Shown here piece by piece: positions 1-32,000 of a DNA stretch of 32,000 bases (position 1 is its first letter; each line of letters begins with the position of its first letter). Below the pieces are notes generated by a model that did no database searches, had not been told where the DNA came from, and worked only from the letters and a program-made list of their open reading frames with translations. The stretch is taken from contig NJBF01000015.1 of the NCBI GenBank assembly GCA_003144275.1, positions 1 through 32,000 of the forward strand. Reading direction: 5' to 3'. The translations under genes and the position numbers were made by a program. The stretch is from Candidatus Heimdallarchaeota archaeon B3_Heim (lineage in GTDB: Archaea > Asgardarchaeota > Heimdallarchaeia > Hodarchaeales > Hodarchaeaceae).

Positions 1-181
1 TCAAGCGACTCGATTTCTAGTGAAATTTCATTATAAGTTAGTCTGTACTGCCCGTTGGTTTTGTCGGTGGTTACGGAAGGAAATCTTGCCCCAGGTTACT
101 TTTCACGGGGGTGATACGTGAAGACTGATATTAAGTGAATTAATATAAGCAATAAAATATTGTTTCTTCAAATATTAAGGA

Positions 182-340
182 ATGAATAAAATGTCGTATA
201 ATGATCACTTTTTTGCTCAGTCTATATCGATGGATCAAGTGTTCTTCCTTGTGATTGGATTGTTACTTATTATAGGGAGTATAATTTATTACATGTTTCT
301 TCGGCCCCGACTTTTTAAACGATTAATACAAGATCCCTAA
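182..340 (+). CDS. Small single-pass membrane protein (52 aa, or 49 aa from ATG 191); not in the ORF track
   Basis: Manual translation MNKMSYNDHFFAQSISMDQVFFLVIGLLLIIGSIIYYMFLRPRLFKRLIQDP* (TAA 338-340). One hydrophobic stretch of ~20 aa followed by a basic RPRLFKR segment; AAGG just upstream of ATG 182. Confidence 0.5.
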   Translation: MNKMSYNDHFFAQSISMDQVFFLVIGLLLIIGSIIYYMFLRPRLFKRLIQDP

Positions 341-359
341 TTCAAAATACTGTCAAAAG

Positions 360-563
360 CTAAACTCTTAAAAATTCATAGACAAAAATCTTGTCTACGG
401 TTGGAAAAGCAATGACGAGTACAAATTTTGATTCCTTCGCTAATTTTAATGCACTCGTCACTCCAGCTATCGTGTATCTCTGAATACATCGAAGATATTT
501 TGGAACTTCCCACCCCTGTAAATTATTCTTGTCATTGTTCTGAAATATCTTCATTGATTCCAT
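360..563 (-). CDS. Possible small hypothetical protein (67 aa)
   Basis: ATG-started ORF filling otherwise empty space, convergent with the 182-340 ORF. No recognisable motif; an in-frame stop lies directly upstream of the ATG. Confidence 0.25.
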   Translation of the reverse strand: MESMKIFQNNDKNNLQGWEVPKYLRCIQRYTIAGVTSALKLAKESKFVLVIAFPTVDKIFVYEFLRV

Positions 564-659
564 TTATATTAGTTATTGCTAAAATAACAACTCCCGAGGT
601 TTTTTTAATGAAATTGTAGCATAATTGGTGCAGAAAATGATACGAATATACGAAATGAA

Positions 660-1913
660 GTGAAAAACATGTTTAGTAACAGAAATCAGAGTGAAAGACA
701 TGTAGGTTTAACACAAGAGCAGCTTGATCGGAATATACGAATTTTCCAGATAACTGGAATAGATATCACAGTGTTACTGGTCCCAGTTCTTGCGTTGGTA
801 TGGATAGGTGCAGGACTAACGTTTAGCGAAATGCTTGTTCTTCAAGGAATATTTATGATTCCAATATTACTCCTTGAAGTACCTAGTGGTTCATTTGCAG
901 ATTATTGGTCACGAAAAGGGTGTACGACACTTTTTCATGTGATATTTGGAGCTGGAATATTCTTCTACGCAATTGGCGATTCATTCATTATGTTCGCAAT
1001 TGGAGATTTATTGGCAGGAATAGGTATTACCTTCAAAACTGGTAGTGACACAGCCCTTATCTACGATTCCTTAGCCACTAAAGAAAGTAATCCAAACGGA
1101 CAATTTGGTAAATTGGTGTCAAATAGGATGACTATTATGTTTGGCGCTAGTGCTTTGGGGGCAATTCTTGGAGGCATAATCGCTACAGTTACTTTATTGA
1201 AGCTTCCCATATTTCTGACTTTCCTAGGACACATGGGTTTTGCCTTGTTAGTTGCATTGGGATATACCGAACCACCCCGTATCCAAGCAAAATCACCAAA
1301 AGCTGCAATTATGGCTGCTGTAAATTCCTTATCACTGAAAAAGGAACTTCAGCTAGTACTGATCGTTATGATATCTGGGATGGTATTCTCTAACATCGCC
1401 TTTTGGGCTTCGCAGCACGTATTCATAAACGATTATGCTGTTGATGCATTAGGAATGGGATTCATATTAGCAATCTTCAATATCACCGCAGGAATAAGCT
1501 CATTGGCAATAAGGTCAAGAGTATCGCAATTAGCAAACTTTCCTATGCTATTCCTTCTCATCTTAGTCGATGGAGTATATCTACTTGGTTTGATCGTTGG
1601 ATCTTCCCTAGTTGGAGTGATTGTCCTTTCTTTATTCGGCCAATTGACAAGAGGTTCTAGAACGCCACTTACCCAAGCCATCGTGCAAGATAAGATCTCA
1701 TCTGTGGAGCGAGCTACGTTCTCTTCACTGATATCCTTGGTTGGGTCTTTCCTTTACTTTGCCTTTTCAGGCGTTATTAATTTGTTTGAGCTTTCCAGGC
1801 AGGAATCGCTAGTAATTGGATTTTCAGGAATTATCGTTTGTATTGCAGGCTTTATTGCATTGAGCTACAACGATTTTCGTGTTAAAGACTCACGGAGAAG
1901 CGTCTTTCAGTAA
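660..1913 (+). CDS. MFS transporter
   Basis: About 12 hydrophobic segments; MFS motif-A-like EVPSGSFADYWSRK; SGSDTALIYDSL-type loop (TGSDTALIYDSL). GTG at 660, alternative ATG at 669. Confidence 0.85.
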   Translation: MKNMFSNRNQSERHVGLTQEQLDRNIRIFQITGIDITVLLVPVLALVWIGAGLTFSEMLVLQGIFMIPILLLEVPSGSFADYWSRKGCTTLFHVIFGAGIFFYAIGDSFIMFAIGDLLAGIGITFKTGSDTALIYDSLATKESNPNGQFGKLVSNRMTIMFGASALGAILGGIIATVTLLKLPIFLTFLGHMGFALLVALGYTEPPRIQAKSPKAAIMAAVNSLSLKKELQLVLIVMISGMVFSNIAFWASQHVFINDYAVDALGMGFILAIFNITAGISSLAIRSRVSQLANFPMLFLLILVDGVYLLGLIVGSSLVGVIVLSLFGQLTRGSRTPLTQAIVQDKISSVERATFSSLISLVGSFLYFAFSGVINLFELSRQESLVIGFSGIIVCIAGFIALSYNDFRVKDSRRSVFQ

Positions 1914-1964
1914 ACGCTCTCCAATCTCCTTCCTTTTTAAAAAAATGAAAAAAGCTCCGAAATA

Positions 1965-3197
1965 TTATTCTGGAGCATAATTCTTGGCCATTTCAGCACG
2001 CGAAATGACAATTCTTTGTACTTCATTAGTACCTTCATAAATAGGGGTGATACGGGCATCGCGATAATAACGTTCTACATCGTATTCTTTGATATAGCCA
2101 TAACCGCCATGCATCTGAATAGCCTCGTTCGTCACCTGTTGAGAAATTTCCGAGCCATATAACTTCGCAATACTTGCGTATTCAGCAAAATCTAGATTAT
2201 TATCTTTCATACGAGCGGCAATGAGATAGGCGATACGTGCGGTATGAATTTTAGTAAAAAGATCCGCCATCTTAAATTGAGTTACTTGAAAACTCTCAAT
2301 TGAACGACCAAACTGTTTTCGTGATTTGACATAGTTTACAGCCTTCCGATAAGCAGCGTCAGCGATACCAACGCCTTGTGCGCCAATACCTATCCTAGCA
2401 GCTGATAATTCATACAAAACAACACTAAAACCTCTTCCAAGTTCCCCAAGTACATTCACTTTAGGGATCGTTACATCTTGAAGAGTGATTTCCCCAGTTG
2501 CGTTTCCATGTAATCCTAATTTCTCTTCAATCCGCGATACTTTAAAACCTGGATTATTTTTCGTATCGAGAATAAAAGCTGTAAGCCCCTTTGATTTTTT
2601 CTCTGGGTCAGTAGATCCTAAGAATAGAAACGTATCAGCAATACCTGAATTGGAAATAAAGTTCTTAGAACCATTTACAAGGTAATGATCTCCATTATCA
2701 ACAACTTTTGTCTTCAAAGACCCAAGATCTGATCCAGAACTAGGTTCAGTAAAAAGAAGTCCACCAAATATTTCCCCGCGAGCAAGTTTGGGTAAATATT
2801 GTTGTTTGGCTTCCTCTGTACCAAAATGTTCAATAACATCCGATGAAGAATTCTGGAGTCCGAACAATAATGAGGTACTCGCATCTGCACGAGAAAACCT
2901 TTCATAACATGCATTAACTAGAGCAAATGAGAGGCCGACACCTTCATATTTTTCAGGAATTGCTAAACCCATTAAATCGCTTTCTCCAAGTTTTTTTAAA
3001 ATCTTATACGCTTGTGGAGGATAAGTGACTTTACCTGTCTTTGGATCATGGATACAACCGATTTCATCCATTTCTTGTGCATGTGGTTCAATTTCTTTTT
3101 TGCAGATTTCGTCCACAAGATCCAAAATCATTTCATTTTCTTCAGACTCTTCTTTCGTGAATCCTAAGGTCAATAATACTTGATATAAATCCTTCAT
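1965..3197 (-). CDS. Acyl-CoA dehydrogenase
   Basis: FTEPSSGSD, NGSKNFISN, QMHGGYGY and IYEGTNEVQR (catalytic Glu) motifs typical of ACADs. Confidence 0.93.
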   Translation of the reverse strand: MKDLYQVLLTLGFTKEESEENEMILDLVDEICKKEIEPHAQEMDEIGCIHDPKTGKVTYPPQAYKILKKLGESDLMGLAIPEKYEGVGLSFALVNACYERFSRADASTSLLFGLQNSSSDVIEHFGTEEAKQQYLPKLARGEIFGGLLFTEPSSGSDLGSLKTKVVDNGDHYLVNGSKNFISNSGIADTFLFLGSTDPEKKSKGLTAFILDTKNNPGFKVSRIEEKLGLHGNATGEITLQDVTIPKVNVLGELGRGFSVVLYELSAARIGIGAQGVGIADAAYRKAVNYVKSRKQFGRSIESFQVTQFKMADLFTKIHTARIAYLIAARMKDNNLDFAEYASIAKLYGSEISQQVTNEAIQMHGGYGYIKEYDVERYYRDARITPIYEGTNEVQRIVISRAEMAKNYAPE

Positions 3198-3433
3198 TGT
3201 GTATTCACTTACTTTAACTTCGTTAAATCTGATAAAAAGTAGTTCTCCTATCTGGAGTATATATTTTCAATTCTTTTCTCTGTAGGAAAATATGATAAAA
3301 ATGCCATTTCTGTGAATAAATAAAATTTTGGTATCAAAAAGTAGTTATTAAAATTAGAGCGAGTAATTACAAAAACTCAAGAAATAGATTTAAATCTGCT
3401 ATAAGAAAAATAGAATTCTGAACTTATTGTGAT

Positions 3434-4117
3434 GTGGTTTTAATGGTCTCTATGTCATTTATACGTGAGAATACTCGTAGTAAACTCGAAAAAGCTAGTT
3501 ACCCATATCTACTCCATTTGCCTGATTTTATATCCCCCACAGTTCTTACATGGGGAAATTTATTGTTTTCTATAATTGCTGGAGTTGCTTTTGCATTTCA
3601 ATACTTCACTCTTGCCTTAATTCTATTAACGAGCGCATTTTTGTGCGATTCACTTGATGGAATGGTTGCTAGAGTGAGAAATAAGAGCTCTGTTTCTGGT
3701 TACTACCTAGATTCAGGAGTAGATAGATTGGGAGAAGCAGTATGGCTCTATGGACTTTTCGTTAGTGGTGTATTTCCTCAAAATGCTGTTTTTTTACTTG
3801 CAGTTTCAGCATTTTTGATTAATTATTTTCGTGTGCAACAAGCGAGGGTCTTCCGAGTTCACGATCCCGGATTGATGGAAAAGGGAGAAAGAAATATTTA
3901 TTTCGGCTTTCTTACTTTGGGACTATCTGTAAGTATTAATATTCAAGCTTTGACGTTATCACTGTGGTTTGTGTGTATTTTATCAATAGCTACAACCCTG
4001 CAGCTATTCAGACGAGGTGTGATACTTACAAGAAATAGTGGTACGGATGTAACTCAGATAATTGATACGCAAGATTTATTGGAAGAATCGCCTGATCGAA
4101 TACTGGGAGGAACGTAG
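3434..4117 (+). CDS. CDP-alcohol phosphatidyltransferase (possibly archaetidylinositol-phosphate synthase/PgsA-like)
   Basis: Signature DSLDGMVAR-x9-GYYLDSGVDR; multiple TM segments. Start uncertain (GTG 3434, ATG 3443 or 3452). Confidence 0.88.
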   Translation: MVLMVSMSFIRENTRSKLEKASYPYLLHLPDFISPTVLTWGNLLFSIIAGVAFAFQYFTLALILLTSAFLCDSLDGMVARVRNKSSVSGYYLDSGVDRLGEAVWLYGLFVSGVFPQNAVFLLAVSAFLINYFRVQQARVFRVHDPGLMEKGERNIYFGFLTLGLSVSINIQALTLSLWFVCILSIATTLQLFRRGVILTRNSGTDVTQIIDTQDLLEESPDRILGGT

Positions 4118-4126
4118 CTAATTTAC

Positions 4127-5269
4127 TCAGATGATTTTCTTAGAAGATTTTTTAATTTTCTTCTTCACTCTAATGATTACTAGTAGCAGAAATAGGTTAG
4201 CTAAAGTACTATTGAATCCAAACATTCCATAATATCCAAGTCTAATATTATCATTTGACATATCTTCAACAATTAACCCTTCTGCACAACCTGCACGAAT
4301 TTTTATCCTGTAAAACTCTCCGTTTGGGTAGATAGAGGAATTCCAAATATACGTAGTATTCATTAGTTCTGTAGCTAATTGTTCCCATGTACTTCCTGCA
4401 TCATCCGAGAGATATACATCGTAATAAACTTCATGTCCTTTAGAATCAAAAGCGGTGAACCATCTAACATACTCAGTTCCGTATACATTGTCATACCTAT
4501 CATTGGGGAAAAGAACTGTCGGTCTCGAAAGGTAATGAATAAGTGTTGGATTCACTGGGGATATCTGGGGCTGTTTATCAAAATTATAATTTCCCTCAAA
4601 GGAGTACCACCCAGAATCTGTCTCCCAAAAATTATTTCTAATTATTGTTCTGTTTGTATTATCGTATGCGGAGTAGACTCCCTGAAGGTTGTTTTGAATG
4701 AAGTCATTTAATTCTACTAAATTGGTGATGGATGAATCTATCAAATAGATGCCATATTTGGTATTATGATAGAATAGATTTCTAGAAACTGTGACTTCAT
4801 TAGAATACAAGACTTCAAGCCCATTAAACCCATTAAGAATAGTAGAATTCCCAATGAAGGCGTTTTCCACATTATTTAGATAAATGACCACTTTATTTCC
4901 ATTCAACCCATCTAAAAAGCAATTTTCAATTTTAAAATGCACACTCGTATCTTGAATGTCAATTAAAATCGCAGCTTGTGTGATATTGAGAAATTCGATG
5001 GTATACGGAGTTTCTTCTTCTCCTGTGCCAGTAAAATTATAATTGGAGAATCCTTCATTTCCTCTAATAATTATAGGAGAATGTGGTGTAAATGAGAAAT
5101 TTGAAAGGTCAATTTCGTTTTGTTCAGAATCAAGGCGTTTCTCTTCTAATATATTTGAAATTATATCTTCCCCCCTGTAACAGTCGGCCATTCCAGCCAT
5201 GAAAAATCCCCCTCCAATCAAAAAGACAAAGAAAAATGTCAAAAGCGAAAATTGAATTACTTTCCTCAC
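4127..5269 (-). CDS. Secreted/surface protein: parallel beta-helix (NosD/CASH-like) plus Ig/FN3-like domain plus C-terminal membrane anchor
   Basis: N-terminal hydrophobic signal; Asn/Ile-rich beta-helix repeats (IENCFL, NSTILNGFNGLEV, NLFYHNTKYGIYL); YDVYLSDDAGSTW...YRIKIRA module; C-terminal hydrophobic stretch and Lys-rich tail. Confidence 0.72.
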   Translation of the reverse strand: MRKVIQFSLLTFFFVFLIGGGFFMAGMADCYRGEDIISNILEEKRLDSEQNEIDLSNFSFTPHSPIIIRGNEGFSNYNFTGTGEEETPYTIEFLNITQAAILIDIQDTSVHFKIENCFLDGLNGNKVVIYLNNVENAFIGNSTILNGFNGLEVLYSNEVTVSRNLFYHNTKYGIYLIDSSITNLVELNDFIQNNLQGVYSAYDNTNRTIIRNNFWETDSGWYSFEGNYNFDKQPQISPVNPTLIHYLSRPTVLFPNDRYDNVYGTEYVRWFTAFDSKGHEVYYDVYLSDDAGSTWEQLATELMNTTYIWNSSIYPNGEFYRIKIRAGCAEGLIVEDMSNDNIRLGYYGMFGFNSTLANLFLLLVIIRVKKKIKKSSKKII

Positions 5270-5441
5270 ACTTCACACCCACTGGGTCTCATTTGTATGT
5301 CAATAGTTTTCAGTCATCCTTATTCCTAGAATAAATCAGTTAATAATATTCCTACTGATTATACTTCACTTCATCCACTTCCATAAAATCAAGTTTTAAT
5401 AGTTCCACTATCAGAAGAGTCTTTCACAGAAGGAATCATTT

Positions 5442-8249
5442 ATGAGTAATTCTACCTCCCCTAATCCTCCAGTTCACACGCAATCCGTTGAGGATCTGAA
5501 AAATGAGTTCAATACAGACCTTCAACGAGGTTTGACAAGTGAAGATGTTACAAAACGCTTAGAAAAATATGGAATGAATGAGCTAATTGCAGGAGAAACG
5601 ATTACTCCAATTAAAATGTTTTTACTACAGTTTAAAGATTTTATTGTATTTTTATTGCTTGGAGCAGCTCTCGTTTCAATTATTTTCCAAGACTGGATAG
5701 AAGCTCTCATTATCATCGTAATAGTTATGTTGAACGCAATAATGGGCTTTGTTCAGGAGTATAGGGCAGAATCAGCATTAGAGAAGCTGAAAGAGCTGAC
5801 AGGTGATGATACGTTAGTAATTAGGGATGGTGTGGAAACTAGAATTGATACACGAGAGCTAGTACCAGGAGATATTTTACTCATGTATGAGGGGGAGACT
5901 ATAGCGGCTGACGCTCGGGTTTTTGAAGCGAGTAGGTTGCGAATAGAGGAAGGATTATTGACAGGAGAATCAGTTCCCGTTGATAAAATGTGTGAACCAC
6001 TTATGGATGAGAGACTTCCAATTGCTGATCGTAAAAATATTGTATACATGGGAACTACAACCGTAAAAGGTCGTGGTAAGGCCCTTATCACTAGGACAGG
6101 GATGAACACTGAGATGGGTGAGATTGCAAAATCTACTGCTGAAACAACAGAACAGGCTACGCCTTTACAAATACAGCTCTCAAAGCTAGGAAAAATTTTA
6201 GGTGGATTAGTTATTATTGTTGTCTTTTTTGTCCTTATCGCACAGATCCTCCAAGCCGAGGACACATTTCTTCAAATGCTCGACAATACATTAACCCGTC
6301 GAGATGAAGAGCTGATTCATATTGTTGAAGCCGCACTTGCATTGGCGGTTTCTGCCGTACCAGAAGGGCTAGCTGCCGCGATAACATTGACTTTTGCGAT
6401 TGGAGTTCAAAGGATGGTTAAAAAGAATGCAATTATCCGAAAATTACCAGCAGTAGAAACATTAGGTTCAGTTGAAGTCATTTGCACCGATAAAACTGGT
6501 ACACTGACTCAAAATAAGATGACCGTTCAAAAATTATGGACTCCTGATTTGGGATATGTTGATGTAACTGGAACTGGTTATTTGCCCAAGGGTAACTTTA
6601 TTAGCATAAACAGTAATGAAAAAATAAATATTAAAGAGCATAAAGATGCGTACCAATTACTTAAGGCTGCATCTTTGTGTAATACTGCTGCTATCAATTA
6701 CGAAAAAAGGGAATGGAAGTGTGAGGGGGATCCAACAGAAGGCGCACTGATTGTTGCAGCAATGAAATCTATGAATCTTAATAGATGGGAAGAGAGCTAT
6801 GATCTCAAAGATCAAGGAGAAATTTTCTTTGATTCTGATCGTAAGCGAATGTCAATGGTCTTTAGTAGAAAAAAGCCTAAAATTGAGGAAACTTGGGCTT
6901 TTATGAAAGGAAGTCCTGGAATCGTACTAGACCTTTGTACGCATGTGCTTTTTGGGGAAAAAGAAGTTCCCTTGACTGATGAAATTCGGCAACAAATAAT
7001 TGATAATAATTCTCAACTTGCGAGCAAAGCCTTCAGGGTGTTAGGAATAGCACAGAAGGAATTACCTAATGATATTGTTGAATTTACAAAAGAATCAGTA
7101 GAAACGGAGATGACTTTCATTGGATTGATAGCAATGATTGACCCTCCACGACTTGAGGTCGAAGAGGCCATTCGGAAGTGTAAGGATGCTGGAATTCGCA
7201 TTATTATGATCACTGGCGATCAACTTGACACTGCACTAGCAATTGCTAGGGCCCTTGATTTGAAACCTTACGAAGATACATTCTATCTTGCCCATACATC
7301 AGCAGAACTAGAAGCAATGGATAATGAGGAGTTCATTGAAGTTTTAAAGGATCTAGATGTGTGTGCAAGAGCTTCTCCTAGTATCAAGCGAAGAATTGTT
7401 GAAACTTTACAAAATGAATTTGGCCTTGTCGTTGCTATGACCGGAGATGGGGTAAATGATGCACCTGCTCTTAAGAAAGCAGATATTGGAATTGCCATGG
7501 GTATAACAGGTACCGATGTTGCTCGTGAGGCGAGTGATATGGTTCTCATGGATGATAATTTCGCTACTATAGTATCAGCCGTAGAAGAAGGTAGAAATAT
7601 TTATGCAAATATGAAAAAATTCATTCGCTATCTGTTAAGCTCGAATTTCGATGAAATTCTAGTAGTTTTTACTGCCACAGTAATACTGGGTCTTCCCTCC
7701 CCTTATCTTGTACTGAGCATTTTGTGGATTAATTTATTAACTGATGGATTACCAGCATTAGCTTTATCGGTTGATCCGGGAGATCCTAATATAATGAAGA
7801 AAAAACCTCGTGGTAAGCAAAGTAATATGTTTAATGAAATTCTCATCTTTTCCTTAGTAGCAGGTATAATTTCATTCTTAGGAACAATGATTTTCTTTTT
7901 ATCCTTTGGTGGCGACTTTACTGGAGAAAATTTGAAAATTGCACGAACTCTTGCCTTGACGGTCTCTGTTATCTTTGAACTTTTTCAGGTATTTGTATCT
8001 AAAGCCCCTGATGATAAAAGTGTTTGGCGTTCTAATCCCTTTAACAACCTTTACTTGATAGGGGCTGTTATCATGGCTTTCATTCTGCATTTATTTATTG
8101 TATATGTAGAGACATTAGCTAATATCTTTGAATTAAGTCCTATTGCATTCGACCAGTGGGTATTGATTTTCGTTATAGTTATAATAGGTATTATCATATT
8201 AGACGCGGTAAAGCTACTACAATCTAAGATAACTAACCGTGTATACTAA
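5442..8249 (+). CDS. Ca2+-transporting P-type ATPase, type IIA (SERCA/PacL-like)
   Basis: TGES, PEGL, DKTGTLT (phospho-Asp), KGSP, MITGD, TGDGVND; TM5 SSNFDE and TM6 NLLTDGLP. Confidence 0.93.
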   Translation: MSNSTSPNPPVHTQSVEDLKNEFNTDLQRGLTSEDVTKRLEKYGMNELIAGETITPIKMFLLQFKDFIVFLLLGAALVSIIFQDWIEALIIIVIVMLNAIMGFVQEYRAESALEKLKELTGDDTLVIRDGVETRIDTRELVPGDILLMYEGETIAADARVFEASRLRIEEGLLTGESVPVDKMCEPLMDERLPIADRKNIVYMGTTTVKGRGKALITRTGMNTEMGEIAKSTAETTEQATPLQIQLSKLGKILGGLVIIVVFFVLIAQILQAEDTFLQMLDNTLTRRDEELIHIVEAALALAVSAVPEGLAAAITLTFAIGVQRMVKKNAIIRKLPAVETLGSVEVICTDKTGTLTQNKMTVQKLWTPDLGYVDVTGTGYLPKGNFISINSNEKINIKEHKDAYQLLKAASLCNTAAINYEKREWKCEGDPTEGALIVAAMKSMNLNRWEESYDLKDQGEIFFDSDRKRMSMVFSRKKPKIEETWAFMKGSPGIVLDLCTHVLFGEKEVPLTDEIRQQIIDNNSQLASKAFRVLGIAQKELPNDIVEFTKESVETEMTFIGLIAMIDPPRLEVEEAIRKCKDAGIRIIMITGDQLDTALAIARALDLKPYEDTFYLAHTSAELEAMDNEEFIEVLKDLDVCARASPSIKRRIVETLQNEFGLVVAMTGDGVNDAPALKKADIGIAMGITGTDVAREASDMVLMDDNFATIVSAVEEGRNIYANMKKFIRYLLSSNFDEILVVFTATVILGLPSPYLVLSILWINLLTDGLPALALSVDPGDPNIMKKKPRGKQSNMFNEILIFSLVAGIISFLGTMIFFLSFGGDFTGENLKIARTLALTVSVIFELFQVFVSKAPDDKSVWRSNPFNNLYLIGAVIMAFILHLFIVYVETLANIFELSPIAFDQWVLIFVIVIIGIIILDAVKLLQSKITNRVY

Positions 8250-8577
8250 AAATCATTATATTCATCTGGAAATGCCTTTCAAGTGTAAATCTATAGAAGA
8301 CCTCTTAAAGTTCATCTATCAAAATCTCCTGAAATAAAAGGATCAGTTTTGATACAATTAGAAAGTCAGTTGGAACTTCAAAGGTTGAAAGGGAAAAAAA
8401 ACAGGGAAACGCATTTGAGGATTCAACGCTCAATTATACTCTCTAGAACATTTAGTGATGGATTAATTACAAATGTAAATCTTTAAAAATGGCTTTCTAT
8501 CGAGGATACACTAGATTTGCATTCTAATACTGGAATTTCGAATCAAAAACATCATTGGAAAAAGGTGAAAAGAAAAA

Positions 8578-9006
8578 ATGGCTGTATTTGCTAAGGCTAG
8601 AATTGAAAAAATTATCAAAGCGAGTGGCGCGGAGCGAGTTAGCGCCAAGAGTATTGTACGTATGGACGAATTAGTCGCTGAATTTGGGAAAAGTACATCC
8701 AAAACTGCGATCGATTTTGCCAAAGCGGCAGGAAGAAAAACTGTACAAGGCGCGGATATTAAAGTTGCCGTATCCAAAATTGGGGTTCCAAAATATTCTC
8801 CAACTGGACCCAAATCGAAAGCATTTGCAAAAGCTCGTGTAGAACGAGTTATTCGAGATGCTGGAGCAGAAAGAGTTAGTGGAGATGCAGTGGATTATCT
8901 GAATAAACAATTAGAAGCCTATTGTTATACCCTAGCCAAGTCTGCGGTTGACATTGCTCGACATGCGAAAAGAAAAACAATAAAAGACACTGATATTATG
9001 CCATAG
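8578..9006 (+). CDS. Tandem (doublet) archaeal histone-fold protein
   Basis: Two HMf-like folds: FAKARIEKIIKASGAERVS...AGRKTVQGADIKVAV and FAKARVERVIRDAGAERVS...RHAKRKTIKDTDI, joined by VPKYSPTGPKSK; SD-like AGGTGA at 8563-8568. Confidence 0.9.
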   Translation: MAVFAKARIEKIIKASGAERVSAKSIVRMDELVAEFGKSTSKTAIDFAKAAGRKTVQGADIKVAVSKIGVPKYSPTGPKSKAFAKARVERVIRDAGAERVSGDAVDYLNKQLEAYCYTLAKSAVDIARHAKRKTIKDTDIMP

Positions 9007-9030
9007 GTTATCTAAGGCTGTATAAATCAG

Positions 9031-9044
9031 TTTCTTCCTTTTTT
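9031..9044 (+). terminator. Oligo-T tract, putative terminator after the histone gene
   Basis: TTTCTTCCTTTTTT about 25 nt downstream of the stop; archaeal terminators are typically oligo-T. Confidence 0.4.
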
Positions 9045-9104
9045 ATACTCATTCTAATCTCCGTGCTAGCCAAACTAGCACAATGAAATTTTTTATATTG
9101 TTGT

Positions 9105-10895
9105 GTGCAATATATGCAACATAATCTTCCAGAAAGAATCAAAGAGTTAGGCCAGTTCTTTACTCCCGCTTATATTGCCCAATTTATCGTCCAAAAGACT
9201 ATTGGCCACCATATTTCGAGTGTGAATTCTGACTATCAAAAGGAGTTATTCATTTTAGATCCTTCAGTAGGAGAGGGAATATTCTTGATATCTGCCAAAG
9301 AGTATCTTATCAATGTCTGGGGGCAAAAAAGTGAAAATAGTGTATCTTCTGGAAAGATTAAGTATCAAATTGTCATTAATCAATTATATGGAATCGATGT
9401 CGATCCTAGTAAAGTGCAAATGACACGTGAACTTTTAGGCTATCCGAACCATACTACAAATATCAAAAAATTTAATGCACTCTTACCAAAACCTGATACT
9501 TCCGATAGTACGCAGGACTCAATTCTTATGGGGTGGACGATGAACTTTCCTAAGACAGAAGGAAAATTCCACATCATTATTGGGAATCCACCTTGGGGAG
9601 CAGATATATCCATAATAAAAAACAAATTGCACTATCTAAAAACAGCCACTTCACAAATGGATTCCTGGAGCTTATTTTTAGAGCGAAGTATTTTGGGATT
9701 ACGTGATAATGGATACATGGGGTTCGTTGTTCCTAATACGCTGCTGATTAATCCCAATTATATACAGATACGAGAGATTATCTTAGAACAATGCCAAATA
9801 ACTCATCTAGTAAATCTGGGCGAAGGAATTTTCCCAGGGGTTACTCAACCTTCAATGATCATCATCGCTAGAAAAGCTAAAGCTAATGAAACTCATTTAA
9901 TTAGAATCATTCCAAAGATTTCGAGCGAAGATAAACAACTTTTAGTCGATTTTCAAAAGAAATTAGATGAAATTCAATTCTATGAATGTCCTCAAATAAG
10001 GTTTCTGAAGAATCCGCAAAAAGAATTTAATATATTCGCTGGACCTAATACTGCATTGATCCAGCTAATGGAAAAAGATCTCTATGCTGATCAAAAACAG
10101 GTCACTGTCCTCAGTACACTCGTCATGAATGGGAGAGGGGTAGAAATTGGTAAAAAAGGAAGGGTACTTCTGTGTCCAAGGTGTGAATTTTGGAATCCTC
10201 CACCTCGAACAGCGAGAAAATGCATTAATCCAAACTGTGATCATTTAGTAAGTCCTACTGATACTCATTCAGAAATTGTATATGACTCGCAAAAAGATCC
10301 AACATATGATTTCCCGTTTTTAGCGGGATATCAAATTCAAAGATATTTCACACATAAACACCGATTTATCAGAACAAATTGTCAAGGAATCAACTATAAA
10401 TCACCACAGTTATATCAGGGACTTAAATTATTATTTAGAAAGACTGGAAATGTAATGAACTGGGTTATTGATTATCAAAATCGTTGGGTATCACAGGTGG
10501 TTTATATTTTTAAAAGACGAGATAATTTACCACCAATATTCGATAATATAACCAATGAATACCTACTAGGAGTGCTAAATTCTCAATTGATGATGAAATA
10601 TATCCAATCGAAATTCTTTGACCCTGACAGAACTGATTTTCCACATTTTGTCCAAAGTTCAATCTTAAACCTACCAATTCTTATTCCAAGATCAAGAGAA
10701 GAAAAGAATTTAGCTCAGAAGATTGGTAAGCTCGCACTGAAATTACAGGAGACATATCAAAATCTCTATGAACATTCTTCTGCGAATGAACACCAAGAGA
10801 AGCTACAGGAAAAAATTAGAAGAATTGAGGATGAAATTGAAACGAAAATTGAATCACTTTATGCAATCCCCAATGATAAGAGCTATTTAAAGTAA
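9105..10895 (+). CDS. N6-adenine DNA methyltransferase, gamma class (TaqI/Eco57I-like) with C-terminal target-recognition region
   Basis: GQFFTP (motif X), ILDPSVGEGIFL (motif I), YGIDVD, IIGNPPW (motif IV), GFVVPN. GTG at 9105, alternative ATG at 9114. Confidence 0.85.
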   Translation: MQYMQHNLPERIKELGQFFTPAYIAQFIVQKTIGHHISSVNSDYQKELFILDPSVGEGIFLISAKEYLINVWGQKSENSVSSGKIKYQIVINQLYGIDVDPSKVQMTRELLGYPNHTTNIKKFNALLPKPDTSDSTQDSILMGWTMNFPKTEGKFHIIIGNPPWGADISIIKNKLHYLKTATSQMDSWSLFLERSILGLRDNGYMGFVVPNTLLINPNYIQIREIILEQCQITHLVNLGEGIFPGVTQPSMIIIARKAKANETHLIRIIPKISSEDKQLLVDFQKKLDEIQFYECPQIRFLKNPQKEFNIFAGPNTALIQLMEKDLYADQKQVTVLSTLVMNGRGVEIGKKGRVLLCPRCEFWNPPPRTARKCINPNCDHLVSPTDTHSEIVYDSQKDPTYDFPFLAGYQIQRYFTHKHRFIRTNCQGINYKSPQLYQGLKLLFRKTGNVMNWVIDYQNRWVSQVVYIFKRRDNLPPIFDNITNEYLLGVLNSQLMMKYIQSKFFDPDRTDFPHFVQSSILNLPILIPRSREEKNLAQKIGKLALKLQETYQNLYEHSSANEHQEKLQEKIRRIEDEIETKIESLYAIPNDKSYLK

Positions 10896-10951
10896 GAGCT
10901 TTTTCTTAGCTCATATTGACAAAACGCAAATCTGAGGAGTTTAGTACATAA

Positions 10952-11572
10952 TTGGAACCGTCTTCTGATAATGATGCGCTTAAAGTAAGGCAACAATCAT
11001 CCTATTACTTTGAAACGTCAGATTTAGTAATAATAGCGTTATTTGCGGCACTCGGTGGGATTTCGAGCACTGTAATTGCAGAAATTGCTCGTGTGGTTTT
11101 CATACCCCTGGGAATACCTGGAAGCGGCCAGATTGCGTCAGGTCTGCATATTGTTTGGTTTGTATTAATTTATTTCCTAGTTAATAAAAAAATAGGGGCG
11201 GTTTTTCTCGCTGGAGTAATAAAAGGAATGGTAGAGTTGTTCAGTGGGAATACACTAGGTATTTTTGCCATTGTATTAGCTACGGGAGCTGCAATAGTCT
11301 TTGAAATGTCAGTTTATTTATTGAAACAAGTTTTCAGAGGTAAAAGAGTTCATAATGCTACTTTAGCATTTTCTGCTGGATTAGCATCAGTATCAAATAT
11401 TATTATTCAAATTCAAACATTTATTGGTAGAGATTTACCACCTGAAGTGTTTCTACTTATCTTGATTTTCAGTTTTCTCTCAGGAATTTTTTTGGGAGGA
11501 TATCTTGGAATCCTAATCTACAAAGTATTCGAACAAACATCAATATTGGATTGGCGTCGAACGAATACTTAA
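10952..11572 (+). CDS. ECF-type transporter substrate-binding (S) component, YkoE-like
   Basis: About 6 TM segments in 206 aa; N-terminal FETSDLVIIALFAALGG pattern and GAVFLAGVIKGMVE typical of S components. TTG start. Confidence 0.6.
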   Translation: MEPSSDNDALKVRQQSSYYFETSDLVIIALFAALGGISSTVIAEIARVVFIPLGIPGSGQIASGLHIVWFVLIYFLVNKKIGAVFLAGVIKGMVELFSGNTLGIFAIVLATGAAIVFEMSVYLLKQVFRGKRVHNATLAFSAGLASVSNIIIQIQTFIGRDLPPEVFLLILIFSFLSGIFLGGYLGILIYKVFEQTSILDWRRTNT

Positions 11573-11630
11573 TAATCTACAAATTTCTTGTACAGACAGA
11601 AAATGATTTATCAAGTGAGGTGGAATATTG

Positions 11631-11780
11631 ATGGGTACTGTACTCGGACCCTGTAAAAAATGTGGAACCTTAATGACTCGTCACCATACATCAGGATTAT
11701 GTTTTGAATGTCGACAACGCTTCAGTAAAACTAACCAAATCAACGATCCTGATCTACCAGAACCACTAAAATATGAATAA
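11631..11780 (+). CDS. 49-aa Cys4 zinc-finger micro-protein; not in the ORF track
   Basis: MGTVLGPCKKCGTLMTRHHTSGLCFECRQRFSKTNQINDPDLPEPLKYE* with CxxC-x12-CxxC; strong SD GAGGTG at 11617-11622; TAA 11778-11780. Confidence 0.75.
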   Translation: MGTVLGPCKKCGTLMTRHHTSGLCFECRQRFSKTNQINDPDLPEPLKYE

Positions 11781-11869
11781 CCATATCTAATGGCTTAATT
11801 ATTCCTAGATATCGCTGTTTCTACTTATTCATATCCCTGTACGCTTTTTTTCAACGAAGGGGGGAAGAG

Positions 11870-11878
11870 AAAGCTTAA
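11870..11878 (+). promoter_or_regulatory. BRE/TATA-like element upstream of the RuBisCO-like gene
   Basis: AAAGCTTAA preceded by a purine run, ~70 nt before ATG 11947; the same motif occurs before other genes in the window. Confidence 0.4.
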
Positions 11879-11946
11879 CACAAGGTTTATCATAGGACCC
11901 TAGAGTATTGGATTCAAACAACCTGACTGATAAATGAGGAGAAAAC

Positions 11947-13284
11947 ATGCCTAAAGATATTTTTGCACAGTATGATCCAATAGAAGAAGCCCTCCAAGAG
12001 GGAATCAATCCAGATGAGTATATAATAGGAACTTATATGATTCAGCTTGGCCCTCGAATGGATCCATGGTATATGGGTCGTGCAGCAGCTTGTGAACAGA
12101 GTACAGGAACATGGGTGCCTGTCCCTGCCAATACACCTGAATTACGATCAAAGTACGGAGCGAAAGTGATTGGAATTTATGAAGTACCCTCTCACGAATT
12201 TGAAATTCCTAAAGGAGTCGAAGAACGGAATTTTATTTATCAAATTGCGTTTCCGACAATTAATCAGACCGATCAAATAGGCCTTATGCTTACAGCTACC
12301 ATAGGAAATATCTCTATGGGAGGCAAACTCAAAATGCTCGATTTGAGATTCCCTCAAAAATGGCTTAAAAATTTTCAAGGGCCCAAGTTTGGAATAGAAG
12401 GTATCAGAAAACTCCTCAAGGTTCCCGATAGACCACTCTTGAACAACATGATTAAACCGTGTAGTGGATGGACTCCTAAAGTAGGGGCACAACTATTCTA
12501 TGCAGCAGCGAAGGGAGGCTGTGATATTGTTAAAGATGATGAACTGATTGCAGACATGGATTACAATAGAGTGGCAGACAGGGTACCTTTGATGATGGAA
12601 GCTGTAGACAAAGTTAGAAATGAAATTGGTGAAGAAACCCTGTATACTGTGAATATCACAGACAAAATCATAAAATTAAAAGAAAATGCTTTAGCTGTGC
12701 AGGATGCAGGTGGAAATGCACTTATGCTAAACTATCTCGTGGTTGGACTTCCCGCTCTACGTATGCTAGCAGAAGATCCAGAAATTAAGCTTCCAATTTT
12801 GGGGCACATGGACATGGCAGGAGTTTATTATGAATCACCAATCTCGGGTATTTCGTCATTCTTGATTATGGGTAAACTAGCAAGACTTGCTGGTGCTGAC
12901 ATTGTTGTATATCCAGCCCCCTACGGCAAAGCTCCCTATCTTAAAGAAAGGTATATGGAAATTGCTAAAGCTCATCGTTATCGAATGCATAATCTTAAAC
13001 CTACACTACCTATGCCATCTGGAGGAATCACACCTGGGATGGTTTTACGTGTTATGCAGGATCTTGGCAATGATATGATGATTGGTTCTGGTGGTGGTAT
13101 TCATGCCCATCCTGATGGACCGATTGCTGGAGCAAAAGCATTTAGACAGGCTATCGACATTGGTATGAAGGATATGAAAGAAGCCTCTGAAGATTTCGAG
13201 GATTATGTCGAAGATCATGAGGAAGAATATCCGGAACTTGCCAAAGCTATGGAAACTTGGGGAGTATCCGATACTCGCCTGTAG
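11947..13284 (+). CDS. RuBisCO-like protein (form IV, RLP)
   Basis: EQSTGTW, MIKP, GCDIVKDDE, LGH, PYGK, PSGG and GSGGGIHAHP motifs; lacks the R295/H298/H327 equivalents needed by carboxylating RuBisCO. Confidence 0.9.
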   Translation: MPKDIFAQYDPIEEALQEGINPDEYIIGTYMIQLGPRMDPWYMGRAAACEQSTGTWVPVPANTPELRSKYGAKVIGIYEVPSHEFEIPKGVEERNFIYQIAFPTINQTDQIGLMLTATIGNISMGGKLKMLDLRFPQKWLKNFQGPKFGIEGIRKLLKVPDRPLLNNMIKPCSGWTPKVGAQLFYAAAKGGCDIVKDDELIADMDYNRVADRVPLMMEAVDKVRNEIGEETLYTVNITDKIIKLKENALAVQDAGGNALMLNYLVVGLPALRMLAEDPEIKLPILGHMDMAGVYYESPISGISSFLIMGKLARLAGADIVVYPAPYGKAPYLKERYMEIAKAHRYRMHNLKPTLPMPSGGITPGMVLRVMQDLGNDMMIGSGGGIHAHPDGPIAGAKAFRQAIDIGMKDMKEASEDFEDYVEDHEEEYPELAKAMETWGVSDTRL

Positions 13285-13312
13285 TTTCTTTTTCTTCCCT
13301 ATTTTTATGAAA

Positions 13313-13621
13313 TTATCCTCCTGCAACGGGAGGAAATATAGCGATGGTATCTCCCTCTTTTAGTGGCGTATTTAATCCATTAAATATACTCATATTGCGT
13401 CCGTTAATGAGGATAACTACCCAACTTCCTAGTTTAGAATATTCATCTAAAATAAGGTCTTTCAAAGGAGGATATTGCGTGATGATAACCTCTAATAACA
13501 ATGATACTGTGGATTTTTCTGTTAACGATATATCAATATCTCTTTTCTTTGTCACTTGTTTGTACGGACCAAAGAATCTAGCTGTTACCTGAAAAGTACT
13601 CTGTTCTCCAGTTGGTGTCAT
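13313..13621 (-). CDS. MoaD/ThiS-family ubiquitin-like sulfur carrier (SAMP-like)
   Basis: Beta-grasp pattern (VILINGRN...LKEGDTIAIFPPVAGG) ending in di-Gly; third gene of the aor run. Confidence 0.88.
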   Translation of the reverse strand: MTPTGEQSTFQVTARFFGPYKQVTKKRDIDISLTEKSTVSLLLEVIITQYPPLKDLILDEYSKLGSWVVILINGRNMSIFNGLNTPLKEGDTIAIFPPVAGG

Positions 13622-13656
13622 AGGAGTTTACTACCGTAGTAAGATTAGGATAAAGA

Positions 13657-15336
13657 TCACGTATGCCCTACTTCTTCTGCTTTTAGTTTCTTCTTATCTA
13701 ATTTCATTACGCGAGTTAGAGGTAGGAAATCACGAATTTCAATTTGTTTAGGGACGGCATAAGGAGGGAGAGTCTCTTTACAGAAATCTAAAATATCATC
13801 CGATGTAGTAGTTTCTTTAAATTCATCCCTTAAAATCACAAATGCTTTTACTCTTTCGCTTCCGGGTCGATCGGGATCAGGTAAACCAATTACTCCAGCC
13901 ATCCGCACTGCAGGATGGGTATGAAGAGTGTCATCAATGACTCGTGAATATACTTTCATTCCCGACACATTGATCATATCTTTAATTCTATCGACTATTT
14001 GAAAATAACCATCCTCATCCATCGTTCCGATATCCCCAGTAGCAAGCCAGCCATCCTTTTGCAATCCTTTTCCTTTCTCTGGCCAATAACCTAACATAAC
14101 CTGCGGGCCCCGAATCCATACCTCTCCCTCTTCTCCGAAAGGAACTTCTACTCTTGTATCAGGATCAACAAGTTTAACTTCAGTATCTGGAGCGGGAACT
14201 CCAATTCCTTGTTTGGCTTTAGTCATAAATCTTGTGACTTTGGAGATCGCTGAAAGGTTGATATGTGTTAGTGGGCTAGTTTCCGTCATTCCATAGCCTT
14301 CGGTCATAGGAACTCCCGTTTTTTTCTCAAATTTTCCTGCTACATCTGAAGGTAAAGCTGCAGCTCCTGAGATGTAAATAATAGGCATTTTTTTGATATC
14401 TTTCTGCAAAAGTTCCATATAGTGTGTGGGAACTGCATACACAGAGAACGGACGTACTTTTTTGATCAATTCAACAATACGATCTATATCTCTTGCATCG
14501 ACTAATATCATACGCAGACCCCACGAAATGGAAGCATGAATAGCCCAGTGTCCATATTGATGAAATATGGGAACACAGATTAATGTAGCAGATTTTCCTT
14601 TTACTCCTCGTTCAAGAGGGTGTAAAAACCATTGTAACGATTGGATCACATTAGTAGTAATATTATAATGGGATAACATTGTCCCCTTCGGGATTCCGGT
14701 TGTTCCACCTGTAAAAGGAAGTAACGCTAGGTCTTCTTTGGCATTAATGGCAACATCTGGAGGATTCGGTTCATATTTCTCAATTAAGTCTTCCAACTTG
14801 AGAGCATCGGGGTCTCCTACAATTTCGGGTTGCTGATAATCAGGAAACAAAGGTATTGGTGTATAAATTAAGTTTTTAATGGATAATTCGTTTCTAATTT
14901 CCTCTATCCGTTCAAGGCGGCGATAAGAGCAAATAATAGTCGTTGTATTAGATTCATTCAATTCATACAGAAGATCTGGTGCTTTATGAAGAATTGACAA
15001 TGGAACATGAACTGCACCAAGTCGCATCAAAGCGTAATCTACAATTATGAATTCTGGACAAGTAGGGAGAATAGTTGCTACTTTGTCATTTTTTTTGACT
15101 CCTAAATCTGCAAATGCAGTAGCTAATTTATCGACCTTTAGTTTTAGTTCAGAATACGTCAATTTTTGCTCTAAATACTCACATGCAATATTATCAGGAT
15201 ATTCGGAGGCTGCATCTTCAAGAAATTTATATACTGAAATCTCTGGATAGGGGGCCATAGTTTTTGGTAGTTTCATTGGCCCTACGAAGTAACTTTTCAA
15301 CCATGGTTTGTCTGCATAAGTAGTCACGCTATTCAC
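13657..15336 (-). CDS. AMP-forming acyl-CoA synthetase (long-chain fatty-acid-CoA ligase family)
   Basis: FTGGTTGIPKG, EGYGMTETSP, TGDIG, DRIKDMINVSG and MKLDKK adenylation motifs; GTG start with SD GAGG. Confidence 0.9.
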   Translation of the reverse strand: MNSVTTYADKPWLKSYFVGPMKLPKTMAPYPEISVYKFLEDAASEYPDNIACEYLEQKLTYSELKLKVDKLATAFADLGVKKNDKVATILPTCPEFIIVDYALMRLGAVHVPLSILHKAPDLLYELNESNTTTIICSYRRLERIEEIRNELSIKNLIYTPIPLFPDYQQPEIVGDPDALKLEDLIEKYEPNPPDVAINAKEDLALLPFTGGTTGIPKGTMLSHYNITTNVIQSLQWFLHPLERGVKGKSATLICVPIFHQYGHWAIHASISWGLRMILVDARDIDRIVELIKKVRPFSVYAVPTHYMELLQKDIKKMPIIYISGAAALPSDVAGKFEKKTGVPMTEGYGMTETSPLTHINLSAISKVTRFMTKAKQGIGVPAPDTEVKLVDPDTRVEVPFGEEGEVWIRGPQVMLGYWPEKGKGLQKDGWLATGDIGTMDEDGYFQIVDRIKDMINVSGMKVYSRVIDDTLHTHPAVRMAGVIGLPDPDRPGSERVKAFVILRDEFKETTTSDDILDFCKETLPPYAVPKQIEIRDFLPLTRVMKLDKKKLKAEEVGHT

Positions 15337-15350
15337 ATTACCTCAATAAG

Positions 15351-17213
15351 TTATAACTTATTTATAAGCCAATTTAGCCCTAATTTTGTTAAAGTGTCTT
15401 CAGTTGGTCTACCATTCTTATCCCATCCACGGTACTGATAATACGCGTCCAACATAGGATCCAGATTAACAATTTGCCCTTCTGCTGGTCCATCTGGTAA
15501 CGGGTCTTCTAACAGTCTTCCAGGTAATGTATCATCATCCCTTGTTAAACCTTCACGGACATTAAAGGCCCGTTCTAAGTTGTAAATCCGCTCTCCAAGT
15601 AATCTGAAATCTTTTTCTGTGAATTCATACCCTAAAAGACTTTGAATTAAGTCCGCCCAATCTTCCCCAGTCAATACCATCCCCATGAATTTGCATCCAG
15701 ATAAAGCGTCAAATACACCAAATGCATCCTCATATTCTTTAACGACTCGTGCTTCTTCTGGAATTTCGAGTAGGCCATCTTCGTCGACCTCACCCTCGTC
15801 AACAATAAGGAATGGCATAGACATGAATGCTGGCCCCTCAATATACGCTGTAATATGATCTCCTCCTCGGTTAGCAGTAGCATATGCTAACCCCGTAATT
15901 TTTGCTGCTCTTGAGTCATATGCAGGTAGTTCCAATCCCTTAACATGCATAGCAAATTTCTCACTTCCTTGACCAAGAGTTTCTGACATAGCTTTGGAAC
16001 CTTCCGCAAGGAAATCTCCGATTCCCTCTCTTTTCGCAATTTTATGAACTAGCTCAATAATTGCATCAGGATCCCCAAATTTGATTTCCGATCCTTTCGT
16101 ATCAGTTAATATTCCTTTTTCTACTGCTTCCATAGCGAAAGCAATCGTTGCACCTGCCGAAATAGTATCAATACCATATTCATTACATAGAAAATGGGCT
16201 TTTGTAATTGCATTCAGGTCATAGATGTCACACATACTTCCAAATGCACCTATTGACTCGTATTCAGGACCTTCACCTTTGGCTTTATATTTTCCATCTT
16301 TTATATCTGATACACGACCACATGCAATTGGACAAGCAAAACATGCTTTTTCTCCAACCAGAATTGTATCGTTTATTGCTTCTCCATTAATTTTCTCATA
16401 TTCTTCTACATACCCTGTTTGCCAATTTCTCGACGGTAGACCCCCTCGTTGGTTTACCATATCTAGGATCGCTGCAGTTCCGAATACTTCAAGAGTAACT
16501 TTTAACAAGCTTTGGTTAACCCAATCAAATCGTTCTTTCGCTTTTTCTCGGTATTCTTCCTTTTCAGCAATTTCAATCGGAATTCGCCCTCTGGATGCAA
16601 TAGCTTTTAAATTTTTAGCTCCCATCACGGTACCTAAGCCACACCTTCCTGCAGCTCTTCCCCAGTATTTGTCATCGACATCATTCATAATTGCAGCATA
16701 TTTCACTTGATTTTCTCCCGCTATTCCAATACATGCAATATTAAATTTTTCCCCTAGATCTTCCTTAAGTTTTGTAGTTGTCTCTGAGGTGCTCATCCCC
16801 CAAAGGTGGGAGGCATCATGTAATTCTGCTTTCCCATTATCAGTTACTAAATAGACTGGTTTCTCTGCTTTTCCTTCAAATATTACTCCGTCATATCCAG
16901 ATCGCTTAAAGTCTCTGCCCCAGAATCCTCCTGAGTTTGCTTGTCCCCAAAATCCAGTTAATGGAGATTTAGCAACCGCAGAAAATCTTCCTGTGCTTGG
17001 GGATGATGTTCCTGTCATTGGCCCAGTCATAAAGATCAATTTGTTGTCAGGTCCTAAAGGATCAGTACCTTTAGGTACTTCGTCAAATAAATACTTTGTT
17101 GCTAACCCTGCTCCTCCTAAAAACATTTTTAAGTCATTTTCATCCGGTACTTCTTCAGTTATGTTACCTGTTGTTAAATTCACTCTTAAAATCTTACCCA
17201 TGTAACCAAACAT
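15351..17213 (-). CDS. aor: Tungsten-dependent aldehyde:ferredoxin oxidoreductase
   Basis: MFGYMGKILRVNLT N-terminus, AKSPLTG, GRAAGRCGLGTVMGAKNLKA, CFACPIACG [4Fe-4S] motif, EYES, GIDTISAG, C-terminal YYQYRGWD...G.P. Confidence 0.92.
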   Translation of the reverse strand: MFGYMGKILRVNLTTGNITEEVPDENDLKMFLGGAGLATKYLFDEVPKGTDPLGPDNKLIFMTGPMTGTSSPSTGRFSAVAKSPLTGFWGQANSGGFWGRDFKRSGYDGVIFEGKAEKPVYLVTDNGKAELHDASHLWGMSTSETTTKLKEDLGEKFNIACIGIAGENQVKYAAIMNDVDDKYWGRAAGRCGLGTVMGAKNLKAIASRGRIPIEIAEKEEYREKAKERFDWVNQSLLKVTLEVFGTAAILDMVNQRGGLPSRNWQTGYVEEYEKINGEAINDTILVGEKACFACPIACGRVSDIKDGKYKAKGEGPEYESIGAFGSMCDIYDLNAITKAHFLCNEYGIDTISAGATIAFAMEAVEKGILTDTKGSEIKFGDPDAIIELVHKIAKREGIGDFLAEGSKAMSETLGQGSEKFAMHVKGLELPAYDSRAAKITGLAYATANRGGDHITAYIEGPAFMSMPFLIVDEGEVDEDGLLEIPEEARVVKEYEDAFGVFDALSGCKFMGMVLTGEDWADLIQSLLGYEFTEKDFRLLGERIYNLERAFNVREGLTRDDDTLPGRLLEDPLPDGPAEGQIVNLDPMLDAYYQYRGWDKNGRPTEDTLTKLGLNWLINKL

Positions 17214-17335
17214 TCTTTCTACAACCGCTAATTGATTTTTGATTAATTTATCACTAATATCTTACTATCCACTTAAAAATCTAGGCCTCTTTGAGAGACG
17301 TGAAATGGTGGACTGCTAAGCAAAGTCTTTAAACA

Positions 17336-17353
17336 TTTGAAAAATATTTCAAA
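17336..17353. promoter_or_regulatory. Palindromic candidate operator between the divergent aor and SCP2 genes
   Basis: TTTGAAA-AATA-TTTCAAA (7-bp perfect arms), directly after TATA-like CTTTAAAC at about 17327-17334. Confidence 0.4.
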
Positions 17354-17449
17354 GAGATTCCGATCAAAACTTGTTTTCTAAGAGGTTAATAGATATTTTC
17401 AGGAAAAATATTATTGGAAGCTATGAAATAATGTATAGGAAGTAAAATC

Positions 17450-17875
17450 ATGGTTGTTTATGGTTCAGAAGAATGGGTAGAAGCACTCGTAGTTAAGATT
17501 AATGAAAGTGAAGCTTATGGAAAAGCTGCAAAGAATTGGGAAGGGGACTTCATTTTCAAAACGATTCCTGACGGTACAGGTACTTTCACAGAAGAAACAA
17601 ATATCTATTGTGATTTATGGCATGGAAAGTGTCGTGCTGCATATTTAGTCGCTCCAGATAAACCCGCTCCCGAAAAAGTTGAATTTATTTACGCGGGAAA
17701 ATATGGAAATTGGTTAAAGTTATTCGATGGTAAGATAGGACCATTAAAAGGAATCATGCAAAGAAAATTTGAAGTAAAGTGCTCAGCAAAATCAATGGCT
17801 AAATTAATGCGAGCTCTAAAAGCAGCCCAAGAGCTGGTTAAATGTACTAGGATTGAGAATGTAGAATATCCATAA
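17450..17875 (+). CDS. SCP2 sterol/lipid-binding domain protein
   Basis: YGSEEW...YGKAAKNWEGDF...DLWHGKC...W.KLFDGKIGPLKGIMQRKFEV pattern of prokaryotic stand-alone SCP2 proteins. Confidence 0.75.
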   Translation: MVVYGSEEWVEALVVKINESEAYGKAAKNWEGDFIFKTIPDGTGTFTEETNIYCDLWHGKCRAAYLVAPDKPAPEKVEFIYAGKYGNWLKLFDGKIGPLKGIMQRKFEVKCSAKSMAKLMRALKAAQELVKCTRIENVEYP

Positions 17876-17902
17876 TTGCACCGAGAAGAAGGATGATATA
17901 AT

Positions 17903-19099
17903 ATGTGGGATTTTACTTCTCCCAGAAAAGTCATTTTTGGTGAGGATGCACTAGAATATCTCTCAGAACAATCTTTCAAGCACGTTTTCGTTGTAACAGA
18001 TCCAGTAATGAGAAAACTACATTTTCATTTGATAGAAAAACAGCTTAAAGCCATAAATGCTGAAATTACAGTTTTTGATGAGGTTCCAGGTGAACCGACA
18101 CTTCAAATTGTAGAAAAAGGAGCTAAACTGCTAGCAGAGGTTAATCCTGATGCTATTATCGCTTTTGGAGGTGGGAGTGTAATGGACTCTGCAAAAGGTA
18201 TGTGGCCGATGTGGGCTTCCCCCCAAGATGGTATGGATGCAATTGAGGGCTTAGATCCCTTTGGTAAGCTCAATCTTCGCGAAAAAACTAGCTGTATTCT
18301 TGTAAATATCCCTACTACTTCTGGAACTGGAGCAGATGTTACATGGTCAACTGTATTGACTGATAATTCAGCAGAAACTGAACGAAAAGCCTCTTTTGGT
18401 AATCGTGAATTAGTAGCCGATATCACAATACTTGATCCGATTCTCACGAAAACTTTACCTAGACATCTGATCGCTGGTACTGGTTTAGATGCACTAAGTC
18501 ATGCCATTGGTGGGTATCTTAGCACTTGGAGTAATGACTTTTCCGATGCGTTTCTAATTCACGCTTTCAAACTTCTGTGGGAAAATCTTACTCTTGCGTA
18601 TCACCAAGCTGAATCAGGTGAGGTAGATTTTGAAATTCGAGAAAAGCTTCATAATGCCGCGACAATGAGCGGATGGGGCTTTGGAAATTCCCAAATAATC
18701 CTTGGCCACGCATTGGGACACAGTATTGGAGCAGCTTTCAAAATTCCCCACTCAAAATGCATAGGTACGACATGCTGGTACTCTTTGATGTACAACAAGA
18801 ACACAGCATCCAATCGAATTGCTGAACTAGCCAGAGCAATTGGCTTAAATGGGAATTCAGAAGAAGAATTGACGGAACAGCTAATTTCTGGAGTGAAGGA
18901 TCTCTTGGGTGAACTTGACATGCCTCTTTCATTACAAGAAATGGGAGTGACAAAGGAAAAATATGACTCTGAGATTGAAACAGTCATTGAATACGCGCTT
19001 AATGACTCAGGAACACTCTCCAATCCTCGACCTGTCGACTATGAAGATTATGTTAAAATTTTCGAAAAATTATTTCTTGGCAATGAACTGGATTTCTAA
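17903..19099 (+). CDS. Iron-containing alcohol dehydrogenase
   Basis: GGGSVMDSAK, PTTSGTG, DALSH...HALGH...PHS metal ligands. Confidence 0.92.
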   Translation: MWDFTSPRKVIFGEDALEYLSEQSFKHVFVVTDPVMRKLHFHLIEKQLKAINAEITVFDEVPGEPTLQIVEKGAKLLAEVNPDAIIAFGGGSVMDSAKGMWPMWASPQDGMDAIEGLDPFGKLNLREKTSCILVNIPTTSGTGADVTWSTVLTDNSAETERKASFGNRELVADITILDPILTKTLPRHLIAGTGLDALSHAIGGYLSTWSNDFSDAFLIHAFKLLWENLTLAYHQAESGEVDFEIREKLHNAATMSGWGFGNSQIILGHALGHSIGAAFKIPHSKCIGTTCWYSLMYNKNTASNRIAELARAIGLNGNSEEELTEQLISGVKDLLGELDMPLSLQEMGVTKEKYDSEIETVIEYALNDSGTLSNPRPVDYEDYVKIFEKLFLGNELDF

Positions 19100-19143
19100 G
19101 TAATTTATTCCCCTTAGAATACAGAAGGATATTATAATAACAT

Positions 19144-19632
19144 TTAATTTTTTGAGGATTTTCTTTCTTCTCTAGGGGAAATTAGGTCGAAACCACATCT
19201 TGGACAAAAATTCTCTTTCGTAATCCGATTATTGCATTCTGGACATTTGATAACTCTTAATCTCTCCCTTAATTTATTTATATCTGGCCATTCCTGCGTT
19301 TTTCGCGGTTTATATTCCATTTTATTTTTAGATATGAAATAGGTGAACTCTTGATCTACCAGCAGAAGTTCGCAATGTTTGCAAAAATAAGCAAGTACCG
19401 ATGAAAATCTCCCTTTTCCAATTTTCATTTTTGGTTTGTGGTTTTCCCTCCAGAATCCCTGACCTTCATCAGGTGATGTTTCATTCCATAAAATTTTCCC
19501 TTCATATAGGGAGAAGTATCTAGATTGACTGGGGGAAAAAATAAACCCCGTGTCCATTGTGACACTACAATCAGGACAAATTCTATCTTTACCATTATCT
19601 TCATTAGGTTTTAGAGAATTTTTTTTCGCCAA
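19144..19632 (-). CDS. Zinc-ribbon protein (CxxC...CxxC N-terminal domain, PF20097-like, plus C-terminal double CxxC ribbon)
   Basis: CPDCSVTMDTGFI...AYFCKHCELLL and CPECNNRITKENFCPRCG; TTG start with SD GAGGAG. Confidence 0.65.
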   Translation of the reverse strand: MAKKNSLKPNEDNGKDRICPDCSVTMDTGFIFSPSQSRYFSLYEGKILWNETSPDEGQGFWRENHKPKMKIGKGRFSSVLAYFCKHCELLLVDQEFTYFISKNKMEYKPRKTQEWPDINKLRERLRVIKCPECNNRITKENFCPRCGFDLISPREERKSSKN

Positions 19633-19881
19633 AATACCACTCCTCGATTTGTATCAATTTCGATTGTTTTTTAAGATTCGTAGTAATTCTGAAAGAAATT
19701 AGGAATTTATAAGTTTATTATAAGCGGAATGTAGTAGTTGAGAATCTCTTCCTCCTTTTGCTTTTCGAGTTTTATGCTCATTCCTGCATTCTACTCAAAA
19801 CTTTCATCCCCCATTAGTTTTTTATTTTTTCAGAAAATACTTACCCTTCAATCTAAATATATACATTATGGATGGTCTTGT

Positions 19882-20262
19882 ATGGTAAATGAGGATCTGT
19901 TGAGAACTCTGTTTGTAAAAAAATCATTAAAGAATATTGAGGGAGGCTTCCAACTAGAGATGAAGAATCCAATTAGCGATGCCACTATTATCGACGCTAT
20001 TAAATTTGAGATAAAAGGAGACGCTATTGAAGGAAAAGAAAAGTATAAAGATTTTGTGGTCGAGATCGGGGGCGAGTCTATTGAAAACAAATCTATTAGC
20101 GAACAAAATCCTGCTGATTTTAGTGTTAAATCTCAGGCCATTCTTCGTTTTAAAAGAGAGCAACCGTTACCTGTTGGGAAATATAAGCTACGATTTACTC
20201 AGTTATTAACCGAACAATACGGCGATATTCCGTTTTCAATGAAAGAGCGTATTCGTGAATGA
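19882..20262 (+). CDS. Uncharacterised 126-aa beta-rich protein
   Basis: True start is most likely ATG 19882 (MVNEDLLRTLFVKKSLKNIEGGFQLEMKNPI...); the 48-aa extension in the ORF track looks like intergenic sequence. Alternating hydrophobic pattern suggests a beta-sandwich. Confidence 0.7.
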   Translation: MVNEDLLRTLFVKKSLKNIEGGFQLEMKNPISDATIIDAIKFEIKGDAIEGKEKYKDFVVEIGGESIENKSISEQNPADFSVKSQAILRFKREQPLPVGKYKLRFTQLLTEQYGDIPFSMKERIRE

Positions 20263-20441
20263 CTCTATAAATTTAAGTAACTGTCTATTTCCTTTTTCAG
20301 AAATACGGGGGAGAGATTTCTGCATTTTTGTATTGATTTTAACTGATTATAGATCCCACAGTAGAAAAATTCTTAAGTCAAAAAAGTGGATTCTCTATAA
20401 CTACTCATCTACTTTTATTATTAAAAGGCTGGTAAGTAAGT

Positions 20442-21815
20442 ATGGAAAATCAGAAACGCTTATTTAAAGATGAAGAAATTCTTGAGTGGATTACAACCCT
20501 AACGGAAGAAGATCTCAGAACAGTACATAAAAAAAGTCTGGTACCCTTCTATGATCAGGTATTTGTAGAAGGAAAAGGAGTTTATTTAAAGGATCACTCA
20601 GGAAAAGAATTTCTTGATTGTACCAGCCAGGCTTGGACATCTAATATCGGTTTTGCAAATCCTGACGTTGCATATGGAGTATCAGAACAAGTTAAACGAC
20701 TTACTCATGTACGGTACGGATTTCCTACCATACCCCGGATTAATTTTATTCACAAACTTGCTTCCATTACCCCTAAAGGCCTGACAAAAATTGCAGTAAA
20801 TGCCATGGGAGGAGGCGCGGCAATAGAAGCTGCTCTCAAACTCACAATGATAAATAAACCCGGTGCAGAGACTTTTTATTCCTATACTCGCGGGTATCAT
20901 GGAAGTTCTTTGGCAACAATGACTCTCGCTACACGATTTGCTGGAGTTACACGGTTTCGTCCATGGGGATTTGATCGGGTGTCAAAAATTCCTTTTCCCT
21001 ACTGTTATCGATGTCCTGTTGGTCAGGAGAATGAAAAATCCTGTAAACTGGAATGTCTTGAGATAGTAAAGCATCTCATTGAATATGGTTCTGTAGACAA
21101 AGTAGCAGGAATTCTCATGGAACCGATTCAAGGTCCAGGTGGACATATTCCTGCTCCTAAGCGTTATATGAAAGAACTAAGAAAATGGACCCAAGCTAAT
21201 GAAATATTTCTGATCTGGGATGAGTCACAGCTCTTTACTCGTATCGGTTATTGGTTCTCTTCAGAATTTTATGACGGGATTAAACCAGATATTACCTGTT
21301 TAACAAAAGCTGTCGGGGGTGGGCTTCCAATGGGTGTCACTATTGCTCGTGAAGATTTAAGTGGTTTTAATTCCGCAGAAGAACATTCTACATTTGGCGC
21401 TAACCCCCTTATGTTTGCCTCAGGGCTTGTATTTTTGAATTATATTGGAAGAGCAAACTTGTTGGAGAATACACGAGAGCAGGGAGCCTATATTACTAAA
21501 AAATTATATAGTTTACAAAAAGAATCAGAATATATTGGAGATATCAGGTGTCCAGGTTTAATGATAGGTATTGAACTGGTTTTGGATCGAGAAACCAAAG
21601 AACCAGCAAATGCTTTAGCGACGGATCTTATTGAAATTGCTAAGGATGAATATGGGGTCATCTTTGGCTTATCTGCCCCTATTTCGAGTGATTCAGGTTC
21701 TTTGTATCGTAATGTTGTAAAAATTAAACCTCCTCTAACAATTACACAAGAGGATTCAGATCATATAATGGATATATTTGAAAAAGCATTAGAAGAAGCT
21801 ATTGATTATTTATAG
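20442..21815 (+). CDS. Class III PLP-dependent aminotransferase-family enzyme
   Basis: GKGVYLKDHSGKEFLD, GYHGSS, ILMEPIQGPGG, WDESQ, DITCLTKAVGGGLPMG (PLP Lys), STFGANP, GLMIGIEL. Confidence 0.92.
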   Translation: MENQKRLFKDEEILEWITTLTEEDLRTVHKKSLVPFYDQVFVEGKGVYLKDHSGKEFLDCTSQAWTSNIGFANPDVAYGVSEQVKRLTHVRYGFPTIPRINFIHKLASITPKGLTKIAVNAMGGGAAIEAALKLTMINKPGAETFYSYTRGYHGSSLATMTLATRFAGVTRFRPWGFDRVSKIPFPYCYRCPVGQENEKSCKLECLEIVKHLIEYGSVDKVAGILMEPIQGPGGHIPAPKRYMKELRKWTQANEIFLIWDESQLFTRIGYWFSSEFYDGIKPDITCLTKAVGGGLPMGVTIAREDLSGFNSAEEHSTFGANPLMFASGLVFLNYIGRANLLENTREQGAYITKKLYSLQKESEYIGDIRCPGLMIGIELVLDRETKEPANALATDLIEIAKDEYGVIFGLSAPISSDSGSLYRNVVKIKPPLTITQEDSDHIMDIFEKALEEAIDYL

Positions 21816-21830
21816 AACTGTTGTGATTGA

Positions 21831-23429
21831 ATGGTTACAAAGAAGTTTCTAGCTTATGATCTTGGAACAACCAGCACAAAGGCTGTATTAATCTCAAACG
21901 ATATTGAATTCCTTGATTCATCAGTAATGGATTATCGGACAATTTTCCCCAAAGCAGGATATGCAGAGCATAATCCTGAAGACTGGTGGCATACTTTAGT
22001 AAGTACTACGCAGGAATTAATGAAAAAAACTGCCACAGATCCTTCTGAAATTAATGCTATTACATTTAGTTCCCAAATGCAAGGATGTCTTCCAGTTGAC
22101 AAAGATGGTACACCGTTAATGAACTGTATGATATGGTTGGACGGTCGAGGAGCCGAAATGATGTCCAAACTCTGGCCATGGCCAAGAGTAATGGGATATA
22201 ATCCCTATCGTTTATTTAGAAAGTTTTTAAAAATTACTGGAGGGTCACCTGGGTTAGCAGGGAAAGATATCATCCCTAAAATTCTGTGGCTGCAAAAAAA
22301 TAATCCCGACCTCCTTCAGAGGACTTTTAAGTTCTTAGATGTAAAAGATTATGTGATTTATTTGCTTACAGGAGTAATGGCCACCTCAACAGATCTTGCA
22401 TATATTTGGTGGTTGATGGACAGTCGGAAGCAAGAAGGGAAACCACGGAATGAATGGTCCCGATCTTTATGTAAAACATTCAAAATCGATATGGAAAAAC
22501 TCCCTGAGCTCCGAAAACCTACAGATATTATTGGTTCATTGTCAGAAAAGGCCGCGTTAGAGTTAGGTCTAGTAAAGGGTATACCTGTCGTAAATGGTGC
22601 TGGTGATATGACTACAGCAGCCATTGGTTCAGGTGCCGTCTTAGATGGAGAACTTCATTGCCAAATTGGGACATCTGGCTGGGTAGCTGGACATGTTTCC
22701 GAAAGAAAAGTAGATATTAGTCATTATACTGGTTGCACTGGTTCAGCTTTCGCTGATCAATTTTATTTAGTTACAGGACATCAGGAAATTGCTGGTTCAG
22801 CACTTGAATGGGTAAAAAATAATATTCTTTATTTTAAAGAGGAATTACAATCTCAAGAAAAGAAAGATGTTTATGAGATTTTTGATGAACTCGTTTCGGA
22901 TTGCCCACCAGGTGGAAAAGCAGCTGGAGGCACAAATTTATTATTTATGCCATGGCTTTATGGAGAAAGATGTCCGTTAGATGATGATCACGTTCGTGGA
23001 GGATTAATCAACCTTTCACTAGACCATGATAGACGCCATTTACTTAGAGCGGTGTTTGAAGGGGTGGCATTCAACGCTCGTTGGGCATTACATACAGTAG
23101 AAAAACTTTATTCTTCTGTAGAATGGCTTTCCATAATTGGAGGAGGAGCCAAATCCGAAGTTTGGTGTCAAATTTATGCTGATATTCTAAATAGAAAAAT
23201 TAAACGTGTTAAAAACCCACAAGAAGCCGGAGCATTAGGTTCCGCGTTAATTGCTAAGATGGCATTAGGAGAAATTCAAAGTTTGGATGAGATTAAACAG
23301 TGTTGTCACTACGACAAAGAATTTACCCCGAATCCTGAGTATCGTGAGCTGTATGATAATCTTTTTAAAGAATTTAAGAATTTATACAAACAAAATAAGA
23401 AATGGTTCAAGAGGATGAATAGCAAGTAG
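21831..23429 (+). CDS. FGGY-family carbohydrate kinase (xylulokinase-like)
   Basis: YDLGTTSTKA, EHNPEDWW, SSQMQG, WLDGR, GAGD, GTSG, PWLYGERCP, RAVFEGVA, IGGGAKSEVWCQIYAD. Confidence 0.92.
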   Translation: MVTKKFLAYDLGTTSTKAVLISNDIEFLDSSVMDYRTIFPKAGYAEHNPEDWWHTLVSTTQELMKKTATDPSEINAITFSSQMQGCLPVDKDGTPLMNCMIWLDGRGAEMMSKLWPWPRVMGYNPYRLFRKFLKITGGSPGLAGKDIIPKILWLQKNNPDLLQRTFKFLDVKDYVIYLLTGVMATSTDLAYIWWLMDSRKQEGKPRNEWSRSLCKTFKIDMEKLPELRKPTDIIGSLSEKAALELGLVKGIPVVNGAGDMTTAAIGSGAVLDGELHCQIGTSGWVAGHVSERKVDISHYTGCTGSAFADQFYLVTGHQEIAGSALEWVKNNILYFKEELQSQEKKDVYEIFDELVSDCPPGGKAAGGTNLLFMPWLYGERCPLDDDHVRGGLINLSLDHDRRHLLRAVFEGVAFNARWALHTVEKLYSSVEWLSIIGGGAKSEVWCQIYADILNRKIKRVKNPQEAGALGSALIAKMALGEIQSLDEIKQCCHYDKEFTPNPEYRELYDNLFKEFKNLYKQNKKWFKRMNSK

Positions 23430-23433
23430 GGCT

Positions 23434-24468
23434 TTAATAATGTGAGGCTAATTTTAGAGTTCGAAAATCATCTGGGAATTTTAACTTAAGATAAATCTGA
23501 ATTTCGGTTTCATCAATCGTTTCCAAAGCAGAATATTCATCAATAGACGATCGTTGAATTCTCGTCCAATTAAGCAAATCTTTACCAATTTTAAGACTCT
23601 TTCTCATTGAATCCGATTCGTCGACGATTAGAATCACTGAAAAATCAGATTCTTCCACACGGACTAGTTTGTAATGTTCATCTAGTTCTGAGGATCCAGT
23701 TCGTTTCATGAGAATTTCTCTCACACCTGCTCCTAAAGAGGCTTGAGCAAACGTATTAACTGCAGTAAACATACTTGTTAACATTGATGGATCATATGTG
23801 ACTTCCTCTTCCTTTGCACTTGTCCCAACTAGCAGACCTGATTCTGTTTTATAAATACATACATTATAGATGTTGATTTTAGGTAAAATAACTTCTCCTG
23901 TTAATGTTTCAATCAACCAGTCAAAAGCTTGATAGAAATTCACACCAGATTTGGCAGACATATGGAAGATATTTACTGCTTTGAATTGGCCTTTTTGCTG
24001 AATTTCGTACAGATCAAAATGCTGTAGGAGTAAAACATAAGGATCTACACCAGAGAGATCTGCTTTGTTTGCAGCAAGTAATAAGATCCCATTTGGTTTG
24101 ATATGGGGAAGTGCATTAAATAATGCAGTTTTACTCTCTTCAAATGATTCTGGATTTGAACAATCGACTACAAAGACAATAGCAGATGCAATACGTAGAT
24201 AATCCTCCCAGATCATGTGGAAAGATTCTTGGCCCCCCAAATCAAATGCCTGAAAGGCTACATCACGATATTCGAATTGATCAACGTTTAGCCCCATAGT
24301 TCTCGCTGAAGTTCCATGAAATTCTCCTGTTCGTAACCTTTGTAGTATAGTAGTTTTACCTGCAAACCCTAGACCAATAAAAGTTATTAATTTTTCAGCT
24401 ATTGGTTCTTTTGAATCAATATCTTTAGTCTTCTCTCTTCGTCTGAATAGGCGCTTTAATAAAGACAT
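23434..24468 (-). CDS. Arf-like small GTPase fused to a C-terminal longin-like domain
   Basis: G1 GLGFAGKTT, G2 RTMG, G3 DLGGQ, G4 NKAD, G5 SAK; C-terminal IYNVCIYKTESGLLV...DPSMLTSMFTAVNTFAQ...VREI...SVILIVD longin-type pattern. Confidence 0.85.
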   Translation of the reverse strand: MSLLKRLFRRREKTKDIDSKEPIAEKLITFIGLGFAGKTTILQRLRTGEFHGTSARTMGLNVDQFEYRDVAFQAFDLGGQESFHMIWEDYLRIASAIVFVVDCSNPESFEESKTALFNALPHIKPNGILLLAANKADLSGVDPYVLLLQHFDLYEIQQKGQFKAVNIFHMSAKSGVNFYQAFDWLIETLTGEVILPKINIYNVCIYKTESGLLVGTSAKEEEVTYDPSMLTSMFTAVNTFAQASLGAGVREILMKRTGSSELDEHYKLVRVEESDFSVILIVDESDSMRKSLKIGKDLLNWTRIQRSSIDEYSALETIDETEIQIYLKLKFPDDFRTLKLASHY

Positions 24469-24644
24469 AAAAACACTTCAGGGAGTAGTATGCGAGAAAA
24501 AGGCGTTCTTTGAATAACTTAAACACGCATTTTAGATAAAGGTAACTAGTCAAAATTTCCGGAGACAAAAATCGAATCTAAGAGATTTTTTTGCCTCATT
24601 CAATAATAGTAGGAATTCTGGACATTTTAAAATATCATTAATCT

Positions 24645-25736
24645 TCAGGTATGGTTCGGGTCGGATTTATCGAAAAATTTAGTAAGTTCAATTCTTTTAT
24701 CTGAAAGGTCTTTTTTGTCAATATGAGTATGAAAATAGCTAAAATATTCCGTAAATAGCTTAGTATCTTGTCTTAAATTATCAAGAACATCTTGAACAAT
24801 GCGTATTTCGTTATATTCCTTCTTTGTAAATGAAAATATGTTCTGATCCAATAATTCATCAAATGTAAGATTATCTGCTAACTCCACATATTTATAAATC
24901 GTTTGTTCAAGATGGGGAATCAAATTCACTGGCTGGGGGAAAAATTGGTGTTCGCTTATTCGTTGCTGGATAACCTTTTTACGTGGAAATTTCTCATAGC
25001 CAATTCCATTAACATCTAAAATCCTTGCAGCTGCAAGAGTAGTGCCTGTACCAGCAAAAGGATCAAGAACGTTTTTCGCGCCAGTTAACTTAATGCAACG
25101 GTAAGGTAGCTCGATTGGAAATGGCGCTTCGTGGCCTTTTTTTATTGTGCTCCCAGTTGTACGAGAGTACGGAATGAACCAAACATTTCCCGCATCCCTC
25201 AGATCTGATTTTGCGTATCTTCCAATGTTTGATTTATCTGCATAAGGAATACCAATCGCTTGTGGATTCATCCGATATTTTTTACGGTCTTTAACAAAGA
25301 CAAAGATGTATTCAAAGATATTGTTTAATCGTCTACTCCGACCAGACGGTGTATAATGGCCTCTTCCTAAAAAAGATTTCAACCAAATAATTGTTTGAAG
25401 ACGAAAAAATCCAGCGTTGGGTGCTAATTCTGCAATTCTATTTGATAATCCCTGGCTATTGGCCGAATCTCCGATATTTAGAAAAAACATTCCTTTAGAT
25501 GAAAGAACTCTGTAACATTCAGACCAAACCTGCAATAGTAGTGCTTCATATTCTGCCTCAGATTTTTGATCATCATAAACGTTACCTTCATCATCTGAAT
25601 AAACTTTGCTTCGATTATAAGGGGGTGAAGTGACAATCACGTCAATAGATGAATCCTTAACCTCTTTCATATCCTCTGAGCTTTTATAGTAAATTATCTG
25701 GTTCCCAATCTTGTCATAATTCGGTTCTGAATCCAT
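24645..25736 (-). CDS. Beta-class N4-cytosine/N6-adenine DNA methyltransferase
   Basis: IVTSPPY (motif IV) N-terminal, HEAPFP, LDPFAGTGTT (motif I) C-terminal, followed by a ~110-aa extension. Confidence 0.88.
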   Translation of the reverse strand: MDSEPNYDKIGNQIIYYKSSEDMKEVKDSSIDVIVTSPPYNRSKVYSDDEGNVYDDQKSEAEYEALLLQVWSECYRVLSSKGMFFLNIGDSANSQGLSNRIAELAPNAGFFRLQTIIWLKSFLGRGHYTPSGRSRRLNNIFEYIFVFVKDRKKYRMNPQAIGIPYADKSNIGRYAKSDLRDAGNVWFIPYSRTTGSTIKKGHEAPFPIELPYRCIKLTGAKNVLDPFAGTGTTLAAARILDVNGIGYEKFPRKKVIQQRISEHQFFPQPVNLIPHLEQTIYKYVELADNLTFDELLDQNIFSFTKKEYNEIRIVQDVLDNLRQDTKLFTEYFSYFHTHIDKKDLSDKRIELTKFFDKSDPNHT

Positions 25737-26020
25737 TTGATCGCCAATTTTTAATTATAAAAAAGAGAAAGAAATGATAGCTTATTTAATTGTTTCACAC
25801 TAAACACTCCATCTAGATACATTTAAGTTTTAAAAATACCTTTCTTGGTTTTTAGAATCTGTCCACACTGATTATTTCGATTAGATAAAAATTTTTGGTA
25901 GGCTCTCGTTTATATTGAATTTTTCCTACACCGCTAATATCTTTTTAAATCAAAGATTAGATAAAAATGCTCATTTTAATTTTTTTTGTGTTGTTGCTAG
26001 ATTTTATGCATTAAATATCA

Positions 26021-26032
26021 AAAGCTTAATAT
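26021..26032 (+). promoter_or_regulatory. BRE/TATA-like element upstream of the SSB gene
   Basis: AAAGCTTAATAT; an identical 12-mer lies on the minus strand at 27421-27432. Confidence 0.4.
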
Positions 26033-26199
26033 TTTAGTTTTTTTTTATCGTACATCACACGGAAATCCATTCTGTTTTGCATTACAAGAAAAAACAAGTT
26101 CACTTGACCCACTTTACTCTCATTTATCCTGTTGAATATTTTTTTTCCTTGTTGGCATCAGAAAATTTCCGTCAACCATTTCAAATATCGTGAGAAAAA

Positions 26200-26862
26200 A
26201 TGAACGTATATCAAGAATCTCAAGAAAACGAAGAGGAAGAAGAATCTGAAGAAAAAACTGAGGAGACAGAGGAAACTGAAGAAAAACCTGAAGTAACCGA
26301 AGTAGCTGAGGAAAAATCTGAAGTAACCGAAGAAAAATCTCCCTCTAAAGATCCACAGGAGACAGAGGAAGCACTTAATGTGATGAAGGTAAGTGATCTG
26401 GCTCCTTTTGAAAGAAAACTTCAAGTAACGTTTTGTGTTGTTGAAAAAGGCGAATCTAGATCAATTGTGAGCAAAAAAACCAATGAAGAGCATAATCTTG
26501 CCGATTTAAAGGTAGGAGATGAAACAGGGACTATTACTTTGACTCTCTGGGACGAAACAATTGATCGTGTGACTGAAGGTGGAACCTTTGTCCTAAAGAA
26601 CGGATACGTAAATGTATTTCAAAACCAAATGCGTCTAGCACTTGGTAAATGGGGATCAATTGAGGACACAGATGACAAAATTTCGGTTGATTACGTAAAA
26701 ACAGATAACGATCGCTCACTAGAACAGCATGAAGACAGAAGACGTCGAAGACCATTTGATCGTGGTGGAGACCAGCGCCGATCTTCTCGAGGCAGAGATA
26801 ACTCAGGTTATCGTGGTCGATCAGATCGTCAAGAACGTTCAGGCCAACAAGATCGTTGGTAG
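26200..26862 (+). CDS. ssb: Single OB-fold ssDNA-binding protein (crenarchaeal SSB/hSSB1-like) with acidic N-terminal and Arg/Gly-rich C-terminal tails
   Basis: KVSDL...VGDETGTITLTLWDE...GGTFVLKNGYVNVFQNQMRLALGKWG OB core. Confidence 0.82.
   Translation: MNVYQESQENEEEEESEEKTEETEETEEKPEVTEVAEEKSEVTEEKSPSKDPQETEEALNVMKVSDLAPFERKLQVTFCVVEKGESRSIVSKKTNEEHNLADLKVGDETGTITLTLWDETIDRVTEGGTFVLKNGYVNVFQNQMRLALGKWGSIEDTDDKISVDYVKTDNDRSLEQHEDRRRRRPFDRGGDQRRSSRGRDNSGYRGRSDRQERSGQQDRW
26281..26332 (+). repeat. Imperfect 22-bp direct repeat, 30-nt period, in the SSB acidic tail
   Basis: GAAAAACCTGAAGTAACCGAAG (26281-26302) and GAAAAATCTGAAGTAACCGAAG (26311-26332); AGGAGACAGAGGAA also occurs at 26261 and 26357. 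Confidence 0.8.
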
Positions 26863-26865
26863 ACG

Positions 26866-26894
26866 TTTTTTATCCTTTTTTTCTTTTATTTTCT
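26866..26894 (+). terminator. Long oligo-T tract, putative terminator of ssb
   Basis: TTTTTTATCCTTTTTTTCTTTTATTTTCT immediately after the stop. Confidence 0.5.
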
Positions 26895-26934
26895 ATTACT
26901 GAATTGCTAAGGTATTTATTACTACTCCCCCATC

Positions 26935-27368
26935 TTAAGAGAATCGATCTCTAATGGTCAGTAAATAAATGAATAGTAAAATCGTGATAAATGGGATCTA
27001 TAAGGCACCAAAACTACCAGTTTGGATAAATGCAAGATAATATTCATAGTTTAAAATAGTGAAAAGTAAATTCAGACTATATAAAATCATAGTCAATATC
27101 CAAGCTGAATAATTTAAATTCCATAACCCGTAACCAAGAATAAATATCAAAAAACCCACTAAAAGGATAGCTCCCGCTAACACACAAAATAGCATTCCAA
27201 ATACATCTACAAATGTTTCCTCCCCAACGTGTTAAACTCTTCTCCTAATAGGCCAAAAGAAAGGACGACCAATAGTCCACCCATGAGTATAACAAGGAGA
27301 CCAGAGAGCGTTTCTAATAAAGCAATCAAACTGAGTAGGATAGGACGTTTTTTTGAAGTTATTGACAT
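26935..27368 (-). pseudogene. Disrupted ~4-TM membrane protein gene (1-nt frameshift plus in-frame TAG)
   Basis: ATG 27368 MSITSKKRPILLSLIALLETLSGLLVILMGG...FNTL; adding one G to the G4 run (C 27222-27225) joins it to GEETFVDVFGMLF...GYGLWNLNYSAWIL...GAL; TAG at 26998-27000; the frame continues IPFITILLFIYLLTIRDRFS to TAA 26935-26937. Confidence 0.75.
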
Positions 27369-27420
27369 CTACCGTTTTTTTGTGATGAATAACAATTCTA
27401 AATAGCCTCAATATTCAAAA

Positions 27421-27432
27421 ATATTAAGCTTT
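27421..27432 (-). promoter_or_regulatory. BRE/TATA-like element facing the pseudogene
   Basis: Reverse complement AAAGCTTAATAT, ~53 nt upstream of ATG 27368. Confidence 0.4.
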
Positions 27433-27651
27433 CCATCGTTGTGGTTACAATATAAGAAAATTTTCTATTTTGAGAAATTTCTATACCATAATATTAAAAA
27501 TTTTGAGAATATTTCAGTTTTTAGAAGCTTAATAGCAATAAATTCAACTTAATCCAGAAATTAATAATAACTACTTGAAGAATAAAGAGGAGCTATCCTT
27601 ATAATCACTGAGATTGAAGTTTCTAGAATCAAATTATCGGACGTACAAGAT

Positions 27652-28980
27652 ATGGGAAATATAATAGGAATACGTTTAGAAGATAAGAACAAATGGGAAA
27701 GGAGAGCACCTATCGTCCCTAAGGATGTAAAAGATCTTATTTCCTCAAATTCACTAAATTTCATTGTCCAATCTTCACCTATCCGTGCATTTGAGGATAC
27801 AGAATATCGCGATGCTGGAGCGAAGACGTCCACGGATCTAGGCGAAGCAAATATAATTTTTGCTATCAAAGAGGTTCCACTGAATGTATTGGAGCCTAAT
27901 AAAGTCTATATATTCTTCAGTCATACAGTTAAGGGCCAAAAATACAATATGCCGCTTCTGAAACGAATATTAGAACTTGAAATCACTTTGATTGATTATG
28001 AAAAGGTCATAGATGAAAAAGGATTTCGTCTGATATATTTTGGGAATTATGCCGGATTAGCAGGAATGAACCAAACATTATGGGCTTTCGGACATCGAGT
28101 AAAGGATCAACATGGTATTGAGACTCCATTTTTAAAATTAAAGCATACTTATGAGTATAATGGACTAGAGGGGATGAAAAAAGCTATATCAGCGGTGTCT
28201 AGGGACATCAAGGAAAATGGTTTACATCCCGAACTTGTTCCCATGATAGTAGGGTTTGCTGGTTATGGAAACGTCTCACGAGGGGCTCAATCGATATTGG
28301 ATCTTTTGCCTGTTATTGAACTTGATCCAAAAGAGCTAGCCGATTTTCATACAAATAGATCTGATGAGTTTTCATCTAAAACTGTTTACAAAGTAGTATT
28401 TAAAGAAGAACACATGGTTAATTCCACAACAGGGGACAGGTTTGATCTACAAGACTATTACAAATTTGGATCATCAAAATATAAAGGAATTTTTGAAGAA
28501 TACATACCCTACTTATCTATCCTCATGAATGGTATCTATTGGAGTGAAAAATATCCTCGTCTTCTTACCAAGGAACATGCCAAAGATATGTTCCAATCCA
28601 AACTCATGGTAAGATTACAAGTTGTTGGTGACATTTCGTGTGACATTGAAGGAGGAATCGAACCAACATTGATGGCTACAGAACCTGATAATCCCGCATT
28701 TGTGTATAATCCATTTTCTAAGGAAGCGAAATTGGGTTTATCGGGTGATGGTTTAGCTATAATGGCTGTTGATAACCTCCCTTGTGAGTTACCTAAAGAA
28801 TCGTCATCAAACTTTTCAAAAACTTTGAAGCCATATGTAGATCTCATTGCGAAACCTGACTATACAAAACCCTTTGAAAGTCTAGAATTGCCTCCAGTTA
28901 TTAAAAATGCGGTAATTGCACATCAAGGACAACTCACTCCGAATTATACTTATTTAAAAGAATTTTTAATAAATGTGTAG
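27652..28980 (+). CDS. Lysine-ketoglutarate reductase-like protein (LKR domain of AASS; AlaDH/PNT fold)
   Basis: IGIRLEDKNKWERRAP, FFSHTVKGQ, LIDYE, AGLAGM, GYGNVSRGA, DISCD, MAVDNLPCELPKESS closely follow the LKR domain of eukaryotic AASS. Confidence 0.85.
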   Translation: MGNIIGIRLEDKNKWERRAPIVPKDVKDLISSNSLNFIVQSSPIRAFEDTEYRDAGAKTSTDLGEANIIFAIKEVPLNVLEPNKVYIFFSHTVKGQKYNMPLLKRILELEITLIDYEKVIDEKGFRLIYFGNYAGLAGMNQTLWAFGHRVKDQHGIETPFLKLKHTYEYNGLEGMKKAISAVSRDIKENGLHPELVPMIVGFAGYGNVSRGAQSILDLLPVIELDPKELADFHTNRSDEFSSKTVYKVVFKEEHMVNSTTGDRFDLQDYYKFGSSKYKGIFEEYIPYLSILMNGIYWSEKYPRLLTKEHAKDMFQSKLMVRLQVVGDISCDIEGGIEPTLMATEPDNPAFVYNPFSKEAKLGLSGDGLAIMAVDNLPCELPKESSSNFSKTLKPYVDLIAKPDYTKPFESLELPPVIKNAVIAHQGQLTPNYTYLKEFLINV

Positions 28981-28997
28981 AAAAAAAAGTGATAAAT

Positions 28998-30353
28998 ATG
29001 AAGAAAGTACTAATCTTCGGTGCAGGAATGGTCGCTGGCCCCCCTGTAAAGTACCTACTTGAAAAAGATTTTCAAGTTATTGTAGCAAGTCGAACACTAC
29101 AAAAAGCAGAAGCACTAGTAAATAATCATCCAAATGGTAATGGTAAAGCTTTTGATATTACTCAAGCGACGACTGAAGAGCTTGAAGCTCTCATTCGCGA
29201 ATGTGACTTAGCTGTAAGTCTTTTACCATATACTTTTCATGTAAAAGTCGCAAAAGCCTGTTTGAAACATCGTAAACATATGGTCACTACTTCCTATGTG
29301 AGTCCAGAGATGAGAGAATTAGATGAAAAGGCAAAAAATGCATCTATCTCAATATTAAACGAAATAGGAGTGGATCCTGGTATAGATCATATGTCGGCTC
29401 AAAAAATAATTGATACTATTCATGAAAAAGGGGGTAAAATCTTATCTTTCACTTCCTATACTGGGGGATTACCTGCCCCTGATGCAAATAACAATCCATG
29501 GGGGTATAAACTATCATGGTCACCGAGAGGGGTCATATTAGCAGGCCGTAATTCAGCTAAATATTTGAAGGACGAAGAAGTTGTAGAAATTCCAGGAGAG
29601 GATTTATTCGATCATTTTCTTCCTTTTCCAGTAAATGAGAACGGTCCAGGGGATACTGAAGAGCTTGGATTATTAGAAGGATATCCCAATCGGAATTCTA
29701 TAGAACCTTATATTGATGTATACGGAATACCTGAAACCAAGACAATGATTCGTGGTACTTTACGAAATCCAGGGTGGTGTAGAACAATGAAAAAGATAGC
29801 TGATGTAGGTTATCTCAATCTCGACGAGCAAGAATTTCCTTCAGGGTTTACATATAGACAGTTACTCAATCAGTTGCTTGATAAACCGTTAAAGTCAAAT
29901 GCAAAAGAGAATCTGATGTCTATATTCGATATTGAAGAAAAAGATGATATTATAAGGCGATTTGAATGGATGGGCCTTTTAGGGGATGATGTACTCCCGA
30001 AAAAGAAGATTTCACCTCTCGACGCTCTTTGCCATCAATTTGAGGAGCATCTCCAATATGATCCAGGTGAAAGGGATATGTTAGTTATGGTTCACCAGTT
30101 TGAATATGTAGTGGACTCTGGAATGGAAAAGATAACCTCTACAATGATTGATTATGGAATTCCTCATGGCGACAGTTCTATGTCTAGAACGGTAGGTCTA
30201 CCTGCAGCTATAGGAGTTCGTATGATTTTAGAGGGGACTATTACTGATCGTGGAGTATTGGTTCCTGTTAAGAAAACAATTTACGAACCAATTCTGAAAG
30301 AATTGGAAGAAATGAATATTCGCTTTACTGAAAGACTAGAAAAAGTGAAATGA
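28998..30353 (+). CDS. Saccharopine dehydrogenase (glutamate-forming type; SDH domain of AASS/Lys9-like)
   Basis: KKVLIFGAGMV, SLLPY, TTSYVS, NEIGVDPGIDHM, SYTGGLPAP, YKLSWSPRG, EGYPNRNS, RGTLR, MSRTVGLPAAI. ATG 28998 preferred over GTG 28989. Confidence 0.9.
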   Translation: MKKVLIFGAGMVAGPPVKYLLEKDFQVIVASRTLQKAEALVNNHPNGNGKAFDITQATTEELEALIRECDLAVSLLPYTFHVKVAKACLKHRKHMVTTSYVSPEMRELDEKAKNASISILNEIGVDPGIDHMSAQKIIDTIHEKGGKILSFTSYTGGLPAPDANNNPWGYKLSWSPRGVILAGRNSAKYLKDEEVVEIPGEDLFDHFLPFPVNENGPGDTEELGLLEGYPNRNSIEPYIDVYGIPETKTMIRGTLRNPGWCRTMKKIADVGYLNLDEQEFPSGFTYRQLLNQLLDKPLKSNAKENLMSIFDIEEKDDIIRRFEWMGLLGDDVLPKKKISPLDALCHQFEEHLQYDPGERDMLVMVHQFEYVVDSGMEKITSTMIDYGIPHGDSSMSRTVGLPAAIGVRMILEGTITDRGVLVPVKKTIYEPILKELEEMNIRFTERLEKVK

Positions 30354-30387
30354 TTCTTTTTTCCATTTTTATTTTTCTTAATTTCTT

Positions 30388-31209
30388 TTATTTCCTTCTT
30401 CGATCACAATACGCGACGAAAATTGTCGAATCTTCTACAAAACCTAATTTTTTGTAGAGTTGAATGGCTCCTTGATTAGATTTTTCTACCCAGAGAAAAA
30501 TCATCTTGATCAATCTGTCTGTAAGAATTTCCTGACATAATTTTGTTAATGTTTTGTGAGAATATCCTTGTTTTCGTTCTAATAGTTTTGTTTCAATTCC
30601 CCTAAGAATTGCGAATGAAAATTCATCATTCTGAAGAATGTGAGGAGCAGAGGCAAAACTAGCAATCTCCTTTCCTTTTAGATACCCATAAGCTATCCCT
30701 CCAGTCAGATGTCTATATCTTTTAGGAATGTTAACACGATTATTAGGAAAGCGAATTACAGAATCAAGATCAATCCATCCTGGATTAAACGTTTCAACTG
30801 AAAGTTGGTAGGTAGTATATGTATTGTATGTATTAGTCTTTTCGTTTGTCTCCAATGATCTGAAGTTCGTAAATTTTTCTTGGATACTTGGCCACAATGA
30901 ACTATCATGAAAAATCAATACTGAATTGGTATTAAACCACTGAATCTTTTTCTTTAAAGACCAAACTCTACTACTTGACAGATGATACTTGTTTTCATAG
31001 TGAAAGATGTAATCATAGGGATTCAAAGAGTAATTATATAGAAGAGTCCTAGGTTTTTGCGCTAGATACCAATGAATGTAACAAGTCTGCGATAATGGTT
31101 CCTCAGCAAATTTCGTGAAGAATTTTCGTTCCTTTTTTTTTTTGGAACTACCAATAGGAGGAAGGAATCTGTCCCAAACCATGGTATGAGCCTCTAAACC
31201 AATTTTCAC
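30388..31209 (-). CDS. GNAT-family acetyltransferase (C-terminal GNAT domain)
   Basis: LRGIET...RKQGYS acetyl-CoA loop; LWVEKSNQGAIQLYKKLGF motif B. Confidence 0.8.
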   Translation of the reverse strand: MKIGLEAHTMVWDRFLPPIGSSKKKKERKFFTKFAEEPLSQTCYIHWYLAQKPRTLLYNYSLNPYDYIFHYENKYHLSSSRVWSLKKKIQWFNTNSVLIFHDSSLWPSIQEKFTNFRSLETNEKTNTYNTYTTYQLSVETFNPGWIDLDSVIRFPNNRVNIPKRYRHLTGGIAYGYLKGKEIASFASAPHILQNDEFSFAILRGIETKLLERKQGYSHKTLTKLCQEILTDRLIKMIFLWVEKSNQGAIQLYKKLGFVEDSTIFVAYCDRRRK

Positions 31210-31238
31210 GCTTTCATTGGAAAGATGGTATTGTTATG

Positions 31239-32000
31239 TCACCCATCGAAAACAGGTGCTTTTTCCTTATTTTGCTCGGAAAGCGGATGTCCGAGTTCAT
31301 ATGATTTACGTAAATGCTCTAAACTAACATGTGTATACAGTTGAGTTGTTGAAAGGGAAGCATGACCAAGTAGTTCTTGTATTACACGGATATCAACCGA
31401 ATTAGCAAGTAAATGTGTCGCGAAGGCATGTCTAAGAGTATGAGGGGTTAATTTCTTATCATGAAAATTTGCTTCTTCCCTGTACTTTTTTACCATTCGT
31501 TGTATTGAACGTGAAGTTAATCGCTTACCTGATCGATTCAAGATCAATGCAGATGAGGAGGTATTCCTACGTCGATTTTCTAAGTGTTCTTCGATGATTG
31601 GGATGAGTACATCAGGTAGAGGGATCATCCGGTCTTTGTTTCCTTTTCCTCCAATAATTCTTATCATACGATTACCCAGGTCAATACAGTCTAAATCTAG
31701 ATTACTCAATTCAGATACTCGCATTCCAGTTCCATAAAGGAGAAATAAGATTGTCCGATCTCTTACATTATCAGGTGTATTTAGTAATTGTAGTGTATCT
31801 TCTACAGAAATTATTTTCGGTAAGCTTTTGGGAATTTTGGGAGATTCAATATTCTCGGCTGGGTTGGCTGAGATAAATGCTTCCTTCTTAAGAAATTTGT
31901 AGAATGATTTAAGGGAGCATATTTTTCTATGTAAACTACGTGGTGAGTATTTTTTCTCACGCTTTAAATGCAAAAAGAAACGACGTAAATCAGTTGTCGT
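31239..32000 (-). CDS. xerA: XerA/XerD-type tyrosine recombinase, 5' end outside the window
   Basis: TGMRVSEL, GKGNKDR, HTLRHAFATH, LLGHASLSTTQLY catalytic set. The frame stays open from 31973 to base 32000 (TTTDLRRFFL). Confidence 0.88.
   Translation of the reverse strand, partial: TTTDLRRFFLHLKREKKYSPRSLHRKICSLKSFYKFLKKEAFISANPAENIESPKIPKSLPKIISVEDTLQLLNTPDNVRDRTILFLLYGTGMRVSELSNLDLDCIDLGNRMIRIIGGKGNKDRMIPLPDVLIPIIEEHLENRRRNTSSSALILNRSGKRLTSRSIQRMVKKYREEANFHDKKLTPHTLRHAFATHLLANSVDIRVIQELLGHASLSTTQLYTHVSLEHLRKSYELGHPLSEQNKEKAPVFDG

Follow-up and report, generated by a model that had tools for sequence, protein, structure and literature searches.

How the endless histone chains of archaea became the fixed octamer of eukaryotes is a question on which this locus bears, and such an octamer calls for two steps: heterodimers that are obligate, and a dimer at which the chain stops. 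No archaea known are more closely related to eukaryotes than the Hodarchaeales, to which the DNA analysed here belongs. A basic histone doublet, that is, a tandem histone-fold fusion of high pI, was reported from Hodarchaeales in 2024 as absent from Lokiarchaeia, with nothing known on its function, and was singled out as intriguing and uncharacterised (Hocher and Warnecke, PMC10919886); the doublet described below almost certainly belongs to the same family. The family is hence already known, but as far as the literature searched shows its lopsided build is new: we found no mention there of a truncated helix 3, of a first fold lacking the interface histidine or of a reversed conservation pattern.

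The gene lies in the window, by which we mean the whole 32,000-nucleotide stretch of DNA that was analysed (contig C27 of a host genome of 3.95 Mb in 103 contigs), and its features are collected in Table 1. The archaeal histone family PF00808 (Pfam) matches the translation in two stretches with 88.1 bits against a cut-off of 21.4, and a genome-wide family search likewise picked up both folds of the doublet; membership of DUF1931 was rejected, with an E-value of 0.074 that falls below the cut-off. The protein is basic, with a pI of 9.96 and 29 Lys plus Arg residues versus 16 Asp plus Glu. A sequence-only reading of this DNA had described two tandem histone folds sharing an N-terminal motif (FAKARIEKIIKASGAERVS and FAKARVERVIRDAGAERVS), joined by a Pro/Lys/Ser-rich linker of 12 residues and with the second fold starting at 8821, and each of these points is borne out. 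Given the T-rich tract that follows its stop, the gene is probably transcribed alone; T-runs are also found 3' of many of the orthologous doublet loci. Among RNA libraries the sole match to the locus is a 200-nt contig (8542–8741) of a sediment metatranscriptome, and carry-over of DNA may account for it. Apart from the doublet, the host genome encodes five canonical singlets of ~67 aa with a full His/Asp/Leu face and the tyrosine of the open state (see below), a Lys-tailed histone whose position 49 is Asn, a further, divergent histone and a 376-aa protein that carries an N-terminal histone fold.

Table 1. Features of the doublet gene and its flanks, with positions in the window.
Feature	Position	Strand	Evidence
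CDS of the 142-aa histone doublet, stop included	8578..9006	+	ORF and translation, PF00808, 29 orthologs
GGTGA, Shine-Dalgarno-like ribosome-binding site, 9 nt 5' of ATG	8564..8568	+	sequence; putative function
Fold 1, residues 1–69	8578..8784	+	AF2 secondary structure, ortholog entropy, pN
Codon GCG = Ala50, HMfB His49 position in fold 1	8725..8727	+	
Linker, residues 70–81, VPKYSPTGPKSK, basic	8785..8820	+	AF2 and conservation
Fold 2, residues 82–142	8821..9003	+	AF2, entropy, invariant HHoB DNA-contact positions
Codon CAT = His129, HMfB His49 position in fold 2, invariant	8962..8964	+	
Codons D139-I140-M141-P142, helix 3 remnant; P142 = HMfB Leu62 position	8992..9003	+	
TAG stop, true C-terminus	9004..9006	+	ortholog stops and contigs of DNA runs X1, X2 and X4
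T-rich tract 3' of stop, likely archaeal oligo-T transcription terminator	9031..9045	+	sequence; putative function

The short C-terminus of the doublet is genuine. A protein search returned ~35 full-length orthologs of 140–148 aa and 73–98% identity, close ones being called 'Candidatus Hodarchaeales archaeon histone' in the source records. All 29 aligned orthologs end in KDTDIMP or a near variant of it, those with the ending DIMV displaying the same features as the rest; in 16 genomes the stop stands at the identical codon, as TAG, TAA or TGA, and the DNA 3' of it is unrelated between lineages. The contigs of three independent DNA runs display neither a substitution nor an indel between 8913 and 9019, and reading on past the TAG adds two codons before a TAA is reached. 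Three stop codons at one position, unrelated downstream DNA and agreeing contigs thus make the truncation real, and assembly error, read-through and a hidden frameshift at the C-terminus are ruled out: the TAG at 9004–9006 is present in the contigs of all three runs and matched by the orthologs, so that the assembly error near 8998–9006 that the sequence-only reading had itself raised can be dismissed. Over the whole gene, pN is 0.12 versus a pS of 0.73 (Nei-Gojobori counting, here and below), which places the doublet under purifying selection. That the gene is an artefact or is decaying without a selected function is vanishingly improbable: no point in support of this was found, and it is refuted by the 29 orthologs of the same length, the three stop codons, the pN and pS values and the agreement between contigs.

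Residue numbering was set by the match to 1a7w, in which query residues 86–140 correspond to HMfB 6–60 and fold 2 therefore equals HMfB+80; the two folds align gap-free at an offset of 79, which makes fold 1 HMfB+1, and in HHoB numbering fold 2 is HHoB+78 and fold 1 HHoB-1. An AlphaFold2 (AF2) model of the doublet built with 30 sequences reached a pLDDT of 94 and a pTM of 0.88. In this model fold 1 exhibits helix 1 at 6–15, helix 2 at 23–50 and helix 3 at 58–68 (11 residues), and fold 2 exhibits helix 1 at 85–94, helix 2 at 102–129 and, as its helix 3, a single turn at 137–139; helix 2 of fold 2 has 28 residues, equal to that of fold 1. The linker region is devoid of helix and strand at 69–84 and has a mean pLDDT of 74 over residues 71–80, with P71, K72, S74, P75, T76 and K79 each at least 90% conserved in the 29 orthologs. 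At HMfB positions 46, 49, 59 and 62, fold 1 carries F47, A50, D60 and V63, and fold 2 carries I126, H129, D139 and P142, followed by the stop: fold 2 is without HMfB residues 63–69, and of the four interface positions only L62 is altered (to Pro). This agrees with what had been read from the sequence beforehand, namely a full helix 3 and Ala in place of H49 in fold 1, and in fold 2 retention of H49 and D59, Pro for L62 and loss of most of helix 3.

Foldseek with the whole model returned HMk (1f1e) as the best match (TM 0.79), with single-chain H2B-H2A and the histone doublets of Melbournevirus next in rank, and superposition on HMk and on single-chain H2B-H2A spans about 141–160 columns. Among solved structures, the second half of the doublet matches the Hodarchaeal histones 9qv5 and 9qv6 by sequence (E ~6e-15), and the first half matches HMk (1f1e). 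The chain is predicted to fold as an intramolecular histone pseudo-dimer, and the earlier proposal of a pseudo-heterodimer is in keeping with the pTM of the model, with this superposition and with an identity of 38% between fold 1 and fold 2. Identity to the singlets of the host genome is 43–50% for fold 1 and 53–57% for fold 2. In a single-fold tree both folds fall among Hodarchaeal-type histones, with the stem of fold 1 being ~3 times longer; this tree has 70 columns, leaves 20 of its 32 inner branches without resolution and hence does not separate internal duplication from fusion of paralogs.

Published criteria for hypernucleosome formation comprise a dimer-dimer interface of L46, H49, D59 and L62 and a small residue at position 16, with two working ends per dimer being required for propagation and C-terminally truncated histones being scored negative for the dimer-dimer interface (PMC6136690). 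Both folds of the doublet fail on L46/H49/D59/L62, and position 16 is Gly in both (G17 and G96, each invariant). The helix 3 stacking pairs K30-E61 and E34-R65 of the same criteria are present in neither fold: Met takes position 61 of fold 2, which ends before position 65, and fold 1 has K62 and S66 there. In the case of HHoB, cryo-EM has defined a minimal 'open' dimer-dimer interface of Y44, E47, I48, H51, R54, D61 and K68, to which the 'closed' state adds L64 and Q67, and stacking adds K63. Fold 2 holds five of the seven open-interface residues; Q67 of the closed state is absent from it and L64 gives way to the terminal Pro142. What fold 2 lacks are precisely those residues of the closed state and of stacking which would lie past its C-terminus. 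With no His in fold 1 and with fold 2 lacking residues 63–69, the doublet would be unable to extend a chain in both directions, and it appears from these residues to offer at most one working end.

The DNA-contact residues of HHoB (R9, R15, R21, K55 and K58) are all five present and invariant in fold 2, and fold 1 retains four of them, with Gln57 in place of K58. HMfB R10, R19, K53 and T54 are likewise all found in fold 2 and invariant, and fold 1 has R20, K54 and T55, with the position of R10 occupied by K, A, T or S. R19 (R20 in fold 1, R99 in fold 2) and the RKT motif (53–55 and 132–134) are intact in both folds, as the sequence-only reading had it. The DNA-binding loops are thus retained in both folds, making the doublet a putative DNA-binding histone. 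Together with the absence of the full L46/H49/D59/L62 set from both folds, this would suit a solitary architectural protein with two dead ends, which would bind ~30 bp singly and either bend or mark the DNA or act as a roadblock: non-nucleosomal histones are marked by a truncated helix 3 (PMC11390915), the truncated C-terminus is interface-negative by the criteria given above, and the bacterial alpha3-truncated histone HBb offers an analogy in that it bends DNA without forming nucleosome-like chains. However, true alpha3 histones do not share the full-length helix 2 of fold 2, and a solitary binder leaves unexplained why His129, A130, K131, D137, T138, M141 and P142 are frozen while their equivalents in fold 1 drift. 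We therefore regard a solitary role as unlikely, if still worth serious consideration.

This difference in conservation, calculated as entropy over the 29 orthologs and as pN and pS, extends over both folds. In fold 2, I126, A127, R128, H129, A130, K131, D137, T138 and D139 are invariant in the 29 orthologs and I140, M141 and P142 near-invariant, with residues 137–142 exhibiting a mean entropy of 0.15 bits, a pN of 0.034 and a pS of 0.93. In fold 1, varied residues are found at positions 46 (2.3 bits), 49 (1.9 bits), 58 (1.4 bits) and 59 (1.75 bits) of the chain, position 47 is F, L or A (1.5 bits), position 63 is V, I, L or F (1.6 bits), and position 50 takes A, T, S or N, with His in none of the 29 orthologs (1.65 bits). 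Mean entropy is 0.31 bits for fold 2 versus 0.61 for fold 1, and the pN of the dimer-dimer face is 0.042 versus 0.18. As synonymous sites are saturated throughout (pS 0.7–0.9), the constraint lies on the protein and not on the DNA, and at the protein level it is ~4 times as strong on the truncated face of fold 2 as on the intact-looking face of fold 1. The two faces of the doublet are thus not equally disabled. The claim that neither fold possesses a complete tetramerisation surface stands for both folds, but the two surfaces cannot be treated alike, and the stronger constraint makes fold 2 the more likely live surface. Part of the conservation of fold 2 is due to DNA binding by loop 2 and to the universal Arg-Thr-Asp motif of the fold.

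Two arrangements in which doublets would associate only with one another have to be weighed against this pattern. In an ordinary hypernucleosome former, doublets would be joined head to tail, with fold 2 of one resting on fold 1 of the next and a single His129-Asp60 bond at each junction. The retention of G16 and D59 in both folds and the hydrophobic residues of fold 1 at positions 46 and 62 would permit this, and a 2026 review, which notes 'M. kandleri-type' doublets in Asgard archaea, describes HMk-type doublets as binding DNA (PMC13088155); yet a working interface should constrain both partners, whereas the fold 1 side drifts, and the helix 3 stacking residues are absent from fold 2, so that we give such a polymer only a slight chance. 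A closed pair, in which two doublets are joined by like ends into a tetramer-equivalent that wraps ~60 bp, does not grow and involves no singlets, fits with one conserved and one drifting end, since it calls for a single self-interface. If the join were between two copies of fold 2, two reciprocal His129-Asp139 pairs could form (by extension from H49-D59 of HMfB, PMC6136690), but both faces would be without helix 3; if it were between two copies of fold 1, the surface would have no His and would be variable. A closed pair hence also appears improbable.

The reading that we favour, tentatively and with somewhat less than even confidence, is that of a one-sided cap: fold 2 would dock on canonical histone dimers, and fold 1 would be where the chain stops. 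Pairing of the two folds within the chain would produce a fixed heterodimer with two unlike ends, which would bind ~30 bp like any histone dimer. The fold 2 end still carries the Ile, His and Asp with which canonical Hodarchaeal histones contact the next dimer, together with a terminal Pro at the position of Leu62; what it has lost is the remainder of helix 3, and with it the segment for tight 'closed' packing and for stacking between turns. With this end the doublet would dock onto a dimer of the host's canonical singlets, of which there are five or six, perhaps adopting a geometry like that of the open state. Fold 1, as the inert end, would then face outward, such that the hypernucleosome is ended or a boundary is set: the doublet would act as a hard-wired, one-sided capstone, in the role that H2A-H2B has for the H3-H4 tetramer. 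The identity of the live end and any contact with other histones are inferred: fold 2 is the proposed working end, and fold 1 the inert one, because of their conservation. Five canonical singlets with a full face are encoded in the same genome as possible partners. Co-folding of two copies of one canonical singlet of the host genome with the doublet, in a run without controls, gave a score of 0.00 versus a mark of 0.32, which speaks neither for nor against binding.

Several points speak against such a one-sided cap. Formation of a helix bundle may be altogether beyond a face that has no helix 3; fold 1 is hydrophobic at positions 46 and 62 and could thus still be the live end; the conservation of fold 2 stems in part from loop 2 and the Arg-Thr-Asp motif, as stated above; and the doublet is missing from at least one single-contig Hodarchaeales genome and from the histone list of a cultured member of the order. 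A more far-reaching version, in which the doublet would be the archaeal counterpart of H2A-H2B, with just one of its ends live, and two doublets would cap a canonical tetramer to afford a size-limited octamer-equivalent of ~120 bp, we consider improbable.

Of the 24 Hodarchaeales genomes surveyed, 17 encode the full-length doublet, each in a single copy, and all five genomes of high quality are among them. These 17 genomes all fall in one Hodarchaeales family, and the doublet was not found in two genomes of a second Hodarchaeales family or in 59 other Heimdallarchaeia. In one of the genomes without it (G006) the contig end breaks beside the doublet locus, which makes this absence an assembly gap; in G021 the contig ends within the gene for the methyltransferase described below, and in G012 no doublet C-terminus is found in the ~200 nt available upstream of that gene. 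G008, a single contig that is apparently closed, has neither the doublet nor a close ortholog of the methyltransferase. For HC1, a cultured member of the Hodarchaeales, the proteome paper lists six histones and no doublet, HMpC being a singlet of 72 aa. With no doublet in G008 or among the listed histones of HC1, any role of the protein must be dispensable in some lineages.

In the wider sequence space, the doublet family forms one 50% cluster among 1.84 billion cluster representatives, and none of the other doublets retrieved from these representatives exhibits a truncated second fold: P0040, P0117, P0118, P0120, the HMk-like P0123, P0144 and several more have a second fold with a full helix 3. 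One of these, P0040, is a singleton of 48% identity with a similar linker and with His, Asp and Leu on both folds. As the other doublets have this helix and P0040 has full faces, the truncation and the loss of His look derived and specific to the family.

Directly 3' of the doublet lies a gene for a methyltransferase (Eco57I/N6_Mtase/TaqI_C), in every genome with enough flank. This adjacency bears on a further possibility, namely that the doublet, like the NF-Y, NC2, TAF or CENP-T/W/S/X pairs, is an adaptor whose frozen fold 2 surface and conserved basic linker would bring a non-histone protein to DNA, with the adjoining DNA methyltransferase as one candidate. A conserved surface without an obvious canonical interface and a disordered linker that is nevertheless conserved would be in line with such a role. 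However, the whole region is collinear across genomes, which renders the adjacency weak evidence, T-tracts lie between the doublet and methyltransferase genes, and the best family match is to archaeal histones and not to a transcription-factor fold pair; we thus see little likelihood in an adaptor. An operon or functional link with the downstream methyltransferase, considered separately, is for the same two reasons of collinearity and intervening T-tracts not established.

Comparison with known histones helps to place the proposed one-sided cap. HMk from Methanopyrus kandleri (1f1e) is likewise a single chain with two folds that form a pseudo-dimer, with a TM of 0.79 over 141 columns, but identity is only 28% and HMk-type doublets are acidic, in contrast to the Hodarchaeal doublet with its basic pI; in the HMk-like P0123 helix 3 is complete in each fold, and neither fold has His49. 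The prokaryotic histone survey that classes the HMk type as acidic recognises acidic doublets only (PMC13260811), and a further survey mentions doublets for viral histones only (PMC11390915). The haloarchaeal HpyA-type doublets (cluster 3, PMC13260811) resemble ours in length (median 143 aa) and in their double fold; they are acidic, with a median pI of 4.7, and in Halobacteria their partner is a miniature histone that is likewise acidic, whereas the Hodarchaeal doublet is basic, has its origin among Hodarchaeal-type histones and carries a second fold that is truncated.

The job proposed for the doublet is that of the Methanobacteriales capstones Msp_0383 and Msm_1260, variants without His49 that stop oligomer extension (PMC7776873). 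These are single-fold proteins in which one or both ends are dead depending on the dimer partner, and their marker is an acidic or hydrophobic residue at position 49 (PMC7776873); in the doublet, position 49 is Ala in fold 1 (A, T, S or N in orthologs) and His in fold 2. In contrast to the capstones, the asymmetry of the Hodarchaeal doublet is fixed in one chain, and its second end has been altered by truncation and not by substitution. The alpha3-truncated, face-to-face histones (HBb/Bd0055; PMC11390915) have a helix 3 of 3–4 residues, as does fold 2, which ends three residues past the Arg-x-Thr-x4-Asp motif; their helix 2, however, is shorter by 4–5 residues, and that of fold 2 is full length. 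The resemblance of fold 2 to alpha3-truncated histones is thus one of convergence and not of membership. H2A-H2B, finally, is a fixed heterodimer in which H2B bundles with the next dimer and H2A, without that interface, blocks extension (PMC6136690). The doublet shows no specific relationship to it in sequence (identity of 19–22%), has no docking domain or extra C-terminal helix and differs in a fold order that may be reversed, and the parallel is to be taken as a functional analogy and not as homology.

The presence of two unlike ends, one frozen and one drifting, turns the bare report of a histone fusion into a concrete and testable hypothesis. Should capping prove false, the doublet would remain a clear example from nature of how a nucleosomal fold can converge on the alpha3-truncated form. 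If capping is true, the doublet would be the first chain terminator of the archaeal histones to be hard-wired and one-sided, and a functional parallel to H2A-H2B; and if the octamer-equivalent were to hold as well, the step from the endless hypernucleosome to a defined nucleosome would already have been tried before eukaryotes arose.

The linker joining the two histone folds of the 142-residue doublet is at least 90% conserved at P71, K72, S74, P75, T76 and K79 and, despite this conservation, residues 70–81 are predicted to lack structure. Its S-P-T-G-P-K run is reminiscent of minor-groove-binding SPKK motifs and of the sites at which eukaryotic histone tails undergo proline-directed phosphorylation. 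At the centre of helix 2, fold 2 exhibits an invariant Cys-Tyr-Thr-Leu, whereas fold 1 and the canonical single-fold histones carry Gly. This motif, which includes Cys116, may serve as a knob-into-hole feature that would force the pairing of fold 1 with fold 2.

Features of the doublet, its neighbour and other histone-fold proteins of the same genome (C61 and C36, contigs of this genome outside the window)
Feature	Location	Strand	Description
Doublet linker	window 8785-8820	+	residues 70-81
Cys116 codon	window 8923-8925	+	sole Cys of the doublet
DNA methyltransferase	window 9105-10895	+	596 aa; Eco57I, N6_Mtase and TaqI_C domains plus Cys-rich insert
376-aa protein	C61:26681-27808	+	N-terminal histone fold, middle domain, Lys/Arg-rich C-terminus
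Tailed histone	C36:2487-2777	+	Lys-rich N-terminal tail; Asn at the HMfB His49 position

In all Hodarchaeales genomes with enough flanking sequence, the DNA methyltransferase gene lies immediately 3' of the doublet. This junction remains tight in the orthologous regions (L026–L035) despite additional DNA upstream: in several of these genomes an extra 1.8–3.8 kb, missing in the window, separates the P-type ATPase gene from the doublet. In more distant genomes the methyltransferase retains just 35–48% identity, compared to 70–87% for the flanking genes there. No nuclease gene adjoins it. The enzyme thus resembles an orphan methyltransferase that evolves quickly while its locus stays fixed. As the region around both genes is collinear throughout across genomes, their adjacency does not establish a link between methyltransferase and histone.

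Two further histone-fold proteins are encoded elsewhere in the genome. A histone-Roadblock/LC7 fusion has been mentioned for Hodarchaeales (PMC10919886), and the 376-residue protein may be this fusion, as a candidate identity. The Asn of the tailed histone agrees with the H49N described for HA, the tailed histone of LC_3 (PMC6136690).

In the protein P0041 (93 residues, 537-bp contig), the last ~45 residues correspond to the terminal part of fold 2 in a doublet. The N-terminus resembles a short-chain dehydrogenase (recorded Pfam PF13561/PF00106). A genuine fusion is unlikely here; a miscalled gene or chimerism of the short contig is the probable origin. P0040 is a singleton doublet of 150 residues (Logan run SRR14699982, 3-kb contig) with 48% identity and a similar linker; unlike in the Hodarchaeales doublet, each of its folds combines a complete helix 3 with His, Asp and Leu. 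P0040 may represent the ancestral, symmetric state of the doublet family.

Follow-up and report, generated by a model that had tools for sequence, protein, structure and literature searches.

A candidate Asgard counterpart of a widespread, biochemically undescribed pathway linking RuBisCO-like proteins to FGGY kinases

The window, i.e. the whole stretch of 32,000 nucleotides analysed from contig NJBF01000015.1 of Candidatus Heimdallarchaeota archaeon B3_Heim, carries a RuBisCO-like protein (RLP) and, 6.6 kb downstream, an operon for a small all-beta protein, a class-III PLP enzyme and an FGGY kinase, with a genus-specific block of genes in between (Table 1). Gene identities were assigned by Pfam and NCBIfam profile scans, which recovered in place all the genes named in the initial annotation, apart from the start of the small protein: the TTG at 19738 was replaced by the ATG at 19882, which gives the N-terminus MVNEDLLR... 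found in all homologues. The window scan likewise found no MtnA, MtnB, MtnX or MtnD, as previously stated. The caveat that several transcription units are involved was correct, because the AOR-ligase-MoaD operon (gaps of 14 and 35 bp) diverges from the SCP2 and Fe-ADH pair (27 bp gap), and the RLP gene is indeed convergent with that of MoaD; the aminotransferase and FGGY genes are separated by 15 bp. The Zn-ribbon gene is an interruption in this genome only; the other loci of the genus, that of the 95%-identical relative L023 among them, have no counterpart.

Table 1. Genes and gene groups of the RLP locus, with positions in the window
Feature	Position	Strand	Evidence or remark
RuBisCO-like protein (RLP), 445 aa	11947-13284	+	RuBisCO_large 150.6 bits, RuBisCO_large_N
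MoaD/SAMP-like protein	13313-13621	-	TIGR01687 71.5 bits, over cut-off
AMP-forming acyl-CoA ligase	13657-15336	-	Pfam and NCBIfam scans
Aldehyde:ferredoxin oxidoreductase (AOR)	15351-17213	-	AFOR_N 267.8, AFOR_C 470 bits (Pfam)
SCP2	17450-17875	+	Pfam scan
Fe-ADH	17903-19099	+	Pfam scan
Zn-ribbon protein	19144-19632	-	weak Zn-ribbon Pfam matches
Small all-beta protein, 126 aa	19882-20262	+	PF25653 47.9 bits
Class-III PLP enzyme (aminotransferase), 457 aa	20442-21815	+	PF00202 250 bits
FGGY kinase, 532 aa	21831-23429	+	PF00370 and PF02782
AOR-ligase-MoaD operon	13313-17213	-	genus-specific module between core genes
SCP2 and Fe-ADH pair	17450-19099	+	same direction as small protein, aminotransferase and FGGY
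Small protein-PLP enzyme-FGGY operon	19882-23429	+	core part, with the RLP

RLPs are a classic example of functional divergence within an enzyme superfamily, and to our knowledge only a handful of RLP reactions have been described. The RLP of this locus, which at 84-95% identity across the genus is the best-conserved gene of the stretch, passes the superfamily cut-offs (PF00016, 150.6 versus 30.1; PF02788, 32.9 versus 20.7) and stays under every NCBIfam equivalog cut-off. Aligned with the genome's own form III RuBisCO (L001:1480-2790, TIGR03326 538.9 bits), which has the same fold and an overall identity of 31%, it keeps 14 of the 19 RuBisCO active-site residues, namely E60, T65, W66, N123, K175, K201, D203, E204, H294, K334, S379, G381, G403 and G404, all invariant in its clade. 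The five replacements are conserved across the clade as well: T173 is Met, and the distal-phosphate positions K177, R295, H298 and H327 are Cys172, Met288, Ala291 and Val321. The distal-phosphate site is thus replaced by conserved apolar residues, so that the second phosphate of RuBP cannot bind, and an apolar, non-phosphorylated tail would fit there, in agreement with the hydrophobic substrate tail envisaged in the initial annotation. A bona fide form III RuBisCO was rejected on the incomplete RuBP-binding set and on TIGR03326 (237.6 versus a cut-off of 497.45).

Among solved structures the best matches were the MtnW/YkrW enolases of Geobacillus kaustophilus (2oek) and Bacillus subtilis (2zvi) (E 3e-75), and MtnW was also the best NCBIfam model. 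Both proteins have the KDDE carbamate/metal motif, K175, H294, the proximal phosphate loops and an apolar distal pocket, whereas MtnW has Leu and Ser where the RLP keeps E60 and K334. Assignment as an MtnW/YkrW enolase was nevertheless rejected on score (NF007095, 345.2 versus 409; TIGR03332, 288.9 versus 513.6), and in the phmmer alignment to 2oek the MtnW residue Lys98 (G. kaustophilus numbering), reportedly the catalytic general base of the enolase, aligned with Asn121 of the RLP (TIGNIS versus TFGKLS). These two results bear out the earlier expectation that the protein is no plain DK-MTP-1-P enolase. By sequence, the RLP is predicted to be neither a carboxylase nor a methionine-salvage enolase, and at the active site its clade is closer to RuBisCO than the characterised enolase is. 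E60, N123, K334 and H294 serve carboxylation and hydrolysis in RuBisCO; since plain enolisation would not need them, their retention hints at further chemistry.

The RLP falls into a clade of more than 576 species-level loci from Chloroflexota, Actinomycetota, Caldisericota, Asgard archaea and others, many of them from uncultured lineages of sediment and subsurface metagenomes. A member had to carry the clade motifs and be at least 55% identical to bacterial and archaeal members; the motifs AxEQSTGTW, IKPC and GHMD, invariant in alignment A1, are present in this RLP, which is 56-60% identical to hundreds of bacterial clade proteins. Of 35 countable bacterial loci, 34 encode an FGGY kinase no more than 4 kb from the RLP; outside the genus, the kinase gene is immediately upstream on the same strand in 38 of 59 loci. 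The third place in the bacterial loci is taken by a class-III PLP enzyme (13/35) or a saccharopine-DH-like enzyme (17/35). Clade operons also contain transporters, of the MFS or other types, and TetR regulators; locus L042, for example, has the order MFS, aminotransferase, FGGY, RLP, DUF401, small protein and GHMP kinase. Aminotransferase, FGGY and small protein recur with the RLP in Heimdall-group contexts outside the genus, and the trio was found alone too; in other archaeal lineages the linkage to the RLP is weak (FGGY 2/9, aminotransferase 3/9).

In the window, these bacterial partners have their Asgard counterparts in the small protein, the aminotransferase and the FGGY kinase. The kinase, with its FGGY_N and FGGY_C domains (159 and 120.6 bits), is xylulokinase-like (XylB, 300.8 bits versus a cut-off of 380.25); it is this genome's best match for 48 of 51 RLP-adjacent kinases and groups with them in a single clade (SH-aLRT 96) that excludes the other FGGY genes of the genome. 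Here it starts 8.5 kb downstream of the RLP end. The PLP enzyme is 45% identical to those of the bacterial aminotransferase-FGGY-RLP operons, and the PLP-binding Asp260 and Schiff-base Lys289 are invariant (motif DESQLFT-RIG, alignment A4). It passes the PF00202 cut-off and reaches no equivalog cut-off; it is probably a transaminase that removes the amino group of the substrate, but it could be a racemase or lyase, given that epimerases and racemases are among its closest relatives of solved structure. The initial annotation had grouped RLP, class-III PLP enzyme and FGGY kinase together, and their adjacency is kept from Hodarchaeales to Chloroflexota; because it recurs across domains, the co-location is far beyond chance, and with FGGY in nearly all bacterial loci and counterparts in Asgard archaea the link is real and conserved across domains. 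We found no published description of such a pathway, and the kinase-RLP pathway is both widespread and biochemically undescribed.

The small protein adjoins the RLP or the aminotransferase in five loci (L041, L040, L126, L137 and L042). Its structure, predicted by AlphaFold2 with a pLDDT of 92, gave Foldseek matches to 8qvc_B, 7dre_B and 7bvs_B (TM about 0.65, probability 1.0), and it has the beta-sandwich of the C-glycoside deglycosidase beta subunits (DgpB, DfgB and the AgCar small chain; 8qvc_B, 7dre_B, 7bvr). Both are stand-alone proteins of about 125 aa encoded near keto-sugar enzymes, but identity is 12-17%, the CGDB model PF19906 scores 19.4 versus a cut-off of 27.6, and no xylose-isomerase-like alpha subunit was found near the small protein in the window. 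From the modelled fold and its neighbours, it is predicted to play an accessory role in archaea of the Heimdall group and in part of the Anaerolineales.

We consider it reasonably likely (probability about 0.6) that the stretch holds two things, an Asgard version of the kinase-RLP pathway and a separate module that takes alcohol, aldehyde or acid to acyl-CoA. The substrate class, the order of steps and the reaction of the former are inferred from residues and neighbours as follows. An imported amino-alcohol or amino-polyol would be transaminated by the PLP enzyme to a hydroxy-ketone, and the FGGY kinase would phosphorylate the neighbouring primary hydroxyl to give a monophosphorylated ketol with a C1-P/C2=O/C3-OH unit. 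The carbamate-Mg centre and the intact proximal phosphate site of the RLP would bind this ketol; the enzyme would lodge the unphosphorylated tail in the apolar pocket and abstract the C3 proton. The resulting enediolate would then be reprotonated (isomerisation or epimerisation) or taken further.

Kinase-fed RLPs have precedents. Those of Rhodospirillum rubrum and of the apiose pathway (OiaX and relatives) reportedly take keto-sugars or keto-acids that a partner kinase has monophosphorylated and convert them by enediolate chemistry, the former being a 5-methylthio-D-ribulose-1-phosphate isomerase; their partner kinases belong to other families. Both are far more distant in sequence from the present RLP than MtnW is (3qfw 112 and 2qyg 178 bits; OiaX model 157 versus a cut-off of 700), and their systems include no aminotransferase, unlike the pathway proposed here. 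A salvage variant may be imagined on the R. rubrum pattern, in which 5-methylthio- or 5-deoxy-ribulose-1-phosphate, formed by the FGGY kinase, would be isomerised by the RLP before a final transamination by the PLP enzyme. MtnW enolases, with their similarly apolar pocket, are the nearest relatives among solved structures and models, which speaks for it, as do an MtnA encoded on contig C63 (346 bits, cut-off 279) and a class-II aldolase-fold gene between kinase and RLP on one Heimdall-group contig. We regard it as very doubtful: against it stand the Asn at the Lys98 position and the scores under both MtnW cut-offs, and the clade has a kinase and an aminotransferase beside its RLP rather than mtn genes; Mtn genes were found neither beside the RLP in the contexts inspected nor among the recurrent families annotated in 80 loci. 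Moreover, the transporters and TetR regulators suggest an imported substrate, and salvage would offer no role for the saccharopine-DH-like alternative. Acireductone dioxygenase (ARD) was not found genome-wide in this 94% complete genome.

The erythritol pathway of Brucella and Rhizobium, in which the FGGY kinase EryA supplies an enediolate-acting enzyme with a short keto-sugar phosphate, offers another comparison (EryA, EryC, TpiA2, RpiB). By analogy, a C4 amino-polyol would be converted by the PLP enzyme to erythrulose and by the kinase to a tetrulose phosphate, which the RLP would epimerise or isomerise, EryC-like, toward erythrose-4-phosphate. The xylulokinase-like kinase suits such a route, and C3 epimerisation via a 2,3-enediolate would be natural RLP chemistry. 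It is still unlikely, since a conserved apolar distal pocket would be purposeless for a C4 sugar, and the saccharopine-DH-like alternative and the acyl-CoA neighbours would be left unaccounted for. There are no EryB, EryC, TpiA2 or RpiB paralogues here; the families annotated as recurrent neighbours in the 80 nearest loci include neither TIM nor RpiB; and the genome's single TIM and single RpiB lie on other contigs. The kinase-RLP pathway differs from the erythritol pathway in employing an RLP and an amine-handling enzyme.

The separate module (MoaD, ligase and AOR; SCP2 and Fe-ADH) lies between the core parts only in this genus, where it could be a local downstream extension. The initial annotation had cast SCP2, Fe-ADH, AOR and the ligase as downstream steps and had proposed neighbour conservation as a check; conservation came out positive for FGGY and the class-III PLP enzyme and negative for SCP2, Fe-ADH and AOR, the lipid genes accompanying RLP or kinase only within the genus. 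A downstream role is unsupported for these three, for the ligase and for MoaD. In the bacterial loci SCP2 and MoaD were each present in 0/35, AOR and ligase each in 1/35 and Fe-ADH in 5/35, and all five Heimdall-group contexts outside the genus lack the five genes. AOR orthologues at 70% identity or more are confined to the genus. SCP2 and Fe-ADH are contiguous with the small-protein operon in four loci (L023, L026, L134 and L136) and absent beside it in L137 and in the closed same-genus genome G009. In G009, where no AOR orthologue was found (best match 42%), the RLP at 4.20 Mb and the kinase operon at 2.24 Mb persist 1.96 Mb apart, so the lipid genes are dispensable there. Thus, the lipid-oxidation genes are a local add-on of one genus outside the conserved pathway, and their co-location is one lineage-specific arrangement.

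The 1.96 Mb separation also bears on whether RLP and kinase operon are functionally separate here, their proximity being inherited gene order. In this genus the RLP and kinase genes never directly adjoin, synteny in the genus extends to an unrelated Arf GTPase, DNA methylase and ABC permease, and a crude test found no shared upstream 12-mer. Such uncoupling is very unlikely, however, as the orthologous genes are adjacent across domains, and this genus has both the RLP and the kinase clade, neither of which turned up in the eight other genera of the class that were searched.

A route for sphingoid lipids, the full model of the initial annotation, would give the add-on genes a role: a sphingoid-base-like 2-amino-1,3-diol lipid would lose its amino group by transamination, gain a phosphate at C1 and be cut by the RLP, with SCP2 carrying the long-chain aldehyde to Fe-ADH, AOR and the ligase for conversion to acyl-CoA. 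It is consistent with the conserved apolar distal pocket, with the co-directional array of SCP2, Fe-ADH, small protein, aminotransferase and FGGY beside AOR in most of the genus, and with the Foldseek resemblance of the small protein to the C-glycoside deglycosidase beta subunit, which sits near the bulky aglycone. In addition, independent Chloroflexota loci place ACAD, thiolase, ligase, hot-dog hydratases, PlsY or CoA-transferase by the FGGY-RLP pair, some in one co-directional array (e.g. L116 and L060), which makes a lipid or acid connection possible. But with lipid genes restricted to the genus and near neither core part in G009, conservation leaves the sphingoid reading unsupported, and since acyl-CoA genes are abundant in these genomes (four AOR matches here and up to seven in relatives), a degree of chance adjacency is to be expected. 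No gene specific to sphingolipids was found nearby, and we know of no RLP that performs retro-aldol C-C cleavage. The route as a whole is therefore improbable, and both a sphingoid-base substrate and C-C cleavage by the RLP are conjecture.

Bolder still, and a long shot, would be a reaction new to the superfamily throughout the RLP clade, acting on an apolar-tailed monophosphorylated ketol that the PLP enzyme and FGGY kinase derive from an amino-alcohol lipid or amino-polyol. With the carboxylation/hydrolysis residues (E60, N123, H294, K334) all retained in the RLP, breakage or formation of a C-C bond rather than a mere proton shift is conceivable, for instance with release of a C3 phosphate and a fatty acid or aldehyde. 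In this genus the product would feed SCP2, Fe-ADH, AOR and ligase, amounting to oxygen-free degradation of sphingoid-type lipids.

For the kinase-RLP pathway itself, the fixed kinase partner and the interchangeable amine-handling partners define a three-enzyme set for in vitro work. Assigning the clade would add a new RLP reaction, annotate hundreds of genomes and inform how a carboxylase active site is re-used; for Asgard biology, it would mean one more bacterial-type catabolic module in Hodarchaeales. The same genome carries a second module on contig C82, where a saccharopine-DH-like gene and an FGGY paralogue mirror the bacterial alternative.

The window has a GC content of ~37% and derives from an Asgard archaeon, and each gene that the initial annotation had listed was found in it at the coordinates tabulated here, together with those of the other genes observed.

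Coordinates of the genes of the window
Feature	Coordinates	Strand	Remark
Acyl-CoA dehydrogenase	1965-3197		~9 kb upstream of the RLP, beside an MFS transporter and a CDP-alcohol phosphatidyltransferase
Histone-fold protein	8578-9006		142 aa; tandem pair of histone folds (CBFD_NFYB_HMF, two stretches); 75-80% conserved in the genus
DNA methyltransferase	9105-10895		
RuBisCO-like protein (RLP)	11947-13284	+	
MoaD/SAMP-like protein	13313-13621	-	
AMP-forming acyl-CoA ligase	13657-15336	-	
Aldehyde:ferredoxin oxidoreductase (AOR)	15351-17213	-	
SCP2	17450-17875	+	
Fe-ADH	17903-19099	+	
Zn-ribbon protein	19144-19632	-	
Small beta protein	19882-20262	+	126 aa; starts at the ATG at 19882
Class-III PLP enzyme	20442-21815	+	
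FGGY kinase	21831-23429	+	
Arf-family small GTPase	23434-24468		344 aa; long C-terminal extension; convergent with the FGGY kinase
DNA methyltransferase	24645-25736		
AlaDh_PNT-type gene and saccharopine dehydrogenase	27652-30353		442 aa and 454 aa; adjoining; Sacchrp_dh_C 280 bits
Saccharopine dehydrogenase alone	28989-30353		
Tyrosine recombinase	31239-31973		at the window's end

The RLP scored under the cut-offs of all curated models, with 345 bits (cut-off 409) and 289 bits (cut-off 514) against the two DK-MTP-1-P enolase models, 238 bits (cut-off 497) against that of form III RuBisCO and 157 bits (cut-off 700) against that of OiaX. By aligning it with the bona fide form III RuBisCO that the source genome also encodes (539 bits), fourteen residues were determined to be the same in both, namely E60, T65, W66, N123, K175, K201, D203, E204, H294, K334, S379, G381, G403 and G404, while five are substituted in the RLP (T173 by Met168, K177 by Cys172, R295 by Met288, H298 by Ala291 and H327 by Val321); the kept and the replaced residues alike are invariant or nearly so among 12 aligned members of the clade, taken from both bacteria and Asgard archaea. 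In contrast, the Geobacillus enolase (2oek) has its catalytic Lys98 aligned with Asn121 of the RLP, and carries Leu and Ser at the positions where the RLP keeps E60 and K334. Thus, the RLP is neither a carboxylase nor the known enolase, in line with the initial annotation, which had set it apart from a plain DK-MTP-1-P enolase. It has an intact metal centre and an intact proximal phosphate site, and the distal phosphate site is turned into a conserved apolar patch adjoining the clade-specific Asp289, suggesting from sequence that the substrate is monophosphorylated and has an uncharged tail. Salvage of a methylthio- or deoxy-pentose is a very unlikely function: MtnA is present on a different contig of the source genome, but acireductone dioxygenase was not found in this genome (94% complete).

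A second RLP, 52-56% identical to that of the window, was observed in many genomes of the genus (G007, G009 at L033:12107-13393, G011, G012, G014, G015, G017 and G019) and was not found in the source genome. It retains KDDE, GHMD and K334, but K175 is lost (IDH and a gap of three residues stand in place of IKPCSG), as is a glycine from the GGG phosphate loop; judged by these residues, it is possibly a paralogue of altered catalysis. In G014 and G015 only this second RLP is present, together with the kinase orthologue.

Scanning one genome per species with an RLP pattern yielded at least 599 stretches, at least 576 of which were confirmed, and the hosts of the clade among the matches listed comprise Chloroflexota, Actinomycetota, Caldisericota, Bacillota, several Asgard lineages, Bathyarchaeia and Archaeoglobus. 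Neighbourhoods were counted by tblastn and unbiased ORF clustering in the best 80 of the at least 576 loci, with the bacterial loci having enough flank as denominators. An FGGY kinase was located within 4 kb of the RLP in 34 of 35 bacterial loci, and a saccharopine-DH/carboxynorspermidine-synthase-like enzyme was found in 17; a class-III PLP enzyme was counted in 13, a figure that includes cross-hits because the de novo ORF clustering did not separate class-III enzymes of the window's kind from GSA-aminomutase-like ones. Among the best 80 loci, the kinase gene lies on the same strand and directly upstream of the RLP in 38 of the 59 outside the genus, and one locus (L042) is ordered as MFS, aminotransferase, FGGY, RLP, DUF401, small protein and GHMP kinase. 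Heimdall-group contigs outside the genus displayed related arrangements, i.e. aminotransferase, FGGY, a class-II aldolase fold and RLP; the small protein immediately after the RLP; aminotransferase, small protein and a decarboxylase ~9 kb from the RLP; aminotransferase, small protein and RLP at intervals; and small protein, aminotransferase and FGGY without an RLP. No description of the kinase-RLP operon was found in the literature, the coverage of which was incomplete, so this is an absence of a find and not a proof.

The window's FGGY kinase is the best match in the source genome for 48 of 51 RLP-adjacent kinases, and a quick ML tree grouped it with them into one clade (SH-aLRT 96), outside which the source genome's two other FGGY genes fall. 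Similarly, the PLP enzyme shares 45% identity and a DESQ...RIG motif with the bacterial operon enzymes. Across nine genera searched in the class, members of the RLP and kinase clades were both found in this genus only, that is in one lineage, and so count as one event. The RLP and the kinase operon can lie far apart: the closed genome G009 has its RLP, MoaD and ligase at 4.20 Mb and the small protein, aminotransferase, FGGY and Arf at 2.24 Mb, and in G001 the RLP is on a different contig from the kinase operon. No upstream 12-mer (at most one mismatch) common to the RLP, SCP2 and small-protein promoters was found across the genus by a crude test with the small-protein window set by the old TTG start, and this lack is not evidence of independent regulation. 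That the RLP and the kinase operon of this genome work without any coupling is regarded as highly improbable.

Residues ~190-215 of the PLP enzyme form a PYCYRCP...C...C segment with four cysteines, common to its operon orthologues and lacking from the GSA-aminomutase-like enzymes in the same alignment; the segment may bind a metal or serve a structural purpose.

The genes between the RLP and the kinase operon behaved differently. Fe-ADH was counted in 5 of 35 bacterial loci, AOR and the acyl-CoA ligase in one each, and SCP2 and MoaD in none, and all were absent from five Heimdall-group contexts examined outside the genus. Hence, of the neighbours whose conservation the initial annotation proposed to score, the FGGY kinase and the class-III PLP enzyme held while SCP2, AOR and Fe-ADH did not, and the five lipid-block genes are not borne out as pathway steps. 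The whole stretch is syntenic within the genus; since an Arf GTPase, a DNA methylase and an ABC permease share in this, synteny alone is uninformative on function. The lipid block itself is mobile: G019 has it inverted, insertions set it apart in G007 and in G011, G001 keeps it together with the kinase operon, and in G009 neither SCP2 nor Fe-ADH is near that operon and no AOR orthologue was found (best match 42%). This distribution inside and outside the genus indicates a genus-specific neighbour and not a conserved pathway part. The block is coherent alone, with AOR, a MoaD-type protein, the ligase and a divergent SCP2/Fe-ADH pair making an alcohol/aldehyde/acid to acyl-CoA module; MoaD-type proteins are often paired with pterin-cofactor enzymes. 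A lipid or acid connection is nevertheless kept alive, although enrichment over background cannot be shown, by the contiguous and co-directional SCP2, Fe-ADH, small protein, aminotransferase and FGGY in most of the genus and by acyl-CoA arrays in Chloroflexota: a tight one in Dehalococcoidales (FGGY, RLP, saccharopine-DH-like, ACAD, nitroreductase/ferredoxin, ligase, thiolase, ligase), and elsewhere ACAD, thiolase, hot-dog hydratase and PlsY blocks, or a CoA-transferase, alongside the FGGY-RLP pair. Overall frequencies are low (ACAD 6/35 and thiolase 4/35 bacterial loci) in genomes rich in such genes. The sphingoid lipid route of the initial annotation, with a long-chain aldehyde passed to the lipid block, is thus quite unlikely.

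Single in-frame stops were reported in many matches to AOR paralogues; that in the copy on C82, another contig of the source genome, proved to be the gene's regular stop codon, past which the match extends. A second Fe-ADH and an ABM (antibiotic-biosynthesis-monooxygenase-fold) protein, divergent from the small-protein operon, were observed at L134:9943-10926 and L136:8355-9874, in genomes belonging to the genus or close to it.

The small protein was modelled confidently by AlphaFold2 as all-beta (pLDDT 92), with the best structural matches to C-glycoside deglycosidase beta subunits (TM ~0.65, probability 1.0), whose partner is a metal-dependent TIM-barrel enzyme. Larger enzymes in AlphaFold DB carry the fold as an N-terminal domain. 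Outside the Heimdall-group archaea, the protein is confined to a few loci of Anaerolineales, which also have DUF401. A predicted complex with an RLP dimer scored 0.00, under the threshold, controls being absent, and counts neither for nor against binding. A PLP-decarboxylase-fold gene adjoining the small protein in L040 was rejected as a sphingosine-1-phosphate-lyase lead, its best model being diaminobutyrate decarboxylase at 238 bits (cut-off 900), and no homologue was found in the source genome.

The most economical reading is an order of transamination, phosphorylation and enolisation, in which the PLP enzyme would convert an imported amine into a carbonyl, the FGGY kinase would add a phosphate to a primary hydroxyl, and the RLP would turn the ketol phosphate into an enediolate. 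The commonest gene order, aminotransferase, FGGY and RLP, weakly supports this sequence of steps. A phospho-lyase role of the PLP enzyme is less likely, since it would strip the phosphate needed by the RLP's intact phosphate site. Saccharopine-DH-like enzymes act on C-N bonds, and the alternation of one with the transaminase points to an amine-bearing substrate, while MFS transporters and TetR regulators in the operons point to uptake and catabolism. A tetrulose route with an EryC-like step is unlikely, as TIM and RpiB are each encoded once in the source genome, outside the window. After enolisation, the RLP may stop at isomerisation/epimerisation or may perform further chemistry via the retained K334, E60, N123 and H294.

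A second kinase module was identified on C82 (L127:8620-11437), in which a 404-aa orthologue of the saccharopine-DH-like enzyme linked to bacterial RLPs directly precedes an FGGY paralogue of 528 aa that shares 42% identity with the kinase of the window, with no RLP alongside and an IS605 TnpB-type gene upstream. New here are this module, the split Asgard arrangement of RLP and kinase operon, the deglycosidase-beta-like small partner protein, and the placing of the lipid-oxidation genes as a genus-specific insertion. The window's saccharopine-DH gene was rejected as an equivalent of the bacterial partner, with which only its 150 N-terminal residues align, at 24% identity, the true orthologue being that on C82; with the AlaDh_PNT-type gene it looks like a lysine-saccharopine pair unrelated to the RLP partner.

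The methyltransferases, of the Eco57I/TaqI_C and N6_N4_Mtase types, and the tyrosine recombinase flank the region, possibly as mobile or restriction-modification elements. The Arf GTPase adjoins the FGGY kinase in every examined genome of the genus, even with the RLP far off.

Follow-up and report, generated by a model that had tools for sequence, protein, structure and literature searches.

A strongly conserved form IV RuBisCO-like protein from Hodarchaeales that appears to keep the RuBisCO catalytic core and to have lost its second phosphate-binding site

The window analyzed here is a 32,000-nucleotide stretch of DNA (positions 1-32,000, forward strand, of contig NJBF01000015.1 in assembly GCA_003144275.1) from Candidatus Heimdallarchaeota archaeon B3_Heim, a member of the Hodarchaeales. 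It encodes, on the plus strand, a 445-residue form IV RuBisCO-like protein (RLP; 11947-13284) that belongs to a clade without an assigned function, and further downstream on the same strand a class-III (omega-type) aminotransferase (20442-21815) and an FGGY-family kinase (21831-23429) for which the nearest model is XylB, at a score below its cut-off. The RLP reading frame is intact, with an ATG start and homologues that align from residues 1-4. RLPs are a standard example of how a single active site can be put to several kinds of enolate chemistry, and to our knowledge only a few RLP clades have an assigned reaction. The protein has the architecture of the RuBisCO large-subunit superfamily, in which an N-terminal alpha/beta domain (PF02788, 32.9 bits here) is joined to a C-terminal TIM barrel (PF00016, 150.6 bits). 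Its AF2 model (pLDDT 87) matched RuBisCO and RLP structures at TM scores of 0.79-0.85 in a fold search, which placed RLP clades and form III about equally close and gave no discrimination between them.

Profile searches left the RLP below every NCBIfam cut-off: it scores 345 bits against a cut-off of 409 for the MtnW model NF007095 and 289 against 514 for the second MtnW model, TIGR03332, while the form III model TIGR03326 (238 against 497) and the OiaX model NF042437 (157 against 700) fall further short. In the searchable literature we found no biochemical data for any member of the clade, and no functional study of an RLP with an FGGY kinase or an aminotransferase, or of an RLP from Asgard archaea. 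A 2023 review did remark that active-site residues are better retained in Asgard form IV proteins than in the rest of form IV (PMC10809010).

The active site was mapped in a MAFFT alignment of the RLP with the form I CbbL of Cupriavidus necator, the host's own form III RuBisCO, MtnW from Priestia megaterium, and OiaX. Spinach numbering was assigned through invariant motifs. An HMMER alignment to the solved Geobacillus MtnW (2oek) gave the same register, with the MtnW segment 'fpspygsva' opposite 'PAPYGKAPY' of the query. Every residue that the initial annotation had called kept or changed was reproduced in alignments to form I, to the host's form III, and to the solved MtnW structures, as was its point that K334 is retained while the MtnW loop is without this Lys.

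Most of the retained residues surround the metal and the first phosphate. E60, T65 and W66 (query E50, T55 and W56; codons within 12094-12114) are kept in all 73 clade members, with Gly or Ser in MtnW; in RuBisCO these N-domain residues bind the P1 phosphate and pair with the loop-6 Lys. N123 (N121, 12307-12309), which like E60 is an N-domain partner of the loop-6 Lys, is likewise kept and is Lys in MtnW. K175 (K170), present in 73/73 sequences, lies in the segment I169-K170-P171-C172 (12451-12462; spinach T173, K175, P176, K177). The carbamate Lys and the Mg2+ ligands K201, D203 and E204 (K196, D198 and E199, in K196-D197-D198-E199 at 12532-12543) are all kept, and together with K175 and H294 this carbamylatable site is complete in all 73 members. 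H294 (H287) opens the segment H287-M288-D289-M290-A291 (12805-12819; spinach H294, R295, A296, M297, H298), and the loop-6 Lys, K334 (K328), again 73/73, lies in V321..K328-A329 (12907-12933; spinach H327..K334-L335). S379-G381 (S358-G359-G360, 13018-13026; Ala at 380 in MtnW) and the P1 phosphate backbone site G403/G404 (G382-G383, 13090-13095) complete the retained set.

The four residues that a bona fide RuBisCO has at K177, R295, H298 and H327 are here C172, M288, A291 and V321. These replacements are shared by nearly all of the clade (Cys in 72, Met in 70, Ala in 68 and Val in 73 of 73 sequences). T173 and L335 are replaced as well, by I169 and A329. At spinach position 296, adjoining the lost Arg, we observe a new Asp (D289) that is invariant in all 73 sequences and was overlooked in the initial annotation. 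Every clade-invariant Arg, His or Lys is shared with form III, and there is thus no obvious substitute for the P2 ligands. Judging from these alignments, the RLP appears to keep the catalytic core of RuBisCO while its second phosphate-binding site appears to be lost.

This pattern is not a peculiarity of one genome. Our clade set comprises 73 species genomes and spans at least 10 phyla, with hosts among Asgard archaea, Bathyarchaeia, Hadarchaeales, Archaeoglobaceae, Chloroflexota, Actinomycetota, Caldisericota and others, and a single search gave 550 or more matching genome stretches, in anaerobic archaea and bacteria that represent 10 phyla or more. Of the 22 sites typed, 16 do not vary among the 73 members, compared with 16.6% of all alignment columns (hypergeometric p ~3e-9), which argues that the residue pattern is under selection rather than in decay. 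The query carries the modal signature of the clade (E60 T65 W66 N123 K175 C177 KDE H294 M295 D296 A298 V327 K334), as do 48 of the 73 members in all. A polar loop of the form Y-x-S-P-x-S-G-x-S-S is also conserved, in a region where AF2 confidence is low.

The initial annotation had proposed a subfamily other than Bacillus MtnW and had called for a phylogeny with reference RuBisCO and RLP sequences, and our tree bears out the proposal. SH-aLRT support is 86-93 for the query clade, 99 for the MtnW clade (17 rows) and 100 for a clade of 3qfw-like proteins, all within one supergroup (support 97), and the query clade falls outside both the MtnW/YkrW clade and the 3qfw-like clade. By sequence, then, it appears distinct from the two RLP clades of known methionine-salvage function. 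The DK-MTP-1-P enolase MtnW/YkrW, with solved structures from Geobacillus kaustophilus (2oek/2oem), Bacillus subtilis (2zvi) and B. cereus (3fk4), is nonetheless the best sequence match of solved structure (E 3e-75; 37% identity by tblastn, 33-34% in Foldseek alignments). It shares the carbamate/Mg2+ site, K175, H294 and S379, and its P2 side is non-polar like that of the query, but it has G60, S/T65, K123, S334 and A380 where the query has E, T, N, K and G. Of these differences, N123, E60, T65 and G380 are the most discriminating. In the MtnW clade, 16 of 17 rows have Lys at position 123, where 73/73 members of the query clade have Asn, and N121 of the query aligns with K98 of the Geobacillus enzyme, the residue that Imker and colleagues reportedly identified in 2007 as the catalytic base of MtnW. 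Gene context differs too: P. megaterium mtnW sits among mtnA/K/X/B genes, whereas members of the query clade never do at any of 74 loci, where we found no homologue of MtnA, MtnK, MtnX or MtnD and only one weak class II aldolase match. Taken together, the tree, the NCBIfam scores, Asn in place of Lys at 123, and the lack of methionine-salvage neighbors indicate a separate subfamily, and its reaction almost certainly differs from that of MtnW.

Three other relatives frame what the query might do. The 3qfw-like clade, in which 3qfw is probably Rhodopseudomonas palustris RLP1, is taken here to represent the DeepYkr type. These proteins belong to the same supergroup and keep E60 and N123, but they are shorter (~380 aa), they differ at positions 66 (Pro), 204 (His), 334 (Arg) and 177 (a gap), and they form a separate clade with other gene partners. 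The DeepYkr RLP is a 5-methylthioribulose-1-phosphate 1,3-isomerase in R. rubrum and, as RLP1, in R. palustris (PMC5893883). Its substrate is a monophosphate ketose with a non-phosphate tail, and the first step predicted for the query, abstraction of the C3 proton to give an enediolate, would be the same kind of chemistry. Form III RuBisCO, represented by the host's own enzyme and by that of T. kodakarensis (1geh/3a12), has the same fold and length, identical N-domain residues and loop-6 Lys, and ~15 catalytic residues in common with the query; it differs in overall sequence (~32% identity), in having K177, R295, H298 and H327 intact, and in binding a bisphosphate. OiaX (3-oxo-isoapionate-4-phosphate decarboxylase) and the NonPhoto-type RLPs also keep K334, and catalyze the step right after that of a dedicated kinase encoded in the same catabolic operon, but they adjoin four-carbon acid-sugar kinases of the DUF1537 type where the kinase linked to the query clade is of the FGGY family. 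OiaX belongs to a distant clade, keeps R295, and differs in its signature at residues 66, 296, 298 and 380.

The remainder of the host genome bears on these comparisons. A separate and complete form III RuBisCO is encoded at L001:1480-2790:-, and the RLP is thus not needed for carboxylation of ribulose bisphosphate (RuBP). MtnA is present above its cut-off (346 against 279 bits) as a gene standing alone among unrelated genes, an MTA-phosphorylase-like gene scores 235 bits, below the cut-off of 275, and no MtnB was found above cut-off in the genome.

We read the neighborhoods of RLP loci in the 73 species genomes out to 10 kb, and an FGGY kinase orthologous to the one in the window lies within that reach in 44 of 73 loci, at a median gap of 15 bp and on the same strand in 98% of cases. 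In bacteria the RLP gene forms an operon with this kinase gene directly upstream, and of the 29 bacterial loci whose flanks reach 3 kb or more on each side, 28 have the kinase. A third gene encodes an amine-handling enzyme, either a saccharopine-dehydrogenase-like protein (23 loci) or a class-III aminotransferase (20 loci), the two never occurring together (Fisher p ~1e-4, computed over relatives that are not independent); the aminotransferase of the window is the orthologue of the gene found beside the kinase-RLP pair in those 20 other genomes. Next to some of the operons lie genes for MFS or ABC transporters and for TetR regulators. None of the partner proteins has a close functional homologue in the PDB: the kinase matches gluconate and glycerol kinases (144-170 bits), the best matches of the dehydrogenase-like protein reach only 66-82 bits and are to carboxy(nor)spermidine and saccharopine dehydrogenases, and the aminotransferase has no PDB match at E<=1e-50. 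An Rfam scan of the window and of seven bacterial operons found no riboswitch that could point to a ligand.

The module is scattered in this Hodarchaeales genome. The orthologous kinase and aminotransferase are both present in the window, 7-9 kb downstream of the RLP and not adjacent to it, and a second kinase with an orthologue of the dehydrogenase-like gene lies on another contig (C82). Partner genes are usually not adjacent to the RLP in Asgard genomes, and of 13 archaeal loci whose flanks extend 3 kb or more on each side, 9 have no partner within 10 kb. The link proposed for the window therefore rests on orthology to the bacterial operons together with the 7-9 kb proximity. Genes for acyl-CoA dehydrogenase, thiolase and acyl-CoA ligase adjoin the module on the same strand at two loci (L023, L065), and the same beta-oxidation-type genes lie near it at three more (L032, L050, L056) and in this window. 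Beyond a hint, we rejected these neighbors as proof of a lipid substrate: acyl-CoA dehydrogenase occurs near 7 of 73 loci, which is about the rate expected for such genomes, and mostly in close relatives.

We consider it likely that the RLP is an active, strongly conserved form IV enzyme that enolizes a 1-phospho-2-keto-3-hydroxy compound made by the kinase and lacking a distal phosphate. The amine enzyme could convert an amino-alcohol or amino-polyol to an alpha-hydroxy-ketone, and the kinase could then phosphorylate its primary hydroxyl, which would yield the head group of ribulose bisphosphate without the second phosphate. The RLP, which retains the P1 phosphate cradle (T65, W66, G381, G403 and G404), would grip this head group as RuBisCO does; the carbamate would abstract the C3 proton and a Mg2+-stabilized 2,3-enediolate would form. 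Reprotonation, amounting to isomerization or epimerization, would be the most likely outcome and would route the carbon into central metabolism, though retention of the K334/E60/N123 trio would leave chemistry on a carboxyl group possible. The amine enzyme might act either before the kinase or after the RLP. Xylulokinase places its phosphate far from the keto group rather than beside it, and since the nearest models for the kinase are xylulokinases, a different binding mode would be needed, which counts against this scheme.

The initial annotation had inferred a mono-phosphorylated substrate with a hydrophobic end. A single-phosphate substrate is well supported. The hydrophobic end is not established, given the invariant Asp296, the polar loop, the FGGY kinase and amine-enzyme partners, and a non-polar P2 side shared with MtnW; non-polar residues at 295, 298 and 327 are common to MtnW and most of the surrounding RLP supergroup, and so do not distinguish the query clade. 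The conserved partners suggest a greasy-tailed substrate no more strongly than a ketose phosphate that is polyol-like or derived from an amino-alcohol.

Several other functions can be weighed against enolization of such a ketose phosphate. That the RLP is itself the DK-MTP-1-P enolase has in its favor the best NCBIfam and PDB matches, an automatic JGI annotation that names several homologues as MtnW-type enolases, and the common non-polar P2 side; with a score below both MtnW equivalog cut-offs, a position outside the MtnW clade, the exchanges at 60, 123, 334 and 380, and no mtnA/K/X/B/D neighbors of the kind seen in P. megaterium, we find it very unlikely. An isomerase of the DeepYkr kind, acting on MTRu-1-P or 5-deoxyribulose-1-phosphate and clearing the SAM by-products MTA and 5'-deoxyadenosine, would accord with the documented DeepYkr function, with N123 kept as in the 3qfw-like clade, and with an active site suited to a 1-phospho-2-keto-3-hydroxy pentulose with a non-phosphate tail. 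The host's MtnA and MTA-phosphorylase-like gene, in a genome with no MtnB above cut-off, imply that MTRu-1-P could be made and would need a sink. Against this stand the signature differences of the 3qfw-like clade at 334, 204 and 177 and the position of the RLP outside it, 74 loci without any MtnA, MtnK, MtnX or cupin homologue, the isolation of the host's MtnA, and two conserved partners, an FGGY kinase and an amine enzyme, that MTA salvage does not need. We regard the isomerase as unlikely, and a methionine-salvage role as the main reading, to which MtnA and the MTAP-like gene had pointed, was rejected on context and phylogeny.

The retained carboxylase machinery invites readings closer to RuBisCO. 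A residual or specialized RuBP carboxylase would explain why ~15 of roughly 19-21 classical active-site residues are kept, in line with the retention described for Asgard form IV, but each of the three distal-phosphate ligands, like K177, is replaced in 68-73 of 73 sequences, and this, a complete form III in the same genome, and the low TIGR03326 score make it highly improbable. An enzyme that performs RuBisCO-type carboxylation or C-C cleavage on a monophosphate ketose, adding CO2 to the enediolate or handling a beta-keto acid and then splitting what is formed, with 3-phosphoglycerate plus a carboxylic acid as one possible pair of products, is easier to entertain and yet improbable. K334, E60, N123, T65, K175 and H294, which serve CO2 addition in RuBisCO, are all invariant in the clade. 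Among the typed references, only true RuBisCOs and OiaX/Natronosalvus-type RLPs still have K334, which MtnW and the 3qfw-like proteins have lost, OiaX is annotated as a beta-keto-acid decarboxylase, and the acyl-CoA genes near the module would fit an acid product. H327, proposed to act in the hydration step, is however lost along with K177, many sister RLP clades without known function also keep K334, E60 and N123, so that retention may be ancestral rather than functional, and the beta-oxidation neighbors are about as frequent as expected. In a more specific and still somewhat less credible form, the amine enzyme and FGGY kinase would turn an amino-diol, such as a small amino-polyol or sphingoid-type base, into the RuBP head group with a non-phosphate tail, and a putative carboxylase with intact K334, E60, N123, K175 and H294 would split the product, without oxygen, into 3-phosphoglycerate and a carboxylic acid feeding the neighboring acyl-CoA ligase and beta-oxidation.

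Whichever outcome follows enolization of the proposed ketose phosphate, the clade is large and widely spread with a frozen active site, includes the Asgard relatives of eukaryotes, and retains a larger share of the carboxylase machinery than MtnW or DeepYkr-type proteins do. The three-gene module of amine enzyme, kinase and RLP provides a direct experimental route to the substrate. Its solution would extend the known RLP reactions by one, would probably uncover a new catabolic pathway in sediment microbes, and would reveal the residues on which RuBisCO depended before it came to use a bisphosphate. That active-site retention in Asgard form IV had already been remarked on (PMC10809010) tempers what our observations add.

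The distribution of the clade is uneven at finer scales. In a sample of the host's class, an RLP orthologue occurs in 17 of 21 same-genus genomes and a kinase orthologue in 20 of 21, with neither in the other 12 genera. The clade possibly corresponds to the lineage of the Archaeoglobus fulgidus RLP, reportedly named 'IV-Aful' by Tabita et al. in 2007; our sequence searches found no named A. fulgidus RLP for comparison with it. Only 4 of the 31 Archaeoglobaceae genomes sampled encode a clade member, and one Archaeoglobus sp. MAG (L047) carries it with the same signature, beside a dehydrogenase-like gene.

The RLP gene (11947-13284, plus strand) is an intact ORF of 445 residues, and its product matches both RuBisCO large-chain domains in Pfam (PF00016, 150.6 bits; PF02788, 32.9 bits). 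Among NCBIfam models, the two for MtnW score best, yet both scores are below cut-off (345 against 409, and 289 against 514), as are those for form III (238 against 497) and for OiaX, the 3-oxo-isoapionate-4-phosphate decarboxylase (157 against 700). Matches to the sequences of solved structures are led by MtnW-type proteins of Geobacillus, B. cereus, Alicyclobacillus and B. subtilis (E 3e-75 to 6e-67), followed by form III enzymes. The window also encodes an archaeal histone doublet and an Arf-type GTPase, and the nearest homologues of the RLP carry Hod-, Heimdall- or Hermodarchaeota names, which together indicate a Hodarchaeales-type Asgard archaeon. We find exactly two RuBisCO-family genes in this genome, the RLP and a form III RuBisCO on the minus strand of contig C31 (stretch 61160-65029; gene at L001:1480-2790). 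This paralogue is complete at 436 aa and has all catalytic residues intact, with the motifs ESSIGTW, GNIFG, KPKIG, KDDEN, HAHRAMH, HIGTVVGKL, ASGGLH and GGGIHGHP. The 374 bp upstream of the RLP gene (11573-11946) are non-coding, and an Rfam scan returned no family match there or anywhere else in the window.

We aligned the RLP with the named form I CbbL of C. necator, its own form III paralogue, P. megaterium MtnW, a named OiaX and several clade members, with spinach numbering assigned from the invariant motifs. The initial annotation had listed E60, N123, K175, K201/D203/E204, H294, K334, S379-G381 and G403/G404 as kept, and K177 to Cys, R295 to Met, H298 to Ala and H327 to Val as changed. 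The alignment reproduces both sets of predicted assignments, and adds T65 and W66 to the kept residues and T173 to Ile and L335 to Ala to the changes. The register holds in a HMMER alignment to Geobacillus MtnW, a protein of solved structure: its Lys98 aligns with Asn121 of the RLP, and its PSPYGS with PAPYGK, in agreement with the earlier statement that the MtnW loop lacks K334. Across 73 clade members from species genomes, 16 of the 22 positions that we typed show no variation, as do only 16.6% of all clade alignment columns. The replaced residues (Cys177 in 72/73, Met295 in 70/73, Ala298 in 68/73) are no less strictly conserved than those retained, and the substitution pattern thus marks a functional, specialised site and is no quirk of a single sequence. 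Position 296, immediately following the lost Arg295, holds an Asp that had been overlooked; all 73 members have it, while RuBisCO and MtnW have Ala there. The AF2 model (pLDDT 87) matches all RuBisCO and RLP structures alike in fold searches, and its lowest confidence falls at residues 291-310, the conserved loop after the former Arg295/His298 site.

We searched 50%-identity representatives exhaustively and recovered 1933 relatives, whose identity falls continuously from 56% to 30%. We assigned residues at 22 active-site positions for 114 sequences, 107 of which went into a maximum-likelihood tree; there the clade is monophyletic (SH-aLRT 86-93) inside a supergroup with support of 97. The same supergroup holds the MtnW/YkrW clade of DK-MTP-1-P enolases (support 99; signature G60, S/T65, K123, S334, A380) and a clade of proteins shorter than the RLP (support 100), which among solved structures come closest to 3qfw, presumably the R. 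palustris DeepYkr-type RLP. The RLP nests in neither. Several neighbouring uncharacterised clades keep E60, N123 and K334 with P2-side residues other than those seen here, and this typing indicates that a P2 side of non-polar residues is shared across the supergroup, by MtnW too. The proposal of a different subfamily with a different reaction is supported by the separate clade and its distinct signature; the hydrophobic substrate tail proposed with it is unproven. Judged from sequence, what separates the clade from characterised ones is the retained N-domain residues, the loop-6 Lys, Gly380 and the new Asp296. According to a passing remark in a 2023 review (PMC10809010), active-site residues are retained to a greater extent in Asgard form IV proteins than in the rest of form IV. 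A candidate counterpart of the clade in older literature is the 'IV-Aful' lineage: one clade member occurs in an Archaeoglobus MAG, but only 4 of 31 Archaeoglobaceae genomes have a member. The clade is uncharacterised yet very well defined, and its set of operon partners is experimentally tractable.

These partners emerged from scanning a single genome for each species with peptide patterns specific to the clade. Relatives are encoded in at least 550 stretches, of which the 80 best loci were retained; ORFs around the RLP were called, clustered and mapped, and partners were counted over 73 loci. In 44 of the 73, a gene for an FGGY-family kinase lies within 10 kb of the RLP; nearly all of these kinase genes immediately precede the RLP gene and are co-oriented with it, and the median gap is 15 bp. 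The kinase occurs in 28 of the 29 bacterial loci whose flanks extend for 3 kb or more on each side, and XylB is the model it comes closest to, scoring 301-345 bits where the cut-off is 380. A saccharopine/carboxynorspermidine-dehydrogenase-like protein is encoded in 23 loci (e.g. L037:11447-12664) and a class-III aminotransferase in 20 (e.g. L015:2091-3518), and across the mapped loci (L014-L086) the two never share one (Fisher p ~1e-4, the relatives not being independent). This mutual exclusion suggests that they are interchangeable enzymes for a single amine-to-carbonyl, or reverse, step. Several operons are flanked by MFS or ABC transporters and TetR or ArsR regulators, and look catabolic. 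A riboswitch search with Rfam in the window and seven bacterial operons found none.

Archaeal module genes are mostly dispersed. In the window, the RLP is followed 7-9 kb downstream, on its own strand, by orthologues of the aminotransferase (20442-21815) and the kinase (21831-23429). Contig C82 of this genome carries, on the plus strand, an orthologue of the dehydrogenase-like gene (L091:8620-9834; 50% identical to the bacterial operon partner) and, 16 bp after it, a second FGGY kinase (L091:9851-11437; 43% identity to the window's kinase), with an IS605 OrfB/TnpB gene just upstream on the minus strand (L091:6684-7964). No second clade RLP was found in this genome, which is 94% complete and has one clade member. 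In a class-level sample of 61 genomes (21 of the same genus, plus 12 other genera), orthologues of the RLP (84-95% identity) occur in 17 and of the kinase (68-98% identity) in 20 of the 21 same-genus genomes, and the 12 remaining genera have neither. A second paralogue from this clade, with 52-56% identity to the RLP, is present in 11 of the 21 (e.g. G056:C32:1796-3079, G046:C1:3630112-3631395 and G029:C53:118574-119854), nine of which also have the 84-95% orthologue.

The half of the RuBisCO site kept here holds the C1 phosphate, C2 carbonyl and C3 hydroxyl on Mg2+ beside the carbamate, and the half discarded held the C5 phosphate; the conserved part of the RLP site corresponds exactly to the former. 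We propose that the partner kinase would make a 1-phospho-2-keto-3-hydroxy compound as the RLP substrate, from which the RLP may abstract the C3 proton as RuBisCO does, giving an enediolate; its reprotonation would make the RLP an isomerase or epimerase. Such RuBisCO-style C3 proton abstraction followed by reprotonation is the best-supported reading. We regard the general picture, a distinct clade performing enolisation chemistry on a monophosphate kinase product, as probable, and have much less confidence in any particular product.

Other chemistries must be weighed against this. The K334/E60/N123 trio is otherwise seen in the carboxyl-handling enzymes RuBisCO and OiaX, which could mean that the RLP carboxylates, decarboxylates or cleaves its substrate, but His327 and Lys177 are lost and many untested sister clades have the same trio, so we think this unlikely. 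Equally doubtful is a role like that of DeepYkr, an MTRu-1-P isomerase, in salvage of MTA or 5'-deoxyadenosine. That role is conceivable given an MTAP-like gene and an MtnA-type methylthioribose-1-phosphate isomerase (contig C63, L092:1422-2483, plus strand; 346 bits, above cut-off) in a genome with no MtnB above cut-off, but phylogeny and gene context oppose it: MtnA's neighbours on C63 are unrelated (an EF-hand protein, a KaiC-like ATPase, a beta-CASP nuclease and a nitrilase-family hydrolase), and no mapped RLP locus contains a homologue of MtnA, MtnK, MtnX or MtnD. An MtnW-type enolase is very improbable. In MtnW the Lys at 123 reportedly removes a proton from C1 of the diketone (Imker et al. 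2007), and the Asn that the RLP has instead would make such removal impossible. RuBP carboxylation, the activity of a family whose form III model the RLP scores below cut-off, is the least probable of these.

Genes for acyl-CoA dehydrogenase, thiolase, MaoC hydratase, acyl-CoA ligase and SCP2 are found in the vicinity of the kinase-RLP pair in L023, L065, L032, L050, L056 and the window (1965-3197 and 13657-15336, minus strand; 17450-17875, plus strand), at a frequency not clearly above chance; in L023 and L065 such beta-oxidation-type genes are adjacent to the pair and on its strand. In an Actinomycetota MAG, and in that lineage only, a class II aldolase gene (PF00596; L043:5556-6206, plus strand) precedes the dehydrogenase-kinase-RLP operon by a few genes, and its product could cleave a ketose-1-phosphate produced by the RLP.
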